IMG/VR virus record: IMGVR_UViG_3300007511_000004
Span: 32,001-96,000 of that record
DNA length: 64,000 nt
Source of the DNA: a virus
Direction: 5' to 3' (one strand)
Shown here in pieces: positions 1 to 64,000 of the stretch. The notes below the pieces were generated by a model. It was not told where the DNA came from. It saw only the letters and a list, made by a program, of their open reading frames with translations, and ran no database searches. The position numbers and the translations under genes were made by a program. How positions within the stretch are numbered: position 1 is the stretch's first letter; each line of letters begins with the position of its first letter.

Positions 1-299
1 TATATAACACTCAGAAAAATACTATAGAGAGGATAATCCCCGACTTCTTTAACGGGAATGGGGATCAATGGATTAATAAAATAACCGTACCGCGAACATG
101 GATGAACAATCCATATTTCTCCGAGATGGAAAAACATAAAGAGTACTTGATCGGTTGGCCTTTCATGGACTCTTTGGGCGGGGAGACGATATCTACTCGG
201 AAACATGAGATATCTGACGTTGACCATCATCCGAATAAAAAAGGCCAAGAATATATTGCAGAAATGTTTTTAAGGAGTTGGGCCGATGTTAAAGTATAG
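1..299 (+). CDS. 5'-truncated SGNH/GDSL-like hypothetical protein, paralogue of 932..1888
   Basis: Frame is open from position 3. Its C-terminus GWPFMDSLGGETI...DHHPNKKG matches GWPFFPELGGETL...DQHPNSLG in 932..1888 (DxxHP block V-like motif). Confidence 0.55.
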   Translation, partial: YNTQKNTIERIIPDFFNGNGDQWINKITVPRTWMNNPYFSEMEKHKEYLIGWPFMDSLGGETISTRKHEISDVDHHPNKKGQEYIAEMFLRSWADVKV

Positions 300-393
300 A
301 ATAAGAATTTGGATCTATAGGATCAAGAGATTGTTTCTCAAGGAGGATCGCGAAGTCCAAAATTTCATATACGATAATGATGAAGATAAATGA
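286..393 (+). CDS. small hypothetical protein (35 aa, MLKYRIRIWIYRIKRLFLKEDREVQNFIYDNDEDK)
   Basis: Not in the ORF track. RBS TAAGGAG at 271-277, ATG at 286; the stop overlaps the next start (ATGA at 390-393). Confidence 0.5.
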   Translation: MLKYRIRIWIYRIKRLFLKEDREVQNFIYDNDEDK

Positions 394-926
394 AAGAATT
401 ACGCTCCTCTCTAGATCCATTCCCCTTTGCGGTGATTGATGATATCATGGATCCCTATACATTCGGGTTAGTGAAGGAATATGGGTATCATGTTCTGAAT
501 AGGTATGAAGAAAAAGGCATCCATCAGCATATAATGGATAAGAATGAATCCCCGTTATTATTCTCAGTACTAGAGGGCGTAAATGACGAATTCCGGGATA
601 TCTATTATGATAAGTGGGGGATAGATAAGAATATTACCTCCCACACCAATGTTCAGTTCTCCTGCTATAACACCGATCATACTGATTATCCTGAATATAA
701 TATTCACAATGATTCTAAAAAGAAAATCACGTCATGCGTTATTGCACTATCTGATAGGGGGAATATGACCGAAATCTATTCGGGTAAGAAGAAATTGGTG
801 CATAGTCCTGAATGGAAACCGAACAGAGGGGTTCTATTCAAGAGAAGCGATACGAGTTGGCATAAGGTCGGGAACCCGTTGGGAGGGCCAAGGTTGTGTG
901 TTAATATATTCAGAAGCGGGGCATAA
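390..926 (+). CDS. 2OG-Fe(II) oxygenase family protein
   Basis: HND...WHKV...R facial triad/2OG-binding pattern; PNRGVLF strand. Confidence 0.75.
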   Translation: MKELRSSLDPFPFAVIDDIMDPYTFGLVKEYGYHVLNRYEEKGIHQHIMDKNESPLLFSVLEGVNDEFRDIYYDKWGIDKNITSHTNVQFSCYNTDHTDYPEYNIHNDSKKKITSCVIALSDRGNMTEIYSGKKKLVHSPEWKPNRGVLFKRSDTSWHKVGNPLGGPRLCVNIFRSGA

Positions 927-931
927 TAGCC

Positions 932-1888
932 GTGACTTATCTTTTAGTGGGTGGGTGTAGTTGGAGCGATATAAATTATAATAGTCCCGACCCAGATTAT
1001 AATGGCCCAAAGGAATATTTGAAATGGTCTGAACATCTTGCAAATTACCTAGATGTACCGCTGGTATCCGTTGCTTGGTGTGGGCGGGGGCAATACTACA
1101 ATTACCCCCTACTGATGGATCGTATCTTATCTGATAACCCTCCTGAATATGTCGTCTGGCAACTATCGGGTAGTCGTAGATTCGAGATACCGGGCTCATC
1201 TATAGATTTCTGTAGTCCAATATTGAACCCCAAAGCAGGAAAAGAGTTAACAACTCTGGGTCATAGATATATGCGAGTTAATAATCGCGATGATCTTATT
1301 GATCTAGTGGAGAATGCAATGCCGTCTGCCGTTGAACGAAAGCACTTATATAATGTGGCTAAAAATCTCCTTGATTCTATATTTTATTATTCTACTAATA
1401 CGTACGATTTACTTGAAGAACAATTCCGAATGATTTATAGATTCAAAAGAACTTGTGAATTATTAGGTATTAAGTTTTTCGTATTTGCTACAGATGTTAA
1501 TATAATTGATAGGGATGGTCTTAGGGATAACCTACTAGAAACAGTTCCGGAATACCATGTTAATTCAGCTCATAATATAGCTCGAAAACTCCAGATGATG
1601 AGTCATCATCCGTTAGAAAAATATAAATCTAAGACATCGAAACAATTAGCATACGGCCAGGTTCTGAGACAAATTACGAGTACCGATATTTTTAAGACCC
1701 TTGAAGAGGACCATACAGGAATATATGGCTGGCCTTTCTTTCCCGAGCTCGGAGGGGAAACATTATGCGCATTGAGGGACCCGGAATATTCAAGGGGAGA
1801 GCTAACGGTAAGCGCGAAGGACCAGCATCCCAATTCCCTTGGACATAAAATTTTATTTGAAAAGGTCGCAAAAGAGTGGAACATCTAG
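932..1888 (+). CDS. SGNH/GDSL-like hydrolase/acyltransferase-fold protein
   Basis: N-terminal LVGGCSWSD (GxS block I-like) and C-terminal DQHPNSLGH (block V). Confidence 0.6.
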   Translation: MTYLLVGGCSWSDINYNSPDPDYNGPKEYLKWSEHLANYLDVPLVSVAWCGRGQYYNYPLLMDRILSDNPPEYVVWQLSGSRRFEIPGSSIDFCSPILNPKAGKELTTLGHRYMRVNNRDDLIDLVENAMPSAVERKHLYNVAKNLLDSIFYYSTNTYDLLEEQFRMIYRFKRTCELLGIKFFVFATDVNIIDRDGLRDNLLETVPEYHVNSAHNIARKLQMMSHHPLEKYKSKTSKQLAYGQVLRQITSTDIFKTLEEDHTGIYGWPFFPELGGETLCALRDPEYSRGELTVSAKDQHPNSLGHKILFEKVAKEWNI

Positions 1889-2826
1889 AAAGAGCCGTAA
1901 TAGAGGTATTTGGGGGTTGCAACTATACTTGCGATATGTGCCCTCAGTCCTCGGGCAGAGGACGCGATTGGACGCGGAAAATGCCTCTTCGGTTATTTGA
2001 AAACATTCTGGATCAATTACCCGGAAAGCCTATTATTAACCTTGAAGGCTCTGGTGAACCTACGATGGCCAAGGATTTACCGAGATATGTTGAAGCGTGT
2101 ACGAACCGTGGTCTTAAAACATTTATGTTTACGAATGGTTCTTATTTCACGGGAGATCTTTTAAAAGATACAATTGATGCGGGTTTATCGTTTGTTAGGT
2201 TTTCATGCATAGGGTATAATCGAGATCTATATCAGAAATGGATGAGCCAAGATAACTTTAATATGCTGAAGAAGCACGTCACCGAGACTAATGACTATAT
2301 TAGTAAACGCAATAGTAATTGTGAGGTTAGTAGCTACCATCTAATTCTAGATAATGATAATGTAGAACATGAAATCGACGAGTATCGATCCAACTTTATT
2401 GATCCACTCGGTACTATAGGATATATTTGGAAAATGCACAATTGGAGTGGGAATTGGTCGCCCGAGTATGATAGGAAGTCTCCGGAAAAGCGGACATGCG
2501 GCCGGCCGTTCGCCCCCGAGATTACTATTAGAGCAGGTGGAGTGAATGGGTTAAGAGGGGCAGTCACTCCCTGTTGCCAGACTATGGGACCGCCCAATGA
2601 GGATAAGAGTGTGCTAGGTCATTTCCAGAATCAAACATTTGAAGATATTTGGTACGGTGATGAATATAACAAACTTCGGAAAGCCCATGAGCTCGGGGAA
2701 TGGCCTGATTATTGTGAGAATTGTGATTTCTTGATCGATGATAATGAGGTGTTAGTGTGGAGCAACGATCCTACTGCAAAAGTCCATAAGATGATCGGTG
2801 CAACGGATTTAGGGGAATATAGATGA
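1876..2826 (+). CDS. radical SAM protein with SPASM/twitch domain
   Basis: CNYTCDMC (CxxxCxxC), GSGEP, and C-terminal CGRPF...PCC...CENC. Confidence 0.9.
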   Translation: MEHLERAVIEVFGGCNYTCDMCPQSSGRGRDWTRKMPLRLFENILDQLPGKPIINLEGSGEPTMAKDLPRYVEACTNRGLKTFMFTNGSYFTGDLLKDTIDAGLSFVRFSCIGYNRDLYQKWMSQDNFNMLKKHVTETNDYISKRNSNCEVSSYHLILDNDNVEHEIDEYRSNFIDPLGTIGYIWKMHNWSGNWSPEYDRKSPEKRTCGRPFAPEITIRAGGVNGLRGAVTPCCQTMGPPNEDKSVLGHFQNQTFEDIWYGDEYNKLRKAHELGEWPDYCENCDFLIDDNEVLVWSNDPTAKVHKMIGATDLGEYR

Positions 2827-4364
2827 GAATATTAATTGCATACCCAAATCTACCCCTTATGCTCGTACCTGCTGTTACGGTCGGCCTGTTTACGGACATA
2901 TGCAAAAAAGAAAATGTTGAAATAGATCTCTTTGAGACTACTGCCTACAGTGATGATCCTGAAGCTGGTATGATCTTTAAAACCAAACTTGGAAACGGTA
3001 GGGCTTATTCTATTGAAGAGATTGGGATGGAGATCCGGTCAACTAATTATATGTTGGATGATTTCAGATCAAAGGTATTGGGGTATGATCCGGATCTGAT
3101 CTTGTTCTCAACGGTTGAAGATACCTTCAAAGATACGGTAGCAATGCTTGAAAAGATTGCTGATCTTGGAATCCCCCATATCGTGGGTGGCGTATTTCCC
3201 ATAGCGGCACCGGATCGATGCCTGGAACATCCTTTGATAAAAGCGATTTGCAGATTCGAGGGAGAATATGTAGTACGAGACGTTATTCGTAGGATGAAGG
3301 ATAATCTACCATGGGATGACGTTGCGGGTATATGGACCAAGGAGAAAAGAAACCCATTCCAGCCTCTGGTAGACATTGATGAATATAGCCCCGACTACAG
3401 TCTTTATCATCCCGATAGATTCCTGAGAGCCGTCGGAGGTAATATTGTTAGGTCGATTAATCTTGAATCGTATCGAGGGTGTCCATATTCTTGTACTTTT
3501 TGTAATAGTCCAATGACCCGTGGATTGGATAAGAAGTTTCTTAGAAGGAAATCAATCGGAGTATTGAAAAAGGAGATAGAGGAGTATATTGAACTGTATG
3601 ATCCCAGTTACTTCTTCTTCGTCGACGATTCATTCCTTGCCAGACCGAAACATGAGGTCTTTGCAATCTGTGATCTCATGGAGGAATACGGGATACCTTG
3701 GTGGTGTAATACTCGTATTGAAAACGTAAATGAAGAACTTCTTGCAGCAATGAAGAGAGGTAATTGCGATCGGATCCAATATGGCATTGAGTGTGGAAAC
3801 GACGAATATCGCAAGACCGTCTTAAAAAGAAATGTAACACTCGAACAATATCATGATAAAATTAATATAATAAATAACTCAGGTATACCATATGGTCTAA
3901 ATGTGATTATTGGTTTACCACATGAAACAAAAGAGATGGTGTTTGAGACTGTTGATCTGGTAAAAGAGTTTGGTGGTAATGATGGTATTGCAGTAGCTAT
4001 CTTTATTCCGTACCATGGCACCTTACTTAGAAAGTATGCCATTGATAATGGACTATTGGATCCTGACTGGATATCGGGAGATGGATATTTATTGGGAGGG
4101 TCTGCTCTAGTGCAACCCGAAGGTTACCTATCTAGGGAAGATATTTGGAATTTGGCAAATACGTTTAAATATTATGCTCTATTTAATAAGGACCTATGGC
4201 ATTTAATTGATGAGGATATTGAAAACGCCGAGAAACTATATAATGAGTCATTCTTTTTAGATAAAGCAGCAGATGGCATGACAAATATTATTAATCGAAC
4301 TAAGAAGATTTGGTCGTGTGAAACAGACGGATATCATGACGTTAGAATATTACAAAACGTATAG
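2823..4364 (+). CDS. cobalamin(B12)-binding radical SAM protein (class B methyltransferase-like)
   Basis: N-terminal B12-binding-like domain (IVGGVFP...EGE), RGCPYSCTFC, FVDDSF, GIECGN, IIGLPHET. Confidence 0.85.
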   Translation: MRILIAYPNLPLMLVPAVTVGLFTDICKKENVEIDLFETTAYSDDPEAGMIFKTKLGNGRAYSIEEIGMEIRSTNYMLDDFRSKVLGYDPDLILFSTVEDTFKDTVAMLEKIADLGIPHIVGGVFPIAAPDRCLEHPLIKAICRFEGEYVVRDVIRRMKDNLPWDDVAGIWTKEKRNPFQPLVDIDEYSPDYSLYHPDRFLRAVGGNIVRSINLESYRGCPYSCTFCNSPMTRGLDKKFLRRKSIGVLKKEIEEYIELYDPSYFFFVDDSFLARPKHEVFAICDLMEEYGIPWWCNTRIENVNEELLAAMKRGNCDRIQYGIECGNDEYRKTVLKRNVTLEQYHDKINIINNSGIPYGLNVIIGLPHETKEMVFETVDLVKEFGGNDGIAVAIFIPYHGTLLRKYAIDNGLLDPDWISGDGYLLGGSALVQPEGYLSREDIWNLANTFKYYALFNKDLWHLIDEDIENAEKLYNESFFLDKAADGMTNIINRTKKIWSCETDGYHDVRILQNV

Positions 4365-5229
4365 AATTAATACTGCCGAGGCGTGGACAAAGGTTGATAT
4401 AGACCGCTCCCGGCTATGTTATATTAACTCTAGGGGTGCTTTTGGTTGGTGTGATATATTAGCAAAGCTTTCTGAAGTATTTCTGGATGCTCAATTAAAG
4501 AGTAGACTTACAGATAGAACCCCACATTATACGATTGTAACCCCGGAATGGGTATTGGACAAACTCTGGGAGGGTGACGAATACGAATCATATGATAGAA
4601 TCGAATTTGTAATAAACAACTTCATTCCTCCTGATAATGGTATTATAATATCGGTTTATATCATATCAGAGGAAGCCGATTTGAATTTATTTGAACCCTA
4701 TCATGATGATAAGGATAAAAGATCGAATGGGGTGGAATGGCCATTTATTACCAATACCAAATGGTCGCTCAAAGATCAGGGACTACCTAAAGAGTATGTG
4801 ACATGGAATAGACTTGGGAGAACCTTTCAGAAAGAGCAGTACCCACATTTACTCCAAATAGAGGAGTGGCTTGAGGAAGCATTAGATCGGTATGATATAC
4901 CACATAAAATAATTGATTATAGTATGAGTCCCAAGAGAACTTATGATATTATGTCGTCTAGTGCATTACACATCTCATACGTTGGGGCGACGTGGTGGCT
5001 AGCACATTATATGGATATTCCTATTTTTGATTATGGATTGACTGGGCCCATGGGTTCTCTATTCGGGGAATTAAGAGCGCCGGGAAGAGCCAAGAAACAT
5101 CCCCAAATGACCTGGGATTCTTCAATTGGAAGATTCAAGGAAAAGAAGCATTTACCACTTGTCCACCTATCCGGCCAATGTGATAAAGAAGAATTAGTAA
5201 GGAATTTATTAAAACATGTACCCTTATAA
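4318..5229 (+). CDS. hypothetical protein, paralogue 1 of 3 (possible GT-B/GT9-like glycosyltransferase)
   Basis: Shares IDYS...HISYVGATWWLAHY block with the next two ORFs; the GT assignment is tentative. Confidence 0.45.
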   Translation: MKQTDIMTLEYYKTYRINTAEAWTKVDIDRSRLCYINSRGAFGWCDILAKLSEVFLDAQLKSRLTDRTPHYTIVTPEWVLDKLWEGDEYESYDRIEFVINNFIPPDNGIIISVYIISEEADLNLFEPYHDDKDKRSNGVEWPFITNTKWSLKDQGLPKEYVTWNRLGRTFQKEQYPHLLQIEEWLEEALDRYDIPHKIIDYSMSPKRTYDIMSSSALHISYVGATWWLAHYMDIPIFDYGLTGPMGSLFGELRAPGRAKKHPQMTWDSSIGRFKEKKHLPLVHLSGQCDKEELVRNLLKHVPL

Positions 5230-6064
5230 GACCCTATATTTGGGTGCACCGGACACTGGTGAAATAGTCCTTCCGAATGAGGGGGATTTTCACCTCATGA
5301 ATACTAAATATGTAACGTGGTGCGATACGCTTTCCAGGCTAAGCGTAATGTTCCTGAATGCAGAAGTGAAAAGCCGGATGCATATTGGTCCCTCGAAAGC
5401 TACCCTTTATATCCCGGAAACATATCTGACAGATAAGTTTAAGGCGAAGGATAAGGAGCTACCGGTAGAAAGGATAGAGAAATTAATTTTCAGTCTCCGG
5501 AGACCGACCAACGGGTTGATAGTTACGATATATGTATTAGCCGATTGGGGATATCAACTAGAATTACCGCAATCTGCGTGGCCATTTTCGACTAATGTAT
5601 GTTGGCCGTTCAAATTCCCTCACATGCCCAAAGATTATATTACCATTCAAAAACATCAGGCTGGATCACCAGAGGGGGCTCATGTTATAGAGGTGCAGGA
5701 AAAAGTCATTGAGCATTTCGAGAATAAAGGGATCGATATCAGATATATCGATTACTCTCAAGATACCAATTATGTCCTTAATACTATGGCAGGTTCCAAA
5801 TTACACGTTTCGTATCGAGGCGCAAGTTGGTGGATTGCCCATTATCTAGAAATGCCAGTATTAGCATATGGTGATAAAAGGGGTTCACAAGCATTATTCG
5901 GTGCTCATAATAGTTCGGCATGTCAAGAGTATGGGCCCGAAAAACCCAGTATATTATCCTATAGAGGACATGATTTTGTTTTCGAGGCGAAACCAGAAGA
6001 ATATTCGATTAGTAGAGAAGATGATGTAGATGATACCATACAAAACAAAATATCTTGGTTGTGA
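5216..6064 (+). CDS. hypothetical protein, paralogue 2 of 3
   Basis: IDYS...HVSYRGASWWIAHY block; overlaps its neighbours. Confidence 0.45.
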   Translation: MYPYKTLYLGAPDTGEIVLPNEGDFHLMNTKYVTWCDTLSRLSVMFLNAEVKSRMHIGPSKATLYIPETYLTDKFKAKDKELPVERIEKLIFSLRRPTNGLIVTIYVLADWGYQLELPQSAWPFSTNVCWPFKFPHMPKDYITIQKHQAGSPEGAHVIEVQEKVIEHFENKGIDIRYIDYSQDTNYVLNTMAGSKLHVSYRGASWWIAHYLEMPVLAYGDKRGSQALFGAHNSSACQEYGPEKPSILSYRGHDFVFEAKPEEYSISREDDVDDTIQNKISWL

Positions 6065-6941
6065 TAATAATTCAGAAATTGCCGAAGCTGGCAAATCTGT
6101 TGCGGTAAGATTCTGCTGGGCGACGATGTATTCCTGGGCTACCATGGTTAATACGGTATCCCAAGCATTCGCTCAAGCCCAATTATTACATCAAGAAGGT
6201 GCATACAATGAGCCCGTAAGAGTTGCAGTGTTTTTCACCAAAGAAGAGCATAAGAAAAAAGAAGCGGATCCCGAAACAATTAATTATAGGATTGAGTGGC
6301 TATTCGAGAATATGATGCCGCCGGAATGTGGTATGATAGTGAGCTTTTACGAGCTACCCGAGGGCAAGGAACATATAGTAGTTCCATTCTTTATCTCCAC
6401 TTATTGGCCAACTAAAAAACAATGGAAGGGTGATGGGGACTTTATTACTATCCAGAAAACTGAAGCGGTTGGTGGACCAAAGAAATATCAGATATTTGAG
6501 GAAGCGCCACAGTATATTGAAATGGTAGAAGAACAGGCTACGAAATATGGGTACGATATTAAGTATATTGACTATACTATGCCATTTGATGAAATGCTAG
6601 ATCTTCTCATCCATACAAAACATCACTTCACCTATGCTGGGGCAACTTATTATTTCTGTGCATGCACTGGTACTCCGGTGACAGCTTGGACGTATTTCGA
6701 TCAAAAGATGAGACTTGGGACATATTATGACTATGATACCAAAGAACGAATCGATTGTATGATGCAGGATGCACAATGGGGTAAGATCACTAGTAATAAG
6801 GTAAGGTTGCTTCGATGGGATTGGGATCGGGGCGTAGTTCTAAATAAGACTGATGATTATGTACATCATTTAGAGGATATCTCTGAGCTAGAACGAATCT
6901 TTTATAAACGAATAGAAAATCCTAGATGCAAAGTTGCATAA
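6030..6941 (+). CDS. hypothetical protein, paralogue 3 of 3
   Basis: IDYT...HFTYAGATYYFCAC block; DFITIQK shared with paralogue 2. Confidence 0.45.
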   Translation: MIPYKTKYLGCDNNSEIAEAGKSVAVRFCWATMYSWATMVNTVSQAFAQAQLLHQEGAYNEPVRVAVFFTKEEHKKKEADPETINYRIEWLFENMMPPECGMIVSFYELPEGKEHIVVPFFISTYWPTKKQWKGDGDFITIQKTEAVGGPKKYQIFEEAPQYIEMVEEQATKYGYDIKYIDYTMPFDEMLDLLIHTKHHFTYAGATYYFCACTGTPVTAWTYFDQKMRLGTYYDYDTKERIDCMMQDAQWGKITSNKVRLLRWDWDRGVVLNKTDDYVHHLEDISELERIFYKRIENPRCKVA

Positions 6942-6944
6942 ATA
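6937..6944 (+). promoter_or_regulatory. T4-type late promoter variant (CATAAATA)
   Basis: One mismatch to TATAAATA, directly before the structural gene block; the same variant precedes gp18. Confidence 0.55.
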
Positions 6945-6971
6945 ATAGGAAAATAGATAAAGAGGATTGGT

Positions 6972-7325
6972 ATGGCGCAGTTCGAAGAACTTACAATTGA
7001 TCGTGGTGCTGACGCTTCCATTGAGTTGCATCTAGTAGAACCCAACGGTTCTGCCAAAGATCTGACTAATCATAGTGTTGCAGCTAAGATGAAGAAGACG
7101 TATAATAGTGACAGTGATGACACTGTGACTTTCTCTTGTTCTGTCCCCGTTCCCGCCACTGACGGCGTAGCAGTATTGAGTTTGACTAATACACAAACCG
7201 ATGCATTGAATCCGGGAAGATACGTTTACGATGTGGAATTATCCTTCCAAGATAGCGATGCTAATACTATCATCGAAAGAGTTTTAGAGGGTCAAATCAA
7301 TATCACCCCATCAGTGACTAGGTAA
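6972..7325 (+). CDS. virion structural protein (baseplate/BppU-like Ig-type domain)
   Basis: DLTNHSVAAKMKK...GRYVYDVEL...ERVLEGQINITPSVT pattern typical of T4-like marine phage structural proteins. Confidence 0.65.
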   Translation: MAQFEELTIDRGADASIELHLVEPNGSAKDLTNHSVAAKMKKTYNSDSDDTVTFSCSVPVPATDGVAVLSLTNTQTDALNPGRYVYDVELSFQDSDANTIIERVLEGQINITPSVTR

Positions 7326-7330
7326 GAAAT

Positions 7331-7588
7331 ATGGCTATTCGGGTCGGAACTAACGGTACGACAATTAAATCGGTAGCTGTGGCGGGATCTACCACCCAGG
7401 TCAAAAAGGTAGTAGTTGGTACACCGGTTCGGAGGATTTCTGTTTCCGGTGACACTATTGACACGCAGCTAGATGTTGACGCGTCAGCTAAACAACATGG
7501 AAGTCTTTTAATTTATGATTCCGACGGGACTAAGTGGACGGCTTCTATCGAATTGGAAAATCAAAACATTAACGGGGGCAATTACTAA
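7331..7588 (+). CDS. small virion-associated protein
   Basis: LDVDAS...GSLLIYDS...KW and C-terminal INGGNY, as in neighbouring fibre proteins ending DGGTY. Confidence 0.5.
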   Translation: MAIRVGTNGTTIKSVAVAGSTTQVKKVVVGTPVRRISVSGDTIDTQLDVDASAKQHGSLLIYDSDGTKWTASIELENQNINGGNY

Positions 7589-7613
7589 TGACTACCCCTA
7601 AAGGAGAACAATA

Positions 7614-9194
7614 ATGGCTGCGATCATAAGAATCAAAAGGTCTACTGGCACCAGTGCACCCGGATCGTTAAAATCCGGCGAAATCTCTTATTCTGCCGGT
7701 ACTGGCACTTCTGCCAATGGTGGCGATCGACTCTACTATGGTAAAGGCGATGATGGAGGAGGGAACGCTACCTCTATCGTTTCTATTGGTGGTGAATATC
7801 ACACTAATCAACTGGATCATACCCCTGGTACTCTTACAGCTTCGTCTGCTATTATTACCGATGCCTCGAGTAAGATCGATAATTTAAAAGTTGACAATCT
7901 GGATCTTAATGGTAATACTCTTAGTTCCACGGATACTAATGGTAATATCTCACTTAATCCTAATGGATCGGGTACGGTTGATGTTAATACCTCGAAGATC
8001 GTCAATGTCACCGATCCCGCTAGCGATCAAGATGCCGCTACAAAGGCCTATGTTGATACCCAAGTCGCAGGTAATAACAATTTAGATATTGCTGGTGACA
8101 CCGGCACAGATACCGTAGATCTTACATCTGAAACCCTGACCTTCTCTGGTGATTCAGATATCCTTGCTACGGTTACGAATAATACTGTTACTCTTACGCA
8201 TAGAGCCTCAGACGTCTCGGCTGGAACATATGGTTCTGCAACGGCAGTTCCAGTAATTACGGTTAATGCGAATGGTCACGTTGATACTGTTACAACAGCT
8301 TCCGTAGCTTCTCAGCTATCAATTGCTGATGATAATACAAATACGGATACGGTCAATCTTCTTAACGACACCCTTACGATCTCAGAGGGTGAAGGTATTA
8401 ATGCGGTTGTTAGCAACAATACTATTACAATCTCGGGTGAAGATGCCACGACCTCCAATAAAGGTGTAGCAAGTTTTAGCAGTGATAATTTTGCAGTCAC
8501 ATCTGGTGCAGTTACTATCAAAGATGGTGGCGTCGCAAACGCTGAACTGGCAAACTCTGCGGTCACTGTTGGTACAACTAGTATCTCACTTGGCGCTTCC
8601 TCTACAACCCTTGCCGGTCTAACCCAGATCGATGTTGATAATGTCCGAATCTTCGACAATACTGTTGCATCGTCTACTGGCGTTCTATATATTGATCCGA
8701 ATCCAATCGATTCTGATGGTGGCGAAGTTATTATCCGCGGCGACCTTACCATTCAAGGCACTACGACGACTGTTAATTCAACTACAGTATCGATCAATGA
8801 TAAGAATCTAGTATTAGCTGACTCGGCGGGTAATGCAGCTGCTGCTGATGGTGCAGGTATTACGGTTAATGGGCCGGGCACTCCAGCTACAATGACATAT
8901 AATGGTTCAACCGATCGATGGAACTTTAATAAAGATTTAGATCTATCAGCACTAACTGCTCTTAAGTTCTCGGGAGAGAATCTCACAGAGGCGCTGGAAG
9001 ATCATCTAGTTAACAACTTCTTCCTTGCCGGAGAAGGCATCGATCTAACATATGTTGACGGTTCGAATACCCTTACCGTTGCAGCCGAACTCGCAACCAC
9101 CACTAATAAGGGTGTTGCAAGCTTTGATACCGATCAATTCACTGTCACATCAGGTGCAGTAACTATCAGCGATATCGACGGCGGTACATATTAA
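7614..9194 (+). CDS. tail fibre-like structural protein
   Basis: IRIKRS N-terminus, DAATKAYVD motif, Gly/Thr/Ser-rich beta repeats, duplicated ATTxNKGVASF block, C-terminal DGGTY. Confidence 0.75.
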   Translation: MAAIIRIKRSTGTSAPGSLKSGEISYSAGTGTSANGGDRLYYGKGDDGGGNATSIVSIGGEYHTNQLDHTPGTLTASSAIITDASSKIDNLKVDNLDLNGNTLSSTDTNGNISLNPNGSGTVDVNTSKIVNVTDPASDQDAATKAYVDTQVAGNNNLDIAGDTGTDTVDLTSETLTFSGDSDILATVTNNTVTLTHRASDVSAGTYGSATAVPVITVNANGHVDTVTTASVASQLSIADDNTNTDTVNLLNDTLTISEGEGINAVVSNNTITISGEDATTSNKGVASFSSDNFAVTSGAVTIKDGGVANAELANSAVTVGTTSISLGASSTTLAGLTQIDVDNVRIFDNTVASSTGVLYIDPNPIDSDGGEVIIRGDLTIQGTTTTVNSTTVSINDKNLVLADSAGNAAAADGAGITVNGPGTPATMTYNGSTDRWNFNKDLDLSALTALKFSGENLTEALEDHLVNNFFLAGEGIDLTYVDGSNTLTVAAELATTTNKGVASFDTDQFTVTSGAVTISDIDGGTY

Positions 9195-9249
9195 TATCAA
9201 TAGCCAAATATTTTTATATTAGGCTTAAAATAACCTTTTTTAAGGAGCC

Positions 9250-11736
9250 ATGATGGCTGTAGCAATTAAACATAAGAAGAGTTCTGTAAGTGACAACGCG
9301 CCGGGAACTGGCGACATTGGTTATGGCGAATTTGCCATCAACTATGCGGATGGTAGGCTATACTACAAGAACTCTTCAAATGCAATTAAGAACTTCATTG
9401 ATTCGGATTTAGTCCAGACGGCTATTACCACTACAGTCGATCAGGCATACCTTAACAGCAAGAATATTAATGCTGATACCCTTGATGGTCAACATGGATC
9501 ATATTACTTAGATTATAATAATTTTGTCAATACTCCTGCAGGTGGGTCCTCATGGGATTCTGCCACCACTAGAACGGTATTTAGTGTATCAGGTGATTTG
9601 GCTTATGATAGTGCTACTGGCCAATTCAGTGTTACTACATATAAAGATGCGGACTTCGATACTAGATTAGGGACAAAAACCACCGCTAATCTGACCGAAG
9701 GCAGTAATCTTTATTATACTGACACACGAGTTACCTCCCATGTAGATGCGGCGTACGTACAGGCAAGACAGGACTTTGCATATGCATCGTTAACTGGCGC
9801 GCCGAGTATCCCAACATTGGGTAATGATTATGTCGACTCTGGCCAGGTATCATCTATTATTACGGCAGACGTTGATGCAGCCTTTATTAATGCGCTAACT
9901 ATTGATGCCGACACACTTGGTGGGCAAAATAGTGCATATCATCTAAATTATAATAACTTTACCAATACCCCGACAATTCCATCTTTAGGTAATGACTACG
10001 TTGACTCTGGTCAGGTATCATCCATTATTACGGCAGATGTAGACGCGGCATTTATTAATGCGCTAACTATTGATGCCGATACACTTGGCAGCCAGGCAGG
10101 AAGCTATTATCTCAATTATAATAACTTTACTAATACTCCAACGATCCCATCTTTAGGCAACGACTACGTTGACTCTGCTCAAGTATCATCAATCATCACA
10201 GCAGACGTTGATGCAGCCTTTATTAATGCGCTAACCATTGATGCAGACACACTTGCAGGTCTTGCGAGTAGCTATTATTTAAATTACAACAATCTCAGCA
10301 ATAAGCCTACACTACCATCTCTTGGAAATGATTTCGTAGATAGTGCTGAAGGAAGAAAACTAATTTCGGTAACTGATGCCGGTGGGGATGGCTCTCTATC
10401 CTATAATAATGGTACAGGCGCCCTTACCTACACGGGGCCTTCTGCTTCGGATGTACGAGGACATTTCTCGGCAGGTGAAGGTGTATCGATCTCGAGCGGA
10501 GTGATATCAATTGCTCAGGCTGTCGATTCAACCGAGGACGTATATTTCGGAAGTGTTACTACTACGAGTAACATTATAGTTGGTGGGAACCTTACAGTAA
10601 ATGGTACTACTACCACACTTAATACTTCCACTCTTGACGTTGAAGATCTTAATATCACTGTTGCCAAAGACGCAGCAGATAGTGCTGCTGCAAACGGTGC
10701 TGGGCTTACAGTTGATGGTGCTGGTGCAACTCTTCTTTATAACCATAGTGGCAACCGGTGGGATTATAATAGAAGTATTAGTATCAATGGTAATCGTGTT
10801 CTAACAGTAGGCGACGAAGGCGCAGGTAACGGCCTTGATGCAGATACTTTAGATGGTCAGCAAGGATCATATTATCTCAATTATAATAACTTTACCAATA
10901 CTCCGGCTACAGATAATATCTTTAAGAACTTTGCAGTAAGTGGACAATCAACGGTTACTGCTGATACCAATAATGATACCCTAACCCTTGCAGAAGGATC
11001 TGGGGTAACCCTCACCACCAATGCCGGTACTGATACGATTACAATCTCCGCATCGTCTGGCGCGCCAACACAACCATCACCACCCGCCTCACCCTCTGAT
11101 GGGGATTTCTGGTGGGATGATTCCGCTGGCGATCTATACATCTATTATGTTGATAGCAGTTCGGGACAATGGGTACAAGCTTCACCTTCTATTCTGGCAG
11201 ATAACGCAGTCACCTATGCTAAGATGCAGGATATGACCACTGCACGAATTTTAGGACGTAATACCGCCGGTTCAGGAGATCCGGAGGAATTAACGGCAGC
11301 TACTGTCAGAACCATGCTTAATGTCGAAGACGGCGCTACTAACTATTCTCACCCGACCCATCCTGGAGATGACTTTAGTGTAGATACTGGTGCTTTAACC
11401 GGTGCGGTAGTCGTATCTGATATAGACATTAACGTCACTACGGATACGTCGGGTCACGTGACGGATGCCAACGGCTCAGTTTCTACCAGAACTTTAACAC
11501 TTGCTAATCTCGGTTATACTGGTGCTACCGACGCTAATAACTATTCTCACCCGAACCACACGGGTGATGTTACATCGTCGGGTGATGGGGCTACTACTAT
11601 TGCAAATAATGCAGTCACCAAGGCCAAAATGGCAAATGATGCAGTAGGGTCAGCTGAACTAGATGATGTAACATCCTTAGTAATATACAATTCTGGCGGA
11701 TCAGCAGTCAAAACTTTATACGGAGCCGGTAGCTAA
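9250..11736 (+). CDS. long tail fibre-like protein with internal repeats
   Basis: [16 protein letters not shown]-terminal domain, repeated DADTLDG-x-YYLNYNNF motifs, GDFWWD domain. Confidence 0.75.
9820..10340 (+). repeat. three tandem 168-bp (56-aa) repeats within the fibre gene
   Basis: [14 protein letters not shown] starts recur at 9820, 9988, 10156 and 10324. Confidence 0.9.
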
Positions 11737-13172
11737 TGGCAAGATTAAATTTTCCTAATAACCCCTCAAATAATCAAGAATATACCGCCAACGGAAATAA
11801 GTATAAATTCCGTCTGAAGCCCGGTACCTCCCACGGGTCTTGGCGGGCGACAGCCTTCCAGGATGCGCCTAGAGGTATAGCAGCTGCCGTTGAATTCGGG
11901 ACAGTAACAACCGGGTCCGCAGGATCCGATGCTTCGGTTTCTAATTCCGGTACCTCAAGTGATGCAGTTTTCAATTTTACTATTCCGCGGGGAGACACTG
12001 GTCAAACTGGTGCTAAGGGTCAGAAAGGCGCTGTTGGCGCAACCGGAGCAAAGGGTCAGAAAGGCGCTGTTGGCGCAACTGGTAGTACTGGTTCTAAGGG
12101 TCAAAAGGGCGAGCTGGGATTAACTGGTGCTAAGGGTAATACTGGCTCGACTGGTAGTACTGGCTCGACGGGTAGTACCGGGGCAAAGGGTAATACTGGC
12201 TCGACTGGTAGTACTGGTGCTAAGGGTAATACTGGCTCGACTGGTAGTACTGGCTCTACCGGCTCGAAGGGGCAAAAGGGTGCCACCGGCGATATCCCCT
12301 CGTCGCCGACATTTACCGATGGATATGTCAATGGCTGGTGGAGAAATAATACCTCAGGCAAAGGTCTATATAACCAAGCAACGGGTCAACACTGGTATTC
12401 CGATAACGATGATTATTGGAATATTGCCGGTGGTACCGCTGCAAACGGTATTAGATTTAGAGACGACCACGACGGTACTATTCGGGGTTATATGTATGTT
12501 GACCAATCAAGTAACGTTGGTTTCCTAAACTCTGGCGGTCAATGGTCAATCCGTTGTCATATTCCCGATGGCGAATCACCTAACATTTACTTTGAAGAAA
12601 ATGCAAACACAACTTGGTCTGGCGACCCTGGCAATAACGAAGGTAAAATTGAATATCACTCTGACAGATTCTACATTGCAGCAGGGGCAAATTCGAACCG
12701 GGTTTGTCAATTTAGAAGGTCAGGTTCTGACGTAGCTTATGTTGACAACTCAGGGATTTACACCGGAACCGCAACATCAGCTCGATGGGCGGACGTTGCA
12801 GAGAGATATGCAGCAGATGGGGTATATCCACCGGGCACGGTACTTGCTATTGGTGGCGATAAAGAAGTAACCGAATATAAAGCTGGTATGCCCTTAGCTG
12901 GATGTGTCTCCACTAATCCTGGTGTACGGATGAACAACCACTTCGAGGTAGAAGACGAGAATTCTCCTGAAGCAGTTCTTCATCCATACGTTGCGCTTGC
13001 GGGGCGTATCCCAGTATCCATCAACGGGTCGGCTAAGAAGGGTGATTATATTGTAGCTGATGACAATGGTAAAGGCAAGGCCGTTTCGACCTTGCCCTCT
13101 GACATCAATTTCACGTTGATCGTCGGGATTGCATTAGAAGATGGTACAGATCTAGTTGAAGTGAAGGTCTAG
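11736..13172 (+). CDS. collagen-like tail fibre with C-terminal autocleaving chaperone (peptidase G2/IMC-like) domain
   Basis: 34 uninterrupted G-X-Y triplets; C-terminal ADVAERY...GCVSTNPG...VALAGRIPV...KGD...IVGIALED. Confidence 0.8.
11991..12296 (+). repeat. collagen G-X-Y repeat (34 triplets, no proline)
   Basis: [12 protein letters not shown] ... GAT GDI read directly from the translation. Confidence 0.95.
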
Positions 13173-13745
13173 TAAGTCTCCACAAGTACCCTCTGTAACC
13201 GGGATATCCCATTTATCGATCATCGCCTTATAAGCTTTATCCCAGATAGGTTGTAGATCAGCGTTCCCGGCATCACCTTGTCGGACACTATCCTCTGCCA
13301 TAGTGTGTTCGGGATTATGTCGTACGAAATAGACCTCGTCAAACTCTTTAGCCTGTTCTACTGCCATCTTTTCGTATTCAGGTTCGAGTTGACGATCACA
13401 AAGTCCTAACTCATGCGCCACTTTATTGAATACTACATAATCTAGGGGTAATCGCTTAGTGATGAATACGTCGCAACTATATTCATGTTCGAGCATTTGA
13501 CTCCAATGTCGATGGAATAACCAGCTGACCGAATAATAATTGCCCCCGATTTCCTTACCAAGAATTTCATGATCCATAAACATAGTAGATCTAACAGTTT
13601 CGGGCATATAGGTTACATTAGCACCTCTTACTCCAAACTTCTCTCGTTCAAGTAGTTTAATACAAATAGTATTTTTTCCCACCCCGTGCGCGCCTACGAC
13701 CGCGATTCTTTTATCGGATTTCCCCAAGGTCTTCTCCCTCATCAT
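13152..13745 (-). CDS. P-loop NTPase/kinase (AAA_28/NadR-like)
   Basis: [13 protein letters not shown] Walker A; ITKRLPLDY resembles the DRxxxD motif; last gene of the minus-strand operon. Confidence 0.7.
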
Positions 13746-14292
13746 TAATAGTATATTGTGATAGATTTAGGGTCTGCATCGTTTTAGTATCGAATTCAAG
13801 CCCAAAATACGTTAAGTTTGTTATAGCAGGTTTTCTTATTGGATCCATGTCAGCGAAATGATCATGCACTAGGTTAACATCATTATGTAAAAAATAAATC
13901 TTAGCTTTATCTAACTGTCTTTCAAGTGTATAATATAATCCTATGCCTGATTTTAAAGGGTCTAATCTAGATCCCGGTGGAAGAGATGGTATAGGGTGTT
14001 TAGATAGATCCTGATCGTATATCTTAAGGATAGGAGAATCCTCGAACTCGATAGCATAATAATCACAGAACGCGTGGGGTTGAACATTGAATCTATTTCT
14101 AATATCTTCATCAGGATGCTGGTCATAGGTAATATTAATACTGGTATCACTAACACCGATAAGCTCAATACCCTCGTCTGTGATCCATGGACACTTAGCT
14201 CGAATCCCCATAGATTCTATGAGACCACGAGCTTTATCAGGCCTAAAGAATTCCTGCCTAGTACCTTCGGTTGTGACTTTCTCTTCAATCAC
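13711..14292 (-). CDS. hypothetical protein
   Basis: 193-aa ORF overlapping both neighbours in the operon. Confidence 0.6.
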   Translation of the reverse strand: MIEEKVTTEGTRQEFFRPDKARGLIESMGIRAKCPWITDEGIELIGVSDTSINITYDQHPDEDIRNRFNVQPHAFCDYYAIEFEDSPILKIYDQDLSKHPIPSLPPGSRLDPLKSGIGLYYTLERQLDKAKIYFLHNDVNLVHDHFADMDPIRKPAITNLTYFGLEFDTKTMQTLNLSQYTINDEGEDLGEIR

Positions 14293-14677
14293 CTAATTCT
14301 TCCAAATAGTATTCGTAAACATCCGGTACCATCCCATCATCTCTATGTGATATATCAATTTCCTTGATAATCGCGTCGTATGTTTCCGGATCCTCATGAT
14401 AGGGTTTAAAATAGGGATCATCGGGGAGAAGATTCGGATATGATAATACGTCATAAAAGGTCTCGTTGAAATCTTCAGCAATCCAATTGGCATAACATAT
14501 TGCCACGAAATAAGACTTGGCCGGGTAGATCCACTTATCAACTCTTTCATAAAAGTGTTTAATTGCATCTGGTATGATAGTATCGGGCGCCCAGGTTATC
14601 TCGACTCGATTTAGGTCGTCTTTGGTGATATCCTTTAATCTCCGATATACCTCTTGTCTAACTTGCCATTCTTTCAC
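14285..14677 (-). CDS. hypothetical protein
   Basis: 130-aa ORF overlapping both neighbours; YPAKSYFVAICYA core. Confidence 0.65.
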   Translation of the reverse strand: MKEWQVRQEVYRRLKDITKDDLNRVEITWAPDTIIPDAIKHFYERVDKWIYPAKSYFVAICYANWIAEDFNETFYDVLSYPNLLPDDPYFKPYHEDPETYDAIIKEIDISHRDDGMVPDVYEYYLEELGD

Positions 14678-15923
14678 AGATCTTCCCTTCGATTATCGCA
14701 TAATATAATTCAGCGTCAACACTATATATTGAATCTACTAATCCAACTCCCTGTGCCACACAGTACCAATTGAAGGGGTTCCAGGGGAAAGCCATCGATC
14801 GGTTAGCAACACTCTCTACATTAAAATCCGTATCAAACCTGTCATCATTATAGTAGTGTAGTAGTATAAAATCTTTTATTTCATTAATTGAATTGAGTAG
14901 GGTGGCGTCTAACTCCCTATAATCGTAACCACTCTTAATAGATTCTCCGAACAATTTTGCGGCATAGACTATGAATTCGATATTAGTTGCTTCAAGAGGT
15001 TCTACAAAGTGTGCAGCTAACCCATTCGATAATACATTCTTATATGCAATTTTAGATAGGGCACCAGCTTCAAACCTCAGAATCCTACCACCTTCAATCC
15101 CCATTTCTGCTCGGGCTTCTTCGTCACTTATCCACTTGGAAGAATAAACATATCCCCTATTATTCCGATCCTGTAGGGGGATTGACCACTCCCAGCCATG
15201 TTCTCTTTTAATAGATTCGGTATAGTAGCATGGATCTGGTTCTTTAGAATACACTAGAGCCGAATCCAGATGTAGATCGTCAAAGGGAAGGTACTTGATA
15301 TCGAATGGATGAGATAATAGTCTTTTCTGGCCAGTACAATCCACATAGTAGTCTGCTACGTGTCCCTTTATCGATACTACACCATTATCATCAATTATTA
15401 CATCATTATCGTCAATCGTATCATAATGATGATTGATCTTACCTTTTAGGAAATCCCTAAGATAAGGTGCAACCAGATCATTTTGCCAATGGAGAGCTAT
15501 ATCCCACCAAAAGGGATCGTTACTTTCCAGGTCCGGTGGGATGTCGTCTAAAGCAAGTTGGGTATAGGGGCTTAGATTCTTAACCGGTTTCCCAGCCTTA
15601 AAGATATCCGTTAGAACATCCTGATCCGGAAAAAGCCTATCGATGAATGATTCACCGAAGGGATGGAAATACTCTTCTTCAGCCCAGTTAACGAAATTAA
15701 CCCCGTACTTCACGGTTGAATTGGTTTTTGAAATGAAATCTTTTAAATCAATATCCGCTGCTCTTAGAACATCTACTACGGTCTCAGTAACACTTTCGCC
15801 TACGCCAATCGGGGGAATAGTATTACTCTCGATAAGGGTAATATCAAAATCCTTATGGAGGATGAGAGCCGAGAACCAACCAGCGGTTCCACCGCCACAT
15901 ATTAATATCTTTTTTCGGTCCAT
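14658..15923 (-). CDS. flavin-dependent (tryptophan-type) halogenase
   Basis: GGGTAGW FAD motif, GVGES, catalytic-Lys motif TVKYGVNF, WEWSIP (WxWxIP), FVEPLEAT. Confidence 0.88.
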   Translation of the reverse strand: MDRKKILICGGGTAGWFSALILHKDFDITLIESNTIPPIGVGESVTETVVDVLRAADIDLKDFISKTNSTVKYGVNFVNWAEEEYFHPFGESFIDRLFPDQDVLTDIFKAGKPVKNLSPYTQLALDDIPPDLESNDPFWWDIALHWQNDLVAPYLRDFLKGKINHHYDTIDDNDVIIDDNGVVSIKGHVADYYVDCTGQKRLLSHPFDIKYLPFDDLHLDSALVYSKEPDPCYYTESIKREHGWEWSIPLQDRNNRGYVYSSKWISDEEARAEMGIEGGRILRFEAGALSKIAYKNVLSNGLAAHFVEPLEATNIEFIVYAAKLFGESIKSGYDYRELDATLLNSINEIKDFILLHYYNDDRFDTDFNVESVANRSMAFPWNPFNWYCVAQGVGLVDSIYSVDAELYYAIIEGKICERMAS

Positions 15924-16798
15924 TCTAATAATTCTCTATGCCCATTACATCCATCTGTTAAATCGTGTACGTACCTATAGTGCTCAGTAAGACACCTGCC
16001 GAAATAATCGCAATTGCGACAAATATCTGAAACGTTCTTGATTGGCTCGATCAGCGCCCATTTACGATATTCATCAAAACTGTCTAATTCTAAGAAATAT
16101 TCGCGATCCGACACATCAAATTCCAACACGCCGAATTTTCCGCTTGGGGTAATATATACGTGATTGTTACTGAAAGCGTTATAGTTTCCCGATATAGATT
16201 CCTCTATGCGATAGAGGTTTTCAAATTCGAATGGCAGATCTAACTCTAACCACTTTTTAACAAATTCTTCATAATCACTATGCTTAACATTGTGACAGTT
16301 AGCTTGGTTCGTTGAATATGGTTTGATCTCTACAGATCGAAGATTCGAGAGTAAAGATAATTCCTGTACCATGGAAGGTACATCCATATCAAGTACATTA
16401 CGACTTGCAAGTATAAGGACTGAGATTGGTACCGGTGATACTAGCATATTTGCAAATACTATATCACTCCGCTCTCTTGCAGCAAAGTCATATGAGACCG
16501 AAAGCGATATATCATTATCGTGCATGTATGTTTTAGGAGATGCGTAATTGGTAACAATATTAATTACACCATCATAATGCTTACGAATGATCTTCTTCAT
16601 ATCATAGAAGTAATCGTCACCTAATGTTGAGATCTCCCCGCCATATAAATCGATGTGGTGAATATCCGGGATCTCGCTCAACCTCTCATCTAATACCCTC
16701 AGATCAACCTTCTTCTTATCTGCTAATTGTTCACTAGTAAGATAACAAAAATCACATCGAAAATTGCAAAGATATGTGGGGTTGATCGATACGATCAT
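15902..16798 (-). CDS. radical SAM/SPASM protein (4 of 4)
   Basis: CNFRCDFC, YGGE, C-terminal CRNCDYFGRC...GC. Confidence 0.88.
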   Translation of the reverse strand: MIVSINPTYLCNFRCDFCYLTSEQLADKKKVDLRVLDERLSEIPDIHHIDLYGGEISTLGDDYFYDMKKIIRKHYDGVINIVTNYASPKTYMHDNDISLSVSYDFAARERSDIVFANMLVSPVPISVLILASRNVLDMDVPSMVQELSLLSNLRSVEIKPYSTNQANCHNVKHSDYEEFVKKWLELDLPFEFENLYRIEESISGNYNAFSNNHVYITPSGKFGVLEFDVSDREYFLELDSFDEYRKWALIEPIKNVSDICRNCDYFGRCLTEHYRYVHDLTDGCNGHRELLEWTEKRY

Positions 16799-17514
16799 AA
16801 CAATTGGGTCTCTTTATAGTATCCTGATTTCAATTTATTCTGACCCCATAGCTGGCTGTAGCCAAGAGTTGCAATGACTGTATATCGAGTTTTATCCGAA
16901 GTGAGCTCGGTCACCTTATGTACGAATGACGGATCATTATTATTTAAGATAATGATTTTATTACGATGTGGGGTATATCTTTGGGTTATCTCTACCTTAT
17001 CAGTGAGGATATCGTCTAACGAGGTCTCCGGTCTCCAATGAGGCATAGGATCACCAGGCTTCCATAGTATATCCGGTCTACCAACTAATAACTCTCCACC
17101 ATCTTCTTCGGTGAAGTCGTCCATATTAGGATAACAGAGTATTTGAAGTAATGTTCCATCATATCCATCAAAGTGCCAGGGTAACCCTCCGCCCTGACTC
17201 ACTTTATTAATATTGACGTGTATTTCGTCGAAATCTCCGTAGACGTGTCTCCAGTAATCGAAATAAGGTAACTGAACTATATCTTGGAAAAATTCTAAAT
17301 ACTGTTGCCGACCTTTAATGTAAACATCTTGATCTCTTTGGTGATATTCCCGATCCCAGACCGGATTCTGTACGATTGACCCATAACTACTTTCGGTACC
17401 AAAAGTCTCTGACATTAGCATGCTGAATAACATAGCGCTAAAAGAAGGATCCACGTCTACAATATCAGCGCCCTTCTTATATAAATCGTTGAAGTTAGGT
17501 ATCTCTTGTATCAT
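16795..17514 (-). CDS. 2OG-Fe(II) oxygenase
   Basis: WHFD...GGEL...FVHKV...RY. Confidence 0.8.
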   Translation of the reverse strand: MIQEIPNFNDLYKKGADIVDVDPSFSAMLFSMLMSETFGTESSYGSIVQNPVWDREYHQRDQDVYIKGRQQYLEFFQDIVQLPYFDYWRHVYGDFDEIHVNINKVSQGGGLPWHFDGYDGTLLQILCYPNMDDFTEEDGGELLVGRPDILWKPGDPMPHWRPETSLDDILTDKVEITQRYTPHRNKIIILNNNDPSFVHKVTELTSDKTRYTVIATLGYSQLWGQNKLKSGYYKETQLL

Positions 17515-18025
17515 AATTAAACGTCACTACAATTCGGGCTTCGGGAGATTTGGGCTGAGAAGAACTATGGAATTTTAATCCATTGAACCACATTGTTCTA
17601 TTTGCTACAGAATCACATACACTTTCTATAGTATATTCTTTATGTTGTTCCGGTCCATTCTCTTTATATATGTAGGTTGGAGCAGTACTATCCGTTACGT
17701 AATAGAGCTGGGTTGTGTGAGGTTGCATATAGTCTACATGGGGATCATGCACCATACCACCCTCATTACTATTAAATATATATCCGATTCGTATCCGGAT
17801 CAGACGACCGAAATCTAGGTTAATCAGTGGGGATAATAATCCAAACAATCTTTTATCATTGATATTCCCATTCCGATAAACCACAGTAGAGAATCCATTT
17901 TGGTTATCACTGCCCCCTTTCTTTACCACATTCTTATTAAACGTCCATTGGGTTTCGGGAGATAGGATTTCTTCATGAATTAGTTTGTGTGAAAAGGGAG
18001 TTAGGAAATTGTCAATTATTTGCAT
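17495..18025 (-). CDS. 2OG-Fe(II) oxygenase
   Basis: IIDNFL start (ATG 18025), PHVD...FHSS...RIVVTFN. Confidence 0.8.
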   Translation of the reverse strand: MQIIDNFLTPFSHKLIHEEILSPETQWTFNKNVVKKGGSDNQNGFSTVVYRNGNINDKRLFGLLSPLINLDFGRLIRIRIGYIFNSNEGGMVHDPHVDYMQPHTTQLYYVTDSTAPTYIYKENGPEQHKEYTIESVCDSVANRTMWFNGLKFHSSSQPKSPEARIVVTFNYDTRDT

Positions 18026-19004
18026 GAATAATCCTTTCTTCAAGCTCTTTCATTAGACTGCAATGCTTTTCCACCATATCATGCTGCTTCATATCCTTTA
18101 TGGTTTTCTTGCATCCATTACAGATCTGGAATAATGCACAGGCGTAACACCCGCTATGCATAGTCTGGATATCAAGCTCTTTCTGCAGCGGGGTGAAGAA
18201 TTCACCGGCCATCTCCTTTTCGAAGTCAATGGAGTATTCTCGATCATCCCCAAATGATCCGCAACTATAATAATCGCCACTTGGCTGCATCGCTCTAATT
18301 GTATAATCACAGTCTCTATTCTGTGGACAAACCATAGCCTCATTTCGGAGTCTCTTAACCATCTGCTTCGTATTAAATTCCCATTCCATTAGACCCGATT
18401 CATAGATCTCCAGATACTTGCTATACATCTTAGATAATTGATACGGTCGGGATTGAACGCCCGAAGCCATTGCGTAGTTTAGCTTACATTCAACTCCCAT
18501 CTCCTTTGCAAGTTTGACATTATCAAGTGCGGTATCTTCATTCTCTTCGTCGATAACTGATATGAAATCGGGTCTGTATCCGACCCATTCGAGCATCTTG
18601 TCTGATACCGCCCAGAAGTCTTCTTCCGTGAAAACGCTATAATCACCCTTCAGTCTCGAGCTGCCATAATGAAATGACGTGGTTATACCCATACGCGGAT
18701 GAGTAAAAATATCGATCCACTTCTCTGGCTTCTGGTAGAAAGGCCAGAGATTAGTTGTAAAGGAAACAGTTGCTCGATGATCGTGATCGTCAAGGTGTGC
18801 TAATAGTTTCTTATAATACGAAGGATCCATCATTAAAGGATCCCCGCCATTTACAATAATAGTGTTGGTATCCGGAAACCGCTCCAGGAATCTATAGATT
18901 CGGTTAAGTTCTATTTGATCCTTGACGTCGTCTGCAATTGACGTACTTGAGCAGAAAGTGCATTTGAAGTTGCAACGTTCCGTGGGCTTAATAATTAGTT
19001 CCAT
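18012..19004 (-). CDS. radical SAM/SPASM protein (3 of 4)
   Basis: IKPTERCNFKCTFC, NGGDP, C-terminal C...C...YSC...CYACALFQICNGC...C. Confidence 0.9.
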   Translation of the reverse strand: MELIIKPTERCNFKCTFCSSTSIADDVKDQIELNRIYRFLERFPDTNTIIVNGGDPLMMDPSYYKKLLAHLDDHDHRATVSFTTNLWPFYQKPEKWIDIFTHPRMGITTSFHYGSSRLKGDYSVFTEEDFWAVSDKMLEWVGYRPDFISVIDEENEDTALDNVKLAKEMGVECKLNYAMASGVQSRPYQLSKMYSKYLEIYESGLMEWEFNTKQMVKRLRNEAMVCPQNRDCDYTIRAMQPSGDYYSCGSFGDDREYSIDFEKEMAGEFFTPLQKELDIQTMHSGCYACALFQICNGCKKTIKDMKQHDMVEKHCSLMKELEERIIHANN

Positions 19005-19630
19005 AATGAAATACCTGCATTGATGGTATACCGATTAACGTTATTATTGGTTAACCTCTTTACTGAATGTACCAAGCGGGGGTTTCCATTATTCAATAGA
19101 ATTACTTTCCCGTTAGCTGGATACACAGTGTGCTTAGTTTCGACCTCCCCGTCAGGCCAGGTTCTTTCGCCGAGTTTAAGATACGATTCCCACTCATTAT
19201 CCCATCTACTTTCCTCAGTGAAATAGATTAGGAATCCGATATCGTGATCTTCTACCCCATCCCAATGCCATCCAAGCTCCGCTGATCCGTTCCACACATC
19301 TATGAATTTTAATTTATGATTATAGCCGCAAGTTCTTTTAAACCACCCGGTGTAATGCGGATCACCGAATAATTCATTTATCACCTCTATATAAATTGGA
19401 GGAACAGACTCGACGCTTTTTTGATTGACTTGCCCCTCACGATCTCTGTGATATTTTTTAGCCTTCTCGGGTGCACCATCTGCTGCATTTATACTCCAGT
19501 CTGGCACACCTTTATATTCAATGTGATCTACCCAATTCTCAGATAAAAGCTGACCCCAGACCATAGCATTAAGATGGGTAGGCAGCTCCCATTCATCATA
19601 CCCATCCTTGTAGAATTTATCGACGTTCAT
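18995..19630 (-). CDS. 2OG-Fe(II) oxygenase (paralogue of 16795..17514)
   Basis: WHWD...LVHSV...RY; NNGNPRLVH matches NNNDPSFVH. Confidence 0.8.
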   Translation of the reverse strand: MNVDKFYKDGYDEWELPTHLNAMVWGQLLSENWVDHIEYKGVPDWSINAADGAPEKAKKYHRDREGQVNQKSVESVPPIYIEVINELFGDPHYTGWFKRTCGYNHKLKFIDVWNGSAELGWHWDGVEDHDIGFLIYFTEESRWDNEWESYLKLGERTWPDGEVETKHTVYPANGKVILLNNGNPRLVHSVKRLTNNNVNRYTINAGISLWN

Positions 19631-20091
19631 ATTGCCGTTGTTCCTAGCCGAGTTTTTCCCTCACCTGTAATATATAGCTGAAGGTCTGATACCTTGGCTA
19701 TTCTAATGATACCGTAGAAGGGCGAGGCTGTGTGATAGACGTAAGCGGGGAAGGTTACTGTCATACCAGTAGTCGGTTTAATAATATATGGTTCGAAGTG
19801 TGAGGCCAACTGCGAGGGGTAGCCACGATTAGCATTACCTCGCGGGTCGTGAAGTATTAGTTCCCCGCCCTCCCCTGAGACGTGTTCATAGTAGATGGAT
19901 GTGAAGTGAGCGTGACCGTGATTATGAGTCGCTAGCCAATAGCCAGACTGTGGGCTTGTTTCCCAGTTACGGATAGCGTGATCAAGTTGATCAAGATCCT
20001 CCTGAAAATAGATTTGTAAATATTCTTTGAATCGTGTCCCAGGATCAGGGTTACCGTTCTCTTCAACGTGTATCGGGGTGGACCACATCAT
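19627..20091 (-). CDS. putative 2OG-Fe(II) oxygenase (TIGR02466-like)
   Basis: HNH...GGELILHDPR...FPAYVYH...R. Confidence 0.75.
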   Translation of the reverse strand: MMWSTPIHVEENGNPDPGTRFKEYLQIYFQEDLDQLDHAIRNWETSPQSGYWLATHNHGHAHFTSIYYEHVSGEGGELILHDPRGNANRGYPSQLASHFEPYIIKPTTGMTVTFPAYVYHTASPFYGIIRIAKVSDLQLYITGEGKTRLGTTAI

Positions 20092-21052
20092 AAACCTCAC
20101 TTAAAAAACATGTATCTTGAGTTCTGAAACTTTGGATGTGGTTTGATAAAAAACATCCCATATTACAATACTGGAAGTGTGCACATTCAAGACAGTTGTA
20201 TTGTTTGAACCATTTCTCTTCCATCTCAAATTTGGATGGTTGATAATTCCGTTTTAGATCTTTTACTAGAATTGTACATGGGCCTGATGTTCCATCGGGT
20301 AAAATGGTAACAGTATCCATGCAGGTCATTTGCTTCTTTACCTTGTTTTGCATATCGTTAAAGGGTAGAACCTTTGGATACTTATCCAGCATGTATAGTA
20401 TAAAATCCCGAAGCATAATATCATTAGGTAGGAAGGTATCCATATTAGCTTCGGGCGTATAATAGTCAAAGTAGATACCAAATCGATCATAAAGGTAATC
20501 GAAAAACGGTACATCGTCTCTCATGAATTTCCGGATACTCGGCTTCGTCATAATGACATTCACCGATTTAATATAATCCCTATACCTTCTTACATTCTCC
20601 TGGAATATCGGAAAGGTGGTCTTATTGAATCGGGCAGAAGGGTCGTAACTAGTTAATAAAGTAACCGGATCCGATCCTAACATTATATCGAATCTTTCGG
20701 TGTTTGTAAATACGAAGTTAGTAGTAAAACAAATTTCTAGATTAATACCTTCGCTGAATGCCCAATTATTTAATTCACGTATGACCTTACCGTAATCCTG
20801 AAATACCCTATCAGGTAAAGCGTCAGCGAAGACCTCTCCGCCCATAAAATGTACACTATAGTCCTCTCGGGGTAAACTCTTAATCCGACCCTTGATTATA
20901 TCGATCTTTTCTAGAATGGTATCGATACCGAAAAAACTATTATGGTCCTGACTGCAGAATTTACAATTCAGATCGCAATATTCGAAGAGAGTGACGATGA
21001 TCTCTCCAGTCTTACCCCTTTTACCCGTCCGGCTTATTACATCAATTGACAT
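20063..21052 (-). CDS. radical SAM/SPASM protein (2 of 4)
   Basis: CDLNCKFC, MGGE, C-terminal C...PC...CLECAHFQYCNMGC...C. Confidence 0.9.
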   Translation of the reverse strand: MSIDVISRTGKRGKTGEIIVTLFEYCDLNCKFCSQDHNSFFGIDTILEKIDIIKGRIKSLPREDYSVHFMGGEVFADALPDRVFQDYGKVIRELNNWAFSEGINLEICFTTNFVFTNTERFDIMLGSDPVTLLTSYDPSARFNKTTFPIFQENVRRYRDYIKSVNVIMTKPSIRKFMRDDVPFFDYLYDRFGIYFDYYTPEANMDTFLPNDIMLRDFILYMLDKYPKVLPFNDMQNKVKKQMTCMDTVTILPDGTSGPCTILVKDLKRNYQPSKFEMEEKWFKQYNCLECAHFQYCNMGCFLSNHIQSFRTQDTCFLSEVYDVVHPDTR

Positions 21053-21578
21053 TCTTGAATACCATATTACAAACCAAACTGATCCGGGTATCTTCTCCTA
21101 GGTATGGAGTTACTTCGTGCCAGATGTAATAAGGAGCTGCGATCAATAATCCGGTTTTTGGCTCTATCTCAACATAAGGTTCTCGACAGAATGATTTCCG
21201 ATTAGTGAACCTCGGGTCGTACAGTCTCAGCTTACCGCCTTCCTCTGATTCGTTTGAATAGTAAACGGCAAAGGCATCTATCTGATCATGGGTATGACAG
21301 GATTTGAAGTCCCCACGATCCATCGGATTGATGATATTAAAAGAATCCATATCATAGTCGGGTGGATGGTCATAGTGGAAACATAGTGCATCGAAAGCTG
21401 ATTTAAAGCGCTCGCGGATAGTTCTCATATTATCAGAGACCCACAAATCCACATTATAGTCAGCGGGTTTCGTTGGAAGAGTGGCGATAATAGCCTTGGA
21501 GGTATTTAAGATATCCTTATTAAACTCGTCGCTATCATCATATTGTTTAGTGTATATAAAGGATTCAAATTCTATCAT
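21042..21578 (-). CDS. putative 2OG-Fe(II) oxygenase (TIGR02466-like)
   Basis: HTH...GGKLRLYDPR...WHEV...RISLVCN. Confidence 0.8.
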   Translation of the reverse strand: MIEFESFIYTKQYDDSDEFNKDILNTSKAIIATLPTKPADYNVDLWVSDNMRTIRERFKSAFDALCFHYDHPPDYDMDSFNIINPMDRGDFKSCHTHDQIDAFAVYYSNESEEGGKLRLYDPRFTNRKSFCREPYVEIEPKTGLLIAAPYYIWHEVTPYLGEDTRISLVCNMVFKNVN

Positions 21579-22705
21579 AACCTAAAATTATTCAATTCTC
21601 CACTATTAGCATTTTTCAATTTATAGATGTAGTTTAGGAATAATACATTTACCTTCAATCGATCTTCACATTCGAATGCCGAAGTGGAAAGGGGCTTCAG
21701 TTCTTCCGCCATGATCGAACCAATTCCCGCAGTGTCGATATACCCCAGTGACAGAGAATCGTATACAGCATCCATTATAGTATCAGATAGATTTTCCTCG
21801 AATGGGGTTTGGCTATTCTGGGTAACTGCTTGCATCATTTCAGATCGGATTGTCGAGAATCGGATATTAGGATGACGGTTTACATAATCGACTCTGTGGT
21901 ACTTTCCTTCATCATCGAATAACCAGCGGGTTCTATCATTAGTATCCTTAAGCGCTATTAGATCATCTTCAGCATTCACATCACTGATCCCGAGAACCCC
22001 TTGGACCCAGCTTTTATAGATGTTATAGAATAGGTGAGATTTGAGGAACTGAACCTCCTCGTTACATTTCTTACCCAATAGTTTTAACATCTTCTTTCCG
22101 AGGCTACCATTATGATCAGACCCGCTTGCGAGGTAATTTGCAATTAAGAACTCCACCCCGATATTAGGAATAATCTCCGATCGTAATACCGAATAATCTG
22201 CCCATGATAGATCTAACGTTATGGCATTCCACTTAGTGATAAATTCAGACTTACTTAGATAAGTAATCCCCTTAGCATTATTCTTTTGTTTTTCCAGCCC
22301 ATCGTTTGCGCCCCATAGAAAAGTAGTGGTATTTTCTAACTGGGAATTGAGACTGAATGTATTATAAATCTTCCATGCTATATCAACATGTAAAGTTTCA
22401 AATAGTAGCTTTATGAATTTAATAATTATCTTATCATAATTATCACGATTGACGTGGATATTCACTGTACCTTTATTCTTAAGCGCAGTAAAGAAATCTT
22501 TATCATTATCATATGGGGCGTCATCCCCGGTCCACAGTTCCTCTAGGTCGTCTACATTGTGCATCTGGGCCTTCAGATCCCTCCAGGCAGTCTTCAAATC
22601 TTCGAGGAAGATGGAGTTTAAATTAGGGGTAATAACCATGTTATCGACATTATTGTCCATTAAGTAATCGTACTTAACGTAAACTTTATCAAAGAGCAGA
22701 AACAT
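21575..22705 (-). CDS. hypothetical protein (376 aa)
   Basis: Long ORF overlapping its operon neighbours; no recognisable motif. Confidence 0.65.
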   Translation of the reverse strand: MFLLFDKVYVKYDYLMDNNVDNMVITPNLNSIFLEDLKTAWRDLKAQMHNVDDLEELWTGDDAPYDNDKDFFTALKNKGTVNIHVNRDNYDKIIIKFIKLLFETLHVDIAWKIYNTFSLNSQLENTTTFLWGANDGLEKQKNNAKGITYLSKSEFITKWNAITLDLSWADYSVLRSEIIPNIGVEFLIANYLASGSDHNGSLGKKMLKLLGKKCNEEVQFLKSHLFYNIYKSWVQGVLGISDVNAEDDLIALKDTNDRTRWLFDDEGKYHRVDYVNRHPNIRFSTIRSEMMQAVTQNSQTPFEENLSDTIMDAVYDSLSLGYIDTAGIGSIMAEELKPLSTSAFECEDRLKVNVLFLNYIYKLKNANSGELNNFRL

Positions 22706-23432
22706 ACTCTAATTCCTTTTGCATTTGGTGTTGAAAGTCTTCATGGATAATTTCCCCTGATGAGACCCCATATGTTAACATAGCCATGAAATTATTAGGA
22801 GTAGTCCAATAGTAAAACATATTTTTACCTTTGAACATCGGTTCGTTGAATTGTTTTTCCATATAGTATACTGGGATATCTAATGCGAGGATGGCCTGAG
22901 CCTCCTCCCATTCATACATTTTTACATAATTTACCCCAATGTAATCATAGTCGTCAATTGTCTCAAACTCGTTCTTTGCTGCTTCCCGTATCGCTTCATC
23001 ATTAATGGTAGTTACATTAAAAACTGACCCGGAAGCAATAGCGGTTAGCCACCTATTAATTATTTCAGGATTCTCTGATCGGAATTCCGCCATCTCATCA
23101 TCATTTAGAATATATTCAATATCGTAAATCTCGTCGATCCATTCGAACCCGGCTTCTTGATAGAGCATTTTAAGTACGGTCAATTCGGAATGAACCGAGT
23201 TAATGATCAACCTATGGTTCATATAGACCAGAATATAGTTTTTACGATCAGCTAATGATACCTTATCCCAGCCAACTATATTACAGGGGATATCCAGATT
23301 GCTGACGTAGGTAATCAACTTATCTTCTTTTAATATGCTTTCGCTATAATCAATATTAAAGATGATACTATCATCATTAAAATACTCCTTCAATTCCTCC
23401 ATGGGAATAGGAGCCACAGTATCTTTTATCAT
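22689..23432 (-). CDS. hypothetical protein (247 aa, acidic)
   Basis: ORF immediately downstream of the candidate precursor; no recognisable motif. Confidence 0.65.
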   Translation of the reverse strand: MIKDTVAPIPMEELKEYFNDDSIIFNIDYSESILKEDKLITYVSNLDIPCNIVGWDKVSLADRKNYILVYMNHRLIINSVHSELTVLKMLYQEAGFEWIDEIYDIEYILNDDEMAEFRSENPEIINRWLTAIASGSVFNVTTINDEAIREAAKNEFETIDDYDYIGVNYVKMYEWEEAQAILALDIPVYYMEKQFNEPMFKGKNMFYYWTTPNNFMAMLTYGVSSGEIIHEDFQHQMQKELEYVSAL

Positions 23433-23435
23433 AAT

Positions 23436-24011
23436 TTATCTACGTCCTCTTGAAGTGTGACAGTCGTAATGACAACTATAATGACAGGTATCAATGTCTC
23501 GGGTGAGGGCGGAATCCCTTACATTCCGATATGCGGTTCGTACTGATGACAGATACGATTCCATTTCACTGGAGGATATGGTCCTACCAGAATTCACTGT
23601 ACTGGAATACCCTGGCGCGGATACGGATGATCGAGCATTGTATGTTCCGGATGTGGGCTGATACGCTTTAGCAGTACTATCAATCTGCAACTCACTAGTA
23701 CCATTGTTATCGAAATATCTTCGAGCCCGCATATTCCTCATATGGGTCCAGTCAGTTGCGCCGGTGACCATCCCAGTCCGGACTGTCGAAGCAGTAATAG
23801 TTCCCCCGGAAGAACCTAGATCATTATCTGACATATATCCAGTGCTGCTAGGTAAAGATGCAGTAGAACCCCCGAACCGATCGTTAGGCATTTCGGAAAA
23901 AGGTTTACTGTTAGTCCCCCATGATACTGAGGCTTTCGCGTCGGCCGCAACATAATCCTGCCATCTCTTACGAACGTTACTTCGACTGATATTATTTGTT
24001 AAGGATACCAT
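23436..24011 (-). CDS. Ser/Thr-rich protein with C-terminal CHxxCHxxCH repeat; candidate substrate/precursor of the radical SAM cluster
   Basis: Ends DTCHYSCHYDCHTSRGRR; all three of its Cys residues lie in this tail; sits directly after the first rSAM gene. Confidence 0.65.
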   Translation of the reverse strand: MVSLTNNISRSNVRKRWQDYVAADAKASVSWGTNSKPFSEMPNDRFGGSTASLPSSTGYMSDNDLGSSGGTITASTVRTGMVTGATDWTHMRNMRARRYFDNNGTSELQIDSTAKAYQPTSGTYNARSSVSAPGYSSTVNSGRTISSSEMESYLSSVRTAYRNVRDSALTRDIDTCHYSCHYDCHTSRGRR

Positions 24012-24012
24012 A

Positions 24013-25035
24013 TTAAATCCTGTCGATCTGTTTATTTGTATTTATGTCTTTTAACAACATCATTAGAGTTTTCGGGGAGGGACATGTATCACCTTCCCAT
24101 TCTAATTGATGGCAATCTGATCCACACACGTCGAATACCGGGCATTCGAAACAAGCGGGGTTTCGATTCAATTCCTTCATTATAATACTACATCTGCCGT
24201 TTGATTTTAAAACTTCAGACGCAGGCTGATTTATATGCCCATATGCGTTTTGGGGAGCGGTATTAGGGCATCCAGCAATTGAACCATCAGCATTAATAGT
24301 AATTAACTTTTGTTCACAGTCTCGACACCAGGTACCTTGGCTCGGATTGTTTTTCTCGAACTTGGCGTAAATATTCTCCATGATTACATGATATATGGAA
24401 TCCCGGTCATTCAATTGATTGTGGTATCTAACAAACCAATTATCGATCTCTTTATTCGAAGGCCATAATCCGGAATTAAGCTTGGCGTTGCCATCCATAG
24501 TAATCCGCTCAAAGTCTAATTCATGGATACCGAGACTTGACATGTAGGCAATGATCTGCTTCGGTGGCATATCTAGAACAGATTTACTCATACTAACGAA
24601 GCATTTAACAGTATATCCCATACCCACTAATAATTTGACATTATCCTCCCATAATCTTCGCTGTTTTACATTGGCGAATCTGATAGTAGGATCCCAAGAA
24701 GTACCGATGCGCTTATTGAGAACATCCTCAAAGAATTTGAGCTTCTCTTCGGTGAGTTTATACGTAAGGTTTGATGTGATACCATAATTATCCCCATCGG
24801 TCAATTCAACGAATCTTCGCAACGAGGACACGGGCGCGAGCATTGGCTCACCACCATGAAACTCATACCAAATAGAATCTGCAGTTAATTGATTAACCCA
24901 GGCTGCAGTTGCCTCGGGATCGAAGTAGATCTTCTGACCAGAAATCCCAGAAGTGAAACAATGAGAACAATTGAGATTACAGGTCTCAGTTGTTTTCACA
25001 TAAACGGATAAGCGTTTCGGTGTCGTTAATTGCAT
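24013..25035 (-). CDS. radical SAM/SPASM protein (1 of 4)
   Basis: KTTETCNLNCSHC, FHGGEP, full SPASM CRDC...GCP...CFECPVFDVCGSDC...CP. Confidence 0.92.
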   Translation of the reverse strand: MQLTTPKRLSVYVKTTETCNLNCSHCFTSGISGQKIYFDPEATAAWVNQLTADSIWYEFHGGEPMLAPVSSLRRFVELTDGDNYGITSNLTYKLTEEKLKFFEDVLNKRIGTSWDPTIRFANVKQRRLWEDNVKLLVGMGYTVKCFVSMSKSVLDMPPKQIIAYMSSLGIHELDFERITMDGNAKLNSGLWPSNKEIDNWFVRYHNQLNDRDSIYHVIMENIYAKFEKNNPSQGTWCRDCEQKLITINADGSIAGCPNTAPQNAYGHINQPASEVLKSNGRCSIIMKELNRNPACFECPVFDVCGSDCHQLEWEGDTCPSPKTLMMLLKDINTNKQIDRI

Positions 25036-25456
25036 ATGAAACCATTAATGCCTTTTTATCGTTGATTGCCCGATGCCGGACGTTTGCCGGGATTAGTAGG
25101 GTCTCTCCAGGATGAATCGTATACACCTTACCCTCGACCTCCATCACTTTCTCTCCATCATGACATTCTATGTGAACATCATGTGGATCTGTATGCTCTT
25201 TGAATGTAGTACCATGTGCCGGATTGTAGAAGAAATGCATAGTTCTATCGTTTAGTTGATACAATCTTTCCATCTGCTCAACCTTAATAGTGCATTGACC
25301 CTCTGCTATAATAACCCCCAGTCGGGCTAAATATCCACAAAAGTCCAGATCACTATTAAGATAATGTTGAAGGCCGTCTCTATCTATATACGACACATCA
25401 TGATTTAGGTAGCACTCGGGAGAGTCTACGAAATTAAAAAAGTCTTTGAAAAACAT
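24986..25456 (-). CDS. cupin/JmjC-like oxygenase
   Basis: HTD...PGETLLIPANVRHRA cupin motif. Confidence 0.7.
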   Translation of the reverse strand: MFFKDFFNFVDSPECYLNHDVSYIDRDGLQHYLNSDLDFCGYLARLGVIIAEGQCTIKVEQMERLYQLNDRTMHFFYNPAHGTTFKEHTDPHDVHIECHDGEKVMEVEGKVYTIHPGETLLIPANVRHRAINDKKALMVSYAINDTETLIRLCENN

Positions 25457-25457
25457 T

Positions 25458-25465
25458 CATAAATA
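25458..25465 (+). promoter_or_regulatory. late promoter variant CATAAATA upstream of the GT25/PLOD-like gene
   Basis: Same variant as before gp18 and before the 6972 block. Confidence 0.4.
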
Positions 25466-25486
25466 TTCCTGTATGTGCTACGTATA

Positions 25487-25520
25487 ATTATATCAGGTTT
25501 ATCTACATTTGTAAACCCCC
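25487..25520 (-). promoter_or_regulatory. sigma70-type phage early/middle promoter driving the radical SAM operon
   Basis: Minus strand reads GGGGG-TTTACA-N17-TATAAT with TG extended -10. Confidence 0.8.
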
Positions 25521-25532
25521 TTGGAGAATATT

Positions 25533-27458
25533 ATGAGAAAAATTTGTATAAATCTTAAATCGCGCCGGGATAGACGAACTCGGATCAATACTGAGATAGC
25601 TCCTAAAATTGGTGAGATTGAGTTCATTACCGCTGTAGACGGTAAAACCGCTGACTTCAGTTCACCTATTAATAATACCAACTTTTCTTCCAAGAAGGGG
25701 TGGCGAGATCCATTCTCCCGACGGCCTATTACGGTTGGTGAAATGGGATGTTTTGCTTCCCATTTTAAAGCGTGGGAAATGGTCTTAGAAGCGGCTGAGC
25801 CTTGCATTATATTTGAAGATGATATCGATATTAACTGGGACCTTTGGGATGAATCGAAGCTCGAAGAAATCATGAAGGTGAATAAGGGGGATATTAGCCT
25901 TCTTCTCTTGGGATATAATGAAAATGAACCGGAAAATGTTATCCAACATCCAGAGTATGATAATGTTATCATTCCGGCCTACCCCTACAATGCACACGCT
26001 TACATATTGAATCCCCACGCAGCACAGTGGATGGTTGCATGCGAAATCAATAAGGAAGTTATCCCTGTTGATGAATTCATTTCAGATATGAGAAGGGAAT
26101 ATGGCAAAAACGTCAGAGCGCTAGATACCAATTGGGTCAATCAATTACCTAGATCTGAGTGGGGGAGTAATATAGAACCACAATCTGATCAGGATTGGTT
26201 TATTGATTTTGGTATGCACGCCGTAACAGTTGGCACGGATACCACTCGATGCAATAAGTTAATGTCCAGCGCTACCATAAATGGGTTTGATGTAAAGAAC
26301 CTCGGGATCAATAAAAAATGGACTGGTGGCGATATGACAGTAACTGGCGGGGCGATGAAGATCCGCTTACTACGAGAATATCTTACCAAATTAAAACCCC
26401 ATGACGTGGTTCTGTTTACGGATGCCTATGATGTATTTTACACGGGTTCATTGGAAGAGATCGTCCGCCGATATTTAGATACAAAGTTTGATATTCTATT
26501 TGCCGGAGAGAACAACTGCTGGCCCGATGAATCTTTAGGAGATCTGTTCCCCGATACTATTTCTGAATACAAGTATCTGAACAGTGGTACCTTTATAGGC
26601 ACGTCGAGTGCTATATTGCAGCTAATTCAATCAGATGTTCCTGATGATTATGATGATCAGCTCTATTATCAACAAAGGGTATTGAATATCCCTATCAATA
26701 ATCAGCATATCCAGGACCACGGTTTAACTATTGGATTAGATGTTGAACAATACATCTTTACCACCTATGATCCTGAATGTTACGTATTGAATAATCAGGT
26801 CTTTAATCCCAAGACGCATTGTTACGGATTAGTGTATCACGGAAACGGAGGGACCGAGGCAAAGGAAGACTTTGCACGGAAATACGATCAGATATTTAAA
26901 CCTTCCACTGCTTTGTATATCCCATCCATGGGAAAGTTTGATATACTTGAAAAGGATATGCTACTTGTTGATTTCATGACAAGTGATCAATGTGAACAGT
27001 TAATTGAAATTGCTGATGGGCACGGGGAATGGGAGCCATTACCTGGAGATAAATTCCCAGCCTATGAAATTCGAATGAAAGAATTGGGCCTATGGAATGA
27101 TCTCCTTAAACATTGGGAAGAAAATCTCTATCCTATTATCGAGAAGCATTGGTGGCCAATTCAAATGTATGGTTTGAGAGATGCCTTTGTAATGAGGTAT
27201 TCAGTTGATACACAGAAATCTCTCGCTATGCACCATGATGCAAGTCTTGTTACGGCTTCAGTTAAGTTGAATGATAATTATAAAGGGGCGGTATTAGAAT
27301 TTCCTCGGCAGGGTATCAGTAATGCGGATATCCCACCAGGTAAGGCAATATTATTTCCGGGTATGGTTACCCACGGACATGAATGCACTACCTTACAAGA
27401 GGGGGTTAAATATAGCCTTACTATGTGGTCAAGTCGCTATACTGGAGATGAAAATTAA
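25533..27458 (+). CDS. multidomain collagen-modifying enzyme: GT25 (COLGALT-like) + PLOD-type glycosyltransferase + lysyl-hydroxylase-like 2OG-Fe(II) domain
   Basis: INLKSRRDRR/AVDGK/GEMGCFASH/FEDD (GT25); WTGGDM...FTDAYDV...CWPD...YLNSGTFIG (PLOD GT domain); FVMRY...HHDAS...THGH (PLOD hydroxylase). Confidence 0.85.
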   Translation: MRKICINLKSRRDRRTRINTEIAPKIGEIEFITAVDGKTADFSSPINNTNFSSKKGWRDPFSRRPITVGEMGCFASHFKAWEMVLEAAEPCIIFEDDIDINWDLWDESKLEEIMKVNKGDISLLLLGYNENEPENVIQHPEYDNVIIPAYPYNAHAYILNPHAAQWMVACEINKEVIPVDEFISDMRREYGKNVRALDTNWVNQLPRSEWGSNIEPQSDQDWFIDFGMHAVTVGTDTTRCNKLMSSATINGFDVKNLGINKKWTGGDMTVTGGAMKIRLLREYLTKLKPHDVVLFTDAYDVFYTGSLEEIVRRYLDTKFDILFAGENNCWPDESLGDLFPDTISEYKYLNSGTFIGTSSAILQLIQSDVPDDYDDQLYYQQRVLNIPINNQHIQDHGLTIGLDVEQYIFTTYDPECYVLNNQVFNPKTHCYGLVYHGNGGTEAKEDFARKYDQIFKPSTALYIPSMGKFDILEKDMLLVDFMTSDQCEQLIEIADGHGEWEPLPGDKFPAYEIRMKELGLWNDLLKHWEENLYPIIEKHWWPIQMYGLRDAFVMRYSVDTQKSLAMHHDASLVTASVKLNDNYKGAVLEFPRQGISNADIPPGKAILFPGMVTHGHECTTLQEGVKYSLTMWSSRYTGDEN

Positions 27459-27466
27459 TATAAATA
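27459..27466 (+). promoter_or_regulatory. T4 late promoter TATAAATA
   Basis: Exact consensus 35 bp upstream of gp13. Confidence 0.8.
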
Positions 27467-27500
27467 GAAGTAAATATAGTATAAACTAATAGGATCTCAA

Positions 27501-28253
27501 ATGGCAGTAACCTCTAGATCAGCTTTATCAGATTACGCACTAAGAAAGTTAGGTTCTCCGGTGATCGAGATTAATGTCGATCCAGACCAAATTGAGGATC
27601 GCATCGATGAAGCGCTGGAAAAATATCGGGAATTCCATGCCGATGGAACGGTAAGGACTTTCGTTAAACATCAGATGTCCGCGGCGGATATCACGAATGG
27701 ATACATAACTCTATCCTCGGATATCATCTCAGTCACTAGAATGTTTTCCCTCACTTCTTCATTCCAAACTTCGAGGAACTTCTTCGATGTTAAGTATCAA
27801 ATGATGCTCAACGATATTACTGATATGCAGAGTTACGTTGGAGGTCTGGCTTTCTATGAACAAACCCAACAGTACCTTTCCATGTTGGACATGAAGTTAA
27901 ATGGTGCACCAACTACTACATTTGCACGTAGACAGAACAGACTCTACATCCATGGGGATACAGTTGATGGCGATCTCGTTGAGGACGATTATGTCGTACT
28001 AGAGGCTTATGCGATTGTCGATGGCACTACATATACCTCTGTTTGGGATGATATGTGGCTCAAGAAATTCGCCACGGCTCTTATTAAAAGACAGTGGGGC
28101 AACAATATGCTAAAATTCGAGGGTATGCAATTACCGGGCGGGGTCACCTTAAATGGCAGACAGATCTACGACGACGCGATCCAGGAGATTGAGAAACTAG
28201 AGGAAGACTTGAGACTGACCTATGAGCTTCCTGCAGATATGATGATAGGCTAA
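27501..28253 (+). CDS. gp13: neck protein gp13
   Basis: LRKLGSPVIEINVD...QWGNNM.KF.GMQLPGGVTLNG. Confidence 0.92.
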   Translation: MAVTSRSALSDYALRKLGSPVIEINVDPDQIEDRIDEALEKYREFHADGTVRTFVKHQMSAADITNGYITLSSDIISVTRMFSLTSSFQTSRNFFDVKYQMMLNDITDMQSYVGGLAFYEQTQQYLSMLDMKLNGAPTTTFARRQNRLYIHGDTVDGDLVEDDYVVLEAYAIVDGTTYTSVWDDMWLKKFATALIKRQWGNNMLKFEGMQLPGGVTLNGRQIYDDAIQEIEKLEEDLRLTYELPADMMIG

Positions 28254-28257
28254 TAAA

Positions 28258-29148
28258 ATGCGTAATCCGTATTTCAGATATGATGTAAGATCAGAACAAA
28301 ATCTTTTCGAAGATATCACTATTGAATCCTTGAAAATTTATGGTCAGGATATCTACTATCTTCCACGCGATATTATTGCTGAAGATAAGATCTTAGGTGA
28401 AGACGTCACTTCTAGGTTTAACTCGTCATATAAAGTTGAGATGTACATCGAGAACACTGATGGCTTTGATGGAGAGGGAGATCTATTCACCCGATTCGGT
28501 ATCGAAATTCGGGATCAGGCAACCTTCGTTGTTTCTCGTAAGAGGTGGCAACAGACGGTTCAGAGGTATGATAATGATATCAATGCTCCTCGGCCCGCAG
28601 AAGGGGATTTACTTTATATCCCATTTTCCCGTAAGTTATTTCAGATCATGCACGTTGAGCATGAACAGCCATTCTATCAGTTAACCAACCTTCCGACATA
28701 TTCACTACGTTGTGAACTATTCGAGTATAACGGAGAAGATTTCGATACTGACGTAGAGGTTATCGATTCCATTGAGCGGGATTATGCGTATACCTATATG
28801 CTTACCCTTAACGATAGCGCTCAATCTGGTACATTCGTATTAGGGGAAACTGCTAATATGACCCTTGCATCCGGTACTATTATCTCGGGTGAGGTATCTC
28901 GTTGGAGCGATTCGGATAATAAGCTGGGGCTTATCCACGTCGGAGCTAATGATGGTAACTATCACGTATTTGTTACGGATAGAAGTATTAGCGGTGCATC
29001 CTCTTCTGCAACAGGTACTGTAACGTTAGTAGAAGAAGAGGGTCTAATCAAAGCCGGATCAACTGATACTGAGCAGAACCAATATTTCGATAGTCTAGTT
29101 GATTTCTTGGACTTCTCAGAAAGCAATCCATTCGGAGATCCCGCATGA
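28258..29148 (+). CDS. gp14: neck protein gp14
   Basis: YYLPR...D.FTRFG.EIRD...EGDLLY.P...VEHEQPFYQL; ends NPFG. Confidence 0.92.
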   Translation: MRNPYFRYDVRSEQNLFEDITIESLKIYGQDIYYLPRDIIAEDKILGEDVTSRFNSSYKVEMYIENTDGFDGEGDLFTRFGIEIRDQATFVVSRKRWQQTVQRYDNDINAPRPAEGDLLYIPFSRKLFQIMHVEHEQPFYQLTNLPTYSLRCELFEYNGEDFDTDVEVIDSIERDYAYTYMLTLNDSAQSGTFVLGETANMTLASGTIISGEVSRWSDSDNKLGLIHVGANDGNYHVFVTDRSISGASSSATGTVTLVEEEGLIKAGSTDTEQNQYFDSLVDFLDFSESNPFGDPA

Positions 29149-29196
29149 CATTTAAAGTATTTTTAATAAACTTATCCAGAGTGTAGGAGCAGGAAT

Positions 29197-29958
29197 TTGT
29201 TTGGATCACATTTCTACCATGAAAGGATTAGGAAATCAGTAGCCACCTTCGGCTCACTGTTTAATAACCTATATGTGGTACGGCAGGATGCTTCGGGTGG
29301 GGTATTAAACCAGCAGAAGGTTCCACTGGCATACGCACCGCGGATGAAATACCTTGAGAGGATTCGGGAACAGCAGGATCTGGCTACTGATCAAAAGGTG
29401 GCGCTGAAGCTCCCCCGCATTTCGTTTGAAATGACTTCGATTCAGTATGATTCGACACGTATGACCAGTAAAACAAACAAATTTAGTGCTTATGATACAG
29501 ATACCAATAAGAAAGTTTTTTATGCGGGTGTACCATATAACCTATATTTCGACTTAAACATATATGCTAATACGCAAGAAGATGCGCTGCAAATAGTCGA
29601 GCAGATCATTCCATATTTTGCTCCGCAGTACACATTGACCCTTAAACCATTTAATGCTTATCCGACTATCAAAGAAGATGTTCCGATCACTATTGTATCA
29701 TCGGCCTTCACTGATGACTTCGAAGGTCCGGTAGACGTACGAAGAACTATTATCTACACGCTTTCATTTGAGATGAAAGTAATGTTCTACGGGCCAATCG
29801 GGGATGCATCCATTATCAGGAGTGTACAAACTAATTACTTCCTTATGGGTGATTCTGACGGACCAGTTACCGAGATTACAACAGTACCGAACCCGCTTGA
29901 CGTCGATCCGGATTCCGACTACGGCTTCACAACTACGAAGGTGGATTATATAGGATAA
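29197..29958 (+). CDS. gp15: tail sheath stabiliser/terminator gp15
   Basis: FGSLFNN...VPLAYAP...LPRISFEM...QIVEQIIPYFAP. Confidence 0.92.
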   Translation: MFGSHFYHERIRKSVATFGSLFNNLYVVRQDASGGVLNQQKVPLAYAPRMKYLERIREQQDLATDQKVALKLPRISFEMTSIQYDSTRMTSKTNKFSAYDTDTNKKVFYAGVPYNLYFDLNIYANTQEDALQIVEQIIPYFAPQYTLTLKPFNAYPTIKEDVPITIVSSAFTDDFEGPVDVRRTIIYTLSFEMKVMFYGPIGDASIIRSVQTNYFLMGDSDGPVTEITTVPNPLDVDPDSDYGFTTTKVDYIG

Positions 29959-29962
29959 GATA

Positions 29963-30328
29963 ATGAGTGACTCTGATAGACAAGTTGAAGATGATTTTGA
30001 ATATTCTCGTAAGGTATATCTGGATTTAATTGCTACCGGGCAAGAAGCCCTGGGATCAATGTTAGATGTGGCGGATGAGAGCCAACACCCTAGATCTTAT
30101 GAAGTACTGTCCGGTATGATTAAGAATATTAGTGATGTAAACGACCGGCTTATGGATATCCATAAAAAGAAGAAAGATATCGCAAAGCCCGCTGATCAAG
30201 CTGCCTTACCCCCCACCACCAATAATCTATTCGTAGGATCAACTGCAGAATTACAGAAGATGCTTATTTCGAATAAAAAGGAGGAAGATAACGTGATTGA
30301 TGTGAGTGAATATAGTGATGACAAATGA
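29963..30328 (+). CDS. gp16: terminase small subunit gp16
   Basis: DFEYSR...HPRSYEV...NNLFVGSTAELQKML. Confidence 0.9.
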   Translation: MSDSDRQVEDDFEYSRKVYLDLIATGQEALGSMLDVADESQHPRSYEVLSGMIKNISDVNDRLMDIHKKKKDIAKPADQAALPPTTNNLFVGSTAELQKMLISNKKEEDNVIDVSEYSDDK

Positions 30329-30701
30329 TGAGGGCTATTTAGGTAACGCTAACATTAAACGCGATGGCGTTATCCACAATTTCACAGAATATGAAGTCCA
30401 AGAATATATTAAATGTTCAACGGATCCTGCTTATTTCGCAAAGATATACTGTAAAGTAATCTCTCTGGATAAAGGCCTTGTACCCTTTGACCTTTATCCC
30501 TATCAGGAGAGAATGTTCGAACATTTCAATGATAATAGATTCTCTATTGTCCTGGCATGTCGTCAATCCGGGAAGTGTCAAAAATCTGATTCTTATATAC
30601 ACATACGTAACAAGAAAACAAATAAAGAAGAACGTATAGCTATAGGTGATTTTCATGAAAGAATTAAAAGAAATATGCAGCAAGATAATCAAGGAATCTA
30701 G
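30318..30701 (+). CDS. gp17: terminase large subunit gp17 N-terminal part fused to split-intein N-fragment
   Basis: YLGNANIKR...KC..DPAYF...LYPYQ...RQSGK followed by CQKSDSYIHIR (intein block A). Confidence 0.88.
   Translation: MTNDEGYLGNANIKRDGVIHNFTEYEVQEYIKCSTDPAYFAKIYCKVISLDKGLVPFDLYPYQERMFEHFNDNRFSIVLACRQSGKCQKSDSYIHIRNKKTNKEERIAIGDFHERIKRNMQQDNQGI
30576..30701 (+). mobile_element. split intein N-fragment (41 aa, Cys1)
   Basis: Begins with Cys right after Walker A GK; resembles short IntN halves of atypically split TerL inteins. Confidence 0.8.
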
Positions 30702-31077
30702 TGCAAAGGGAAGGTCTAAACATCCATTATACGCAGATAACATAGATGCCATCATATCAACTCATGATATGATATTTGAGCATATGAAGCACAAGCCTAT
30801 AGGTCAAAAAATATCGAGGCTGTATGCAGAATTAGAAAAGGATGGCTCGGGCAAGGTAGTTTGTGTGGTGTGCAATGTATATACTAGAGATGATATTACC
30901 CAACATATACGCAGGTCTCATAATATGGATATTATCACAGAGTATAAACATATGAATTTTTATGATTGCTTCAAAAAAGAACAAGCCATATTAAGAGAAT
31001 ATAAAGATCACAGGATTAATATAAATTATAATGGATTTAAAACGACAGAGGCATTCAATGCAGCGGTTGCTATCTGA
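30655..31077 (+). CDS. free-standing ORF between intein halves; C2H2 zinc-finger plus GIY-YIG-like C-terminal remnant (degenerate homing endonuclease?)
   Basis: CVVC...HIRRSH; C-terminal KEQAILREYK...GFKTTEAF; no GIY/YIG motif seen. Confidence 0.5.
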   Translation: MKELKEICSKIIKESSAKGRSKHPLYADNIDAIISTHDMIFEHMKHKPIGQKISRLYAELEKDGSGKVVCVVCNVYTRDDITQHIRRSHNMDIITEYKHMNFYDCFKKEQAILREYKDHRININYNGFKTTEAFNAAVAI

Positions 31078-31429
31078 TAATACAGAGAGAAAATTCATTG
31101 AAGAGTTTGACGTTTCCGATTATGAAATTCTTACTGAAGATGGGTATAAGGATATTACATCATCCAAAAAGACCATCAAATATGATATATGGAAAGTAAC
31201 CTGTGAGAATGGGCATTTCATAGAATGCGCTGATACCCACATTATTATAGATTCGAATGGCACTGAGATATATGCTAAGGATTCTTTGGGTGCATTGATA
31301 CAGACTATTGACGGTAACAGTAAAGTAATATCTGTGGTTAAGGATAATATTCCCCCAGAACATATGTATGATTTATCTGTCAACTCTGATACACATACGT
31401 TTTATTCTAATGGTATATTAAGTCATAAT
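31058..31429 (+). mobile_element. split intein C-fragment (124 aa, ends His-Asn, +1 Ser)
   Basis: Ends SHN at 31421-31429, followed by Ser at 31430. Confidence 0.85.
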
Positions 31430-32776
31430 AGCATCAGTTCAGTTGCGTATCTATTGTGGTATGCGATTTTCACCCCCGAGAAAACAGTTGCAATCCTGGC
31501 TAACAAAGGGGATACCGCCCGAGAGATGTTGGCGCGGGTTACCTTAATGCTGGAGAATCTCCCGTTCTTCCTTCAGCCAGGAACAAAGGTTTTAAATAAA
31601 GGCTCTTTAGAATTTAGTAACCATAGTCGTATCATCGCCCGAGCGACTTCCGGCTCATCTATTCGTGGTATGTCGGTTAACTTACTTTACTTGGATGAGT
31701 TTGCCTTTGTGGAACGTGCTACTGAGTTCTATACATCAACTTATCCCGTGGTATCTTCAGGTAAAGATACTAAGGTTATTATCACCTCCACCGCTAATGG
31801 AATAGGGAACATATATCATAAATTATGGGAGGGTGCGGTTCAGGGCACTAATGATTATAAACCCTTTAGAGTTGATTGGTGGGATGTACCCGGCCGCGAT
31901 GAAGAGTGGAAGAAACAAACTATTGCTAATACTTCTCCGTTGCAATTTGAACAGGAGTTCTTAAATTCATTCCTGGGGACGGGAGACACTCTAGTTGCTG
32001 CAGATACCCTTTTAAAACTTCGAGCAAAAGAACCAATTATCCGTAGGCCAGATGGGGCTGTTATTTACACAGAGCCCGAAAAAGGTCATGAATATATTAC
32101 TTTAGTGGATGTAGCAAAAGGAAGAGGTCAGGATTATTCTACTTTTAATGTAATCGACGTAACATCTAGACCTTGGAAGCAAGTCGCAGTTTATCGAAAT
32201 AATATTATCTCTCCGATCCTCTTCCCCGATATTATTTATAAGTATGCGAAGTCTTACAACGAATCTTTGGTAGTAGTAGAAAATAACGACTCGGGCCAGG
32301 TAGTTTGTAATGGATTATATTATGATTTAGAATATGAGAATATGTTCCTGGAATCAAGCGTAAAAGCAAATGGAATCGGAATTCTAATGACCAGAAAAGT
32401 AAAAAGACTTGGTTGTTCGGGATTTAAGGATATGATAGAAACGGATAAGCTTGAGATCGTAGATGAAGACACTATTATAGAGATAAGTACGTTCGTTGCG
32501 AAAGGACAATCCTATGAAGCAAGTGATGGTAACCACGATGATCTAGTAATGAATTTAGTATTATTTGGCTATTTCGTTGGAACTAATTATTTTGGGGATC
32601 TTACGGATATCAATCTAAAACAGATGTTATTTGAACAAAATCTAAGAGAAATTGAAGCAGATATATTACCATTCGGCTATATCGAAAACAATGAAGAATA
32701 TATTCAGGAATTAACGGATGAGTCGGATCCGGATGCCCCCGATTGGCGTTTCGATCCATCAATTCATAGCTTTTAA
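31058..32776 (+). CDS. gp17: split-intein C-fragment fused to terminase large subunit gp17 C-terminal part
   Basis: ECADTH (block B), MYDLSV...FYSNGILSHN/S (blocks F,G), then ISSVAYLLW...LDEFAFV (Walker B)...TSTANG...DVAKG...HDDLVM. Confidence 0.9.
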   Translation: MQRLLSDNTERKFIEEFDVSDYEILTEDGYKDITSSKKTIKYDIWKVTCENGHFIECADTHIIIDSNGTEIYAKDSLGALIQTIDGNSKVISVVKDNIPPEHMYDLSVNSDTHTFYSNGILSHNSISSVAYLLWYAIFTPEKTVAILANKGDTAREMLARVTLMLENLPFFLQPGTKVLNKGSLEFSNHSRIIARATSGSSIRGMSVNLLYLDEFAFVERATEFYTSTYPVVSSGKDTKVIITSTANGIGNIYHKLWEGAVQGTNDYKPFRVDWWDVPGRDEEWKKQTIANTSPLQFEQEFLNSFLGTGDTLVAADTLLKLRAKEPIIRRPDGAVIYTEPEKGHEYITLVDVAKGRGQDYSTFNVIDVTSRPWKQVAVYRNNIISPILFPDIIYKYAKSYNESLVVVENNDSGQVVCNGLYYDLEYENMFLESSVKANGIGILMTRKVKRLGCSGFKDMIETDKLEIVDEDTIIEISTFVAKGQSYEASDGNHDDLVMNLVLFGYFVGTNYFGDLTDINLKQMLFEQNLREIEADILPFGYIENNEEYIQELTDESDPDAPDWRFDPSIHSF

Positions 32777-32780
32777 AAAG

Positions 32781-32788
32781 CATAAATA
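32781..32788 (+). promoter_or_regulatory. late promoter variant CATAAATA
   Basis: Intergenic, upstream of tail sheath gene. Confidence 0.6.
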
Positions 32789-32847
32789 ATAGTAATTGAT
32801 CACATCCGTATTATGATAAAAACCCGTATAATTAAGGAGAAAATCCA

Positions 32848-34662
32848 ATGGCATTAGGTATACCATCATCTTCTCCTGCAGTAAACTTTAGAGAAATTGA
32901 TCAATCGGGATCGATCTCTAGTACTCCAACATCAGTTGGGGTTATTGCAGGCGATTTTAGTTGGGGACCAGTATCTGAAGCTGTTCTAGTCCAGAATGAA
33001 GAAGGACTGGTAGCACAATTCGGTACTCCTACCACAACTAATACTGTGGACTTCCACAGCGCAGCATATTTTCTAAGATATGCAGAAGGGCTTTACGTTA
33101 TTCGTGAGGTTGATGGAGACTCAGCTAGTGCAACTGCAGCACAAAACGCTTACTCGATCACCACACCTACTAGCGCTCCCTTTGTAAAGAATAAAACTCA
33201 TTACGACCAACAGGCCGATACTCTAGATAACTTCTCTGGCGATAGTGCTAGTGATCCTTCTCTAGTCCGCGGTCACGAGGTTATTGCTCGTTACCCAGGC
33301 ACAATTGGTAACGATCTTCTAGTATCCATCTGTCCTGCTTCAGGTTCGGACTCTGCATTTGATGCATGGGGTTACAACGGATCATTCGATGGCGCGCCAA
33401 GTACCTCAGCATATGCTTCAGGTCGGAACGGAACATCGGACGAAGTCCACGTAGTCGTTGTCGATGAAACCGGTGGCATTTCTGGTACTGCTGGAACAGT
33501 TCTAGAAAAATACCCATATCTCTCAGTTGCAACTGATGCAAAAACCCCAGAAGGTCAATCGACCTATGTTAAAACTGTTCTGAATGAACGTTCAGAATAT
33601 GTACATTTTGCATCGTTCGGTTCAAGTCTGGCATTCGACTCGGATGCTTGGGGCTTAGCTTCAAACGTAGGTACTGCAACTACACCAGGATCCAGCAAAA
33701 CCTTCATTTCAGGTCTTGATGCCAAAAATTATACATTAGGTAACGCTGCTAATTCTTCCACTTTGGGAACGGGTGATATGGCAAGAGCTTATGATACGGT
33801 AGAGGATGTTGAGGCTATTGACGTTGATCTGCTTATTGCTCCAAGCTTGAGCAGCTCGGCCGATCAGGATACTGTCGTAGAAGATCTGGTTACTATTGCT
33901 GGTACCACACGTAAAGACGCACTAGTTGTCGCCTCACCGGCACGCAGCGATGTGGTTAATATTGCCGCTCCAACTGCAGTTACCAACACTGTAACTACAG
34001 CTAATAGTCATAGTAACTCGTCCTATCTAACCCTTGCTGGTAACTTCCTAAAGGTATATGATAAGTATAACGACAACTATATCTGGATCCCAGCAGCTTC
34101 GTCAGTAGCAGGTCTTATGGCAGCAACTGATAGAGAACAGGGCGCTTGGTACTCACCTGCAGGTACAAGACGCGGCCAAATCCGCGGAGTTACAGATCTT
34201 GCAATTAACCCTACTAAGTTGCAACGCGATACACTTTATAAAGCAGGTGTTAACCCAATTGCAACCCTGACTGGTCAAGGGACATTACTATACGGCGATA
34301 AGACTAAACTTAATCGACCAAGCGCTTTCGATCGTATTAACGTTCGTCGTCTGTTCTTGAAGATTGAGAAAGAAATCGCTAATTATGCTAGAAACCTCGT
34401 TTTTGAATTCAATGACGAATTCACTCGCGCAGAGTTTGTTGGTGTTGTAGAACCATACCTAAGAGATATCCAAGCCAGAAGAGGCATTACGGATTTCCGC
34501 GTGGTCTGCGATGAGACAAATAATACGCCGACAGTCGTCGATAATAACGAGTTTATTGCTAGCATATATATTAAACCGGCCAGATCGATCAACTACATCA
34601 CTCTAAACTTTGTTGCAGTACGCACCGGCGTTTCGTTTGAAGAAGTCGTAGGTCAGGGATAA
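32848..34662 (+). CDS. gp18: tail sheath protein gp18
   Basis: SPAVNFREID...FSWGP...WYSPAG..RG...SAFDRINVRRLF...IKPARSINYITLNFVA. Confidence 0.96.
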   Translation: MALGIPSSSPAVNFREIDQSGSISSTPTSVGVIAGDFSWGPVSEAVLVQNEEGLVAQFGTPTTTNTVDFHSAAYFLRYAEGLYVIREVDGDSASATAAQNAYSITTPTSAPFVKNKTHYDQQADTLDNFSGDSASDPSLVRGHEVIARYPGTIGNDLLVSICPASGSDSAFDAWGYNGSFDGAPSTSAYASGRNGTSDEVHVVVVDETGGISGTAGTVLEKYPYLSVATDAKTPEGQSTYVKTVLNERSEYVHFASFGSSLAFDSDAWGLASNVGTATTPGSSKTFISGLDAKNYTLGNAANSSTLGTGDMARAYDTVEDVEAIDVDLLIAPSLSSSADQDTVVEDLVTIAGTTRKDALVVASPARSDVVNIAAPTAVTNTVTTANSHSNSSYLTLAGNFLKVYDKYNDNYIWIPAASSVAGLMAATDREQGAWYSPAGTRRGQIRGVTDLAINPTKLQRDTLYKAGVNPIATLTGQGTLLYGDKTKLNRPSAFDRINVRRLFLKIEKEIANYARNLVFEFNDEFTRAEFVGVVEPYLRDIQARRGITDFRVVCDETNNTPTVVDNNEFIASIYIKPARSINYITLNFVAVRTGVSFEEVVGQG

Positions 34663-34672
34663 GGAGGCTACA

Positions 34673-35206
34673 ATGGTACTTAACGTACAACAGTTTAAAA
34701 CAGAATTGGTTAAAGGTGGGTCTAGAGCCAACCTTTTCGAAGCCGAAATTAATCTCCCTGCTAGCTTGGGGTCTAATGAGATTACTAAGGTCTCTAAGTT
34801 TCTAGTAAAAACTGCAGAGATCCCTGGTTCGACTATTACCCCGATTATCATCCCATTCCGTGGTAGACAACTTAAGATCTCAGGCGATAGAACCTTTGAT
34901 CCATGGACAGTTACCATTATCAATGATGGTGATATGAAGATTCGTAAGGGTATTGAAGAGTGGATGAATTCTATCAATAATCATGAGGATAACCAAGGTG
35001 CGGTAGATAACTATTTTGCCCAACTGAACGTTGCTCAAATTGATAGACAGCTCGGTAAAGAGGTCAAAGGCCAGAAATGGACGTTCGTAGATGCGTGGCC
35101 ATCTGATCTAGGCCCGATTTCGGTATCATTCGATAACGAAAATCAGATCCAAGAATATCAGGTCACGTTCCAGTACCAATACTGGACTTCAGATCGTACC
35201 ACCTAA
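34673..35206 (+). CDS. gp19: tail tube protein gp19
   Basis: GGSRANLFE...FRGRQLKISGDRTFDPWTVT..ND...QYQYW. Confidence 0.95.
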   Translation: MVLNVQQFKTELVKGGSRANLFEAEINLPASLGSNEITKVSKFLVKTAEIPGSTITPIIIPFRGRQLKISGDRTFDPWTVTIINDGDMKIRKGIEEWMNSINNHEDNQGAVDNYFAQLNVAQIDRQLGKEVKGQKWTFVDAWPSDLGPISVSFDNENQIQEYQVTFQYQYWTSDRTT

Positions 35207-35216
35207 TACGATCATA

Positions 35217-35224
35217 TATAAATA
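35217..35224 (+). promoter_or_regulatory. T4 late promoter TATAAATA
   Basis: Exact consensus upstream of the portal gene. Confidence 0.75.
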
Positions 35225-35226
35225 AT

Positions 35227-35250
35227 AAGAAGGGCAGTTATGCCCTTCTT
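35227..35250. terminator. perfect 10-bp hairpin AAGAAGGGCA-GTTA-TGCCCTTCTT (terminator or mRNA-stabilising stem)
   Basis: Inverted repeat between gp19 and gp20. Confidence 0.6.
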
Positions 35251-35273
35251 AACTATTGAGTAAGGAAAAGGTA

Positions 35274-36806
35274 ATGGCAGATAACAGTCTTCAGCTATTT
35301 GGATTCGAGATCAAAAGAGCGAAGAAAAAAGAAGCTCAGAAGTCTCCATCCATTGTACCTCCAACAGATACGGACGGAGCTGGCTATGTTACCGCTTCAG
35401 GTGCAGGACATTATGGTCAATATGTAGATATTGATGGCGATAAAGCTAAAGATAATTACCAACTAGTTATGAAGTACCGGGGGTCTTCGATGCACCCCGA
35501 GGTCGATATGGCTATCGAAGAGATTGTCAATGAAGCTATTATGACTTCCGAATTACAGGCTCCGGTCAATGTTAATTTGGATAAAGTCGAAGCTTCTGAT
35601 AAAATTAAAAAAAGTATCCAAGAGGAGTTCGATCGGGTTCTGTCTCTGTTGAACTTTGCAGATAATGGCGTCGATATGTTTAGACGTTGGTATATCGATG
35701 GACGACTAGTACACCACATTATCGTGGATGAAGCGAATCTGAAAAACGGCATTCAAGAAATTCGATTCATGGATGCATCAAAGGTTCGAAAAATTCGAGA
35801 GATCCAATATAAAAGGGATACGACTGGTGGACCACAGGGCGCAAAGGTCGTCGATAAAGTAAAAGAATATTACGTCTATCAGGAAAAGCCAGGCGCACAG
35901 ACGGGTGCAGTTAAATTAACTGAAGATTCTGTCAGTTATGTCTCATCTGGTCTACTTGATGAATCCCGCAGAAAAGTAATTTCATATCTACATAAATCAC
36001 TAAAAGCCGTTAACCAATTACGCATGATGGAGGACTCGCTAGTAATATATCGTCTAGCTAGAGCGCCAGAACGCCGTATCTTTTATGTAGACGTCGGTAA
36101 CTTACCTAAGGGTAAAGCCGAAGAATATATGAAAGGTATCATGACCAAGTATCGTAATAAATTGGTCTACGATTCTAATACCGGTGATATTCGAGATGAT
36201 AGAAAACATATGTCAATGCTCGAAGATATCTGGCTACCTCGCCGCGAGGGCGGTCGTGGGACTGAGATCTCCACTTTACCAGGCGGGGAGAATCTGGGTC
36301 AGATTGACGATATCATTTATTTCCAAAAACGTCTATATAGAGCATTGAACGTCCCTCTTAATAGATTAGAACAAGAATCTCAATTTTCACTGGGGCGATC
36401 TAATGAGATTACCCGAGAAGAAATTAAGTTCCAGAAATTTATTGATAAACTACGTAATAAATTTGGTAAACTGATGATCGAGCTTCTTAAGAAACAGCTT
36501 CTTATGAAGGCGATTATCACTGAGGACGACTGGGAGAATTGGAAAAACGATATCAACATTGATTATCTCCGTGATAACCATTTCACCGAACTGATGGAAA
36601 ATGATATCCTCCGGGAGAAGATTCAGACCCTTGACCAAGTAGGTCAATACGTAGGTGAATACTTTACTAAAGAGTGGGTTCTGAAAAATGTTCTTAGATA
36701 TGATGAGGATGATATCGCGGAGCTTGAAAAAGCCAGTGAGAGTAACGACGATGCTGAAGAAGAAAGTGATGCTAGATTGTCTAAAAACGATGAATTAGAC
36801 AATTAA
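35274..36806 (+). CDS. gp20: portal vertex protein gp20
   Basis: LFGFEI...RRWYIDGR...IYRLARAPERRIFYVDVGNLPK.KAEEY...EDIWLPRREGGRGTEISTLPGG. Confidence 0.97.
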   Translation: MADNSLQLFGFEIKRAKKKEAQKSPSIVPPTDTDGAGYVTASGAGHYGQYVDIDGDKAKDNYQLVMKYRGSSMHPEVDMAIEEIVNEAIMTSELQAPVNVNLDKVEASDKIKKSIQEEFDRVLSLLNFADNGVDMFRRWYIDGRLVHHIIVDEANLKNGIQEIRFMDASKVRKIREIQYKRDTTGGPQGAKVVDKVKEYYVYQEKPGAQTGAVKLTEDSVSYVSSGLLDESRRKVISYLHKSLKAVNQLRMMEDSLVIYRLARAPERRIFYVDVGNLPKGKAEEYMKGIMTKYRNKLVYDSNTGDIRDDRKHMSMLEDIWLPRREGGRGTEISTLPGGENLGQIDDIIYFQKRLYRALNVPLNRLEQESQFSLGRSNEITREEIKFQKFIDKLRNKFGKLMIELLKKQLLMKAIITEDDWENWKNDINIDYLRDNHFTELMENDILREKIQTLDQVGQYVGEYFTKEWVLKNVLRYDEDDIAELEKASESNDDAEEESDARLSKNDELDN

Positions 36807-36830
36807 ATTGGATGTCAAGCTTTTCATTCG

Positions 36831-36838
36831 TATAAATA
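36831..36838 (+). promoter_or_regulatory. T4 late promoter TATAAATA
   Basis: Exact consensus upstream of prohead core genes. Confidence 0.8.
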
Positions 36839-36856
36839 ATATACAAGGAGAATATA

Positions 36857-37171
36857 ATGAATAATATTGAAGATTTGATCCAGAATGTACTGGACGGCGA
36901 TTTTAATAAAGCCAATGACGTTTTTGCCGGGTTGGTGGCTGATAAACAATCAGATGTATTAGCACAAGAAAAAATCGCTATAGCTAACCAAATCTTTAAT
37001 GGGTCAGTTGAAGCTGAAGAGCCAGCTGAGGGGCCTATCTCAAATGAGACCGATCAGGAAGACGAGGTTGCATTAGAGGCAGATGCTGAGGACCCAATTG
37101 AGGATGATATCAATATTGATGATATTAATGTTGATGATATCGATCTAGAAGAATTAGAAAATCAGGAATAA
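36857..37171 (+). CDS. prohead core protein (gp67/gp68-like, acidic)
   Basis: Position between gp20 and gp21; highly acidic. Confidence 0.6.
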   Translation: MNNIEDLIQNVLDGDFNKANDVFAGLVADKQSDVLAQEKIAIANQIFNGSVEAEEPAEGPISNETDQEDEVALEADAEDPIEDDINIDDINVDDIDLEELENQE

Positions 37172-37175
37172 TTAA

Positions 37176-37832
37176 ATGAAACTGATCAGCGAATATACAG
37201 AAAACGATATCCAGTGTATCGTAGAATCCAAAGAAAATGGCGAGAAGAGATACGTGATTGAAGGCGTATTTGCTCAAGCTGATCAGAAAAACCGTAATGG
37301 TCGCGTTTATCCGAAAATGATTATGGAAGGCGCAGTTAATCGTTACGTAACAGAACAAGTTTCCAAAGGTAGGGCAGTAGGTGAACTAAATCACCCTGAT
37401 GGGCCTACCATCAATTTGGACAAGGTATCTCACAAGATCACGGACCTCAGATTCGAGGGAAATGATGTTGTAGGTAAGGCACAAGTATTGGATACTCCAA
37501 TGGGTAAGATTGTAAAAGGTCTACTTGAAGGTGGTGTTCAACTAGGTGTGTCGACTCGTGGTATGGGAAGTCTAGAGCAACGAAATGGTGTTATGTATGT
37601 CAAGGAAGATTTTCACCTTGCTACCGTAGACATTGTTCAGGATCCATCTGCGCCCCAAGCATTTGTTAATGGGATTATGGAAGGCGTAGAATGGGTTTGG
37701 AACAATGGCATCATTGAGGCTAAAGATATTGAAGAAATTGAGACTGAAATTAGAAACGCTCCACGTGCAGCTCTTTATGAGACGCAGGTTCGTGAGTTTA
37801 AGAATTTCCTCTCGTTGATCAAAAATAGATAA
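37176..37832 (+). CDS. gp21: prohead protease gp21
   Basis: IEGVFAQA..KNRNGRVYP...GELNHP...GVSTRGMGS...DIVQDPSAP.AFV. Confidence 0.96.
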   Translation: MKLISEYTENDIQCIVESKENGEKRYVIEGVFAQADQKNRNGRVYPKMIMEGAVNRYVTEQVSKGRAVGELNHPDGPTINLDKVSHKITDLRFEGNDVVGKAQVLDTPMGKIVKGLLEGGVQLGVSTRGMGSLEQRNGVMYVKEDFHLATVDIVQDPSAPQAFVNGIMEGVEWVWNNGIIEAKDIEEIETEIRNAPRAALYETQVREFKNFLSLIKNR

Positions 37833-37842
37833 GGAGTTAAAC

Positions 37843-38880
37843 ATGGCTGATCAAATTCAGGAACAGGATGTTGAGCTCGATGAAATCGACGAAGAAGTCA
37901 TCGAAGAAGCTCATGATCCTAAAAACGCTGAAGCCCAGTCAGTTGCCTCGGTAGATAAAGCTACTGATGCAGGACCGGGTCAAAGTGCAACCAGAACTGG
38001 TGATAGCAGAAAATCAGAACCAATGCCTAAAACTAAGGCTGGTATGATTAATGCTATGTACGGTAAAATGTCTGGAATGAAGAAAGCTGATCTTCAGGCA
38101 ATGTTCAAAGGTATGCACGAAGACGTAGATTTCGAAGAAGTGGAAGCAATTGCTGAAGCACAAATCGACGTCGATTCAGAACTTAAAGACCTTGTGGATA
38201 ACGAAGCAACACTCTCGGAAGAGTTCAAGGAAAAGACTGCAATCCTATTTGATACTGCAGTACAATCCAAGATCGCTGAAGAAGTTGAGCGTCTCGATGA
38301 ACAATACAAGGAAGAACTAGCTGGTGAAGTTTCAACCATGAAAGAATCAATGGTTGAGAAAATTGACAGCTACCTAAACTACGTAGTCGAAAATTGGATG
38401 GACGAAAATAAAATCGCTGTTCAAAATGGTCTTCGTACTGAAATTGCTGAAGGTTTCATGAGCAATCTTAAAGATCTGTTCACAGAGTCTTATATTGAAG
38501 TACCGGAGTCAAAAGTCGACCTAGTTGACGATCTCGCTGGTCAGGTTGAGGAGCTAGAAGAGCGCCTGAACAAGACTACCAAAGACGCGATCGACCTTTC
38601 GGAAGAAATTGAAAATCTTAAGAGAGATCGTATTGTCGCTGAAGCTGCTAAGGGTCTTGCAGACACTCAAGCAGAAAAACTAGCGGGTCTTCTTGAAAAG
38701 GCAGAATTCGAATCAGAAGAAGCTTTCGTTAAGAAAGTGGAAGTAATTAAAGAATCGTATTTTGCGGAACAAAAAGTAGAAGCTGATCCAATTGAGACGG
38801 AAACAATCACTGAAGAAGATACAGTGGAAGTTTCGGCAGTTATGGAACAGTATCTCACAGCTCTTAGAAAAACCCAATAA
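37843..38880 (+). CDS. gp22: prohead core scaffold gp22
   Basis: Acidic coiled coil, YLNYVVENWM.EN; position before gp23. Confidence 0.9.
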   Translation: MADQIQEQDVELDEIDEEVIEEAHDPKNAEAQSVASVDKATDAGPGQSATRTGDSRKSEPMPKTKAGMINAMYGKMSGMKKADLQAMFKGMHEDVDFEEVEAIAEAQIDVDSELKDLVDNEATLSEEFKEKTAILFDTAVQSKIAEEVERLDEQYKEELAGEVSTMKESMVEKIDSYLNYVVENWMDENKIAVQNGLRTEIAEGFMSNLKDLFTESYIEVPESKVDLVDDLAGQVEELEERLNKTTKDAIDLSEEIENLKRDRIVAEAAKGLADTQAEKLAGLLEKAEFESEEAFVKKVEVIKESYFAEQKVEADPIETETITEEDTVEVSAVMEQYLTALRKTQ

Positions 38881-38893
38881 GGAGTATAGACAA

Positions 38894-40240
38894 ATGTCTT
38901 ACGATAAATTAATTGAGAAATGGAACCCAGTTCTCTCGGAAGAAAGCGTTGCACCTATTGCTGATAAGCATAGAAAAGCTGTAACTGCTCAGCTTCTGGA
39001 AAACCAAGAGGTTGCTTTCCGCGAAGAAGGTTCGCAGATGAACTTCCTGGCGGAACACGACCAAAACACAACTAACGTCACTAGCGGTACTACTGCGAAC
39101 TGGAACCCAGTTCTTATCTCGCTTGTACGTCGTGCTATGCCAAACATGATCGCTCACGATATCGCTGGCGTTCAGCCAATGACCGGTCCAACAGGCCTCA
39201 TCTTCGCGATGAAGTCACGTTACCGTTCAACTAAATCTGGCGTTTCTGTTGGTGATGAGGCTCTGTTCGGCGAAGCTGCATTTAACTTCTCGGGTGACTC
39301 GGGCACAACTGCAATGGCAGCTGATGGCTCTGGTCTTTCGGGCGTTAATGATGGCGACGGTGACTCTACAATCGCAGACTCGGTTGCAGATCCTACTACA
39401 GGTCTTGACCTTTACACTACCGCTGAAGCAGAAGCACTTGGTGCATCTGGCGGCGAACAGTTCGCTGAAATGGGTTTCACCATGGAAAAAGCAACTGTTA
39501 CTGCAAAGTCACGTGCTCTGAAAGCCGAGTACACTATGGAATTGGCACAGGATCTTAAGGCTATCCACGGTCTGGATGCTGAAACAGAACTTGCTAATAT
39601 CCTGACAACTGAGATCCTAGCGGAAATCAACCGCGAAGTTATCCGTACAGTTAACTCTCAGGCGAAGCTTGGTGCTACTACTGGTAACACTGCAGTTAAC
39701 GGCATCTTCGATCTTCAGACAGACGCAGACGGTCGTTGGAGCGTTGAAAAGATCAAAGGTCTTATCATCCAGCTCGAGCGTGAAGCTAACCAGATCGCAA
39801 AAGACACTCGTCGCGGTAAGGGTAACTTCCTGGTCGTTTCTTCGGATGTTGCTTCGGCTCTTGCAGCTTCGGGTATGCTTGATTACGCTCCGGCGCTTTC
39901 GGCTAACCTGAACGTCGACGACACAGGTAACACTTTTGCAGGCGTTCTGAACGGTCGCACTAAGGTCTATATCGACCCATATGCAACTGCAGACTATGCA
40001 ACTGTAGGTTATAAAGGTTCTTCGGCATATGACGCAGGTCTATTCTACTGCCCATACGTACCACTAACTATGGTTCGTGCGGTTGGTGAGAACACCTTCC
40101 AGCCAAAAATCGGCTTCAAGACTCGCTACGGTATGGTTTCGAACCCATTCGTTGGCGCTACTCCTGCTAACGGTCTGGCAGCTGCTAAGACCAATCAGTA
40201 CTACAGGATCTTCAGGGTTGATAATATCCTGGGCGCATAA
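38894..40240 (+). CDS. gp23: major capsid protein gp23
   Basis: LVRRAMPN.IA.DI.GVQPMTGPTGLIFAM...KSRALKAEYT.ELAQDLKA.HGLDAE...FQPKIGFKTRYG. Confidence 0.98.
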   Translation: MSYDKLIEKWNPVLSEESVAPIADKHRKAVTAQLLENQEVAFREEGSQMNFLAEHDQNTTNVTSGTTANWNPVLISLVRRAMPNMIAHDIAGVQPMTGPTGLIFAMKSRYRSTKSGVSVGDEALFGEAAFNFSGDSGTTAMAADGSGLSGVNDGDGDSTIADSVADPTTGLDLYTTAEAEALGASGGEQFAEMGFTMEKATVTAKSRALKAEYTMELAQDLKAIHGLDAETELANILTTEILAEINREVIRTVNSQAKLGATTGNTAVNGIFDLQTDADGRWSVEKIKGLIIQLEREANQIAKDTRRGKGNFLVVSSDVASALAASGMLDYAPALSANLNVDDTGNTFAGVLNGRTKVYIDPYATADYATVGYKGSSAYDAGLFYCPYVPLTMVRAVGENTFQPKIGFKTRYGMVSNPFVGATPANGLAAAKTNQYYRIFRVDNILGA

Positions 40241-40281
40241 GCCTAGCGAAGAGAAGGGTCAACCTTCCAAAATAATAGATG

Positions 40282-40305
40282 GGGCGGCATTTTGCCGCCC
40301 TTTTT
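40282..40305 (+). terminator. rho-independent terminator after gp23
   Basis: GGGCGGCA-TTT-TGCCGCCC-TTTTT. Confidence 0.85.
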
Positions 40306-40345
40306 AGTGGCCGTTCAAATCCTTATATTCTTCCGTTTTTTCTCT

Positions 40346-40353
40346 TATAAATA
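40346..40353 (+). promoter_or_regulatory. T4 late promoter TATAAATA
   Basis: Exact consensus upstream of gp3. Confidence 0.8.
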
Positions 40354-40378
40354 TAGGTAACAAGATGAGGAATGAAAT

Positions 40379-40864
40379 ATGTCTTTAACCGAAAATCGTA
40401 ATTACTTACAACCCAGTGCATTCAAAGTTCTGATTGACCGAAAAAGGTTTGCCAACGCGAATTTCTTTGCGCAGTCGTTTCAACATCCGGATGTTAGTAC
40501 TACTGCGACCGAAGTTCCATATAGACAGTATAGCAGCTCTCCCGAAATCCCGGATACTTACCAGTATGGGGAATTGACTATTAACTTCATATTAGATGAG
40601 GATATGGAAGTATACACGGAACTCCATACCTGGCTAAAGGATAATGTTGATAAAGAATTTCAGGAAGCTGATTCGGTCAATCCCTCGTATGCAGATATCG
40701 TGATTACCGTTCTATCTAGTAAGAATAATGTTAATAAGAAAATCAAATACAGAAATGCATTTCCAACTAATATTGGGGGTATTTCTTTTGAAGCGAATCT
40801 CGACGGTCTGCAGGTTATGGCTTTTCCGGTTTCGTTCCGTTATACATACTTTGACATTGAATAA
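40379..40864 (+). CDS. gp3: tail tube terminator gp3
   Basis: NYLQP..F...YGELTINFILDEDM..Y.E...W...FPT. Confidence 0.85.
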   Translation: MSLTENRNYLQPSAFKVLIDRKRFANANFFAQSFQHPDVSTTATEVPYRQYSSSPEIPDTYQYGELTINFILDEDMEVYTELHTWLKDNVDKEFQEADSVNPSYADIVITVLSSKNNVNKKIKYRNAFPTNIGGISFEANLDGLQVMAFPVSFRYTYFDIE

Positions 40865-40881
40865 ACTATAGGATTATATTT

Positions 40882-41328
40882 GTGATTGATCTACAGAATG
40901 TACTGAAAGAGTGGGAAACTGATTCCGTAATTGATGATATGAATTTAGATGAAGAGAGCAGAAAAGCTGCTAATCTCCATGCTAAATATCTACAATTATA
41001 TTCCCTTGCAAAACTTCAACTTAAAAAATCAGAAATGTCGCAGAAGTCCCTATTGAAGGATAAGTGGCTATATTATGGTGGGAAAATGACTGCAGAGGAT
41101 ATTGAAGATAGAGGTTGGGAGTATGACCCGTTTGATGGGCTTAAAGTCCTGAAGACTGATATGGATCGCTATTATGATGCAGATCCTGATATACAGAAAT
41201 CGGAAGAGAAAGTAGAATACTGGAAGACCGTGGTTGCAGCTCTAAAAGAAATTCTGGATAATGTCAAATGGCGGCATCAGACTATTAAGAATATTCTAGA
41301 ATGGAAAAAGTTTCAAGCCGGTGCATAA
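40882..41328 (+). CDS. uvsY: recombination mediator UvsY
   Basis: LHAKYL...YYGGK...YYDADPDI...IKNILEW.KFQAG. Confidence 0.9.
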   Translation: MIDLQNVLKEWETDSVIDDMNLDEESRKAANLHAKYLQLYSLAKLQLKKSEMSQKSLLKDKWLYYGGKMTAEDIEDRGWEYDPFDGLKVLKTDMDRYYDADPDIQKSEEKVEYWKTVVAALKEILDNVKWRHQTIKNILEWKKFQAGA

Positions 41329-41980
41329 CGAATTAATCATTTGGACCATACAGCGAACAGGTGCCACAACGCTTAAATCCCGATTGGGTATCCAAGGCGC
41401 TATATTCGGTAATGGTGGGAAGTATGGCTCAACCCCCTCGGAAGAGATGGAGGATATTTTATCCTTTGAGAGAGAATTTAAATCCTCAGTAGGGGGATAT
41501 CATACTAATTGGGGTAAGTTATTCCAAATCGCGAAATATACCCCCGATCGTACCCATATCGTACATTACCGAGATAATTCAGCAGATCGTATACTATCTT
41601 GGTATCTCGCCAACTCGACTGGTGCATTCAGTCCTAAAAAAGTGGACAAATATAAAGATAATGTAGTTAAATTCCTCGGGGATGATACACTAGACCCATC
41701 CCACTTAATTGAACGAGAGATACTTGATCTAAAGCTCCTTCTACAAGCCTCAGTTATCCTTAATAGCCTTGGTCGAGATATAATCGTTACTAAGTATGAG
41801 GATTTCTTTACACCGGAGCAAGGATATGGCACTCGTGATATATACGAACAGTTATCCGGCGTAGATGACTTTAATGAGTTAATAAATAACAATGCAGAGA
41901 TTCGAAACTTAAAAGCTGAAATTGATGGAAAAGATAACAGTACAGAAGAACACCCACGTATCGCTGAACTTAAGTTGTAA
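41321..41980 (+). CDS. putative sulfotransferase-fold protein (Stf0-like)
   Basis: QRTGATTL (5'-PSB-like loop) and HYRDN..DRILSWYLA..TG, KYEDF. Confidence 0.45.
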   Translation: MHNELIIWTIQRTGATTLKSRLGIQGAIFGNGGKYGSTPSEEMEDILSFEREFKSSVGGYHTNWGKLFQIAKYTPDRTHIVHYRDNSADRILSWYLANSTGAFSPKKVDKYKDNVVKFLGDDTLDPSHLIEREILDLKLLLQASVILNSLGRDIIVTKYEDFFTPEQGYGTRDIYEQLSGVDDFNELINNNAEIRNLKAEIDGKDNSTEEHPRIAELKL

Positions 41981-43439
41981 TAGTGGAATTGCGATGGAGT
42001 TAAACGAGTTCTTTTCGTTTTTCGTTCCTGGCTACAAATTTATGCCAGCGTATAAGAATAAGGTATGGGATGGTAAAGTCCGTTTATTTAATCGAAATAC
42101 CTATGAATTACCCGTAGGCCTATACCATTATCTTAGTCATTTTGCAAAGAAACGGGGTTACGAGATTGATCTGATAGAGGGTACAGTTGGTTATCCTACA
42201 GATAAAAATCAGGTAGATCCGAAGGCGATATTAGAATTCCTGAAGTCTTTGAATCTTTCATCACGCGGTAATCCTATTGATGTAAGAGATTATCAGTTTC
42301 AGGCTATCTGCACGGGCATACAAGATAGAAGATCTATCCTACTTTCACCAACTGGGTCGGGTAAGTCCTTAATTATATACTCATTGCTCCGATGGTATCT
42401 TGATAACCATGATGATAAGATTCTGGTTATTGTTCCAACCACATCTTTGGTTGAGCAAATGCATTCAGACTTCGCCGACTATTCTGCAAAGGATCCTACC
42501 TTTAACGGCAAAGAGATGTGTCACACTATCTTCTCAGGTCGACCTAAAAATAATATAGAGCAGCGAGTTGTTATCAGCACATGGCAATCTGTCTATAAAC
42601 TCCCTGGTACTTGGTTCGATCAATTTGGAGCGGTTTTCGGTGATGAGTGTCATGGTTTCAAATCCAAATCATTGACCTCCATTATGAACAAATCGCGGCG
42701 CGCAGCTTATCGATTTGGAACAACAGGAACACTTGACGGAACACAAACTCATGAACTCGTACTCCAAGGTTTATTCGGAAAGGTATATGATGTAACAACT
42801 ACTAAGAAGCTCCAGGAAAATGACACCCTTGCAGAATTAGATATCTCGATGCTATCCCTTAAACATCCTAAATCTATCGGGAAAGACTGGGGTAAGCGGA
42901 CGTATCAAGAGGAGATAGATTATATTGTAAGGAACGATGAGCGTAATAAATTCATTAAGAATCTGGCATTAGATCAGAAGGGTAATACCCTAGTATTGTT
43001 CCAATTTGTGGAGAAGCATGGTAAACCCCTATATACTATGATAAAGGATGATGCTAAAGAAGGACAAAGGGTTTATTTCGTAAGTGGTGAGGTTGAAACA
43101 GAAGATCGAGAAGCCATTCGAGGAATCGTAGAGCAACAATCTAATTCGGTGATTGTCGCCTCGCTCGGTACCTTTTCCACAGGTATTAACATCAGGAACC
43201 TACACAATATCATCTTCGCCTCTCCTTCTAAATCTCAGATACGGGTACTACAGTCAATTGGCCGTGGGCTTCGTAAGTCTGATAATAACCAAGCTACTCA
43301 TCTGTTTGATATTGTGGATGACATCACAGGCAATAAAGCTAAGAAGAACTTTGCCTTTCAGCATGGAGCAGAACGTCTAAAGATCTATGAGAAGCAGGGA
43401 TTTAACTATAAGATATATAAGATAGATTTAAATGAGTGA
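41925..43439 (+). CDS. uvsW: RNA-DNA/DNA helicase UvsW
   Basis: WDGKVRLF, SPTGSGKS, DECH, GTTGTL, QSIGRGLR. Confidence 0.95.
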   Translation: MEKITVQKNTHVSLNLSCNSGIAMELNEFFSFFVPGYKFMPAYKNKVWDGKVRLFNRNTYELPVGLYHYLSHFAKKRGYEIDLIEGTVGYPTDKNQVDPKAILEFLKSLNLSSRGNPIDVRDYQFQAICTGIQDRRSILLSPTGSGKSLIIYSLLRWYLDNHDDKILVIVPTTSLVEQMHSDFADYSAKDPTFNGKEMCHTIFSGRPKNNIEQRVVISTWQSVYKLPGTWFDQFGAVFGDECHGFKSKSLTSIMNKSRRAAYRFGTTGTLDGTQTHELVLQGLFGKVYDVTTTKKLQENDTLAELDISMLSLKHPKSIGKDWGKRTYQEEIDYIVRNDERNKFIKNLALDQKGNTLVLFQFVEKHGKPLYTMIKDDAKEGQRVYFVSGEVETEDREAIRGIVEQQSNSVIVASLGTFSTGINIRNLHNIIFASPSKSQIRVLQSIGRGLRKSDNNQATHLFDIVDDITGNKAKKNFAFQHGAERLKIYEKQGFNYKIYKIDLNE

Positions 43440-43776
43440 ATACGCAATATTACAATATAAGCTACTAACCGGAGAGGAAGTTATCTCTGAAGTAGTTGCC
43501 TGGCCGGATGATAGTAATGATGTAGGTAAACTCATTTTGAGGAACCCTCTCACTATTAAATTTGATATGGAACAGACTGGTTATTATCTAATGCCATTCA
43601 TGGCCAATCAAATATGCGAAGACTGCGAGATAGGACTAGATCCATATTCAATAATATCAGAGGCACATCCTAGTGACCAAATGATAATGAAATATAAGAA
43701 GATAACAGAATATCTCATGGGAGATGCAGATGATCCAGACTTCTACATTGATGATATACCAGAGTTCTTACACTAG
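43432..43776 (+). CDS. conserved T4-like hypothetical protein (Sm-like fold)
   Basis: KLLTGEEVI pattern; usual position after uvsW in marine T4-like phages. Confidence 0.6.
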   Translation: MSEYAILQYKLLTGEEVISEVVAWPDDSNDVGKLILRNPLTIKFDMEQTGYYLMPFMANQICEDCEIGLDPYSIISEAHPSDQMIMKYKKITEYLMGDADDPDFYIDDIPEFLH

Positions 43777-43806
43777 TATTCTATCCCACCCAAAAGGGTC
43801 TTTTAT

Positions 43807-43840
43807 ATTATACCGAGGTTCGATCGGTTTGTAAACCCCC
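43807..43840 (-). promoter_or_regulatory. sigma70-type promoter pointing antisense into the uvsW block
   Basis: Minus strand reads GGGGG-TTTACA-N17-TATAAT. Confidence 0.7.
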
Positions 43841-43889
43841 TAAATGAAAAAAAATGATCTTTTTTTAGAAAATATTTTACATAAAACTG

Positions 43890-43918
43890 TTTACACCTAT
43901 GTGTGGATATGATATAAT
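43890..43918 (+). promoter_or_regulatory. sigma70-type promoter for gp55
   Basis: TTTACA-N17-TATAAT with TG extended -10. Confidence 0.8.
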
Positions 43919-43938
43919 ATAGTATGAAAGGAGCGAAA

Positions 43939-44523
43939 ATGGCAAAGAAAAAACAAAGTATTCATTATGTTAATAATGCAGAATTCTCGAACGCTGTAGT
44001 AGAATATGTAAAATCTGTCAACGAGGCAGAGAAGAACAAAGAAACAATCCCAATTGTACCTGATTACATTGCGACCTGCTTTCTTCGTATCGCTGAAGGA
44101 TTATCCCACAAATCAAACTTTATTCGATACACCTATCGCGAAGAGATGGTGATGGATGCAGTAGAGAATTGTCTCAAAGCAGTGCGGAATTATAATATCG
44201 AAGCGGCTACTCGAACAGGTAAACCGAATGCGTTTGCATATTTCACACAGATTAGTTGGTATGCATTCCTTCGGAGGATTGAAAAAGAGAAGAAGCAACA
44301 TGACGTAAAATTACGATATCTTACAGAATCCGGTATAGAAAACTTTATTGCAGATGAGGATATAACTAATCCTAGTATCAATTCCTTTGTGGATCAACTT
44401 AAGGATCGCATTGATAAGATCAAGTGCCAGGATCAGAATATCAAGGAATATAAGAAGAAGATAAAACCCCCTCGCAGACGCCGCGTAGTGGTTGACTCGG
44501 ACTTATCAGGATTTTTAGAATAA
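43939..44523 (+). CDS. gp55: late-transcription sigma factor gp55
   Basis: HYVNNAEF...IAEGLSHK.NF..YTYREEM..D..ENC...NAFAYFTQI...AFLRRI.KEKKQ. Confidence 0.95.
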   Translation: MAKKKQSIHYVNNAEFSNAVVEYVKSVNEAEKNKETIPIVPDYIATCFLRIAEGLSHKSNFIRYTYREEMVMDAVENCLKAVRNYNIEAATRTGKPNAFAYFTQISWYAFLRRIEKEKKQHDVKLRYLTESGIENFIADEDITNPSINSFVDQLKDRIDKIKCQDQNIKEYKKKIKPPRRRRVVVDSDLSGFLE

Positions 44524-45585
44524 ATGCACGTAGCAATTTTAAACGATACACACTGTGGTATACGTAATTCCTCTGATGTATTTGGGAACAACGCCGAGAA
44601 ATTTTATTCCGAGGTGTTTTTCCCATACCTGATGGAAAATGGCATTAAGCGGATCCTTCACCTGGGTGATGTGTTCGATAATCGTAAATTCATTAACTTT
44701 AAGGCTCTGAATGGATATCGAAAGGCCTTCCTCTCTAAGCTTCGAGAGTATGGGATTCATATGGATGTTATCCCGGGCAATCACGATACCTATTATAAGA
44801 ATACAAATGAGTTGAATTCCCTTAAGGAATTGCTGGGGCATTATATGGGAGAAGTAACTATCCATATGAATCCTACAGTAGTTAATTATGATGGATTAGA
44901 TGTTGCATTATTGCCATGGGTCTGTCAGGATAACTATGATAAATCTTTACGGTTCATTGAATCGTGTAAAGCCCCGTGGTTGGCCGGCCATCTGGAATTG
45001 AATGGATTCGATGTGATGAAGGGAATCCCTCACCATGGGGGAATGAATCCGGGTTTGTTCAATAGATTCGAACAGGTAATTTCGGGCCACTTTCACACAA
45101 AATCCGAAAAAGATAACGTACGATATCTTGGAACCCAATTAGAGTTCACTTGGAGTGACGCACATGACCCTAAACATTTCCACATTCTTGATACGTCTAC
45201 TAGAGAGCTTTTTCCTGTACACAACCCTCACACTCTTTTCCATCGTATACATTACGACGATCGTAAAAGCAATTATGATGATTTTGACCTGAGTCAGATC
45301 CATAATAAATTTGTAAAAGTTGTTGTAATTAATAGATCTGACCTATTTACATTTGACCGATTTATTGATAGAATACAATCACACCCTATCCACGATTTGA
45401 AGATCGCCGAGAACTTTAATGAGTTTGTTGGGGATAATGTTGAGGATGGGGGCATTGAACTGGAAGAAACCGAAACCTTACTTGACTCCTATGTTGATGG
45501 TGTGGATACTGACCTAGATAAGGTCCGCATCAAATTAAGTATGAGAACCCTGTTAACTGAGGCTCAGACGTTTGAAATCGCATGA
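44524..45585 (+). CDS. gp47: recombination endonuclease subunit gp47 (Mre11/SbcD-like)
   Basis: DTH.G, HLGD.FD.RK, GNHD, GHLE, SGHFH. Confidence 0.95.
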   Translation: MHVAILNDTHCGIRNSSDVFGNNAEKFYSEVFFPYLMENGIKRILHLGDVFDNRKFINFKALNGYRKAFLSKLREYGIHMDVIPGNHDTYYKNTNELNSLKELLGHYMGEVTIHMNPTVVNYDGLDVALLPWVCQDNYDKSLRFIESCKAPWLAGHLELNGFDVMKGIPHHGGMNPGLFNRFEQVISGHFHTKSEKDNVRYLGTQLEFTWSDAHDPKHFHILDTSTRELFPVHNPHTLFHRIHYDDRKSNYDDFDLSQIHNKFVKVVVINRSDLFTFDRFIDRIQSHPIHDLKIAENFNEFVGDNVEDGGIELEETETLLDSYVDGVDTDLDKVRIKLSMRTLLTEAQTFEIA

Positions 45586-47312
45586 TTATATTTAAATCTC
45601 TAAAATACCGGAATTTCCTATCGACAGGAAACAACTGGACTGAAATTGATCTTACTGCCACTAAGTCTACTCTTATTGTGGGTCATAATGGCGCAGGTAA
45701 GTCGACTATGCTAGATGCTTTGTCATTTGCATTATACGGTAAAGCCCACAGGAATATCAATAAACCTCAACTGGTCAACAGTATCAATAATAAGGACTGT
45801 CAAGTTGAGGTAGAATTTACCATTGGGAAATCAGAATTCAGGATCCACCGAGGACTTAAGCCTCAGATATTCGAGATCTGGAAGAATGGCACCATGATTA
45901 ATCAGGAGGCCCGTGCACTCGAATATCAGAAGGTATTAGAGTTGAATATCTTGAAGATGACTCATAAGTCATTCCATCAGATCGTAGTCTTGGGCAGCTC
46001 TTCGTTCATCCCATTCATGCAGCTTTCAGCTCAACATCGACGGGCAGTTATTGAGGATTTACTTGACATTAACGTATTCTCTAAAATGAATATATTAATT
46101 AAGAGTAAGCAGGGGATACTCCGGGATAAGATAAGAGAATTAGATTACAACCTCGAGCTAAACGAGAACCGTATCGATACTCAGAAAAAGTATATCAGAG
46201 ATATCGACGCAATGAATAACGAGGAGATCCTTGAGAAAAAGTCTCGCATTAAGGAAACCCAGGGCGAAATTCAGCGATTAGAGGATGAAAATTCGATCTC
46301 AAATGAGATAGTAGGTTCGAAACAAGAAGAGGTGACCCGCCAACTTAATGCTGCACATGATCGAAAGCAGTCAATCCTATCCTATAAAAATACCTTTAAT
46401 ACCCAGATTAAAAGTCTAGTCAAGGAAGCTAAATTCTACGAGGATAATACTGCATGTCCAACGTGTACGCAAGAAATTGTAGAGGAAGTACGTGAGGGAA
46501 AACTCCATCAGGTAAAGAAAGAGGCCACTACTCTACAAGAGGCATTAACAAAAGCTGAAGATGAAGCAGGCAAAATTGCGGACGAGATCACTCGGTTTTC
46601 CGAAAAGGTTGATGAGCTTAGAAAAGAGGAATTCAAAATCCGCGGTAATAATCAGGAGATCGGTAGGCTTCAGAAGACCATCGATACTCTTAATAAAGAT
46701 ATCGAGCGGCTATCAGTTCGGGGTGGGGATCTTAATACTGCCAAGTGCGAATTGGAAGAGCTTCAATCTACGCGCGAAGATCTTCGTAATAGTAAATTCC
46801 AGGAGAATGAATCATATAGCTATAATGCATGCATTGCAGAGATGCTAAAGGACACCGGTATCAAAACGAAAGTTATCAAGCAATATCTGCCGGTCATTAA
46901 TAAATTGGTTAACCAGTATCTGCAAACCCTAGATTTTTTCGTGCATTTCGATCTAGACGAGGAGTTCAAGGAAACTATCAGATCTCGCCACCGCGACGCG
47001 TTTTCTTACGATTCGTTTTCAGAAGGTGAAAAACAGCGGGTTGATTTAGCTCTACTATTCACTTGGCGCATGATCGCTAAAATGAAGAACAGTGTATCCA
47101 CCAATCTTCTATTATTGGATGAGACCTTTGACTCCTCTTTGGACCATGAGGGCGTAGATAACTTGATGAAGATTTTGTATACCCTTGAGGATGATACTAA
47201 TACTTTCGTGATTAGCCATAAGGGGGAAATCCTAGATGGTAAATTCAAGCGAAAGATTGAATTTGTGAAAGAGAAAAATTTCTCAAAAATCGCAACTTTG
47301 GGGGTTACATAA
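45582..47312 (+). CDS. gp46: recombination endonuclease subunit gp46 (Rad50/SbcC-like)
   Basis: G.NGAGKST, CPTC zinc hook, FSEGEK, LLDETFD, ISH. Confidence 0.95.
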   Translation: MIIFKSLKYRNFLSTGNNWTEIDLTATKSTLIVGHNGAGKSTMLDALSFALYGKAHRNINKPQLVNSINNKDCQVEVEFTIGKSEFRIHRGLKPQIFEIWKNGTMINQEARALEYQKVLELNILKMTHKSFHQIVVLGSSSFIPFMQLSAQHRRAVIEDLLDINVFSKMNILIKSKQGILRDKIRELDYNLELNENRIDTQKKYIRDIDAMNNEEILEKKSRIKETQGEIQRLEDENSISNEIVGSKQEEVTRQLNAAHDRKQSILSYKNTFNTQIKSLVKEAKFYEDNTACPTCTQEIVEEVREGKLHQVKKEATTLQEALTKAEDEAGKIADEITRFSEKVDELRKEEFKIRGNNQEIGRLQKTIDTLNKDIERLSVRGGDLNTAKCELEELQSTREDLRNSKFQENESYSYNACIAEMLKDTGIKTKVIKQYLPVINKLVNQYLQTLDFFVHFDLDEEFKETIRSRHRDAFSYDSFSEGEKQRVDLALLFTWRMIAKMKNSVSTNLLLLDETFDSSLDHEGVDNLMKILYTLEDDTNTFVISHKGEILDGKFKRKIEFVKEKNFSKIATLGVT

Positions 47313-47333
47313 TTCCTAATTTTGTGTTATAAT
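47300..47333 (+). promoter_or_regulatory. sigma70-type promoter for gp45 block
   Basis: G-run, GTTACA-N18-TATAAT with TG extended -10. Confidence 0.65.
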
Positions 47334-47358
47334 TATTAAATATCTAATGGAGTTTATG

Positions 47359-48045
47359 ATGCAACTGAATGATAATACGATCCAAGTTCTTAAGAACTTC
47401 GCTCAGATCAATCCTAATATTCTCATCGATAAAGGTAATTCTATCAAGACCATTGCCGAAGCCAAGAATGTGTTCGCAAAGGCTACGCTTAACGATGAAT
47501 TCCCATCTCGATTTGGAATTTACGATCTAAACGAGTTTCTGAGTGTAATTAACCTAGTCGATTCCCCTGATTTTAAACCTGAGGCCGGTTTTGCTACTAT
47601 TAGCGATGGTTCGGGTAGATCTAAGATCAAGTACTACTTTACTGATCCCAATCATCTTACTACCCCAACTCGCGATGTAAAGATGCCGGAAGGTGATGTG
47701 TCATTCCGACTTGACACCGAAACCCTTAACCGACTTAAATCTGCAGCAGGGGCGCTCGGACACGGAAGTGTATCGGTTACCCCATCAGATGGGATACTCG
47801 TCCTTACGGTATTTGATGAGGATAATAACACAGGTAACACCTATTCGATTGAAATTTCCGGTAAATATAACACATCGGCAGATTTTAAATTTGTCTTTAA
47901 TATTGGCAACCTAAAAAAGCTAATTTCGACTACGTATAATGTAGAGATTTCTTCCTCATTGGTTGCTCACTTTAAATCTGAAGAATCAGATCTTTCAATT
48001 GAATATTTTGTAGCGCTAGAAAAAACAAGTAAATATGGAGAATAA
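47359..48045 (+). CDS. gp45: sliding clamp gp45
   Basis: LKNFAQINPNI...FGIYDLNEFLSV...YFVALE. Confidence 0.93.
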   Translation: MQLNDNTIQVLKNFAQINPNILIDKGNSIKTIAEAKNVFAKATLNDEFPSRFGIYDLNEFLSVINLVDSPDFKPEAGFATISDGSGRSKIKYYFTDPNHLTTPTRDVKMPEGDVSFRLDTETLNRLKSAAGALGHGSVSVTPSDGILVLTVFDEDNNTGNTYSIEISGKYNTSADFKFVFNIGNLKKLISTTYNVEISSSLVAHFKSEESDLSIEYFVALEKTSKYGE

Positions 48046-48235
48046 TATGTCAGATCTTGCGAACAACGCCAACCAAGTCGCCCGAAGCACCGTAGCGGTG
48101 ATCGATACCATTACTCAACGTGGTGGATTTAAGGGCGAAGAACTTAGCACAATTGGTCGACTTCGTGATCAATGTAGCCTACTACAACAGCTTGCCGAAC
48201 AGGCTTTGGAGGATCAACCAGACGAGAGCGCCTGA
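48035..48235 (+). CDS. small conserved hypothetical protein
   Basis: VIDTITQRGGFKGEELSTIGRLRD motif; lies between gp45 and gp44. Confidence 0.6.
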   Translation: MENNMSDLANNANQVARSTVAVIDTITQRGGFKGEELSTIGRLRDQCSLLQQLAEQALEDQPDESA

Positions 48236-48295
48236 TATATCGGGCCTTAAGCCACTTAACGTCACATACATAATACATAATGCATTGGTGAAAAT

Positions 48296-49234
48296 ATGTC
48301 AGATGATTTCCTTTGGTGTGAAAAATATCGCCCCGATAAAGTGGAGGATACCATCCTCCCTCCCGGTCTAAAAAAGACTTTTAATGAGTTAGTTGTAACG
48401 GGAAAACTTCCCAATATGTTGTTTACAGGTACTGCTGGCTTGGGTAAAACCACGGTAGCAAAGGCCCTGTGTAACGAATTGAATCTCGATTACATTGTTA
48501 TCAACGGGTCGGAGGATGGTAACATTGATACCCTTCGCGGTAAGATTAGACAGTTTGCCTCAACCATCTCTTTGCAGGGTGGATATAAGGTTGTTATCCT
48601 AGATGAGGCGGATTACCTAAATCCTAACTCGACACAGCCGGCTCTTCGTGGATTCATTGAGGAGTTTGCTAATAACTGTCGATTTATTCTGACTGCGAAT
48701 TTCAAGAACCGTATTATCGAACCCCTCCATTCTAGATGTTCGATTTACGAATTTAATACCACTCGTAAGGAGATGGCGGATCTTGCCGCTGGATTCTTTG
48801 AACGGATGAAATATATTCTAGAACAGGAAAATGTCAAATATGATACAAAACCTGTTGCAGAGCTGATTATCAAGTATGCGCCTGATTGGCGTCGAGTGAT
48901 TAACGAATGCCAGCGATACGCAATCTCTGGTGAAATTGACGCAGGTATTCTGGTGAATATCAGTGACGTGTCCTACAATTCCTTATTCATCTCGCTTAAG
49001 AAGAAAGACTTCAAAGCGATGCGAAAATGGGTGGTAGAGAATATCGACACTGAGCCGTCTGCGATCTTCCGAGCAATTTATGATAGGATGAATGATAAAG
49101 TTAAGGCACAGTCAATACCTGCTTTGGTATTAATCCTTGCTGACTATCAACATAAAACTGCATTTGTAGCGGATCATGAATTGAATGTTGTTGCTTGTTT
49201 AACCGAAATTATGAGTAGTGTGGAGTTTATATAA
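48296..49234 (+). CDS. gp44: clamp loader subunit gp44
   Basis: W.EKYRP, GTAGLGKTT, ILDEADYL, SRC. Confidence 0.95.
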   Translation: MSDDFLWCEKYRPDKVEDTILPPGLKKTFNELVVTGKLPNMLFTGTAGLGKTTVAKALCNELNLDYIVINGSEDGNIDTLRGKIRQFASTISLQGGYKVVILDEADYLNPNSTQPALRGFIEEFANNCRFILTANFKNRIIEPLHSRCSIYEFNTTRKEMADLAAGFFERMKYILEQENVKYDTKPVAELIIKYAPDWRRVINECQRYAISGEIDAGILVNISDVSYNSLFISLKKKDFKAMRKWVVENIDTEPSAIFRAIYDRMNDKVKAQSIPALVLILADYQHKTAFVADHELNVVACLTEIMSSVEFI

Positions 49235-49833
49235 TGGCAATTATTTACGATATTGAGACCCTAAGTCAAGACCAATATAGAGGCGTGATCGTATCCATGG
49301 CTCTCTTGGAGTTTGACTTAAATCGTCTTAAATACGGTAAACCTTATACATGGGAAGGTTTACTAGAGGATGTACAGCTCGTCAAATTTGATGTAGAATC
49401 ACAGGTAAAGAAGCACGGGCGACATATCGCGCCCGATACCCTAAACTGGTGGAAGGATCAACCGCCATCGGCCCAGAAGCAATTAGCCCCCAGTAAGGAT
49501 GATGTGTCATTATCTGAACTATATAGTTGGTTCATTAGTAATGTGACGGGTCCGGTAGATGTGGCGTATACCCGTAGTAACACTTTCGATCCAGTGTTTA
49601 TCCAATTCGCCTGCGAGCAATTTGGAGATACGATGCCTCATCCATGGTGGGTAACTCGAGACACCCGAAGCACTATCGATGGGATGGCATGGGGCGAGGA
49701 TATTAATAATAAATTCATTCCCGAGGGGCTAGAGGAAAAATTCATTGCACATGACCCAGCTCATGATATTGTAATGGATGTCATGCGGATCCAATATCTT
49801 TCGCGGATCCTAGTAGACGAAATCCCATTTTAG
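49234..49833 (+). CDS. dexA: DEDDh 3'-5' exonuclease (DexA-like)
   Basis: DIETL...FD...RDTRS...HDPAHD. Confidence 0.7.
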   Translation: MAIIYDIETLSQDQYRGVIVSMALLEFDLNRLKYGKPYTWEGLLEDVQLVKFDVESQVKKHGRHIAPDTLNWWKDQPPSAQKQLAPSKDDVSLSELYSWFISNVTGPVDVAYTRSNTFDPVFIQFACEQFGDTMPHPWWVTRDTRSTIDGMAWGEDINNKFIPEGLEEKFIAHDPAHDIVMDVMRIQYLSRILVDEIPF

Positions 49834-49841
49834 GAAAACGT

Positions 49842-50225
49842 ATGAGTAAAAGCCCGTTCGATTACCTAAACGCTATCAATATGAATAAAAAAGATATCAT
49901 GACAGATGATATCGATGAAAAGGCATATGTGCCATTTGTCGTTAACCGATCCCTTTCATATTTCCCTGATACCGTACTCTTTGCAAATGAAATGAATCAA
50001 AACCACCATTTGGATAATCGGCTTCAGTTCGATTTCTATCTTAATGGGATTCGAAAGAAGAAGCGATTCTCTAAGTGGGCCAAATCGAATCCTCATAAGG
50101 ATATTGATACGGTAAAAGAATCCTACGGTTATAATACTACTAGAGCACTCGAAGTATTGTCCATCCTAACAAAGGAACAAGTTGAGGCTCTAAGGGTAAA
50201 TCTTCGTGGCGGCCGAAATCCATAA
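49842..50225 (+). CDS. gp62: clamp loader subunit gp62
   Basis: PF.VNRSLSYF.DTVL.ANEMN...QFDF.LN.IRKKKRFSKW. Confidence 0.93.
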   Translation: MSKSPFDYLNAINMNKKDIMTDDIDEKAYVPFVVNRSLSYFPDTVLFANEMNQNHHLDNRLQFDFYLNGIRKKKRFSKWAKSNPHKDIDTVKESYGYNTTRALEVLSILTKEQVEALRVNLRGGRNP

Positions 50226-50236
50226 GATCCAATTTA

Positions 50237-50244
50237 TATAAATA
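50237..50244 (+). promoter_or_regulatory. T4 late promoter TATAAATA upstream of regA/kinase
   Basis: Exact consensus in AT-rich intergenic region. Confidence 0.55.
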
Positions 50245-50303
50245 ATATAGTCATGAAATATATCATGTAATAAATTATAAAATATAAGAAGCGGAATTCG
50301 ATT

Positions 50304-50726
50304 ATGGAAGAAAGTAAATTATACGAATGGGAGCCTAGAGCAATGCTTGAGGTAACCCTAGCGAACCCAGATGATTTTTTAAAAGTAAAAGAAACCTTGA
50401 CCCGTATCGGGGTGGCTTCTCGTAAGGATCGGAAGCTATATCAATCGTGTCACATCTTACACAAACAGGGACGATATTTCATCGTTCATTTCAAAGAGCT
50501 ATTTCTATTAGATGGTAAAAAGTCAAACCTAGAAGAGAATGATGTTGCTCGTAGGAATACTATTGCAACCCTTTTAAGTGACTGGGGCCTAATTGAAATT
50601 TCAACGGGTAATCCTCAGCTCTTAGCCCCATTACGTCAGATCAAGATCCTTTCATTTAAAGAAAAAGATCAATGGGATCTGTGCCCGAAATATAACATAG
50701 GCTCGACCCGGTCAGTTAATGCATAG
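50304..50726 (+). CDS. regA: translational repressor RegA
   Basis: DDFLKVKETLTRIGVAS...LYQSCHILHKQGRYFIVHFKELF.LDG. Confidence 0.97.
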   Translation: MEESKLYEWEPRAMLEVTLANPDDFLKVKETLTRIGVASRKDRKLYQSCHILHKQGRYFIVHFKELFLLDGKKSNLEENDVARRNTIATLLSDWGLIEISTGNPQLLAPLRQIKILSFKEKDQWDLCPKYNIGSTRSVNA

Positions 50727-50740
50727 GAAACTTACCAAAA

Positions 50741-51406
50741 ATGGACGACTTTAAAACCTTTATCCAAGAGGGGGTTAATGACCCCGCTATCTTTAAAGCA
50801 GTATTTTTGGCGGGTGGACCGGGATCAGGAAAAAGTTTCATTGTTGGTAGAACCGCCCTCAGCGCGCTGGGATTTAAAGTAATTAACTCTGATGATATAT
50901 TTGAAATTGCTCTTAAAAAGGCTAATATGAAGCCCGATCCTGAAACGATCTTCTCTCCGAAGGGCCAAGAGATTCGATCTAAAGCAAAAGCGCTTACTGG
51001 TAAAAAATTAGAATTAGCCCTTGACGGGAGATTGGGATTGGTCATTGACGGGACTGGTAAGAACTATGATAAGATCAGTAAACAGGCTACCGAACTGAGA
51101 AAACTCGGCTATGAAGTCAGTATGATCTTCGTCAATACGACAGAGGAGACCGCAGTCGCTCGCAACCACGAGAGGCCTCGAAGCTTACCGGATGACACCG
51201 TTAAAAGAATGTGGAAAGATGTCCAGAAGAATCTAGGTAAATTCCAAAGCTTCTTTCGTAATAAAATGTACGTAGTCGACAATTCCGAAGACGTAAACTG
51301 GCAGTCCGCCACACTTAAAGCTTATAAAGAAATCTCTAAATGGGCTAAGACGAAACCTGCATCTAAAGCAGCTAAAACCTGGATCGCTCACCAAAAGAAG
51401 AGCTGA
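50741..51406 (+). CDS. P-loop kinase (zeta-toxin/AAA_33-like)
   Basis: FLAGGPGSGKS, INSDD, LVIDGT, RN..RPR. Confidence 0.75.
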   Translation: MDDFKTFIQEGVNDPAIFKAVFLAGGPGSGKSFIVGRTALSALGFKVINSDDIFEIALKKANMKPDPETIFSPKGQEIRSKAKALTGKKLELALDGRLGLVIDGTGKNYDKISKQATELRKLGYEVSMIFVNTTEETAVARNHERPRSLPDDTVKRMWKDVQKNLGKFQSFFRNKMYVVDNSEDVNWQSATLKAYKEISKWAKTKPASKAAKTWIAHQKKS

Positions 51407-51453
51407 TGAATACCAGGTATTCAAAAAAGTGTTAGCTATACCATCTATAATTG

Positions 51454-51461
51454 TATAAATA
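51454..51461 (+). promoter_or_regulatory. T4 late promoter TATAAATA upstream of hsp20
   Basis: Exact consensus. Confidence 0.65.
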
Positions 51462-51465
51462 AAAT

Positions 51466-51522
51466 GAGTGCGGAATAATCCGGCTCGAAATAATCTTGCT
51501 TGATCAAAAGGAGATACACATG
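51466..51522 (+). promoter_or_regulatory. ROSE-like RNA thermometer in hsp20 5'-UTR
   Basis: 5' hairpin (51466-51486), then AUCUUGCUU (51493-51501) pairing with SD AAGGAGAU (51508-51515) with a bulged G (UUGCU motif). Confidence 0.6.
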
Positions 51523-51993
51523 ACAGGCGTACAATCACTATTCCCACGTTCATCTTTCGTTGGATTTGACCATTTACTCAATGAGTTAGAGTTCACTGCT
51601 AAACACGCTCAAGACCATTATCCCCCACATAATATCATTAAAACGGGTGATCAAGATTACCTAATTGAAATGGCTGTAGCGGGATTCGCAATGGATGAAC
51701 TATCTGTTGAAGTTAAGGATCGCACCTTGACCGTAACAGGGGAACATATTTCTAAGGGTCGGGAATTTATCTATCGTGGTATTTCCACAAAGAAGTTCAA
51801 ACGTACCTTTAGGCTGTCTGAACACGTAAAAGTAAACGGAGCAGATTTCAAAGACGGAGTACTGTCAGTAATTCTGAAGTACGAAGTCCCGGAAAATCAG
51901 CGTCCTCGTAAAATCGAAATCGGTCATTACGAGGAAATCACACATGACGCATCTAGTTCTAACACTAAACAACTACTTAACGAGTCCAGTTGA
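51520..51993 (+). CDS. hsp20: small heat-shock protein Hsp20 (IbpA-like)
   Basis: VGFD...YPPHNI...IEMAVAGF...YRGIS...F.RTF.L...DGVLSV...PRKIEI. Confidence 0.93.
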   Translation: MTGVQSLFPRSSFVGFDHLLNELEFTAKHAQDHYPPHNIIKTGDQDYLIEMAVAGFAMDELSVEVKDRTLTVTGEHISKGREFIYRGISTKKFKRTFRLSEHVKVNGADFKDGVLSVILKYEVPENQRPRKIEIGHYEEITHDASSSNTKQLLNESS

Positions 51994-52231
51994 ATACTTT
52001 CTATTAAAAGTAAAATCTATTGCTGGGCGGGTTTACGAAGCATTGATTCAAGCGCAGACTAAAAGAGCGCTTGTAGCTGTTCGCCAAGAATTGGCGAAAC
52101 ATCGAATGTATAAGGAAACCTATGATCAACTATGGAGGCTAAGGGATTCCGAATTGAAAGATATCGGTATCTCTCGTGGGGAAATCCACGAGATTGCCCT
52201 TCAAGCTTTTATAGACGAGAAAAATAGATAA
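51944..52231 (+). CDS. DUF1127 (YjiS-like) protein
   Basis: QLWRLRDSELKDIGISRGEI motif. Confidence 0.75.
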   Translation: MTHLVLTLNNYLTSPVEYFLLKVKSIAGRVYEALIQAQTKRALVAVRQELAKHRMYKETYDQLWRLRDSELKDIGISRGEIHEIALQAFIDEKNR

Positions 52232-52290
52232 ACTATGGGATGGGGCTCTCAGCCCTATCCTATCACACACACAACACATGGAGAAATACG

Positions 52291-52506
52291 ATGCAGGAAT
52301 ATGCAACAAATTTATGGATCAATGCGATCCAAGATACTAAAAAGACTTGGGTTAATACCTGGATTAAAGAGGAAACCATGAACAAACCTCTTAATGAATT
52401 CATTGTAGCCCAAACAGAGTTTACTAAAGAAGCTTTCAAACAGACTACTAATTTCGCGAACGCGGCGGGTGAGGCTTTCTCAAAAATGGTACAAGCCAAT
52501 GACTAA
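52291..52506 (+). CDS. hypothetical protein
   Basis: RBS GGAG before ATG 52291; helical small ORF. Confidence 0.55.
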   Translation: MQEYATNLWINAIQDTKKTWVNTWIKEETMNKPLNEFIVAQTEFTKEAFKQTTNFANAAGEAFSKMVQAND

Positions 52507-52717
52507 GAACCCCTTTGAAATCCGAGCTGATATAGTAGCATTAGCCAAGGAATATATGGATGCACAGCAGGACCTAAATCTTCGGCTCATCAATGATCTA
52601 TATGAGCAAGGGCAGAAATCCGCTGAAGAGGTTGCAAAGGCATATAAAATGTATTCCATGGAAGACCTTATGGGCAAAGCGAAAGAAATGTACGATTTCG
52701 TTTCTAAGAAAGACTAA
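52499..52717 (+). CDS. hypothetical protein
   Basis: KNPFEIRAD...AKEMYDFVSKKD; overlaps the previous ORF. Confidence 0.6.
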   Translation: MTKNPFEIRADIVALAKEYMDAQQDLNLRLINDLYEQGQKSAEEVAKAYKMYSMEDLMGKAKEMYDFVSKKD

Positions 52718-52770
52718 GCTGGCTGAAACTACCCCATAAGGGGTAAAAACAGCAGACTTATATAATAACG

Positions 52771-52799
52771 AAAAAGGGGGTTTACGCGCCCCCTTTTTT
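52771..52799 (+). terminator. hairpin terminator overlapping the gp43 promoter
   Basis: AAAAAGGGGG-TTTACGCG-CCCCCTTTTTT. Confidence 0.75.
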
Positions 52800-52809
52800 A
52801 GTGTATAAT
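52776..52809 (+). promoter_or_regulatory. sigma70-type promoter for gp43
   Basis: GGGGG-TTTACG-N17-TATAAT. Confidence 0.7.
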
Positions 52810-52834
52810 ACTCTTAATTAAAGGAGATATTATA

Positions 52835-55294
52835 GTGAGCTTTTACACATCAGTCGATGTCTATAATAATCGTGTTGTTTATCGAGGTTATACCGATAAC
52901 GGAACCCCGGTAAGCTACAAATATAAATTTGAACCGACCCTTTTCCTACCATCGACGGAAGAGACCGGGTGGCAATCTCTCGATGGGTATAATGTAAAAC
53001 CTCGACAGTTTACTTCACCGAGCGATATGCGAAATTGGATAAAAGCCAATGGGGATACTGATGGCTTTAAATATTATGGTTCTGACCGGCCGGTTATGCA
53101 GTTTATCCAGGATAAATTTCCAGGAGAGATCAAGTACAAAAAAGAACAGATCAATGTAGTCAATTTTGATATCGAGGTTTACTCAGAAGATGGCTTCCCG
53201 CATGCTGAAGAGGCATTGCATCCCATCACTGCTATCACTGCTAAATCCTCCCGTTCTAGCGTATACCACGTATGGGGTCTAAAAGATTATTCGGTAGAGG
53301 AATCCAAACACAAACAACTTATAATCCAGTATCACAAATGCGAGACCGAGGAGGAATTACTCTATAAATTCCTATCGTGGTGGAAAAAGGATTATCCAGA
53401 TATTGTTACTGGGTGGAATATTCGATTCTTTGATATTCCCTACGTCATTAATCGCATTGCCCGGATCGGATCCGAAAAGGCCGCTGAATCTCTTTCTCCA
53501 TGGGGGGTGGTTCGTCAGAAACAAGTCCAATTTAAAAATCAGAATATGGATTCTTATATGATCGTCGGGGTTAACCAGATGGATTATTATGACCTATTCA
53601 AGAAGTTTGGTTACAGTTACGGTCCTCAAGAATCCTATCGTTTGGATCATATTGCACACGTAGTATTAGGTGAACGCAAATTATCATATGAGGAATATGG
53701 TAACCTTCGCAACCTTTATAATGGAAATCATCAGCTTTATATAGACTATAACATCAAAGATGTGGAGCTTATTGAGCGGATGGATGAGAAGATGGATCTG
53801 ATCGGGCTTGCGTGCACTTTGGCGTATAAAGCTGGCGTGAATTTCACTGATGTCTTTGGTACAACCTCTATCTGGGATTCTATTGTATATAGAGAATTGA
53901 CCCCAAGGCATATCGCAGTACCTGCAATGAAAGCCCGGCACCGCATTGCCAACCAATCCGTGGGATTTGCAGGCGGGTATGTCAAAGATGTTAAACCTGA
54001 TATGTATGAGTGGGTGGTATCATTTGACCTAGCATCTCTGTATCCTAATATCATTGCTCAATGGAATATGTCACCCGAGACCCTTATAGATCATCCTCGA
54101 TCTGGTGATAATGTATCTCGTGCCGCAAACGGATCAAGTTATCTTAATGATTTCGAAGGGGCCTTTCCTCGGATCGTTAAGGCTTACTATGATGAACGCA
54201 AAGTCGTTAAGGAGGAAATGCTTGTTGCAATGAAACGCCAACAAGCAGAAGGTACGACTAAAGAACTTGAACGTGAGATTTCTACCGCCCAGAATAAACA
54301 GATGGCGATTAAGATTCTTATGAACTCGCTTTTCGGAGCAATTGGAAATAAATGGTATCGTTATTTCGATCTTAGGATTGCCGAAGGTATTACTTTAACT
54401 GGGCAGCATGTTATTAAATGGTGCGAACGCACGGTCAACGATGAGATCAATAAGATCTTGGGTACTAATGAAGATTATGTAATAGCAATTGATACCGACT
54501 CAGTCTATGTTAATTTCAAACCATTTATTGAAAAGTTCAAACCCGCTGATCCGGTGAAGTTCTTGGACGAAGTATGCCAAGATCATTTCAATAAGTTATT
54601 TGAACGATCAATGGAAGCCCTTTTCGAAGATAGTAATTGCTTCGAGAATCGAATGGATATGGACCGAGAGGTTATTGCCGATCGAGGGATTTGGCAGGCG
54701 AAGAAACGTTATATCCTGAACGTACACAATTCAGAGGGGGTTCAATATGAAAAGCCTAAGCTTAAGATTATGGGCATCGAAGCTATTAAATCCTCTACCC
54801 CCGAGCATGCCCGGAACTGGATGAAGGAGCTATTCCCGATCCTTATGACGGGTACCGAGAAGGAGACCCAGGATTATATCCGGGCTTGCAAAGAAAAATT
54901 CAAATCCCTTCGACCTGAAGAAGTGGCAGCGCCACGTGGTGTAAGCGATATTAATAAGTGGCAAAGCCGCGCAGAGATCTATGCAAAAGGTTGTCCTATT
55001 CACGTACGTGGTTCTTTACTTTATAATCATATGATATCTGATAAGGGTCTATCGGGGAAATACGACTACATCAAAAACGGGGAGAAGATTAAATATACAT
55101 ATCTTCGTAAGCCAAATCCTCTTAAGGAAAATGTAATAGCTTTCCCTGATTATCTTCCACCGGAGTTGGGCCTAGAGAGATACGTCGATTACGATCTACA
55201 ATTCGACAAGGCGTTTCTTGATCCGGTAAAAGCGATCCTTGATGCGATCGGTTGGAGAGCCGAAGAAACCGCAACCCTTGAAGCATTTTTCTAG
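52835..55294 (+). CDS. gp43: family B DNA polymerase gp43
   Basis: DIEV exo I, TGWN..FFD, SFDLASLYP, KILMNSLFG, DTDS. Confidence 0.97.
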   Translation: MSFYTSVDVYNNRVVYRGYTDNGTPVSYKYKFEPTLFLPSTEETGWQSLDGYNVKPRQFTSPSDMRNWIKANGDTDGFKYYGSDRPVMQFIQDKFPGEIKYKKEQINVVNFDIEVYSEDGFPHAEEALHPITAITAKSSRSSVYHVWGLKDYSVEESKHKQLIIQYHKCETEEELLYKFLSWWKKDYPDIVTGWNIRFFDIPYVINRIARIGSEKAAESLSPWGVVRQKQVQFKNQNMDSYMIVGVNQMDYYDLFKKFGYSYGPQESYRLDHIAHVVLGERKLSYEEYGNLRNLYNGNHQLYIDYNIKDVELIERMDEKMDLIGLACTLAYKAGVNFTDVFGTTSIWDSIVYRELTPRHIAVPAMKARHRIANQSVGFAGGYVKDVKPDMYEWVVSFDLASLYPNIIAQWNMSPETLIDHPRSGDNVSRAANGSSYLNDFEGAFPRIVKAYYDERKVVKEEMLVAMKRQQAEGTTKELEREISTAQNKQMAIKILMNSLFGAIGNKWYRYFDLRIAEGITLTGQHVIKWCERTVNDEINKILGTNEDYVIAIDTDSVYVNFKPFIEKFKPADPVKFLDEVCQDHFNKLFERSMEALFEDSNCFENRMDMDREVIADRGIWQAKKRYILNVHNSEGVQYEKPKLKIMGIEAIKSSTPEHARNWMKELFPILMTGTEKETQDYIRACKEKFKSLRPEEVAAPRGVSDINKWQSRAEIYAKGCPIHVRGSLLYNHMISDKGLSGKYDYIKNGEKIKYTYLRKPNPLKENVIAFPDYLPPELGLERYVDYDLQFDKAFLDPVKAILDAIGWRAEETATLEAFF

Positions 55295-55296
55295 TA

Positions 55297-55331
55297 GGGG
55301 GGTTTCTTTATCTAAGAAAGTATGATATAAT
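55297..55331 (+). promoter_or_regulatory. sigma70-type promoter (variant -35)
   Basis: GGGGGG-TTTCTT-N17-TATAAT with TG extended -10. Confidence 0.55.
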
Positions 55332-55365
55332 ATGAACATTCACAATGGGAAGAACGGAGAATTAT

Positions 55366-55776
55366 ATGTCTGATTGGGCAAATGATATTTATATGATGCA
55401 CAATAAATTTGGGGTGCGAGAATGGTTTGAGAAAAATAAAGACAATGAAGAATTGATGCGAGAATACCTTCAATTTCGAATGTCTATGATTATGGAAGAA
55501 TTTGTTGAAACCCTGGATGCTATTGAGGCTAAAGACCCCGAAGAAATTGTTGACGGTCTGATTGATCTATGTGTCTTTGCAATTGGTACCCTGGACGTAA
55601 TGGGCGTGGATGCGAATATGGCATGGGATCAGATCCATGAAGCCAATATGTCTAAATCGCCGGGCGTGAAGCCTGGCCGTCCGAACCCGTTTGGCATGCC
55701 GGATCTTCTTAAGCCTGAGGGTTGGGTAGGACCAAGTCATGAGGGAAATCATGGCGATCTCGCTCTCGTCGTTTAA
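55366..55776 (+). CDS. MazG-like/all-alpha NTP pyrophosphohydrolase
   Basis: EEFVE...EEIVDGLIDL...IHEANMSK...KPEGW. Confidence 0.8.
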   Translation: MSDWANDIYMMHNKFGVREWFEKNKDNEELMREYLQFRMSMIMEEFVETLDAIEAKDPEEIVDGLIDLCVFAIGTLDVMGVDANMAWDQIHEANMSKSPGVKPGRPNPFGMPDLLKPEGWVGPSHEGNHGDLALVV

Positions 55777-56677
55777 AAATCAATACGACAATAAACCTAA
55801 ACAAACGGATTTCTCAGATTGGAAACATTTTGAGAGATTCCTCTATGCCCTTGCTGAAAGACCGCTAGGAGGTAAAAGGGATGCAGAACTTATTTCTCCG
55901 GCTGTATATGAGCCTGGAACCAGACGCGCAAATAAAAATGTATTATCTTGGGCAGGCTGGTGTGCTGTTGATGTTGACGATATTGAACTTGGGGATGACA
56001 ATGTAAACGATTACGTTGACACCTTGTCCGATTGGCGTTACGTCTGCTATTCTACGGCTAGCTCTAAAGAAGAACAGCCTAAGTTTAGGATCGTCTTCCA
56101 ATTAGATCGAGACGTAGTAACTCAAGAGATTAAACATTTCTGGTACGCCCTCCAATCGTATTTGGATGAAGCTGGGGATAAACAGTGTAAAGATCTCAGT
56201 CGAATGTACTATGTTCCCGCAACGTATGATAGCGCGTTCAACTTCATTTTCAGTGGTGGTTCGGAGCCATTAGTGGTATCTGATCTACTTAGCAAATATC
56301 CGTATGTGGAAAAGAAAAATAGTAATAACTTTATAGATCGACTACCGGAGAAACTTCAGCGGCAGGTGATCGAACATCGTAAATCGAAGATGGAGGCAAC
56401 CCAATACAATTGGTCTGGATATACCGATTGTCCATTCTGGCCAACTAAACTTGCTAACGAGTATCGAGGGATCACTGGAACTGGTTGGTATCATAAGATG
56501 TATCAAATCATGGTAGCGATATCAGCCCGAGCTATTAGTAAGGGATACCCTATAAGAGCTGATCAGGTTGCAGAATTATGTAAGGAATTCGATCGTGAAA
56601 ATGGCAATTGGTACGAGTCTCGACCCCTAGAAGTTGAAGCCGATCGCGCGCTCGAGTACGCATATAAAAACATATAG
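55751..56677 (+). CDS. AEP-superfamily primase-like protein
   Basis: AVDVDD, YSTASS...PKFRIVF, D..CKD.SR.YY.P. Confidence 0.65.
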   Translation: MAISLSSFKNQYDNKPKQTDFSDWKHFERFLYALAERPLGGKRDAELISPAVYEPGTRRANKNVLSWAGWCAVDVDDIELGDDNVNDYVDTLSDWRYVCYSTASSKEEQPKFRIVFQLDRDVVTQEIKHFWYALQSYLDEAGDKQCKDLSRMYYVPATYDSAFNFIFSGGSEPLVVSDLLSKYPYVEKKNSNNFIDRLPEKLQRQVIEHRKSKMEATQYNWSGYTDCPFWPTKLANEYRGITGTGWYHKMYQIMVAISARAISKGYPIRADQVAELCKEFDRENGNWYESRPLEVEADRALEYAYKNI

Positions 56678-56710
56678 GGGGTTTACATTTAATTCGAACT
56701 ATGATATCAT
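56677..56710 (+). promoter_or_regulatory. sigma70-type promoter
   Basis: GGGGG-TTTACA-N17-TATCAT with TG extended -10. Confidence 0.7.
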
Positions 56711-56737
56711 AGTTATATCAAATCAGGAGAATATATA

Positions 56738-57292
56738 ATGTGGACTGTAGATGATACTGTCGCCTGTGACCGCCGGAGTTTTGAAGGTAAATCCGACGAA
56801 GTCAAAGCCTACATTGATGAAGTTGTAGCAAAAGCCGAAGCCATGGGCATGGTTGGAGATGGACGGTTTGACTTTGAAGTAGTGCACTACGTCAACGACG
56901 ATTACGACTTGAATGTAAAGTACGAATTTACTCGCACTGAAACTGAAAAGGAAACCGCTCGTCGTGAAGCTGCTGAAGCAAAAGAAAAGGCTCGTAAGGC
57001 TGCTGAACGTAAGAAAGCTAGTGAAAAGCGTAAACCGAAAAACGAAGCTGAATACGAAGAATTCTTGCGTTTGAAAGCCAAGTTTGAAGGAGCTCACTAT
57101 GGTATGTGGGCAATTGAAGCAAAAAGATTTGGTCACAATCCCGACTTCTTTTATATATCAGGATTGACTCAGGGTGAGTCTCGTAAACTTCATGCTCAGA
57201 TGAGTAACTCTGGTGAATGGGCATGTGTTCGAGAGATCTTGAGAGATGTCGTCAATGGCAAAGTGACGTGGGAGCGAATAACAAATCAATAG
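56738..57292 (+). CDS. hypothetical protein
   Basis: RBS AGGAG; charged coiled-coil middle. Confidence 0.55.
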   Translation: MWTVDDTVACDRRSFEGKSDEVKAYIDEVVAKAEAMGMVGDGRFDFEVVHYVNDDYDLNVKYEFTRTETEKETARREAAEAKEKARKAAERKKASEKRKPKNEAEYEEFLRLKAKFEGAHYGMWAIEAKRFGHNPDFFYISGLTQGESRKLHAQMSNSGEWACVREILRDVVNGKVTWERITNQ

Positions 57293-57330
57293 CAAAGATC
57301 TGCTGACAAAACTAGTAGAGAAGTAGTAAT

Positions 57331-57834
57331 ATGATTTTTAATACTAACAGCCTTTCAGATGCTGATTGGGTCAAACTGGATAAAGAGATGATCAGTGAAG
57401 CCAATCGCATTTATACGAGTCCGAAAGCCCGCCGTGGCAGATCTCCAGAAGAAGTATGGGCATGTGTCCGAAAGGGTCGCCCAGCAGAATATTTCTTGAG
57501 GAAAACCTTTAACTGGGCTGACGATCCTCGGGGATATCACGATTTACTTAGTCACGTAGGATTAAGCATAGAAGTAAAATGTTGGGATGAGTGGTGGATA
57601 TCTCGGAACATAATCCAGCTATCCGAAACGCGCGCGAAGGGCACCTGGTTTAAATCTGATTGGGTATTCGTATTTACATGTGATGTGAAAAATGAAAAAT
57701 ACACATTATATGATATATACGAATGGAACCCAACACTTGAGACTTTTATTCCCGGCAAATTTGACTGGCCTGCTGAATATGAAGTTCATGAATCCCTAGA
57801 AGCAGACCGCAAATTTTTGGAGGAGATAGAATGA
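57331..57834 (+). CDS. hypothetical protein, possible PD-(D/E)xK nuclease fold
   Basis: AE...HDLL...IEVK pattern. Confidence 0.4.
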   Translation: MIFNTNSLSDADWVKLDKEMISEANRIYTSPKARRGRSPEEVWACVRKGRPAEYFLRKTFNWADDPRGYHDLLSHVGLSIEVKCWDEWWISRNIIQLSETRAKGTWFKSDWVFVFTCDVKNEKYTLYDIYEWNPTLETFIPGKFDWPAEYEVHESLEADRKFLEEIE

Positions 57835-58013
57835 AATATTATTACGGCAAGGTTGTGGAGGCGGACGACGGTGAGTTAATGATCGAGTTTCCCGACGATC
57901 TAATGGAAAAACTGGCATGGGAAGAGGGCACAAGAATTAACTGGACTGATAATGGCGATGGTACCTGGACAGTCACAGCAGGCCCTGAAGAGGATAAAAA
58001 GAATGAAGAATAG
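57831..58013 (+). CDS. AbrB/MazE-like small DNA-binding protein
   Basis: GELMIEFPDDLMEKLAWEEGTRINW swapped-hairpin pattern. Confidence 0.65.
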   Translation: MKYYYGKVVEADDGELMIEFPDDLMEKLAWEEGTRINWTDNGDGTWTVTAGPEEDKKNEE

Positions 58014-58230
58014 AAGAAAGAGGCCTGGACTGATAACTCGTCTTTTCACAGACCTGTATACCGTAACACTCTACATAGAAGAGGACGGTGTGACAACCCA
58101 GACAATTTATAGACTGAAAGAGCTTAAAAAGATTAACTCCCATTATCTAAAGGGCGTGCTTGAAGATGGAACCGAAATCGAGTTTCGAATGGAGAAATCC
58201 TTTGATTATAAGGTGGTGAAACATTACTAA
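58003..58230 (+). CDS. hypothetical protein
   Basis: ORF coupled to kdsA (TAATG). Confidence 0.5.
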   Translation: MKNRRKRPGLITRLFTDLYTVTLYIEEDGVTTQTIYRLKELKKINSHYLKGVLEDGTEIEFRMEKSFDYKVVKHY

Positions 58231-59015
58231 TGCGGATTATTGCAGGACCGTGTCAACACGAGAGTTTAAGTCAAAGTCTAGATATTGCAAAAGAATGTAA
58301 ATGGGTATGTGATCAGTATGGCTTTGAATACATCTTCAAGGCCAGCTATGATAAAGCTAATCGTACACACGTTAACGGCAAACGAGGATTAGGGCTATAT
58401 CAGACTCTCTATGACTTCAAAGATATGAAAGACGAGATCCCTGACCTAAAGATCCTTACTGATGTTCATACAAGTGCTGATGTATATGCAATAGCGGATA
58501 ATATGGAACTGGCGGATGTTGTTGATATTGTACAAATCCCCGCATTCCTATGTCGCCAAACTGATTTAATCCAAGCCGCCGCAAACCGGTTTAAGATCGT
58601 TAATATTAAGAAAGGCCAGTTCCTTGCACCTTGGGATGTACAAGGCATCCTAAGTAAGACTGAAGCCTATGACATTGAAACCTGGATCACAGAAAGGGGT
58701 ACCAGCTTTGGATACAACACTCTCGTTAATGACTTTGCAGGCATGCAATATCTTCATAATTTGTTGGGCGATAACTTCGTTTACGATGTTACTCATTCAG
58801 TCCAGTCACCAGGAGGTAAAGGAGATTCTTCTGGCGGCAACCGTGATTTCGTTGCCGGTCTTAGCCGTGCAGCTGCTGCTATGGGCATTTCTTCTTTCTT
58901 TATAGAAGTTCATCCAGATCCGGACAACGCTCCAAGCGATGGGCCCAATATGATTCAACTAGATAAATTTCAACAGGTGATTGATGACATCGACCGCTAT
59001 TCTTATCCCCGCTAG
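58230..59015 (+). CDS. kdsA: KDO-8-phosphate synthase
   Basis: IAGPC, KASYDKANRT, QIPAFLCRQTDL, KKGQFLAP, ERG.SFGY, DVTHSVQ.PG, EVHPDP..A.SDG. Confidence 0.95.
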   Translation: MRIIAGPCQHESLSQSLDIAKECKWVCDQYGFEYIFKASYDKANRTHVNGKRGLGLYQTLYDFKDMKDEIPDLKILTDVHTSADVYAIADNMELADVVDIVQIPAFLCRQTDLIQAAANRFKIVNIKKGQFLAPWDVQGILSKTEAYDIETWITERGTSFGYNTLVNDFAGMQYLHNLLGDNFVYDVTHSVQSPGGKGDSSGGNRDFVAGLSRAAAAMGISSFFIEVHPDPDNAPSDGPNMIQLDKFQQVIDDIDRYSYPR

Positions 59016-59673
59016 GATCGGGTCTAAAAGGTTTCCGGGTAAACCTTTAATCCACCTTGATGGTGTACCTATGATTCGAAGGATCTACGATATTTGTAGC
59101 TCTACGGGTCTGCGCACGTATGTTCTTACGGACTCTGAAGAGATCTGTAAGGTTATCCCAAATGGCGATGCACTGATGACCGACGGTTATAGCGATCTTC
59201 CCCCTCGGAATGGTACTGAGCGCTGCTCAATCGCAGCGGCCCATATAAAAGATCTTGCCGAGCACGATTATTTTATCAACGTTCAGGGAGATATGCCAGA
59301 CATAACCCCCGAAATGATCCATAAGGTACGTGCTTTATTGGATCACTATACTGTATCAACGTTATATACGGATCTGCCTGAAAATATGAAGGAGGATCCA
59401 AATACGGTTAAAATGATAACCAACGGCGACATCGCACATTGGTTCGGTCGAGGGTTTAAATACGGGCATCACCACTTGGGAATCTATGGGTACCGTAAAA
59501 CCGCCCTAAAAAGTTACTATCATCGTGCTCCATCTGAATATGAAATTATCGAGGAATTGGAACAGCTAAGATGGTTCGAGGGGGGTTTACGGATAGGCGT
59601 AGATATGGTACAATTCAATGGTATCGAAATTAATACACCAGAAGACGCGGAAAGGTGGAACGCTAATGACTGA
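58984..59673 (+). CDS. kdsB: CMP-KDO synthetase (3-deoxy-manno-octulosonate cytidylyltransferase)
   Basis: IPAR.GSKRFPGKPL, NGTER, INVQGD.P, HLGIYGY, E.LEQLR, INTPED. Confidence 0.92.
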   Translation: MTSTAILIPARIGSKRFPGKPLIHLDGVPMIRRIYDICSSTGLRTYVLTDSEEICKVIPNGDALMTDGYSDLPPRNGTERCSIAAAHIKDLAEHDYFINVQGDMPDITPEMIHKVRALLDHYTVSTLYTDLPENMKEDPNTVKMITNGDIAHWFGRGFKYGHHHLGIYGYRKTALKSYYHRAPSEYEIIEELEQLRWFEGGLRIGVDMVQFNGIEINTPEDAERWNAND

Positions 59674-59710
59674 TAAAGCACTTTGGATGAATAACTGAGG
59701 GGGATCTTAA

Positions 59711-60058
59711 ATGAAAGCTGGAAAAGTATGGGGTATGACTGAACTCATTGAAGCCAATGGGGCTTTAGAGTTTCACCGTATTGAAATGGATAAGGGCGGG
59801 GTTTGTTCAAAACACCTCCATGAGTTTAAGTGGAATGGATTCTACGTCGAGTCTGGTAAGATGCTTATTCGAGTATGGCAAAAAGATTATGATCTTGTAG
59901 ATGAAACTATTCTATATCCTGGTGATTATACTAAGGTAAAGCCTGGGGTATACCACCAATTCGAATGTCTTGAATCCGGGGTAGCTTATGAGCTGTACTG
60001 GGCGGAGTTTTCTCATTCAGATATCAAACGGGAGACGGTTGGGTTTCAACAACACTAG
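59711..60058 (+). CDS. cupin (sugar isomerase/epimerase-like)
   Basis: K.WG, S.H.H..K...FYVESG, PGVYHQF. Confidence 0.7.
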   Translation: MKAGKVWGMTELIEANGALEFHRIEMDKGGVCSKHLHEFKWNGFYVESGKMLIRVWQKDYDLVDETILYPGDYTKVKPGVYHQFECLESGVAYELYWAEFSHSDIKRETVGFQQH

Positions 60059-60066
60059 GATCAAAT

Positions 60067-60624
60067 ATGAAAGAGCTAGAACCCGTTGGTATAACCTGTA
60101 GCACCTTTGATCTATTACATGCCGGTCACATACTAATGTTGAGAGAAGCAAAAAATGTCTGCAATTATCTAATTTGTGGTTTACAAGTAGATCCAAGTTA
60201 TGATAGAATATATAAGAACCCACCGGTACAGACGTTAGTAGAACGCTACTCTCAACTGGCTGCAGTGAGGTATGTTGATGAAATTATTCCATACCAAACC
60301 GAGAAGGATTTAATGGATATATTGCAAATGTATCCTATTGATGTACGCATTATCGGCGACGAATATAAGACCCGAGATTTTACTGGTAAAGAAGAATGTC
60401 GTCGTCTAGGCATTGACATTTATTATAATAAAAGGGATCATAGATTTTCATCTTCTGATCTAAGACAAAGGGTACATGAGAATGAACAGAGTAAGCGGGA
60501 GAAATCTCTCCGAGGGGCTCAAAGCGCTAAGGACTTTATTATACAGACAGGGATACGAGATTCAGACGGGGAGCTGGCAGGGTACGACCTCTCCGCCTAC
60601 GTTCCTGGAGATTCTTCACGCTGA
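60067..60624 (+). CDS. cytidylyltransferase (TagD/glycerol-3-phosphate cytidylyltransferase-like)
   Basis: FDLLHAGH (HxGH), YLICGL, ER..QL, R.H.FSSS. Confidence 0.85.
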   Translation: MKELEPVGITCSTFDLLHAGHILMLREAKNVCNYLICGLQVDPSYDRIYKNPPVQTLVERYSQLAAVRYVDEIIPYQTEKDLMDILQMYPIDVRIIGDEYKTRDFTGKEECRRLGIDIYYNKRDHRFSSSDLRQRVHENEQSKREKSLRGAQSAKDFIIQTGIRDSDGELAGYDLSAYVPGDSSR

Positions 60625-61264
60625 CCTCGTTGCTCCTATGTATAGTAATGCGAAGAGAGCGTCAGATGAATTAGAAGCAAGTCAACCCTGGGCTGATGTA
60701 CACTTTCGAGAACGGGTCGGCGGCGAACCTCTGAATCCTCCCCCATCACATACTATGTGGCTTAAAGACACTGAGAAATATATGTCGGGTGCTAATGATA
60801 CCGCATTCTCTCACTCCTACCCTGAACGTATGTGGGCACCGAGCGTCGATGGTATCCGCTTTAAAACTGGTAACCTGGGCGATGCAGTAGAGCTACTTAA
60901 AAAAGATAGCACTACCCGCCAGTGCTACGTTCCCATGTGGTTTCCCGAGGATATTGTAGCAGCCAATGCGGGAGAACGAGTACCGTGCTCATTTGGATGG
61001 CACTTTCTGGAACGTGGCGGTCAACTACACTGTTCATATCATATGCGATCTTGTGATGTAGTCCGACACTTACATAATGATCTATACTTCGCCAATCGTC
61101 TTACTATGTGGATGATTGAGCAAAGCGGTATGGATGTTAAGCCTGGGTATCTTCACTTCTCCTCGACCTCGCTCCATTGCTTTGCAAATGATCGTTTCGC
61201 ATTGAGGCGTCTTTCGGGTGTGACCGAATATAACTGGGATAATTTTGAAGGAGCAGCCGTTTAA
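60482..61264 (+). CDS. thymidylate-synthase-fold enzyme, dCMP hydroxymethylase-like
   Basis: VPC catalytic Cys; RSCDVVRHLHND places Asp at the specificity position as in T4 gp42 (RSNDVVFGFRND); SLH. Confidence 0.7.
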   Translation: MNRVSGRNLSEGLKALRTLLYRQGYEIQTGSWQGTTSPPTFLEILHADLVAPMYSNAKRASDELEASQPWADVHFRERVGGEPLNPPPSHTMWLKDTEKYMSGANDTAFSHSYPERMWAPSVDGIRFKTGNLGDAVELLKKDSTTRQCYVPMWFPEDIVAANAGERVPCSFGWHFLERGGQLHCSYHMRSCDVVRHLHNDLYFANRLTMWMIEQSGMDVKPGYLHFSSTSLHCFANDRFALRRLSGVTEYNWDNFEGAAV

Positions 61265-62559
61265 TGTGTGGACTTATTGCAGCAATTGGTTCCGAAATCG
61301 ATGTAGAGGCGTTACTTGAGACCATCGCCCATCGCGGTTTACCCGGATATAAAGGATATGAACGAAATCGGGACGTTCAGCTAGGCCATTATAGTCTACC
61401 CTTCGTCAATCTCGACCCTAACGTTGCCATTCAACCTCGAATGAATAGTAATTCGCTATTTGTTGGAGAAATCTTTAATTATGAAGAATTGGGGTTTGAG
61501 GATGATATTGAGGCAGCTTGGCAAACCTTTTGGATAAAGGGCATCCGAGAGTTTAATAGATTTGATGGCTTCTGGACATATGTCACAGTTATGGATGGGG
61601 CACTGTTCGGGGTAACCGATCATCTTAGCATTAAACCCCTTTATTATCGTACCGATGTAGATGCCATGGCTTCCGAGCCTGAAGTACTACGGGCATTCGG
61701 TCCAGTTACTCGTAATGAATTATTCCATGCCAATACTATGAAGTGGGGATACGATCCAACCGGTGGCACCCCGTGGAATGAGATTCAACAGGTTCCACCC
61801 GGATGTTTTGTATATAAGGGGCAAGTACACAAGTACTGGGATTGGAGGACTATCTCGCACACTAACTTGCGGGCTGATCTAATCGAATCAGTCGAACGAC
61901 GACTTGGCGGCCAACGCGATCTTTCAATCCTACTATCTGGCGGACTTGATTCAACTATCATCTATAAAATAATTACTGAAATCCTCAATCGTGATGTTAC
62001 TGCGATCCATGTGGATAATCAAGAAGAAGACTACGCCCGATTGGTTTCAAATGAGATGATCGAAGTTCGACTTGATGGTATCAGTGATGCAGACAGCGTA
62101 TCGGTTCACCAATCACCCGTGGATCTGGGGAGTACTAAGCCCCAGATCGCCATGGCCCGGAAGTTGAAAGAATTAGCCTTTCATGCAGTATTGACCGGCG
62201 ATGGTGCAGATGAACTTTTCGGGGGTTATCGACGCGCTAAAGAGTATGATAGTCAAGCTTCCGACATTTGGTGCGAGCTACCGTACTATCACCTACCTAA
62301 ATTAGATCGTACAATGATGAAGAGTACTATTGAACTTCGCGCACCATTCCTATCTCCTAAGGTAATCGTCCATGCTCTTAATACCCCCTATGAACAACGT
62401 AATGGTGAAAAGAAAGTACTAAAGGAAGCGTTCAAAGATCTTGTGCCACAGGAAATCTTAGATCGAGATAAACACCCTCTTAAGACCGATCAAATTCGTA
62501 CTGATCCAATGAAACAACGAATTATTAATGAAAAAATCTGGAGAGAATTTAATGGATAA
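61264..62559 (+). CDS. asparagine-synthase-like amidotransferase (Ntn GATase + PP-loop ATP pyrophosphatase)
   Basis: N-terminal MCG, HRG, GEIFNY, LSGGLDS, LTGDGADELFGGY, ELRAPFL. Confidence 0.9.
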   Translation: MCGLIAAIGSEIDVEALLETIAHRGLPGYKGYERNRDVQLGHYSLPFVNLDPNVAIQPRMNSNSLFVGEIFNYEELGFEDDIEAAWQTFWIKGIREFNRFDGFWTYVTVMDGALFGVTDHLSIKPLYYRTDVDAMASEPEVLRAFGPVTRNELFHANTMKWGYDPTGGTPWNEIQQVPPGCFVYKGQVHKYWDWRTISHTNLRADLIESVERRLGGQRDLSILLSGGLDSTIIYKIITEILNRDVTAIHVDNQEEDYARLVSNEMIEVRLDGISDADSVSVHQSPVDLGSTKPQIAMARKLKELAFHAVLTGDGADELFGGYRRAKEYDSQASDIWCELPYYHLPKLDRTMMKSTIELRAPFLSPKVIVHALNTPYEQRNGEKKVLKEAFKDLVPQEILDRDKHPLKTDQIRTDPMKQRIINEKIWREFNG

Positions 62560-62989
62560 GTGGGATACTCGTTATTTGAAATTGGCGAAGGAAGTCTCTA
62601 CCTGGTCTAAAGATCCTTCGACCCAGATTGGAGCAGTAGCCGTCGGGAATAAGGGCGAAATATTATCGACCGGATATAACGGCTTCCCTCGCCACATTGC
62701 CGATCTTGATGAAAGATATGAAGATAGAGATATCAAATATAAATACATCGTCCATGCAGAGGCTAATTGCATATATAATGCTACATATAATGGGGTATCT
62801 CTAAGAGACAGCACCATGTACGTCTACGGTCTCCCCTGCTGTTCCGAATGTGGAAAGGCCATTATCCAAGTCGGGGTTAAACGAGTGGTCATGCACGGGG
62901 ATCCTAATAATGATAGGTGGCGGGAATCTACGGAACGCACGCTAGGAATGTTTAAAGAAGCACTGATTGAATGGGAGTTTGATAATTGA
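62552..62989 (+). CDS. cd: dCMP deaminase
   Basis: SKDPSTQIGA, GYNGFPR, HAEAN, PCCSEC. Confidence 0.92.
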   Translation: MDKWDTRYLKLAKEVSTWSKDPSTQIGAVAVGNKGEILSTGYNGFPRHIADLDERYEDRDIKYKYIVHAEANCIYNATYNGVSLRDSTMYVYGLPCCSECGKAIIQVGVKRVVMHGDPNNDRWRESTERTLGMFKEALIEWEFDN

Positions 62990-63828
62990 AACGGATTATT
63001 ATTGTCGGTCACGGCTTTGTTGGGAAGGCAGTAGATTACGGGTTTACGAATCCACAGGTAGAGAAGATCATAATTGATCCGAAATATGGTACAGATCTTT
63101 CCGACCTAAGCAATCTTATTGAAACAGACGCAATATTTGTCTGCTTACCTACCCCCATGGATAAGGATGGATCGATCGATAGCGAAATCCTTGAATCGAC
63201 ATTGACCCGTCTTAAGGGTCGGATCACTGGTCTTGATAGACCTAAGGTAATTGTTAAATCAACCGTGACTCCCGACGTGCTCAAGCGGGTCTACTTCCGA
63301 GGCTTAGTTTATAATCCGGAATTCCTGACGGAGCGATCTGCAAATGAACAATTCATCAATCCTACTATGCACATTTTAGGTGGCAGACGCGAAGATACTG
63401 AAGTGGTAGAGAAGCTAATTAATGAATATTCTCTTTGTAGCCCCGCACCCGTTTACCATATGTCTATGTCAGAGGCGTCATTTGTTAAATATGGCATCAA
63501 CGCCTTCCTTGCACTTAAGGTCCTTTTCTTCAATCAGTTGTATGATGTCGTGAATGACGATGATGATAGTAATTTCGCACGCGTCATAAAAGCCATAGGT
63601 TCTGATCCGCGGATCGGCCACAGTCACACAAAGGTGCCGGGTTTTGATGGTAAACAAGGATTCGGTGGTGCATGTTTTCCCAAGGACATTTCTGCATTAA
63701 ATACCTTCTCAGAGAGGTTTACAATCCTCGAAGAATGTGTTACAATAAACAATAACTATCGTAAGAACTATGTATTAGACGATAGAGAGAAATCACAAAA
63801 TATTTCATACAGGGAAACCAATAAATGA
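62986..63828 (+). CDS. UDP-glucose/GDP-mannose 6-dehydrogenase family protein
   Basis: GHGFVG, CLPTP, KSTVTP, NPEFL, KY..N.FLA.KV, GFGGACFPKD. Confidence 0.9.
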   Translation: MKRIIIVGHGFVGKAVDYGFTNPQVEKIIIDPKYGTDLSDLSNLIETDAIFVCLPTPMDKDGSIDSEILESTLTRLKGRITGLDRPKVIVKSTVTPDVLKRVYFRGLVYNPEFLTERSANEQFINPTMHILGGRREDTEVVEKLINEYSLCSPAPVYHMSMSEASFVKYGINAFLALKVLFFNQLYDVVNDDDDSNFARVIKAIGSDPRIGHSHTKVPGFDGKQGFGGACFPKDISALNTFSERFTILEECVTINNNYRKNYVLDDREKSQNISYRETNK

Positions 63829-64000
63829 GTATTATGCAAAAGTTAAAGAAGAATAGTAGAGTTAAGTCCACCTCTATTCTATCCGAATCCAAATTCTTTA
63901 ATGAAAAGGACATGATTACAACTGATGTTCCGATGATCAACGTCGCGTTATCAGGTGCAGTTGATGGTGGCCTATCATCAGGTCTTACGGTCCTTGCTGG
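63825..64000 (+). CDS. uvsX: RecA-like recombinase UvsX (3'-truncated at window end)
   Basis: MSIMQKLKKNS...TDVPMINVALSG.VDGGL.SGLTVLA; not in ORF track because it runs off the end. Confidence 0.88.
   Translation, partial: MSIMQKLKKNSRVKSTSILSESKFFNEKDMITTDVPMINVALSGAVDGGLSSGLTVLA

Follow-up and report, generated by a model that had tools for sequence, protein, structure and literature searches.

Organisation and promoters of the operon

The 64,000-nt window analysed here derives from a 146.6-kb marine T4-like phage, and its minus strand carries 17 ORFs that run from position 25456 to position 13152, with each of the 16 junctions being either an overlap of 4-50 nt or a gap of 1-3 nt (Table 1). 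A sequence-only reading of the window had described 17 abutting or overlapping genes in this order, inserted between tail-fibre and neck genes and on the strand opposite to their neighbours. The ORF layout bears out this description: the fibre genes occupy 9250-13172, the adaptor and neck genes 27501-29148, and every real gene flanking the operon lies on the plus strand. A minus-strand ORF of 157 aa (25499-25972), nested within a plus-strand gene of 645 aa, was rejected as a gene.

The sigma-70-like promoter upstream of the first gene has 11 of 12 matches, and is the top promoter-like site in the region. The T4-type late-promoter-like box upstream of the 191-aa protein gene holds the single occurrence of ATAAATA on the minus strand within the operon, and in T4-like relatives the homologous gene has a conserved TATAAATA 33-44 nt ahead of it. 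Judged by its sequence, the main operon promoter looks early-type, which is unusual for a structural gene.

Table 1. Positions in the window of the operon genes, promoter-like sites and flanking genes
Feature	Position	Strand	Support or remark
Tail-fibre gene	9250-11736	+	flank
Collagen-like tail fibre	11736..13172	+	convergent with operon; collagen repeat, tail-fibre PHROGs
P-loop NTPase-like protein, 197 aa	13152..13745	-	lineage-specific; AAA_28 20.7 bits, below cut-off (27)
193-aa protein	13711..14292	-	occasional member; homologues within Bdellovibrionota cassettes
130-aa protein	14285..14677	-	core member; phrog_20737 1e-34
Flavin-dependent halogenase, 421 aa	14658..15923	-	lineage-specific accessory; PF04820 (Trp_halogenase) 1e-62
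Radical-SAM enzyme D, 298 aa	15902..16798	-	short Cys-rich C-terminus; CX3CX2C; PF04055 27.1 bits, below cut-off
2OG-Fe(II) oxygenase, 239 aa	16795..17514	-	PF13640 28.2 bits
182-aa protein	17495..18043	-	phrog_274 1e-30; no Pfam match
Radical-SAM/SPASM-like enzyme C, 330 aa	18012..19004	-	PF04055 41.9 bits
2OG-like oxygenase, 211 aa	18995..19630	-	PF13661 23.6 bits, below cut-off (27)
2OG-Fe(II) oxygenase, 157 aa	19627..20100	-	PF13759 41.1 bits
Radical-SAM enzyme B, 329 aa	20063..21052	-	CX3CX2C; phrog_1802 6e-38
2OG-Fe(II) oxygenase, 178 aa	21042..21578	-	PF13759 35.2 bits; phrog_81
376-aa protein	21575..22705	-	core member; iterative profile, 66 loci
247-aa protein	22689..23432	-	core partner; phrog_20767; 67-108 related loci
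C-terminal tail CHYS-CHYD-CHTS-RGRR and stop codon	23436..23486	-	conserved residues across family
Cys-His-tail protein, 191 aa	23436..24011	-	presumed substrate; family and virion homologue
Radical-SAM/SPASM enzyme A, 340 aa	24013..25035	-	CX3CX2C; TIGR04085 28.2 bits, cut-off 27
Late-promoter-like box, T4 type, CATAAATA	24039..24046	-	27 nt upstream of 191-aa gene
Cupin, 156 aa	24986..25456	-	core member; Cupin_2 37.5 bits
Sigma-70-like promoter, TTTACA-17 nt-TATAAT with TG	25487..25515	-	upstream of cupin, first gene
Head-tail adaptor gene	27501-28253	+	other flank
T4 neck protein gene	28258-29148	+	other flank

The Cys-His-tail protein

The 191-aa protein ends in CHYSCHYDCHTSRGRR, and is one of at least 146 distinct proteins in a family whose final 16 residues have the consensus (Cys-His-x-Ser)x3-Arg-Gly-Arg-Arg. 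The three Cys and three His residues are invariant across the 146 proteins (from more than 140 loci), all of which have R-x-R-R as their last four residues. Despite this invariant tail, the protein bodies share only 14-30% identity and range from 99 to 309 aa, with 107 of the 146 proteins having no Cys outside the tail. The Tyr residues in the tail are peculiar to this phage lineage. Family members are encoded by at least 120 IMG/VR contigs, by the cultured jumbo phages RSL2, Atu_ph07, Phosso and pPa_SNUABM_DT01, and by chromosomes of Bdellovibrionota, which are predatory bacteria; 27 metagenomic homologues of the 191-aa protein were also found. By sequence, this is a large, unnamed family defined by its extreme C-terminus.

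In the AF2 model of the 191-aa protein (pLDDT 83.5) the tail segment is of low confidence, and no solved fold relative of the model was found. A search of BFVD returned only members of its own family, and neither a signal peptide nor a peptidoglycan-binding domain was detectable in the protein.

A recurrent cassette

Co-occurrence of the tail protein with the radical-SAM enzymes, a check set out for the system at the start, was confirmed: of 120 viral tail-protein loci, 79 have rSAM A, 67 have the 247-aa partner and 57 have the cupin, with flank length the sole limit on these counts. The recurrent core consists of the cupin, four SPASM-type radical-SAM orthogroups, three uncharacterised proteins and 2OG oxygenases, and the tail protein nearly always occurs together with it. 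A fixed gene order, cupin - rSAM A - tail protein - 247-aa protein - ... - rSAM B, C, D - 130-aa protein, is shared by Bdellovibrionota chromosomes, four jumbo-phage lineages and IMG/VR contigs. The operon would appear to be one copy of a widespread, horizontally mobile and unnamed cassette. Nor is the architecture confined to this phage, since cultured jumbo phages have it too, unstudied. As in the sequence-only reading, none of the cassette versions compared has a conserved protease or transporter/exporter.

Radical-SAM enzymes, oxygenases and other operon genes

The CX3CX2C motif is intact in all four radical-SAM proteins, each of which also has a Cys-rich C-terminus, although only rSAM A passes the TIGR04085 cut-off, leaving the SPASM assignment of the other three below threshold; for rSAM B, PF04055 likewise falls under its cut-off. 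The four represent distinct orthogroups, with cognate E values of 1e-46 to 1e-156 as against cross-hits of 1e-4 to 1e-8, and each would probably perform its own step, given the four separate orthologous lines. The most conserved gene of the cassette is that of rSAM C, at 55-57% identity to RSL2, Phosso, Atu_ph07 and pPa_SNUABM_DT01 and 50-60% in Bdellovibrionota genomes; jumbo-phage orthologues of rSAM A, B and D are 39-47%, 29-41% and 42-54% identical, respectively. rSAM A matches phrog_1802 at 1e-58 and weakly matches anSME, PapB, DynA and HxsB, and rSAM C has a weak full-length match to DynA. The possibility that the enzymes cluster with cofactor or nucleotide-modifying families was not borne out, as their best scores, all far below family cut-offs, are to SPASM maturases of peptides and proteins, among them enzymes that form cyclophanes or thioethers.

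The other domain calls of the sequence-only reading stand for the cupin, the halogenase and the 178-, 157- and 239-aa oxygenases. The 211-aa '2OG' protein and the 'P-loop kinase' fall below their cut-offs, and the 182-aa protein is probably 2OG-like on the strength of phrog_274, which is also touched by the 157- and 239-aa oxygenases. In 57-71 related loci a cupin homologue immediately precedes rSAM A, as one does in RSL2, Phosso, Atu_ph07 and pPa_SNUABM_DT01.

In the case of the 247-aa protein, 523 clusters were found among 1.84 billion representative proteins, and its AF2 model (pLDDT 90.6) has no clear fold match (top Z 4.6). The 376-aa protein has no match in Pfam, NCBIfam or PHROG, with profile matches that include RSL2 ORF069 and Bdellovibrionota loci, and in loci of both phages and Bdellovibrionota the gene for the 130-aa protein adjoins rSAM D or A. 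The 193-aa protein has no family match; a weak homologue is encoded about 5 kb from the Atu_ph07 cassette, on its downstream side. The helper proteins showed neither a RiPP recognition element nor any known fold.

The halogenase aligns with solved Trp halogenases and with VirX1, but the alignment ends near residue 367-412, making it about 100 aa shorter than these enzymes. Both the halogenase and the P-loop gene were found only here and in a relative, L125. Neither occurs among the ORFs of some 150 related loci, of which many are short, and the halogenase is also missing from five other cassette-bearing phage genomes estimated at 37-100% complete, so that the proposal that every gene of the operon acts on one tail is not supported.

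Virion location and linkage to fibre genes

The evidence for virion location comes from a single proteome, that of Atu_ph07, whose gp170 is a distant homologue of the 191-aa protein (296 aa, 31.89 kDa) with the same tail. In purified virions gp170 was detected by 8 peptides (35% coverage) and was most abundant in the top gel band, and the radical-SAM, cupin and 247-aa (gp169) homologues are absent from the virion list (PMC6102473 Table S5). The top-band position could reflect plain disulfides, as no reducing agent is listed for the gel loading buffer (PMC6102473). The RSL2 homologue, ORF068, carries no virion-protein label in its record.

In 26 loci, the stop codon of a long fibre gene lies 0-10 nt (0-4 nt in 25 of them) ahead of the Cys-His-tail genes, and these fibres share the C-terminal domain of the collagen-like fibre that converges on the operon in the window. 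The C-terminal 135 aa of the latter are 46-62% identical to that domain in fibres of other loci, with a sub-threshold match to Peptidase_G2. Baseplate or fibre genes also lie beside the cassette in Atu_ph07, Phosso, RSL2 and pPa_SNUABM_DT01, and a Peptidase_S74 fibre-type gene adjoins it on a 1.29-Mb Halobacteriovoraceae contig. The cassette-adjoining fibre genes vary in family, and include G2-like, S74 and giant structural proteins.

These observations bear on whether the operon directs a classical RiPP pathway, with the 191-aa protein as a long-leader precursor whose modified 16-residue tail is cleaved to give a free peptide, an antimicrobial, signal or metallophore, in or outside the infected cell. 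SPASM radical-SAM enzymes do adjoin a Cys/His-rich C-terminal core, their weak top matches are RiPP maturases, and 2OG oxygenases and halogenases are frequent tailoring enzymes. Long leaders are also known, as in nitrile-hydratase-like precursors. Such a released product is nevertheless unlikely, because the 'leader' is a confidently folded domain in proteins of 99-309 aa, the virion contains the Atu_ph07 homologue at full size or larger, and a protease or exporter is conserved in no cassette version. The core is, moreover, invariant over hundreds of lineages, unlike those of antimicrobial RiPPs, and the tail-protein genes abut fibre genes. Of the intracellular and virion-attached products originally considered, the same evidence favours the virion-attached one.

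The three Cys and three His residues, being classical metal ligands, could simply bind metal without modification. The tail might in that case be a structural knuckle or a cluster donor that carries Zn, Fe or an Fe-S cluster, with the enzymes modifying the fibre or a small molecule. T4 fibre tips have His-coordinated metal ions, four SPASM enzymes need many Fe-S clusters, and in the 26 loci the fibre gene is linked as tightly as the tail protein. Against this, the invariance reaches the Ser at each fourth position and the terminal RGRR, beyond the needs of a metal site; rSAM A adjoins the tail-protein gene, which lies directly downstream of it, in most loci irrespective of a nearby fibre; and the tail is unchanged while the adjoining fibre families differ. 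On balance, a tail that is not the substrate seems rather unlikely.

A proposed maturation of the tail

The reading favoured here is that the enzymes probably mature, by covalent modification, the tail of a virion protein of the fibre module, with the product remaining on the protein. The invariant tail and the operon point to a chemical step, so far undescribed, that would finish a protein associated with the tail fibres, such that the cassette would both make and chemically mature a structural protein of the tail-fibre/baseplate module. The 191-aa protein would fold as a small alpha/beta domain that exposes a free C-terminal tail, from which the four radical-SAM enzymes would abstract hydrogen atoms to install covalent links. 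The likeliest links would be His-to-Ser three-residue cyclophane C-C bonds and/or Cys thioethers, with hydroxylations perhaps added by the cupin and 2OG oxygenases, and with the 247-, 376- and 130-aa proteins acting as putative non-virion helpers. In this phage lineage, the halogenase may additionally act on the tail Tyr residues. The tail would be neither cut off nor exported, and the matured protein would enter the particle beside the fibres, where a rigid, basic and possibly metal-binding tail may act in attachment, with the fibre or the host surface as its target.

Comparison with known systems

The closest analogue of the cassette is the bacterial HXS antiphage system HxsA/B/C/D, in which HxsA, a complete protein bearing HxS repeats, needs radical-SAM enzymes to mature (Li et al., Nat Commun 2026, PMC13128918). 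In both, tandem His-x-Ser triplets rich in basic residues are borne by a whole protein and not a short peptide. HxsA maturation takes more than one radical-SAM enzyme and a small helper, and the protein does its work in the modified form (PMC13128918), as would also be the case for the cassette. Membership of the HXS system was rejected, as none of the Hxs models was reached. The repeat of the cassette is four residues long, extreme C-terminal, with an invariant Cys before each His and an RGRR end, and the cassette has four radical-SAM orthogroups plus a cupin and 2OG enzymes.

The likeness raises the question of whether the basic His-x-Ser tail, once matured, excludes other superinfecting phages by binding either their incoming DNA or the envelope of the infected cell, much as HxsA, once matured by two radical-SAM enzymes, blocks phage DNA entry (PMC13128918). 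The three H-x-S/D triplets with RGRR, the weak matches of rSAM A and C to HxsB and HxsC, and the early-type operon promoter would fit such exclusion. It is made quite improbable by the 191-aa protein, which lacks a detectable signal peptide or peptidoglycan-binding domain, by the virion location, fibre-gene linkage and late-type promoter of the tail protein, and by cassettes in the chromosomes of predatory bacteria, there too beside a fibre-type gene.

As in CrpA/CrpC of Methanococcus voltae, where a SPASM radical-SAM enzyme puts thioethers on a whole Cys-rich protein encoded beside it, Cys residues may be the handles for modification of a full-size protein (PMC13692751). The Crp system differs in being archaeal and cellular, with a single enzyme, many Cys scattered along the protein, and neither His-x-Ser periodicity nor oxygenases (PMC13692751). 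The triceptide maturases (XyeB, FxsB, YhhB, GrrM/OscB, AmcB) act on a tandem aromatic-any-small polar motif that H-x-S fits, and rSAM A, C and D weakly match these NCBIfam models, but with scores of 16-29 bits where the cut-offs are 310-450; the precursors of triceptides are also short peptides, usually cleaved, with no Cys interleaved with the repeats. For QhpC/QhpD and the anaerobic sulfatase maturase, the Cys modified by a SPASM radical-SAM enzyme belongs to a protein that goes on working as a subunit. Maturation of the quinohemoprotein amine dehydrogenase gamma-subunit (Qhp) also involves a flavoenzyme, which tailors an aromatic residue. Each of these systems has a single radical-SAM enzyme, with other motifs and a cellular enzyme as target, and the cassette matches are weak (anSME, 43 bits against a cut-off of 349).

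Cyanophage arrays such as Syn9 gp49-54, which combine 2OG/JmjC dioxygenases with a tryptophan halogenase, likewise place tandem, mutually distant 2OG oxygenases and a Trp-halogenase-type enzyme in marine T4-like phages, and peptide modification has been proposed for them (Iyer et al. 2010, PMC2938197). The description of the arrays includes neither radical-SAM enzymes nor a candidate substrate (PMC2938197), whereas in the cassette the oxygenases interleave four radical-SAM genes around a defined protein.

A minus-strand cassette between fibre and neck genes

The source record is 146,556 bp long, the window representing its bases 32001-96000, and comes from a distant T4-like myovirus whose tail sheath shares ~44% identity with the sheaths of Pelagibacter phage Mosig and Methylophilales phage Melnitz. 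The ORF map bears out the sequence-only reading of a 17-gene minus-strand operon lying between tail-fibre and neck genes, in the orientation opposite to its flanks: the genes occupy 25456 to 13152, each overlapping or abutting the next, and the real flanking genes are all on the plus strand.

Coordinates of the operon, selected members and neighbouring genes in the window
Feature	Position	Strand	Remark
Tail-fibre gene	9250-11736	+	One flank of operon
Tail-fibre gene, collagen-like	11736-13172	+	One flank of operon
Operon	13152-25456	-	17 genes
P-loop gene	13152-13745	-	197 aa
Halogenase gene	14658-15923	-	
Gene for phrog_274 match	17495-18043	-	182 aa
Tail-protein gene	23436-24011	-	191 aa
Gene for 645-aa protein	25521-27458	+	
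Head-tail adaptor gene	27501-28253	+	Other flank of operon
Neck gene	28258-29148	+	Other flank of operon

The list of domains proposed from the sequence was confirmed by domain searches, cupin included, with small corrections to the SPASM assignments, two of the 2OG calls, and the P-loop protein, for which the match (to AAA_28) is sub-threshold. Five of the operon proteins (191, 247, 376, 130 and 193 aa) received no family assignment; for the 191-aa protein 0 NCBIfam families were found at E <= 0.01 and no Pfam match, and the other four had no NCBIfam match. Neither megablast of the operon nor tblastn of the 191-aa protein against a phage collection gave a match, the latter possibly reflecting masking of the protein by the low-complexity filter.

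A protein family recognised by its C-terminal tail

The last 16 residues of the 191-aa protein, hereafter the tail protein, define a large family to which it belongs. Its 27 metagenomic homologues, down to 33% identity, all end in C-H-x-S-C-H-x-S-C-H-x-S-R-G-R-R, and the same ending is found in four jumbo-phage lineages on proteins that are otherwise barely alignable, namely Ralstonia phage RSL2 ORF068, Agrobacterium phage Atu_ph07 gp170, and proteins of Sinorhizobium phage Phosso and Pseudomonas phage pPa_SNUABM_DT01. A search for related loci seeded with the 191-aa protein alone found nothing, whereas a degenerate DNA pattern covering the tail and stop codon succeeded, recovering at least 149 ORFs on at least 120 IMG/VR contigs; the ORFs encode 45-309 aa, nearly all 99-309 aa among the matches listed. 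A text search of papers for the tail motif returned only German words.

Across 146 distinct sequences among the matches listed, neither the Cys and His residues of the tail nor its closing R-x-R-R vary. Ser occupies the fourth position in 145 of the 146, a count set in part by the search pattern, which admitted only S, T, R, C or W there and which an Asp variant, as in the window's own tail of three H-x-S/D motifs, would escape. In the same set, 107 sequences have no further Cys outside the tail, and two carry four repeats instead of three. Most simply, the tail would be the substrate: the enzymes of the operon would mature the C-terminal tail of the 191-aa protein, and the matured protein would then enter the virion in the fibre/baseplate module. 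A plain metal-binding tail is also possible, although it fits less of the evidence than enzymatic maturation does.

Distribution and gene order of the cassette

Co-occurrence of the tail protein with radical-SAM genes, a check proposed from the sequence alone, was found across homologous loci. When window proteins were searched against the ORFs of 120 listed viral loci, the four radical-SAM proteins, rSAM A to D (340, 329, 330 and 298 aa), were found in 79, 50, 33 and 24 loci, the 247-aa protein in 67, the cupin in 57 and the 130-aa protein in 14, all of these counts being limited by the flank available at each locus. With iterated profiles, the 247-aa family is present in 108 loci and the 376-aa family in 66, among the matches listed. 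The recurrent order is cupin, rSAM A, tail protein, 247-aa, 376-aa, rSAM B, rSAM C, rSAM D and 130-aa, with 2OG genes interspersed, and it is seen in marine T4-like relatives, the four jumbo-phage lineages, and Bdellovibrionota. The cassette comprises 9-17 genes, and its phage carriers extend from T4-like marine phages of ~146 kb to jumbo phages of 490 kb that infect plant pathogens. Among 1.84 billion representative proteins, 523 clusters matched a profile built on the 247-aa protein, and judged from these matches the system is therefore widespread but specific. Published mentions of cassette genes describe unexplained accessory genes of jumbo phages, and nothing more.

The tail pattern occurs in only 22 of ~185,000 species genomes, all 22 being MAGs and more than half belonging to Bdellovibrionota, where genomes with the tail pattern contain the full cassette. 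In the case of one Halobacteriovoraceae MAG (loci L149, 15764-17005, and L150), the whole cassette lies between housekeeping genes on a 1.29-Mb contig, adjoining a Peptidase_S74 fibre-type gene and a gene for an uncharacterised 512-aa protein. By its gene neighbourhood this copy is chromosomal and not an obvious prophage. A prophage origin of the Bdellovibrionota copies was set aside in view of the housekeeping genes that flank the cassette on this contig.

Four radical-SAM enzymes and their closest precedents

All four radical-SAM proteins possess a CX3CX2C motif near the N-terminus (CNLNCSHC, CDLNCKFC, CNFKCTFC and CNFRCDFC) and a Cys-rich C-terminus. For the SPASM model TIGR04085, rSAM A scores 28.2 against a cut-off of 27 and rSAM B scores 18.9; rSAM C and D give weak full-length alignments to SPASM maturases and no TIGR04085 match. 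The four represent separate orthogroups, with cognate jumbo-phage matches of 1e-46 to 1e-156 and cross matches of ~1e-4 to 1e-8. No PDB sequence matched rSAM A in a phmmer search. The cassettes of RSL2 (locus L001, 7822-8971), FLC6 and S13 have a pair of dihydrofolate-reductase-like genes inserted in their middle, separating rSAM B from rSAM C.

The HXS system, whose product the cassette might resemble as an exclusion factor, would share with it the use of radical-SAM enzymes on a whole protein. However, the 191-aa protein does not match HxsA (TIGR03979) in an NCBIfam scan, rSAM A reaches 35.2 bits for HxsB (TIGR03978; cut-off 370), and rSAM C 31.6 bits for HxsC (TIGR03977; cut-off 267.9). In addition, neither the HxsD helper (NCBIfam, on the 247-, 376-, 130- and 193-aa proteins) nor the effector peptidoglycan-binding domain (Pfam, on the 191-aa protein) was found. 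Because no Hxs family model is matched, the cassette does not belong to HXS and could at most resemble it in its mode of action, and an HXS-like exclusion factor, while possible, fits less of the evidence than maturation of the tail for the particle. In triceptide systems, the radical-SAM enzyme joins ring carbon to C-beta within an aromatic-x-polar repeat. The tail of the 191-aa protein has three H-x-S/D motifs, and the window's radical-SAM proteins score far below the cut-offs of triceptide maturase models.

A released RiPP is likewise an unlikely product. Such pathways use a short leader-bearing precursor with a leader protease and/or an exporter, whereas here the carrier is a folded protein of 99-309 aa (among the matches listed). 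Family searches found no protease or transporter family in any cassette gene, as the sequence-only reading had held, three of the core proteins being without a recognised fold. Release thus fits less of the evidence than maturation of a structural protein's tail. Given the tail motif, the weak affinity of the radical-SAM proteins for cyclophane and thioether maturases, and the whole-protein precedents for radical-SAM maturation, HxsA (PMC13128918) and CrpA (PMC13692751), the chemistry is likely to consist of His-to-Ser three-residue cyclophanes and/or Cys thioethers, together with hydroxylation.

Oxygenases and a lineage-specific halogenase

In 2010, arrays of oxygenases and halogenases were noted in cyanophages, with neither radical-SAM enzymes nor a substrate (PMC2938197). 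Of the 2OG proteins of the operon, those of 178, 157 and 239 aa lie above the Pfam gathering score, and the 211-aa protein is sub-threshold (23.6 against a cut-off of 27). The 182-aa protein has no Pfam 2OG match and is placed by a PHROG match alone, to phrog_274, a family annotated by PHROGs as 'DNA endonuclease V'. As phrog_274 is also touched by two clear 2OG oxygenases from the operon, this annotation is probably wrong for these members.

The halogenase is of the Trp-type flavin-dependent class (PF04820, 212.7 bits against a cut-off of 21, E 1e-62), with the GxGxxG and WxWxIP motifs present as GGGTAG and WEWSIP, and its best solved relatives are Trp halogenases and VirX1. Compared with solved Trp halogenases it lacks ~100 residues at the C-terminal end, where substrate is bound, and this shortening could suit a bulky protein substrate. 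The halogenase and P-loop genes are lineage-specific additions, recurring in one close relative (L125) and not found in the ORFs of the other related loci among the matches listed; five fairly complete cassette-bearing genomes, all with non-Tyr tails, also yielded no halogenase. The window's lineage is one of few with a Tyr in the tail, making this residue a plausible halogenase target, a link based on two genomes since the contigs of other Tyr-tail relatives stop short of the relevant position.

Predicted folds of the tail protein and its neighbour

The AF2 model of the 191-aa protein is confident (pLDDT 83.5), the tail excepted; the ESM Atlas models were poor (pLDDT 0.34 and 0.37). No solved relative was found, with nothing at E <= 1e-3 in a Foldseek search of the PDB and a best Z of 3.8 (rmsd 5.1, 136 aligned) in a wide VIA search. 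BFVD matches at E <= 1e-3 comprise the pPa_SNUABM_DT01 protein, an uncultured-phage protein, gp170 and two larger uncharacterised Myoviridae proteins. Thus, as modelled, the body of the protein is a real, shared, unnamed fold. The model of the 247-aa protein matched nothing in Foldseek, and its best VIA Z was 4.6 over only 54 residues; for neither protein does the absence of solved relatives prove a new fold. Some members of the 247-aa family (P0112, P0121, P0129 and P0134) carry N-terminal extensions of 130-340 residues with no Pfam domain, and the three extensions that were read (P0112, P0134 and P0139) are acidic and of low complexity.

Promoter-like sites and possible timing of expression

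Just upstream of the cupin gene lies the region's best sigma-70-like site (TTTACA-17-TATAAT with TG). The sole minus-strand ATAAATA inside the operon, CATAAATA, lies 27 nt before the 191-aa gene, and on the plus strand the same box is found 26-60 nt before several structural genes. In T4-like relatives, TATAAATA is conserved at -33 to -44 before the homologous gene while the surrounding sequence has diverged. This layout fits a scheme in which the enzymes would be made from early on and the structural protein given extra late expression.

A homologue of the tail protein in the virion

Atu_ph07 gp170, confirmed as the tail protein by length and mass, is listed among the proteins of purified virions (PMC6102473, Table S5), the one homologue for which virion presence of the family is shown. 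It was detected by 8 unique peptides (35% coverage) across bands 1-9 of the gel, with its highest abundance in band 1, at the very top, despite a mass of 31.89 kDa (PMC6102473). The loading buffer names no reducing agent (PMC6102473), and so disulfides, and not a new crosslink, may account for the high apparent size. The upstream gp176 and gp177 are also in the virion, whereas the radical-SAM proteins gp171, gp168 and gp165, the cupin gp172, and gp169, the homologue of the 247-aa protein, are absent from the list (PMC6102473).

The large cassette, its presence in very different phages and predatory bacteria, and the frozen target motif imply a fibre or baseplate function that is both strong and general. 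Bdellovibrio is known to have phage-like adhesive fibres (PMC10769870). A far-reaching reading, which we consider improbable at present, is that phages and predatory Bdellovibrionota share a new way of finishing adhesive fibres, whereby four radical-SAM enzymes and iron oxygenases would act on a small fibre-tip protein and turn its invariant Cys-His-x-Ser tail into a rigid polycycle, metal-binding or covalently joined from chain to chain, that would be required for fibre assembly or for grip on prey or host. If true, this protein would be the first from a virus particle with an enzymatic radical-SAM modification; to our knowledge, enzymatic covalent modification of phage virion proteins is almost unknown, and we know of no report of radical-SAM chemistry on a particle protein. 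Possible pay-offs are a new kind of radical-SAM crosslinking on a His/Cys/Ser scaffold, a new principle for attaching to host or prey, and a missing piece for engineering jumbo phages as crop biocontrol agents, a use for which RSL2, FLC6, S13 and Atu_ph07 are under trial. Several carriers of the cassette, among them Atu_ph07, RSL2/RSF1, Burkholderia S13/FLC6 and pPa_SNUABM_DT01, are in culture, making these ideas directly testable; for instance, trypsin digestion of gp170 would give a single C-terminal peptide ending ...CHSSCHASCHNSR.

Association with fibre genes

In jumbo phages, the cassette adjoins giant virion structural, baseplate or spike genes. In 26 viral loci among the matches listed, tail-protein genes, mostly two tandem ~127-aa family members, follow the stop codon of a fibre gene encoding 92-2823 aa at a distance of 0-10 nt (0-4 nt in 25). 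This second architecture, with the tandem pair directly behind the fibre gene (L005, L016, L035, L046, L047, L051 and ~20 more viral loci), includes extra genes of 340-420 aa after the pair, at least one of them radical-SAM-like, and up to six radical-SAM-type genes per locus. The fibres in those loci have a common C-terminal domain ending ...GIAL.D.E.GEVEVKV, and the same domain, at 46-62% identity, is present in the window's collagen-like fibre, which is convergent on the 3' end of the operon. Profile and Pfam searches with this domain gave only sub-threshold matches to Peptidase_G2 and cement proteins.

In the collagen-like fibre, the conserved domain makes up the last 135 aa, and the collagen repeat is proline-free with many G-x-K triplets. 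In the plus-strand 645-aa protein, the PLOD glycosyltransferase domain, Glyco_transf_25 (6e-46), is joined to a C-terminal 2OG domain, and from these domains the protein looks like a one-chain collagen lysyl hydroxylase/glycosyltransferase. Because of its G-x-K triplets, the fibre is a plausible substrate of this PLOD-like enzyme. A late-type ATAAATA box is located 56 nt upstream of the 645-aa gene.

Follow-up and report, generated by a model that had tools for sequence, protein, structure and literature searches.

Radical SAM/SPASM maturation is known for RiPP peptides, sulfatases, one dehydrogenase subunit and, since 2026, an antiphage effector. Among the peptides, SCIFF and ranthipeptide precursors are about 45 aa long with six Cys, carry an RRE-dependent leader and end in a Ser/Thr-rich core with a four-residue Cys spacing, their maturases being SPASM enzymes with two auxiliary clusters; triceptide cores follow an aromatic-X-X3 rule and need no Cys. 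Full-length proteins are targets as well. The anSME/AtsB enzymes, RRE-less radical SAM/SPASM proteins of ~340-370 aa, act on a short Cys motif of sulfatases (C/S-x-P/A-x-R), and in the QhpC/QhpD pair a radical SAM/SPASM enzyme cross-links, via Cys, the gamma subunit of quinohemoprotein amine dehydrogenase, a periplasmic enzyme subunit that stays in the larger assembly with no release of a peptide. In the HXS antiphage system, the effector HxsA is matured by the radical SAM enzymes HxsB and HxsC together with HxsD, and its modification (+8 Da) maps to S-H-R-S-S, where neither the His nor the two Ser flanking it are dispensable (Li et al., Nat Commun 2026, PMC13128918).

Our survey of the literature on radical SAM/SPASM enzymes in phages, virions and tail fibres and on the tail motif returned no description of the C-terminal tail or the gene cassette reported here, nor of a dedicated multi-enzyme radical SAM pathway finishing a phage particle protein. 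A comparative review of jumbo phages makes no mention of radical SAM, and phage papers class the cassette genes as "accessory", naming them radical SAM, cupin or Fe-S oxidoreductase only. The locus probably adds a new substrate class and a portable tag to the known radical SAM/SPASM protein maturation. On balance, we favor the reading that the tail of its protein X is where radical SAM enzymes recognise and modify a virion-associated phage protein, probably one associated with the fibres.

The analyzed stretch of DNA (the window, 64,000 nucleotides) lies in a 146.6-kb virus record of a marine T4-like myovirus and encodes portal, sheath, large terminase, UvsW, gp46-like and family-B polymerase proteins. 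The portal protein is 64% identical to that of phage C48C1 and ~50% identical to those of Methylophilales and cyanobacterial myophages. X comes third in a closely packed minus-strand operon, in which the genes overlap or abut and follow the order cupin, rSAM1, X, Y, Z and then further enzymes. The features of the region are as follows.

25487-25515, minus strand: sigma-70-like promoter (TTTACA, 17-nt spacer, TATAAT) upstream of the cupin gene, a consensus match only
24986-25456, minus strand: cupin (JmjC / Asp-Asn hydroxylase-like), first cassette gene, overlapping the rSAM1 start (PF07883, 2e-9; position conserved)
24013-25035, minus strand: rSAM1, radical SAM/SPASM enzyme, ending 1 nt before the X start codon (PF04055, TIGR04085)
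23436-24011, minus strand: gene X, 191-aa folded alpha/beta protein, putative substrate, probably virion-associated (ORF, AlphaFold2, family alignment)
23436-23486, minus strand: part of X coding for the tail, 16 codons and the stop codon
22689-23432, minus strand: gene Y (phrog_20767), 247 aa, conserved cassette partner (PHROG match)
21575-22705, minus strand: gene Z, 376 aa, conserved yet fast-evolving cassette partner (sequence comparison)
21042-21578, minus strand: 2OG-Fe(II) oxygenase (PF13759, 1.6e-8)
20063-21052, minus strand: rSAM2, with a weak SPASM-type C-terminus (PF04055; phrog_1802, 6.4e-38)
18995-20100, minus strand: two 2OG-Fe(II) oxygenase genes, at 19627-20100 and 18995-19630 (profile search)
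18012-19004, minus strand: third radical SAM enzyme (PF04055, 1.5e-10)
17495-18043: denV-like endonuclease gene inserted in the operon (sequence search)
15902-17514, minus strand: 2OG-Fe(II) oxygenase (16795-17514) and fourth radical SAM enzyme (15902-16798) (profile search)
14658-15923, minus strand: flavin-dependent tryptophan-halogenase-like enzyme at the distal end of the operon (PF04820, 1.2e-62; same position in L001)
down to 13152, minus strand: three small ORFs past the halogenase, one with weak P-loop matches
9250-13172, plus strand: two tail-fibre genes converging on the operon end (tail-fibre PHROG matches)

Overall, the tailoring enzymes of the operon comprise four radical SAM enzymes, four to five 2OG oxygenases, a cupin and a halogenase. 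The T4 late-promoter sequence TATAAATA was found nowhere on the minus strand within the operon; a sigma-70-like promoter without a T4 late promoter is unusual for a structural gene and counts against a structural role of X. The cassette partner Y and rSAM1 turned up in one and the same set of 15 cultured-phage records, and Y was modelled by AlphaFold2 at pLDDT 95; its fold searches (Foldseek, VIA) returned nothing above Z 4.6, and its alignment has no conserved Cys. Its partial resemblances to radical SAM barrels (ChlB, Z 3.6; anSME, Z 3.3) are too weak to build on. The alignment of Z has no catalytic motif, and comparison of Y and Z with the ESM Atlas gave nothing usable.

An earlier sequence-only reading of the window had proposed that X ends in three C-H-x-x units that hold all of its Cys. 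Both points were borne out: the minus strand at 23436-23486 codes for CHYS-CHYD-CHTS-RGRR and a stop codon, so that the ORF ends in ...DTCHYSCHYDCHTSRGRR and the stop, and the 191-aa protein contains three Cys, none outside the tail, and four His in total. That reading had named loss of the tail among homologues as one observation that would speak against it; the tail was kept both in 27 close homologues, obtained by a word-indexed search, and in 171 relatives found by HMM. The latter stem from an exhaustive HMMER scan giving 181 cluster representatives (50% clustering) and are whole-protein HMM matches possessing the C-terminus, the motif having played no part in their selection. The family is large, and the tail is its best-conserved region. 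In the alignment of the 27 close homologues, C176, H177, C180, C184, H185, R188, G189, R190 and R191 are invariant, and only four scattered columns outside the tail (V21, I72, A74, G142) are so. Per-column information rises from ~1-2 bits in the body to 3.5-4.3 bits in the tail, in an alignment that was selected for the motif and of which the unselected columns alone count.

Three C-H dyads together with three H-x-[S/N] triplets occur in 147 of the 171 HMM-found relatives, followed by a C-terminal RGRR in 122 and RSRR in 28; a few relatives have two or four units or lack R-x-R-R. Over 509 units, position 4 is occupied by Ser (438), Asn (55), Ala (11), Asp (4) and Gln (1), which gives Ser and Asn a share of 97%. 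The His-Xaa-Ser/Asp triplets of the earlier reading therefore hold for HYS and HTS, whereas HYD is atypical, with Asp found in 4 of 509 units. Natural variants exist in which the second-unit His is replaced by Phe with F-x-S kept (P0024-26), or in which the middle unit lacks Cys and retains H-x-N (P0052, P0064). Judged from these alignments, the tail motif is far above chance expectation.

The enzyme encoded immediately upstream, rSAM1, has the CX3CX2C motif of the superfamily with C19, C23 and C26 invariant among 44 orthologues, at a PF04055 score (21.8 bits) under the Pfam cut-off of 29.5. Its SPASM domain passed the TIGR04085 cut-off (28.2 bits against 27). By the criterion C-x9-15-G-x4-C ... 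C-x2-C-x5-C-x3-C ... C with seven Cys, C256 (in G255-C256), C295, C298, C304 and C308 are invariant in the same orthologues, and C237, C240 and C318 nearly so. No RRE is present in rSAM1, since the sequence begins at the radical SAM core, at residue ~10. Compared with PDB sequences, the rSAM1 family profile retrieved 8vpo, CteB (5wgg) and anSME (4k36/4k37) at E ~1e-8 to 4e-9, the profile alignment with anSME running end to end. Against NCBIfam equivalogs, the scores were all far under the cut-offs: anSME (TIGR03942) 43.2 bits with a cut-off of 349, the best match; PapB (NF047865) 39.1 with 340; DynA 37.5; HxsB (TIGR03978) 35.2 with 370; DarE 33. The triceptide maturases scored 28.5 (YhhB, cut-off 445), 25.4 (FxsB, 370) and 20.8 (AmcB, 425), and the Qhp family TIGR03906 18 bits. 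Because the scores against curated families are low and nearly tied, they favor no chemistry; choosing one by enzyme similarity was tried and abandoned, anSME, PapB, DynA, HxsB, CteB and 8vpo being statistically tied.

Compared with the described systems, the X locus appears to share working principles rather than membership. As in HXS, a whole protein would be the target of several radical SAM enzymes, and the putative target is a basic repeat based on His-x-Ser, the unit in X being (S)-C-H-x-S. In HxsA, however, the HxS repeats are contiguous and free of Cys, and the protein contains a peptidoglycan-binding domain and is exported to the periplasm, whereas in X a Cys stands ahead of each His, the repeat is C-terminal and followed by R-G-R-R, and there is no export signal; moreover, HXS is a bacterial defence and the X cassette is phage-encoded. 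The H-x-[S/N] triplets of X are split by Cys, with only HYS and HTS in this protein. HxsC was absent among the best 25 of 30 NCBIfam matches, and no HxsD-like match was found for Y or Z. rSAM1 has the RRE-less architecture of anSME, and X shares with anSME substrates the Cys/Arg spacing in its last unit (C-H-x-S-R), the Ser-Arg being as in C-x-P-S-R. Here the unit reads C-H-T-S-R, and the Pro/Ala position of the sulfatase motif is Gly, Ser or Thr, in most relatives Gly or Ser; the two other units end in Cys, not Arg, and X has no sulfatase or other Pfam domain. The tail resembles a SCIFF or ranthipeptide core in position, Cys spacing and Ser/Thr content, and CteB and PapB are among the top matches of rSAM1; X differs in its length of 191 aa, its folded body of 175 aa, its three Cys and a neighbouring enzyme lacking an RRE. 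Its H-x-[S/N] is compatible with the aromatic-X-X3 rule of triceptides, with Ser and Asn interchanging at X3 and an F-x-S variant, but in X a Cys precedes nearly every unit. X would resemble QhpC in remaining within a larger assembly after modification, and the two pairs are related at the superfamily level only. Thus, of the SCIFF, His-Xaa-Ser and triceptide patterns recognized earlier, the likeness in working principle stands, and the scores fall short of the curated cut-offs for membership in these families.

The association between tail and enzyme was examined with an exact degenerate DNA pattern for (CHxx)3-RxRR-stop, that is, with the tail alone and without use of the enzyme. The pattern, with a chance rate of ~1e-13 per position by a back-of-envelope estimate, was found in at least 120 IMG/VR contigs and in 47 GTDB contigs; one match (L160) is a CHCHCH low-complexity run, apparently due to chance. 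The pattern left Ser at unit position 4 and the Gly of RGRR open, and both were 85-100% conserved in the matches. ORFs were called on the matched contigs and their neighbours labelled by HMMs made from the window proteins. Among the matches listed, 73 of 75 long-type X genes (≥150 aa, with ≥1.3 kb upstream) had a same-strand radical SAM gene ≤2.8 kb upstream, and 89 of 91 had a radical SAM gene within 6 kb; for short-type X genes, a radical SAM-like gene lay within 6 kb in 40 of 46 of the matches listed. Approximately 27 of the 47 GTDB contigs come from Bdellovibrionota and have the same neighbours. In the one case inspected, a 1.29-Mb contig of Halobacteriovoraceae, the cassette adjoins a protein with a Peptidase_S74 fibre-chaperone domain and is flanked by housekeeping genes (serine dehydratase, acyl-CoA dehydrogenase, YchF and PBP1); the copy does not look like a prophage.

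The order cupin-rSAM1-X-Y-Z is repeated on metagenomic contigs with X homologues down to 33% identity, and also in cultured jumbo phages. Carriers of the cassette include cultured jumbo phages of Ralstonia, Burkholderia, Agrobacterium, Sinorhizobium and Pseudomonas, marine T4-like phages and chromosomes of predatory bacteria. The cultured carriers were reached by searches with Y and rSAM1 only, as BLAST with X does not reach them. A cupin followed by a radical SAM gene and a tailed X was seen in all six cultured lineages inspected (RSF1, Atu_ph07, pPa_SNUABM_DT01, Phosso, SURPRISE13 and RsoM3USA); the C-terminal ends are VCHSSCHSSCHGSRGRR in Ralstonia phage RSF1 ORF071 and FCHSSCHASCHNSRSRR in Agrobacterium phage Atu_ph07 AUZ94952. 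Between the marine phage and the soil jumbo phages, rSAM1 is 39-47% identical, whereas the X body there is not detected by tblastn. Enzyme and tail have thus been conserved together while the bodies diverged, as expected if the enzyme reads the tail. The cassette adjoins fibre genes in the window, in L009, in L003 and in one predatory-bacterium chromosome. Just upstream on the same strand, L009 and L003 each encode a long protein whose C-terminal fibre-type PHROG domains are those seen in the window; in L003 this fibre-type gene precedes the cupin-rSAM1-X genes, and in L009 a pair of short X genes stands directly behind the long tail-fibre-like gene, followed by a divergent radical SAM gene (CNHGCLGC), a 367-aa ORF, Y and two more radical SAM genes.

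The tail packs three Cys and three His, typical ligands of soft metals, into 10 residues, and it could serve a structural protein as a metal-binding tip (Zn, Fe, Cu or a small Fe-S centre, perhaps inter-chain) that stays unmodified, with the neighbouring radical SAM enzymes acting elsewhere, for example on fibre proteins or on a small molecule. The fibre tips of phage T4 contain metal ions bound by His, fibre genes stand beside the cassette, and the predicted helical tail sets the Cys along one face. However, the variants with Phe for the second His and with a Cys-less H-x-N unit (P0024-26, P0052, P0064), as read from the alignment, argue against an obligate metal-ligand set. Chelation also leaves unexplained why Ser/Asn at position 4 and R-x-R-R are conserved just as strongly, as well as the near-perfect, translationally coupled adjacency to one radical SAM/SPASM orthologue, and we regard this explanation as unlikely. 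A heme-type reading of the tail, also raised earlier, fares far worse. The two overlapping motifs C176-x3-C180-H181 and C180-x3-C184-H185 do match the rare CX3CH variant of c-type heme attachment sites, so that the spacing is present, but such attachment requires periplasmic Ccm/CcsBA machinery; X is cytoplasmic, its N-terminus has neither a signal peptide nor a hydrophobic stretch, no Ccm/CcsBA genes lie nearby, and His181 can be Phe in relatives. We consider heme attachment extremely improbable.

Residues 1-175 of X are rich in Ser (17.7%), Thr (11.4%) and Gly (7.4%). From a 148-sequence alignment, AlphaFold2 modelled the single chain as an alpha/beta domain with pLDDT 90 and pTM 0.84, and the tail as a low-confidence helix (pLDDT 54-60), which suggests that the tail is a flexible appendage of the predicted domain. 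The confidently folded model implies that the body is no disordered leader. No match to X was found in Pfam, PHROGs or NCBIfam, and none of 50,697 phage records matched X or its region by megablast or tblastn. The X profile gave a single chance-level homeodomain match among PDB sequences (E 0.024). Foldseek of the model against the PDB found nothing below E 0.9, a wide VIA-align search had designed helical proteins on top (Z 4.3), and BFVD returned family members alone, Atu_ph07 among them. The predicted fold of the body could therefore not be placed on any solved structure, by which newness of the fold is not implied.

In a second architecture, short X proteins of 124-140 aa occur in tandem pairs. 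By BLASTP, the tail is the sole part common to short and long X, whereas profile comparison matched the last ~55 residues, corresponding to the final helix, a beta-strand and the tail; RSF1 ORF071 aligned across 122 columns. The tail is hence borne by bodies with differing N-terminal parts, and since the match of short and long X is limited to the C-terminus, the portable unit appears to be a module of ~55 residues with the last 16 nearly fixed.

A classical precursor would be a different solution, with the 175-residue body as an oversized leader or scaffold and the tail released as a peptide or redox cofactor, as with PQQ, mycofactocin and pearlins. Leader domains of large size do exist, the core would be C-terminal and next to SPASM enzymes, and tailoring enzymes are abundant in the operon. 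The conserved core cupin-rSAM-X-Y-Z, however, contains no recognisable protease or exporter, the body is conserved and well folded in the AlphaFold2 model, fibre genes stand beside the cassette in phages and predators, and the counterpart body in Atu_ph07 occurs in virions. Taken together, we judge release of the tail to be quite improbable.

The virion evidence comes from PEG-purified particles of Atu_ph07, for which 131 proteins were listed (PMC6102473). Gene product numbers were mapped to accessions in two steps, beginning with the "structural protein" gp180 = AUZ94962 and followed by computed masses matching Table S5, which gave AUZ94952 (31.89 kDa) = gp170, AUZ94958 (66.07 kDa) = gp176 and AUZ94959 (21.66 kDa) = gp177. 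The tail-bearing X homologue is thus gp170, a distant relative at the hhalign/BFVD level. It was detected in virions with 8 unique peptides and 35% coverage in bands 1-9 (PMC6102473 Table S5), whereas its neighbours cupin, rSAM, Y and Z (gp168, 169, 171, 172) are absent from the virion list (PMC6102473). The 32-kDa gp170 reached its peak abundance in band 1, the top gel band, together with the ~87-127 kDa proteins gp197 and gp20 (PMC6102473). This is compatible with a virion protein kept in a high-mass form that resists SDS, for one distant homologue and with noisy band positions, one 98-kDa protein having peaked in the bottom band (PMC6102473). The earlier impression of a body unlike a RiPP leader and more like a virion protein was strengthened by the confident fold and by this distant counterpart in virions.

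Modification of the tail in one form or another appears likely. In the reading that we favor, radical SAM modification of a virion-associated protein, the C-terminal module (helix, beta-strand and (Cys-His-x-Ser)x3-Arg-Gly-Arg-Arg) would be read by rSAM1, encoded 1 nt upstream. The flexible tail would sit in the rSAM1 active site, where an auxiliary cluster plausibly binds a Cys thiolate, as happens in CteB; by abstracting hydrogen atoms, rSAM1 would leave each C-H-x-S unit with a single covalent change. Further enzymes of the operon probably act on this module too, namely the radical SAM paralogues, the cupin and the 2OG oxygenases. Mature X would then enter the particle, where a rigidified basic tip may serve fibre assembly, stability or cell-surface contact.

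As for the chemistry, the four-residue Cys spacing and the resemblance of the enzyme to CteB, PapB and anSME favor a Cys-based reaction. Thioether rings from Cys sulfur to carbon, as in ranthipeptides and SCIFF, are a tentative candidate, and conversion of Cys to formylglycine by an anSME-like reaction is rather improbable. The invariant His, the Ser/Asn two residues on, the His-to-Phe variant and the Cys-less H-x-N unit favor instead an aromatic-to-Ser link; a His-to-Ser/Asn C-C cyclophane or an HXS-type change is accordingly worth considering, if doubtful. Some other chemistry we hold to be improbable. With four radical SAM paralogues, a cupin and 2OG oxygenases at hand, more than one chemistry may act on the tail. 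Resolving the chemistry of the tail could bring to light a new cross-link in proteins and account for a large block of "auxiliary" phage genes, which annotation usually assigns to metabolism; the 16-residue tail, compact and portable, could also yield a new enzymatic protein-tagging tool.

A more far-reaching idea, which we put forward as unlikely, is that phages and Bdellovibrionota share a covalent, cross-linked Cys/His/Arg "warhead" built by radical SAM enzymes at the tip of a fibre-associated protein. If true, it would be needed for attaching to or breaching the prey envelope, or for passing DNA through periplasmic barriers such as HXS, and would represent a new class of post-translational modification on virion proteins and a phage-side mirror of the radical SAM-matured defence effector. 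With several carrier phages available as cultures, modification of the tail can be put to the test directly. The C-terminal tryptic peptide of X is DIDTCHYSCHYDCHTSR, and the C-terminal peptide of gp170 ends in ...FCHSSCHASCHNSR.

The window phage carries, beside the operon that holds the tail-bearing protein X, a gene transcribed divergently from that operon and encoding a three-domain protein of 645 aa:

25521-27458, plus strand, GT25 glycosyltransferase, PLOD-type glycosyltransferase domain and 2OG oxygenase

The domain architecture of this protein is the same as that of the collagen lysyl hydroxylase/glycosyltransferases, and the neighbouring fibre gene (11736-13172) matched collagen-like tail PHROGs. 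Together, the two genes suggest a second fibre-modification system.

Within the modification operon, the partner protein Y (22689-23432, minus strand) gave a confident predicted model (m2ecfbcbba8f9, pLDDT 95), for which no convincing solved structural relative was found. The weak partial structural matches (Z 3.3-3.6) include the radical SAM barrels of ChlB and anSME. Y may be a cluster-less relative that holds the substrate. The same operon includes an endonuclease gene, with a radical SAM gene on one side and a 2OG oxygenase gene on the other:

17495-18043, minus strand, denV-like DNA endonuclease V (phrog_274, 1e-30)

This gene is probably an insertion unrelated to the operon. More unusual enzymes of the phage are encoded outside the operon:

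2823-4364, plus strand, B12-binding radical SAM enzyme (HpnJ/PhpK-like, PF04055 4.8e-21)
61264-62559, plus strand, asparagine synthase-like gene

The tail and radical SAM cassette is also chromosomal in predatory bacteria, namely at locus L176/L177 (G002:C1:287000-326900) and on about 27 Bdellovibrionota GTDB contigs. The one copy inspected does not look like a prophage, since it is flanked on either side by housekeeping genes and adjoined by a Peptidase_S74 (fibre chaperone) protein.

A second architecture was seen at the IMG/VR locus L009 (2523-3286) and some 20 further IMG/VR loci (e.g., L034, L043 and L085), where short tail-bearing proteins of 124-140 aa form tandem pairs immediately after a long tail-fibre-like gene, followed downstream by divergent radical SAM genes barely picked up by rSAM HMMs or Pfam. 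The X family itself has fused, repeated and tail-variant members, which could reveal dispensable tail elements: P0088 has 453 aa and P0141 825 aa with six matched stretches, P0132 bears four CH units without RGRR, and P0154, P0163, P0167 and P0174 end C-terminally in CHGSL or CHGSI.

Follow-up and report, generated by a model that had tools for sequence, protein, structure and literature searches.

A gene cassette in the gene 42 slot of a marine T4-like phage pairs a thymidylate-synthase-fold enzyme with an AsnB-like amidotransferase and probably makes a nitrogen-bearing cytosine

In the stretch that separates the gp43 DNA polymerase gene from uvsX, where T4 has its gene 42 (gene order 43 - imm - 42 - beta-gt - segA - uvsX), the phage genome analysed here carries a gene cassette whose probable product is a so far undescribed, nitrogen-bearing cytosine destined for phage DNA. 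We consider it likely that these genes serve the pre-replicative replacement of cytosine, in the manner of T4 gene 42, with a new tailoring enzyme added. Our observations are of gene content, active-site residues, synteny and co-occurrence, and from these we infer every chemical step as well as the product. A first-pass annotation had singled out a thymidylate synthase (TS)-fold enzyme, an AsnB-like enzyme, a dCMP deaminase and a dehydrogenase-like protein as an undescribed combination. Indeed, we found no publication on the cassette in the literature searched, and all four genes are present on the plus strand, within 60476-63828 (Table 1). Since they are long open reading frames with strong family matches, they are not chance occurrences. 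The window, a stretch of 64,000 nucleotides, comes from IMG/VR record IMGVR_UViG_3300007511_000004. The phage is an uncultured marine T4-like one, and Kyanoviridae polymerases are at most 49% identical to its polymerase.

Table 1. Features of the polymerase-uvsX island and its surroundings, in window coordinates
Feature	Position	Strand	Remarks
P-loop kinase (Zeta-toxin/AAA_33 type)	50741..51406	+	Walker A GGPGSGKS; Pfam and PHROG matches
Family-B DNA polymerase (T4 gp43 type)	52835..55294	+	Pfam DNA_pol_B_exo1, DNA_pol_B; left island boundary
MazG/PRA-PH-type nucleotide pyrophosphohydrolase	55345..55776	+	PF01503, phrog_671, ExxE...ExxD
KdsA, KdsB-like, cupin, cytidylyltransferase-like	58230..60624	+	Variable sugar-nucleotide genes outside the conserved core
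TS-fold enzyme, RVPC/Asp177 clade; putative cytosine-nucleotide C5-modifying enzyme	60476..61264	+	T4 gene 42 positional counterpart
AsnB-family glutamine amidotransferase/PP-loop ATP pyrophosphatase	61264..62559	+	Short subfamily, mainly viral contigs
dCMP-deaminase-family zinc deaminase	62528 (or ATG 62552)..62989	+	Pfam PF00383, phrog_174
Short NDP-sugar-dehydrogenase-like (UGDH-like)	62986..63828	+	Without C-terminal UDP-binding domain; variable accessory gene
uvsX start	63825..64000	+	phrog_97 UvsX-like; right island boundary

Which nucleotide does the TS-like enzyme act on? The segment RSCDVVRHLHND (residues 191-202) ends in an Asp, D202, that aligns with N229 of Lactobacillus casei TS, N177 of Escherichia coli TS and D179 of T4 gp42. 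The catalytic Cys lies in VPC171, aligned to PPC198 of the L. casei enzyme (the C146 position of ThyA), and Asp169 is kept (RSCD194 in the alignment to the L. casei and E. coli proteins). Catalytic Cys, Asp177 and Asp169 are invariant across 40-115 family members. Asp at N177 together with Asp169 are published diagnostics of dCMP-using, folate-dependent TS homologues (PMC13326640, PMC8670742). The AlphaFold model (pLDDT 89) matches MilA, AfhB and TS at E ~1e-12, the best fold matches being MilA and the phage dCMP hydroxylase AfhB (TM 0.81 normalised to target). Together with the gene 42 slot and a ThyX encoded elsewhere in the same genome, Asp177 bears out the earlier proposal of a dCMP-type enzyme, and the active-site alignment supports assignment to the cytosine-nucleotide type. 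The gene's start, however, had been placed at 60482, which is the second in-frame ATG; the first is at 60476. That the protein is simply a second thymidylate synthase, as its Pfam (PF00303, 31 bits, above cut-off) and PHROG labels would have it, strikes us as extremely improbable. A pelagimyophage survey does annotate two thymidylate synthases in its group C, possibly the counterpart of this lineage, but Asp occupies N177 without exception, Ser/Thr stands in place of His147 in this clade, conservation is lacking in the C-terminal tail, the genome already has ThyX, and the clade splits from ThyA in our tree with 97/96 support. No DHFR gene was found in the rest of the genome.

The predicted one-carbon product is most likely 5-hydroxymethyl-dCMP or an enzyme-bound exocyclic-methylene intermediate, although it may instead be 5-methyl-dCMP. 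At the position of ThyA L143, where T4 has Asp (SDFMC), the clade has an invariant Arg (ERVPC) and thereby lacks the acidic residue proposed to admit or activate water in T4-type dCMP hydroxymethylases. The Asp/Glu rule for this position is nevertheless a weak one, as the 5-methyl-dCMP synthase of Xp12 has Asn there. RB69, DLP3 and HY126 (AfhB) encode 5-hydroxy-dCMP synthases with arabinosylation clusters, and such flavin-dependent hydroxylases carry a diagnostic D169N (PMC13326640). Their TS-fold enzyme, too, lies next to the polymerase and is flanked by sugar-nucleotide genes. Unlike them, the present protein has no D169N, and with Asp169 invariant we rejected an identity as a 5-hydroxy-dCMP synthase of the RB69 gp48/AfhB type, which needs Asn at this position.

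At 61262-61266 the stop codon of the TS-like gene shares a TAATG with the start codon of the AsnB-like gene, confirming the coupling described before. The downstream protein begins with MCGL, carries SGGLDS (PP-loop) and GDGADELFGGY, and thus joins an N-terminal nucleophile Cys and SGGxDS in a two-domain fold. Its AlphaFold model (pLDDT 96) matches AsnB (1ct9, TM 0.79), ASNS, TsnB9 and beta-lactam synthetase. With E. coli AsnB, beta-lactam synthetase, carbapenam synthetase and TsnB9 it shares the Ntn-glutaminase/PP-loop architecture, the N-terminal Cys and SGGLDS, its GDGADE loop corresponding to their SGEGSDE. It differs from them in being ~120 residues shorter, in the replacement of T322, T323, R325 and Asn74, and in that this subfamily is always accompanied by a TS-like gene. 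The equivalents of T322/T323/R325 are V/D/G (PVDLGS; HMMER alignment to 1ct9), and Asn74, the glutaminase oxyanion residue, is Val throughout the subfamily; all these replacements are conserved within it. From published AsnB mutagenesis we take T322, T323 and R325 to serve beta-aspartyl-AMP formation, and Asn74 the glutaminase. Arg49 is Ser in this phage; this change and the Val at Asn74 count against the cassette reading.

Could the enzyme be a compact asparagine synthetase, an unrelated auxiliary beside an ordinary 5hmC/5mC pathway made up of the TS-like, MazG-like and deaminase proteins? The model can be superposed on both E. coli AsnB and human ASNS, and Cys1, Arg30, Gly75-Glu76 and the PP-loop are retained. 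Marine prasinoviruses encode asparagine synthase. A review of these viruses (PMC5371798) reportedly mentions it together with thymidylate synthase and dCMP deaminase. We nonetheless deem this unlikely. Scores fall under every NCBIfam asparagine-synthase cut-off (TIGR01536, 165.9 bits vs 267.1; NF006949, 111.8 vs 499), the three residues named above are replaced, and an RVPC/Asp177 TS along with nucleotide-enzyme neighbours recurs in every lineage examined, unlinked genomes included. Judging by score, replaced residues and the distance of the closest cellular relatives (longer proteins, 27-34% identical), this is not a normal asparagine synthetase. The subfamily looks virus-specific. A search with the AsnB-like protein returned several thousand protein clusters, of which the best 120 were all at least 57% identical, Tara Oceans sequences included. 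Carriers of the cassette include ~145 kb and jumbo genomes, with no cultured member among the AsnB-containing phages.

The AsnB-like enzyme travels with a particular kind of TS. In about 47-48 related IMG/VR loci the TS-like, AsnB-like and deaminase genes are adjacent, the first two in 48 of the 48 that extend far enough. Within the T4-like lineage, inherited synteny could by itself account for the adjacency. Yet 22 distant loci, representing at least four gene orders, have a TS-like gene 1-5 kb away from the AsnB-like gene, RVPC and Asp177 being present in all 18 aligned TS-like proteins from distant loci, and in jumbo phages a TS-like gene of the same clade sits ~100 kb from it (6/6 near-complete genomes tested). 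Co-occurrence across phages, suggested earlier as a check, therefore extends to unrelated lineages, whether the genes are adjacent or unlinked. This supports a functional tie between the two enzymes and places the AsnB-like one in a pre-replicative dC-replacement pathway.

In distant loci the AsnB-like gene is flanked by thymidylate-kinase-like, MazG/dUTPase_2-like, dCD and dUTPase genes, and a Walker-A kinase-like gene lies directly upstream in 61 of 80. Neighbours such as thymidylate-kinase-like, NTP pyrophosphatase and dCMP deaminase genes argue for a mononucleotide substrate rather than a sugar. A mononucleotide could also be aminated on its ring: the enzyme would attach AMP to O4 of dUMP or of a 5-substituted dUMP and then add ammonia, regenerating or enlarging the (modified) dC pool, e.g. 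against dCTP-deaminase defences. Ring carbonyls are adenylated by the PP-loop enzymes GMP synthetase, ThiI and TilS, and the placement between thymidylate-kinase-like and NTP pyrophosphatase genes, near an oppositely acting deaminase, would fit, as would the jumbo-phage kinase-AsnB pair without an adjacent TS-like gene. However, the neighbouring deaminase would make this a futile cycle, it would leave unexplained why, genome by genome, the AsnB-like gene depends strictly on an Asp177 TS-like enzyme, and we know of no AsnB-family member that aminates a ring carbonyl; we regard this reading as quite unlikely.

The deaminase scores 74.5 bits against PF00383 (cut-off 25) and has the HAE (HAEANC) and CxxC (PCCSEC) zinc motifs of the dCMP deaminase family; its 5′ end overlaps the 3′ end of the AsnB-like gene, which it follows in all related loci. 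The MazG-like gene after the polymerase, present in most related loci, encodes a candidate dCTPase that would supply dCMP. For the nucleotide kinase that the pathway needs, the P-loop kinase is no more than a candidate, without homology to the thymidylate-kinase-like genes of distant loci. Within the island no clear dNMP kinase was found, which counts against the cassette reading, nor was a gp1-type kinase recognised in the genome.

The UGDH-like gene had been given a uronic-acid role. In such a scheme hmC would be glycosylated with a uronic acid from the UDP-sugar dehydrogenase and the AsnB-like enzyme would amidate the uronate. AsnB-family amidotransferases occur in polysaccharide gene clusters, where they amidate uronates, and an XrtA/PEP-CTERM-system amidotransferase is among the weaker NCBIfam matches of our protein. 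Sugar-nucleotide genes flank the TS homologue in RB69 and DLP3 (PMC13326640) and adjoin the TS-like gene in this phage too. The UGDH-like protein has GxGxxG and GGACFPKD (catalytic Cys) but falls below NCBIfam cut-offs and short of a full UDP-glucose 6-dehydrogenase; PF03720, the UDP-binding domain, is absent, the reading frame ending 24 residues past the central domain. Roughly half of the related loci lack its gene, as do all 80 distant ones. Of the CMP-Kdo pathway (KdsD, KdsA, KdsC, KdsB), KdsA is above its NCBIfam equivalog cut-off and KdsB-like just below its subfamily cut-off, but in 50 related loci KdsA/KdsB occur in 4-5, the cupin in ~27 and the cytidylyltransferase-like gene in ~33, and none of them occurs in distant loci. 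Nor did Pfam or PHROG matches reveal a DNA glycosyltransferase in the island. The uronic-acid role was thus not borne out, and we view this scheme as very unlikely.

How does the cassette compare with known cytosine pathways? T4 converts dC to hmC with gp56 dCTPase, gp42 dCMP hydroxymethylase, gp1 dNMP kinase, Cd deaminase and alpha/beta-glucosyltransferases. Common to both phages are an Asp177 TS-fold enzyme in the gene 43-uvsX slot, a companion NTP pyrophosphatase and dCMP deaminase, and a tailoring gene adjoining the TS homologue. Unlike in T4, the TS clade is a separate one that carries Arg at 143 where T4 has Asp, a MazG-type enzyme serves as the pyrophosphatase, and the tailoring neighbour is an ATP/glutamine amidotransferase instead of a glycosyltransferase. 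Another known system is the 5-carbamoyloxymethyl-cytosine pathway found by MetaGPA, with TS Asp177, carbamoyltransferase, PRA-PH and dCMP deaminase (PMC8670742). TS(Asp177), dCD and PRA-PH form an experimentally derived signature of cytosine-modified metaviromic contigs, defined as an Asp177 TS homologue no more than 3 kb from a PF00383 deaminase with PRA-PH on the contig (PMC8670742; bioRxiv 2024.12.05.627091). Here, 1.3 kb separate the end of the TS-like gene from the start of the deaminase gene, and PRA-PH lies at 55345-55776. Both cases combine this core, in an uncultured phage, with one extra nitrogen-adding tailoring enzyme. As ours is of the AsnB family (PP-loop plus Ntn glutaminase) and not a NodU/TobZ-type carbamoyltransferase, chemistry and product must differ.

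What, then, would this cassette make? The MazG-like pyrophosphatase would convert dCTP to dCMP, on whose C5 the TS-fold enzyme, with its Cys as nucleophile and with Asp177 and Asp169 for cytosine and folate, respectively, would place the one-carbon unit of methylene-tetrahydrofolate. The AsnB-like enzyme, drawing on ATP through its PP-loop and on ammonia that its Ntn Cys releases from glutamine, would then yield a nitrogen-bearing nucleotide, either 5-aminomethyl-dCMP, should the hydroxyl be adenylated and then displaced, or a carboxamide, provided that a carboxylate had been installed first. A nucleotide kinase and host NDP kinase would provide the triphosphate for incorporation by the phage polymerase, while the deaminase might supply dUMP to ThyX or deaminate part of the modified pool. 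Counting against this scheme, every characterised AsnB-family enzyme, to our knowledge, adenylates a carboxylate, and the folate-dependent TS-fold reaction makes none. We put forward only tentatively, at slightly less than an even chance, that abundant, uncultured marine T4-like phages, several small-phage lineages and jumbo phages of 230-430 kb replace cytosine with a base undescribed in any DNA: a C5 one-carbon adduct with nitrogen on it (5-aminomethyl- or carboxamide-type). Its synthesis would take place on mononucleotides, through the first AsnB-family amidotransferase known to act on a nucleotide together with the distinct RVPC TS clade.

The same RVPC/Asp177 clade (31-41% identity) occurs in cultured phages without any AsnB-like gene, which also counts against the cassette reading. 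Muddy (gp49-gp44), Zuko (gp73-gp78), Yersinia P744, Serratia Tlacuache, Brevundimonas Strzyga and Clostridium CPAS-15 carry it in a tandem module ordered kinase - dUTPase/MazG - partner gene - TS-like - (deaminase) - polymerase. There, the partner beside the TS-like gene belongs to the uncharacterised family phrog_13667/phrog_34294, not to the AsnB-like one, and was found neither in this genome nor in the 80 distant loci.

Which of the restriction, CRISPR and type IV systems can cut a phage depends on its modified bases; such bases have also provided tools for epigenome sequencing. With several thousand AsnB-like clusters, the cassette is common among phages. Should it indeed yield a new base, non-canonical chemistry would extend to a sizeable share of the DNA of ocean phages, affecting both sequencing bias and host-range ecology, and AsnB-family chemistry would reach nucleotides. 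It would also draw attention to therapeutic phages that share this TS clade, such as Muddy with its uncharacterised partner gene.

What does a thymidylate-synthase-fold (TS-like) enzyme make alongside an asparagine-synthetase-like (AsnB-like) amidotransferase in a T4-like phage? The source record, of which the window covers bases 32001-96000, is a 146,556-bp phage with direct terminal repeats (IMG/VR), whose gene set (family-B polymerase, sliding clamp, clamp loader, RegA, gp61-type primase, UvsX) is that of the T4-like viruses. Its polymerase is at most 49% identical to those of cultured phages, with phage C48C1 and the Kyanoviridae nearest, and the cultured phages are only distant kin. Our lineage may correspond to 'group C' of the pelagimyophage survey, which was annotated there with two thymidylate synthases. 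In T4, the order is 43 - imm - 42 - beta-gt - segA - uvsX; our TS-like gene likewise sits in the slot between polymerase and uvsX, and thus occupies the site of the T4 dCMP hydroxymethylase and its tailoring enzyme. The gene set and coupling described in the first-pass annotation hold up, in that the ORFs, the motif and the stop/start overlap are all present: TAATG joins the TS-like stop to the AsnB-like start, and the AsnB-like and dCMP deaminase genes overlap too. An Asp177 TS less than 3 kb from a PF00383 deaminase, combined with a PRA-PH pyrophosphatase, marks experimentally identified modified-cytosine phage contigs in two MetaGPA studies (PMC8670742; bioRxiv 2024.12.05.627091), and the locus carries this signature.

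Features of the island between polymerase and uvsX, of the minus-strand block, and of family X in cultured phages (window numbering; L numbers denote compared loci)
Feature	Position	Strand	Remark
Tryptophan-halogenase-like flavoprotein	14658-15923	-	
Family-B DNA polymerase	52835-55294	+	left of island
MazG/PRA-PH pyrophosphatase	between polymerase and uvsX	+	island gene
Primase	between polymerase and uvsX	+	
Four small ORFs, no assigned function	between polymerase and uvsX	+	
KdsA and KdsB-like gene	between polymerase and uvsX	+	
Cupin	between polymerase and uvsX	+	
Cytidylyltransferase-like ORF	60067-60624	+	
TS-like gene	60476-61264	+	
AsnB-like gene	61264-62559	+	
dCMP deaminase	62528-62989	+	
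NDP-sugar-dehydrogenase-like gene, 280 residues	62986-63828	+	
uvsX	from 63825	+	right of island
X family genes, cultured phages (Muddy gp47, Zuko gp75, P744 ORF027, others)	L140:2530-3423, L142:2907-3968, L141:3208-4041, L224:2677-3486, L225:2593-3432, L226:2693-3442		

The cytidylyltransferase-like ORF overlaps the TS-like gene by 149 nt. Its Pfam domain stops near 60472, just ahead of the TS-like start, and its final 50 codons may therefore be read-through. At the right edge of the island (window 63825-64000 and beyond; genome 95825-97615), the uvsX ORF is just 303 residues long and a second, separate ORF of 276 residues comes after it.

The TS-like protein contains the motif RSCDVVRHLHND, whose last Asp aligns with N229/N177 when compared by HMMER with L. 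casei and E. coli TS; the same alignments place D169 in a conserved RSCD and the catalytic Cys in VPC, and among PDB matches by sequence, L. casei TS with the N229D mutation ranks second. Asp177, Asp169 and Ser/Thr147 (ThyA numbering) show little or no variation across 40-115 relatives. According to published diagnostics (PMC13326640; PMC8670742), Asp177 denotes a dCMP substrate, Asn169 identifies the flavin-dependent 5-hydroxy-dCMP synthases, modified and unmodified contigs differ at position 147, and an acidic residue at 143 accompanies hydroxymethylation. This supports the dCMP substrate originally read from Asp at the ThyA Asn177 position. Position 143 is an invariant Arg, unlike Asp in T4 and Leu in ThyA. 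A rule using this residue to choose between methyl and hydroxymethyl products was abandoned because the Xp12 5-methyl-dCMP synthase has Asn there. In an AlphaFold model (pLDDT 89), MilA and AfhB, the latter a phage dCMP hydroxylase (PMC13326640), matched slightly better than thymidylate synthases. Since the genome encodes a genuine ThyX and no DHFR was found in it, dTMP synthesis does not require the TS-like enzyme; as support for a non-reductive reaction, the DHFR absence is weak. Searching for fusions of the TS-like domain gave intein-bearing versions only (Hint and LAGLIDADG domains in homologues P0393 and P0394).

Among 50 related IMG/VR loci, counting contigs that reach far enough, the TS-like, AsnB-like and deaminase genes are adjacent and in the same order in 48/48 and 47/47 cases; all are kin, which makes this weak evidence of functional pairing. 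A search with an alignment of distant AsnB-like proteins returned 80 further loci. Of these, 22 are not T4-like, show at least four gene orders and have a TS-like gene 1-5 kb from the AsnB-like gene, with RVPC, RSCD and Asp177 in all 18 of the aligned TS-like proteins. Here, a thymidylate-kinase-like gene (phrog_761), of which no homologue was found in our phage's genome, precedes the AsnB-like gene and a MazG/dUTPase_2-like pyrophosphatase follows it, with dCMP deaminase, dUTPase and DNA methylases nearby. One group of distant loci (L055-L061, L092, L110) has a methylase gene, either C5-cytosine DNA methylase-like (~400 residues) or of the N6/N4 type, separating the AsnB-like gene from the TS-like one, an arrangement that suggests an extra DNA-level modification step.

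The remaining 58 loci are mostly from jumbo phages, and in them the gene immediately upstream of the AsnB-like one is kinase-like with a Walker A motif; none has a TS-like gene nearby, and comparing the neighbouring jumbo-phage genes with Pfam and PHROG gave almost no matches. A TS-like gene of the same clade nevertheless occurs elsewhere in 6/6 near-complete genomes of this group, 41-44% identical to ours (298 bits against the clade HMM for the one scored) and, where positions are comparable, ~100 kb from the AsnB-like gene; in one genome it is interrupted by an insertion. Pfam PF00303 scarcely detects the clade (it scored 18.9 bits in one genome known to carry the gene), and the lack of a match in three incomplete jumbo contigs was therefore set aside. 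Together, the AsnB-like gene is accompanied by this TS clade whether linked or unlinked, the co-occurrence that the first-pass annotation had proposed to look for. One jumbo-phage copy (G004:C1:396523-398403) is a 637-residue ORF with two matching segments parted by an insertion. Jumbo phages with the AsnB-like gene (loci L135 and L136; genomes G003 and G004) also encode canonical ThyA; the ORFs are 407-434 residues long and contain large insertions when compared with the bacterial enzyme.

The reverse dependence fails: the TS clade occurs without the AsnB-like gene in the cultured phages Muddy, Zuko, Yersinia P744, Serratia Tlacuache, Brevundimonas Strzyga and Clostridium CPAS-15. Their gene order is kinase - dUTPase/MazG - X - TS-like - (deaminase) - PolA, where X, directly upstream of the TS-like gene, is an uncharacterised family (phrog_13667 / phrog_34294) that is not AsnB-like. 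Its invariant Cys, Arg and Asp line up with TS catalytic motifs, and X may represent a second subunit of TS fold that has diverged strongly. X was found neither in our phage's genome nor in the 80 distant AsnB-containing loci, and the AsnB-like gene is absent from every cultured phage in the collection searched. In a maximum-likelihood tree, the clade stands apart from T4 gp42, Xp12 TS and ThyA (support 97/96); with the more distant 'T4L' protein rows taken as AsnB-linked by assumption, AsnB-linked and X-linked members interleave within it, so that the partner gene was exchanged more than once.

The AsnB-like enzyme retains the Ntn Cys (MCGL), equivalents of Arg30 and Gly75-Glu76, the SGGLDS PP-loop and a GDGADELFGGY loop, and its model (pLDDT 96) superposes on AsnB, human ASNS, TsnB9, beta-lactam synthetase and carbapenam synthetase. 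Compared with AsnB, it is ~120 residues shorter; T322, T323 and R325, which AsnB needs for beta-aspartyl-AMP formation, are replaced by Val, Asp and Gly, and Asn74 by Val. It scores far under every curated asparagine-synthase cut-off. Clustering at 50% leaves 188 representatives that reach E below 1e-30, mostly with an MCG start, which makes this a large and diverse subfamily; the best cellular relatives in 185,579 species genomes are longer and 27-34% identical. By these comparisons, the subfamily looks viral.

Could a sugar be involved? It had been proposed that the AsnB-like enzyme amidates a uronic acid made by a UDP-sugar dehydrogenase. In RB69 and DLP3, sugar-nucleotide genes adjoining the TS homologue serve DNA glycosylation (PMC13326640). 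By contrast, the Kdo, cupin, cytidylyltransferase-like and dehydrogenase-like genes vary among the 50 related loci, no glycosyltransferase was recognised in the island, and the dehydrogenase-like protein lacks the UDP-binding domain, all of which speaks against that proposal. KdsA qualifies as a true equivalog, and the assignments of the KdsB-like and cytidylyltransferase-like genes are plausible. Although the sugar genes may decorate DNA in some members, they do not partner the AsnB-like enzyme. Elsewhere in the window, a 12-kb minus-strand block (13152-25456), adjoining a collagen-repeat protein gene (11736-13172), encodes the halogenase-like flavoprotein, four radical-SAM-like proteins, five 2OG-Fe(II) oxygenases and one cupin; its target could be a small molecule or one of the structural proteins.

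The genes that accompany the AsnB-like gene from locus to locus encode enzymes of mononucleotide metabolism, so that the most likely substrate of its product is a deoxynucleotide supplied by the TS-like enzyme. Invariant Asp169 suggests that the latter still uses methylene-tetrahydrofolate and would yield a product bearing a C5-CH2-X group, and the intact PP-loop and Ntn Cys point to ATP-dependent activation of this nucleotide followed by ammonia transfer. Amidation of a carboxylate, as also proposed for the base itself, is the alternative typical of the AsnB family, but it needs a carboxylate-installing step and none was found in the conserved core; carboxylation by the TS-like enzyme was considered unlikely, given that Asp169, the residue that binds folate, never varies. 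Within the activation-and-amination scheme, the sub-route that we prefer, although it is itself less likely than not, would have the 5-hydroxymethyl oxygen adenylated and displaced by ammonia to give 5-aminomethyl-dCMP, a parallel to the phosphorylate-then-aminate logic of thymidine hypermodification (PMC8989533). We found no paper linking an AsnB-family enzyme to DNA base modification (the 2013 Aravind-group survey lies outside this comparison), and nothing relevant on aminomethyl- or carboxamido-cytosine. The locus is real and widespread, and it extends, in a virus-specific way, the route by which TS homologues are known to lead to modified cytosine.
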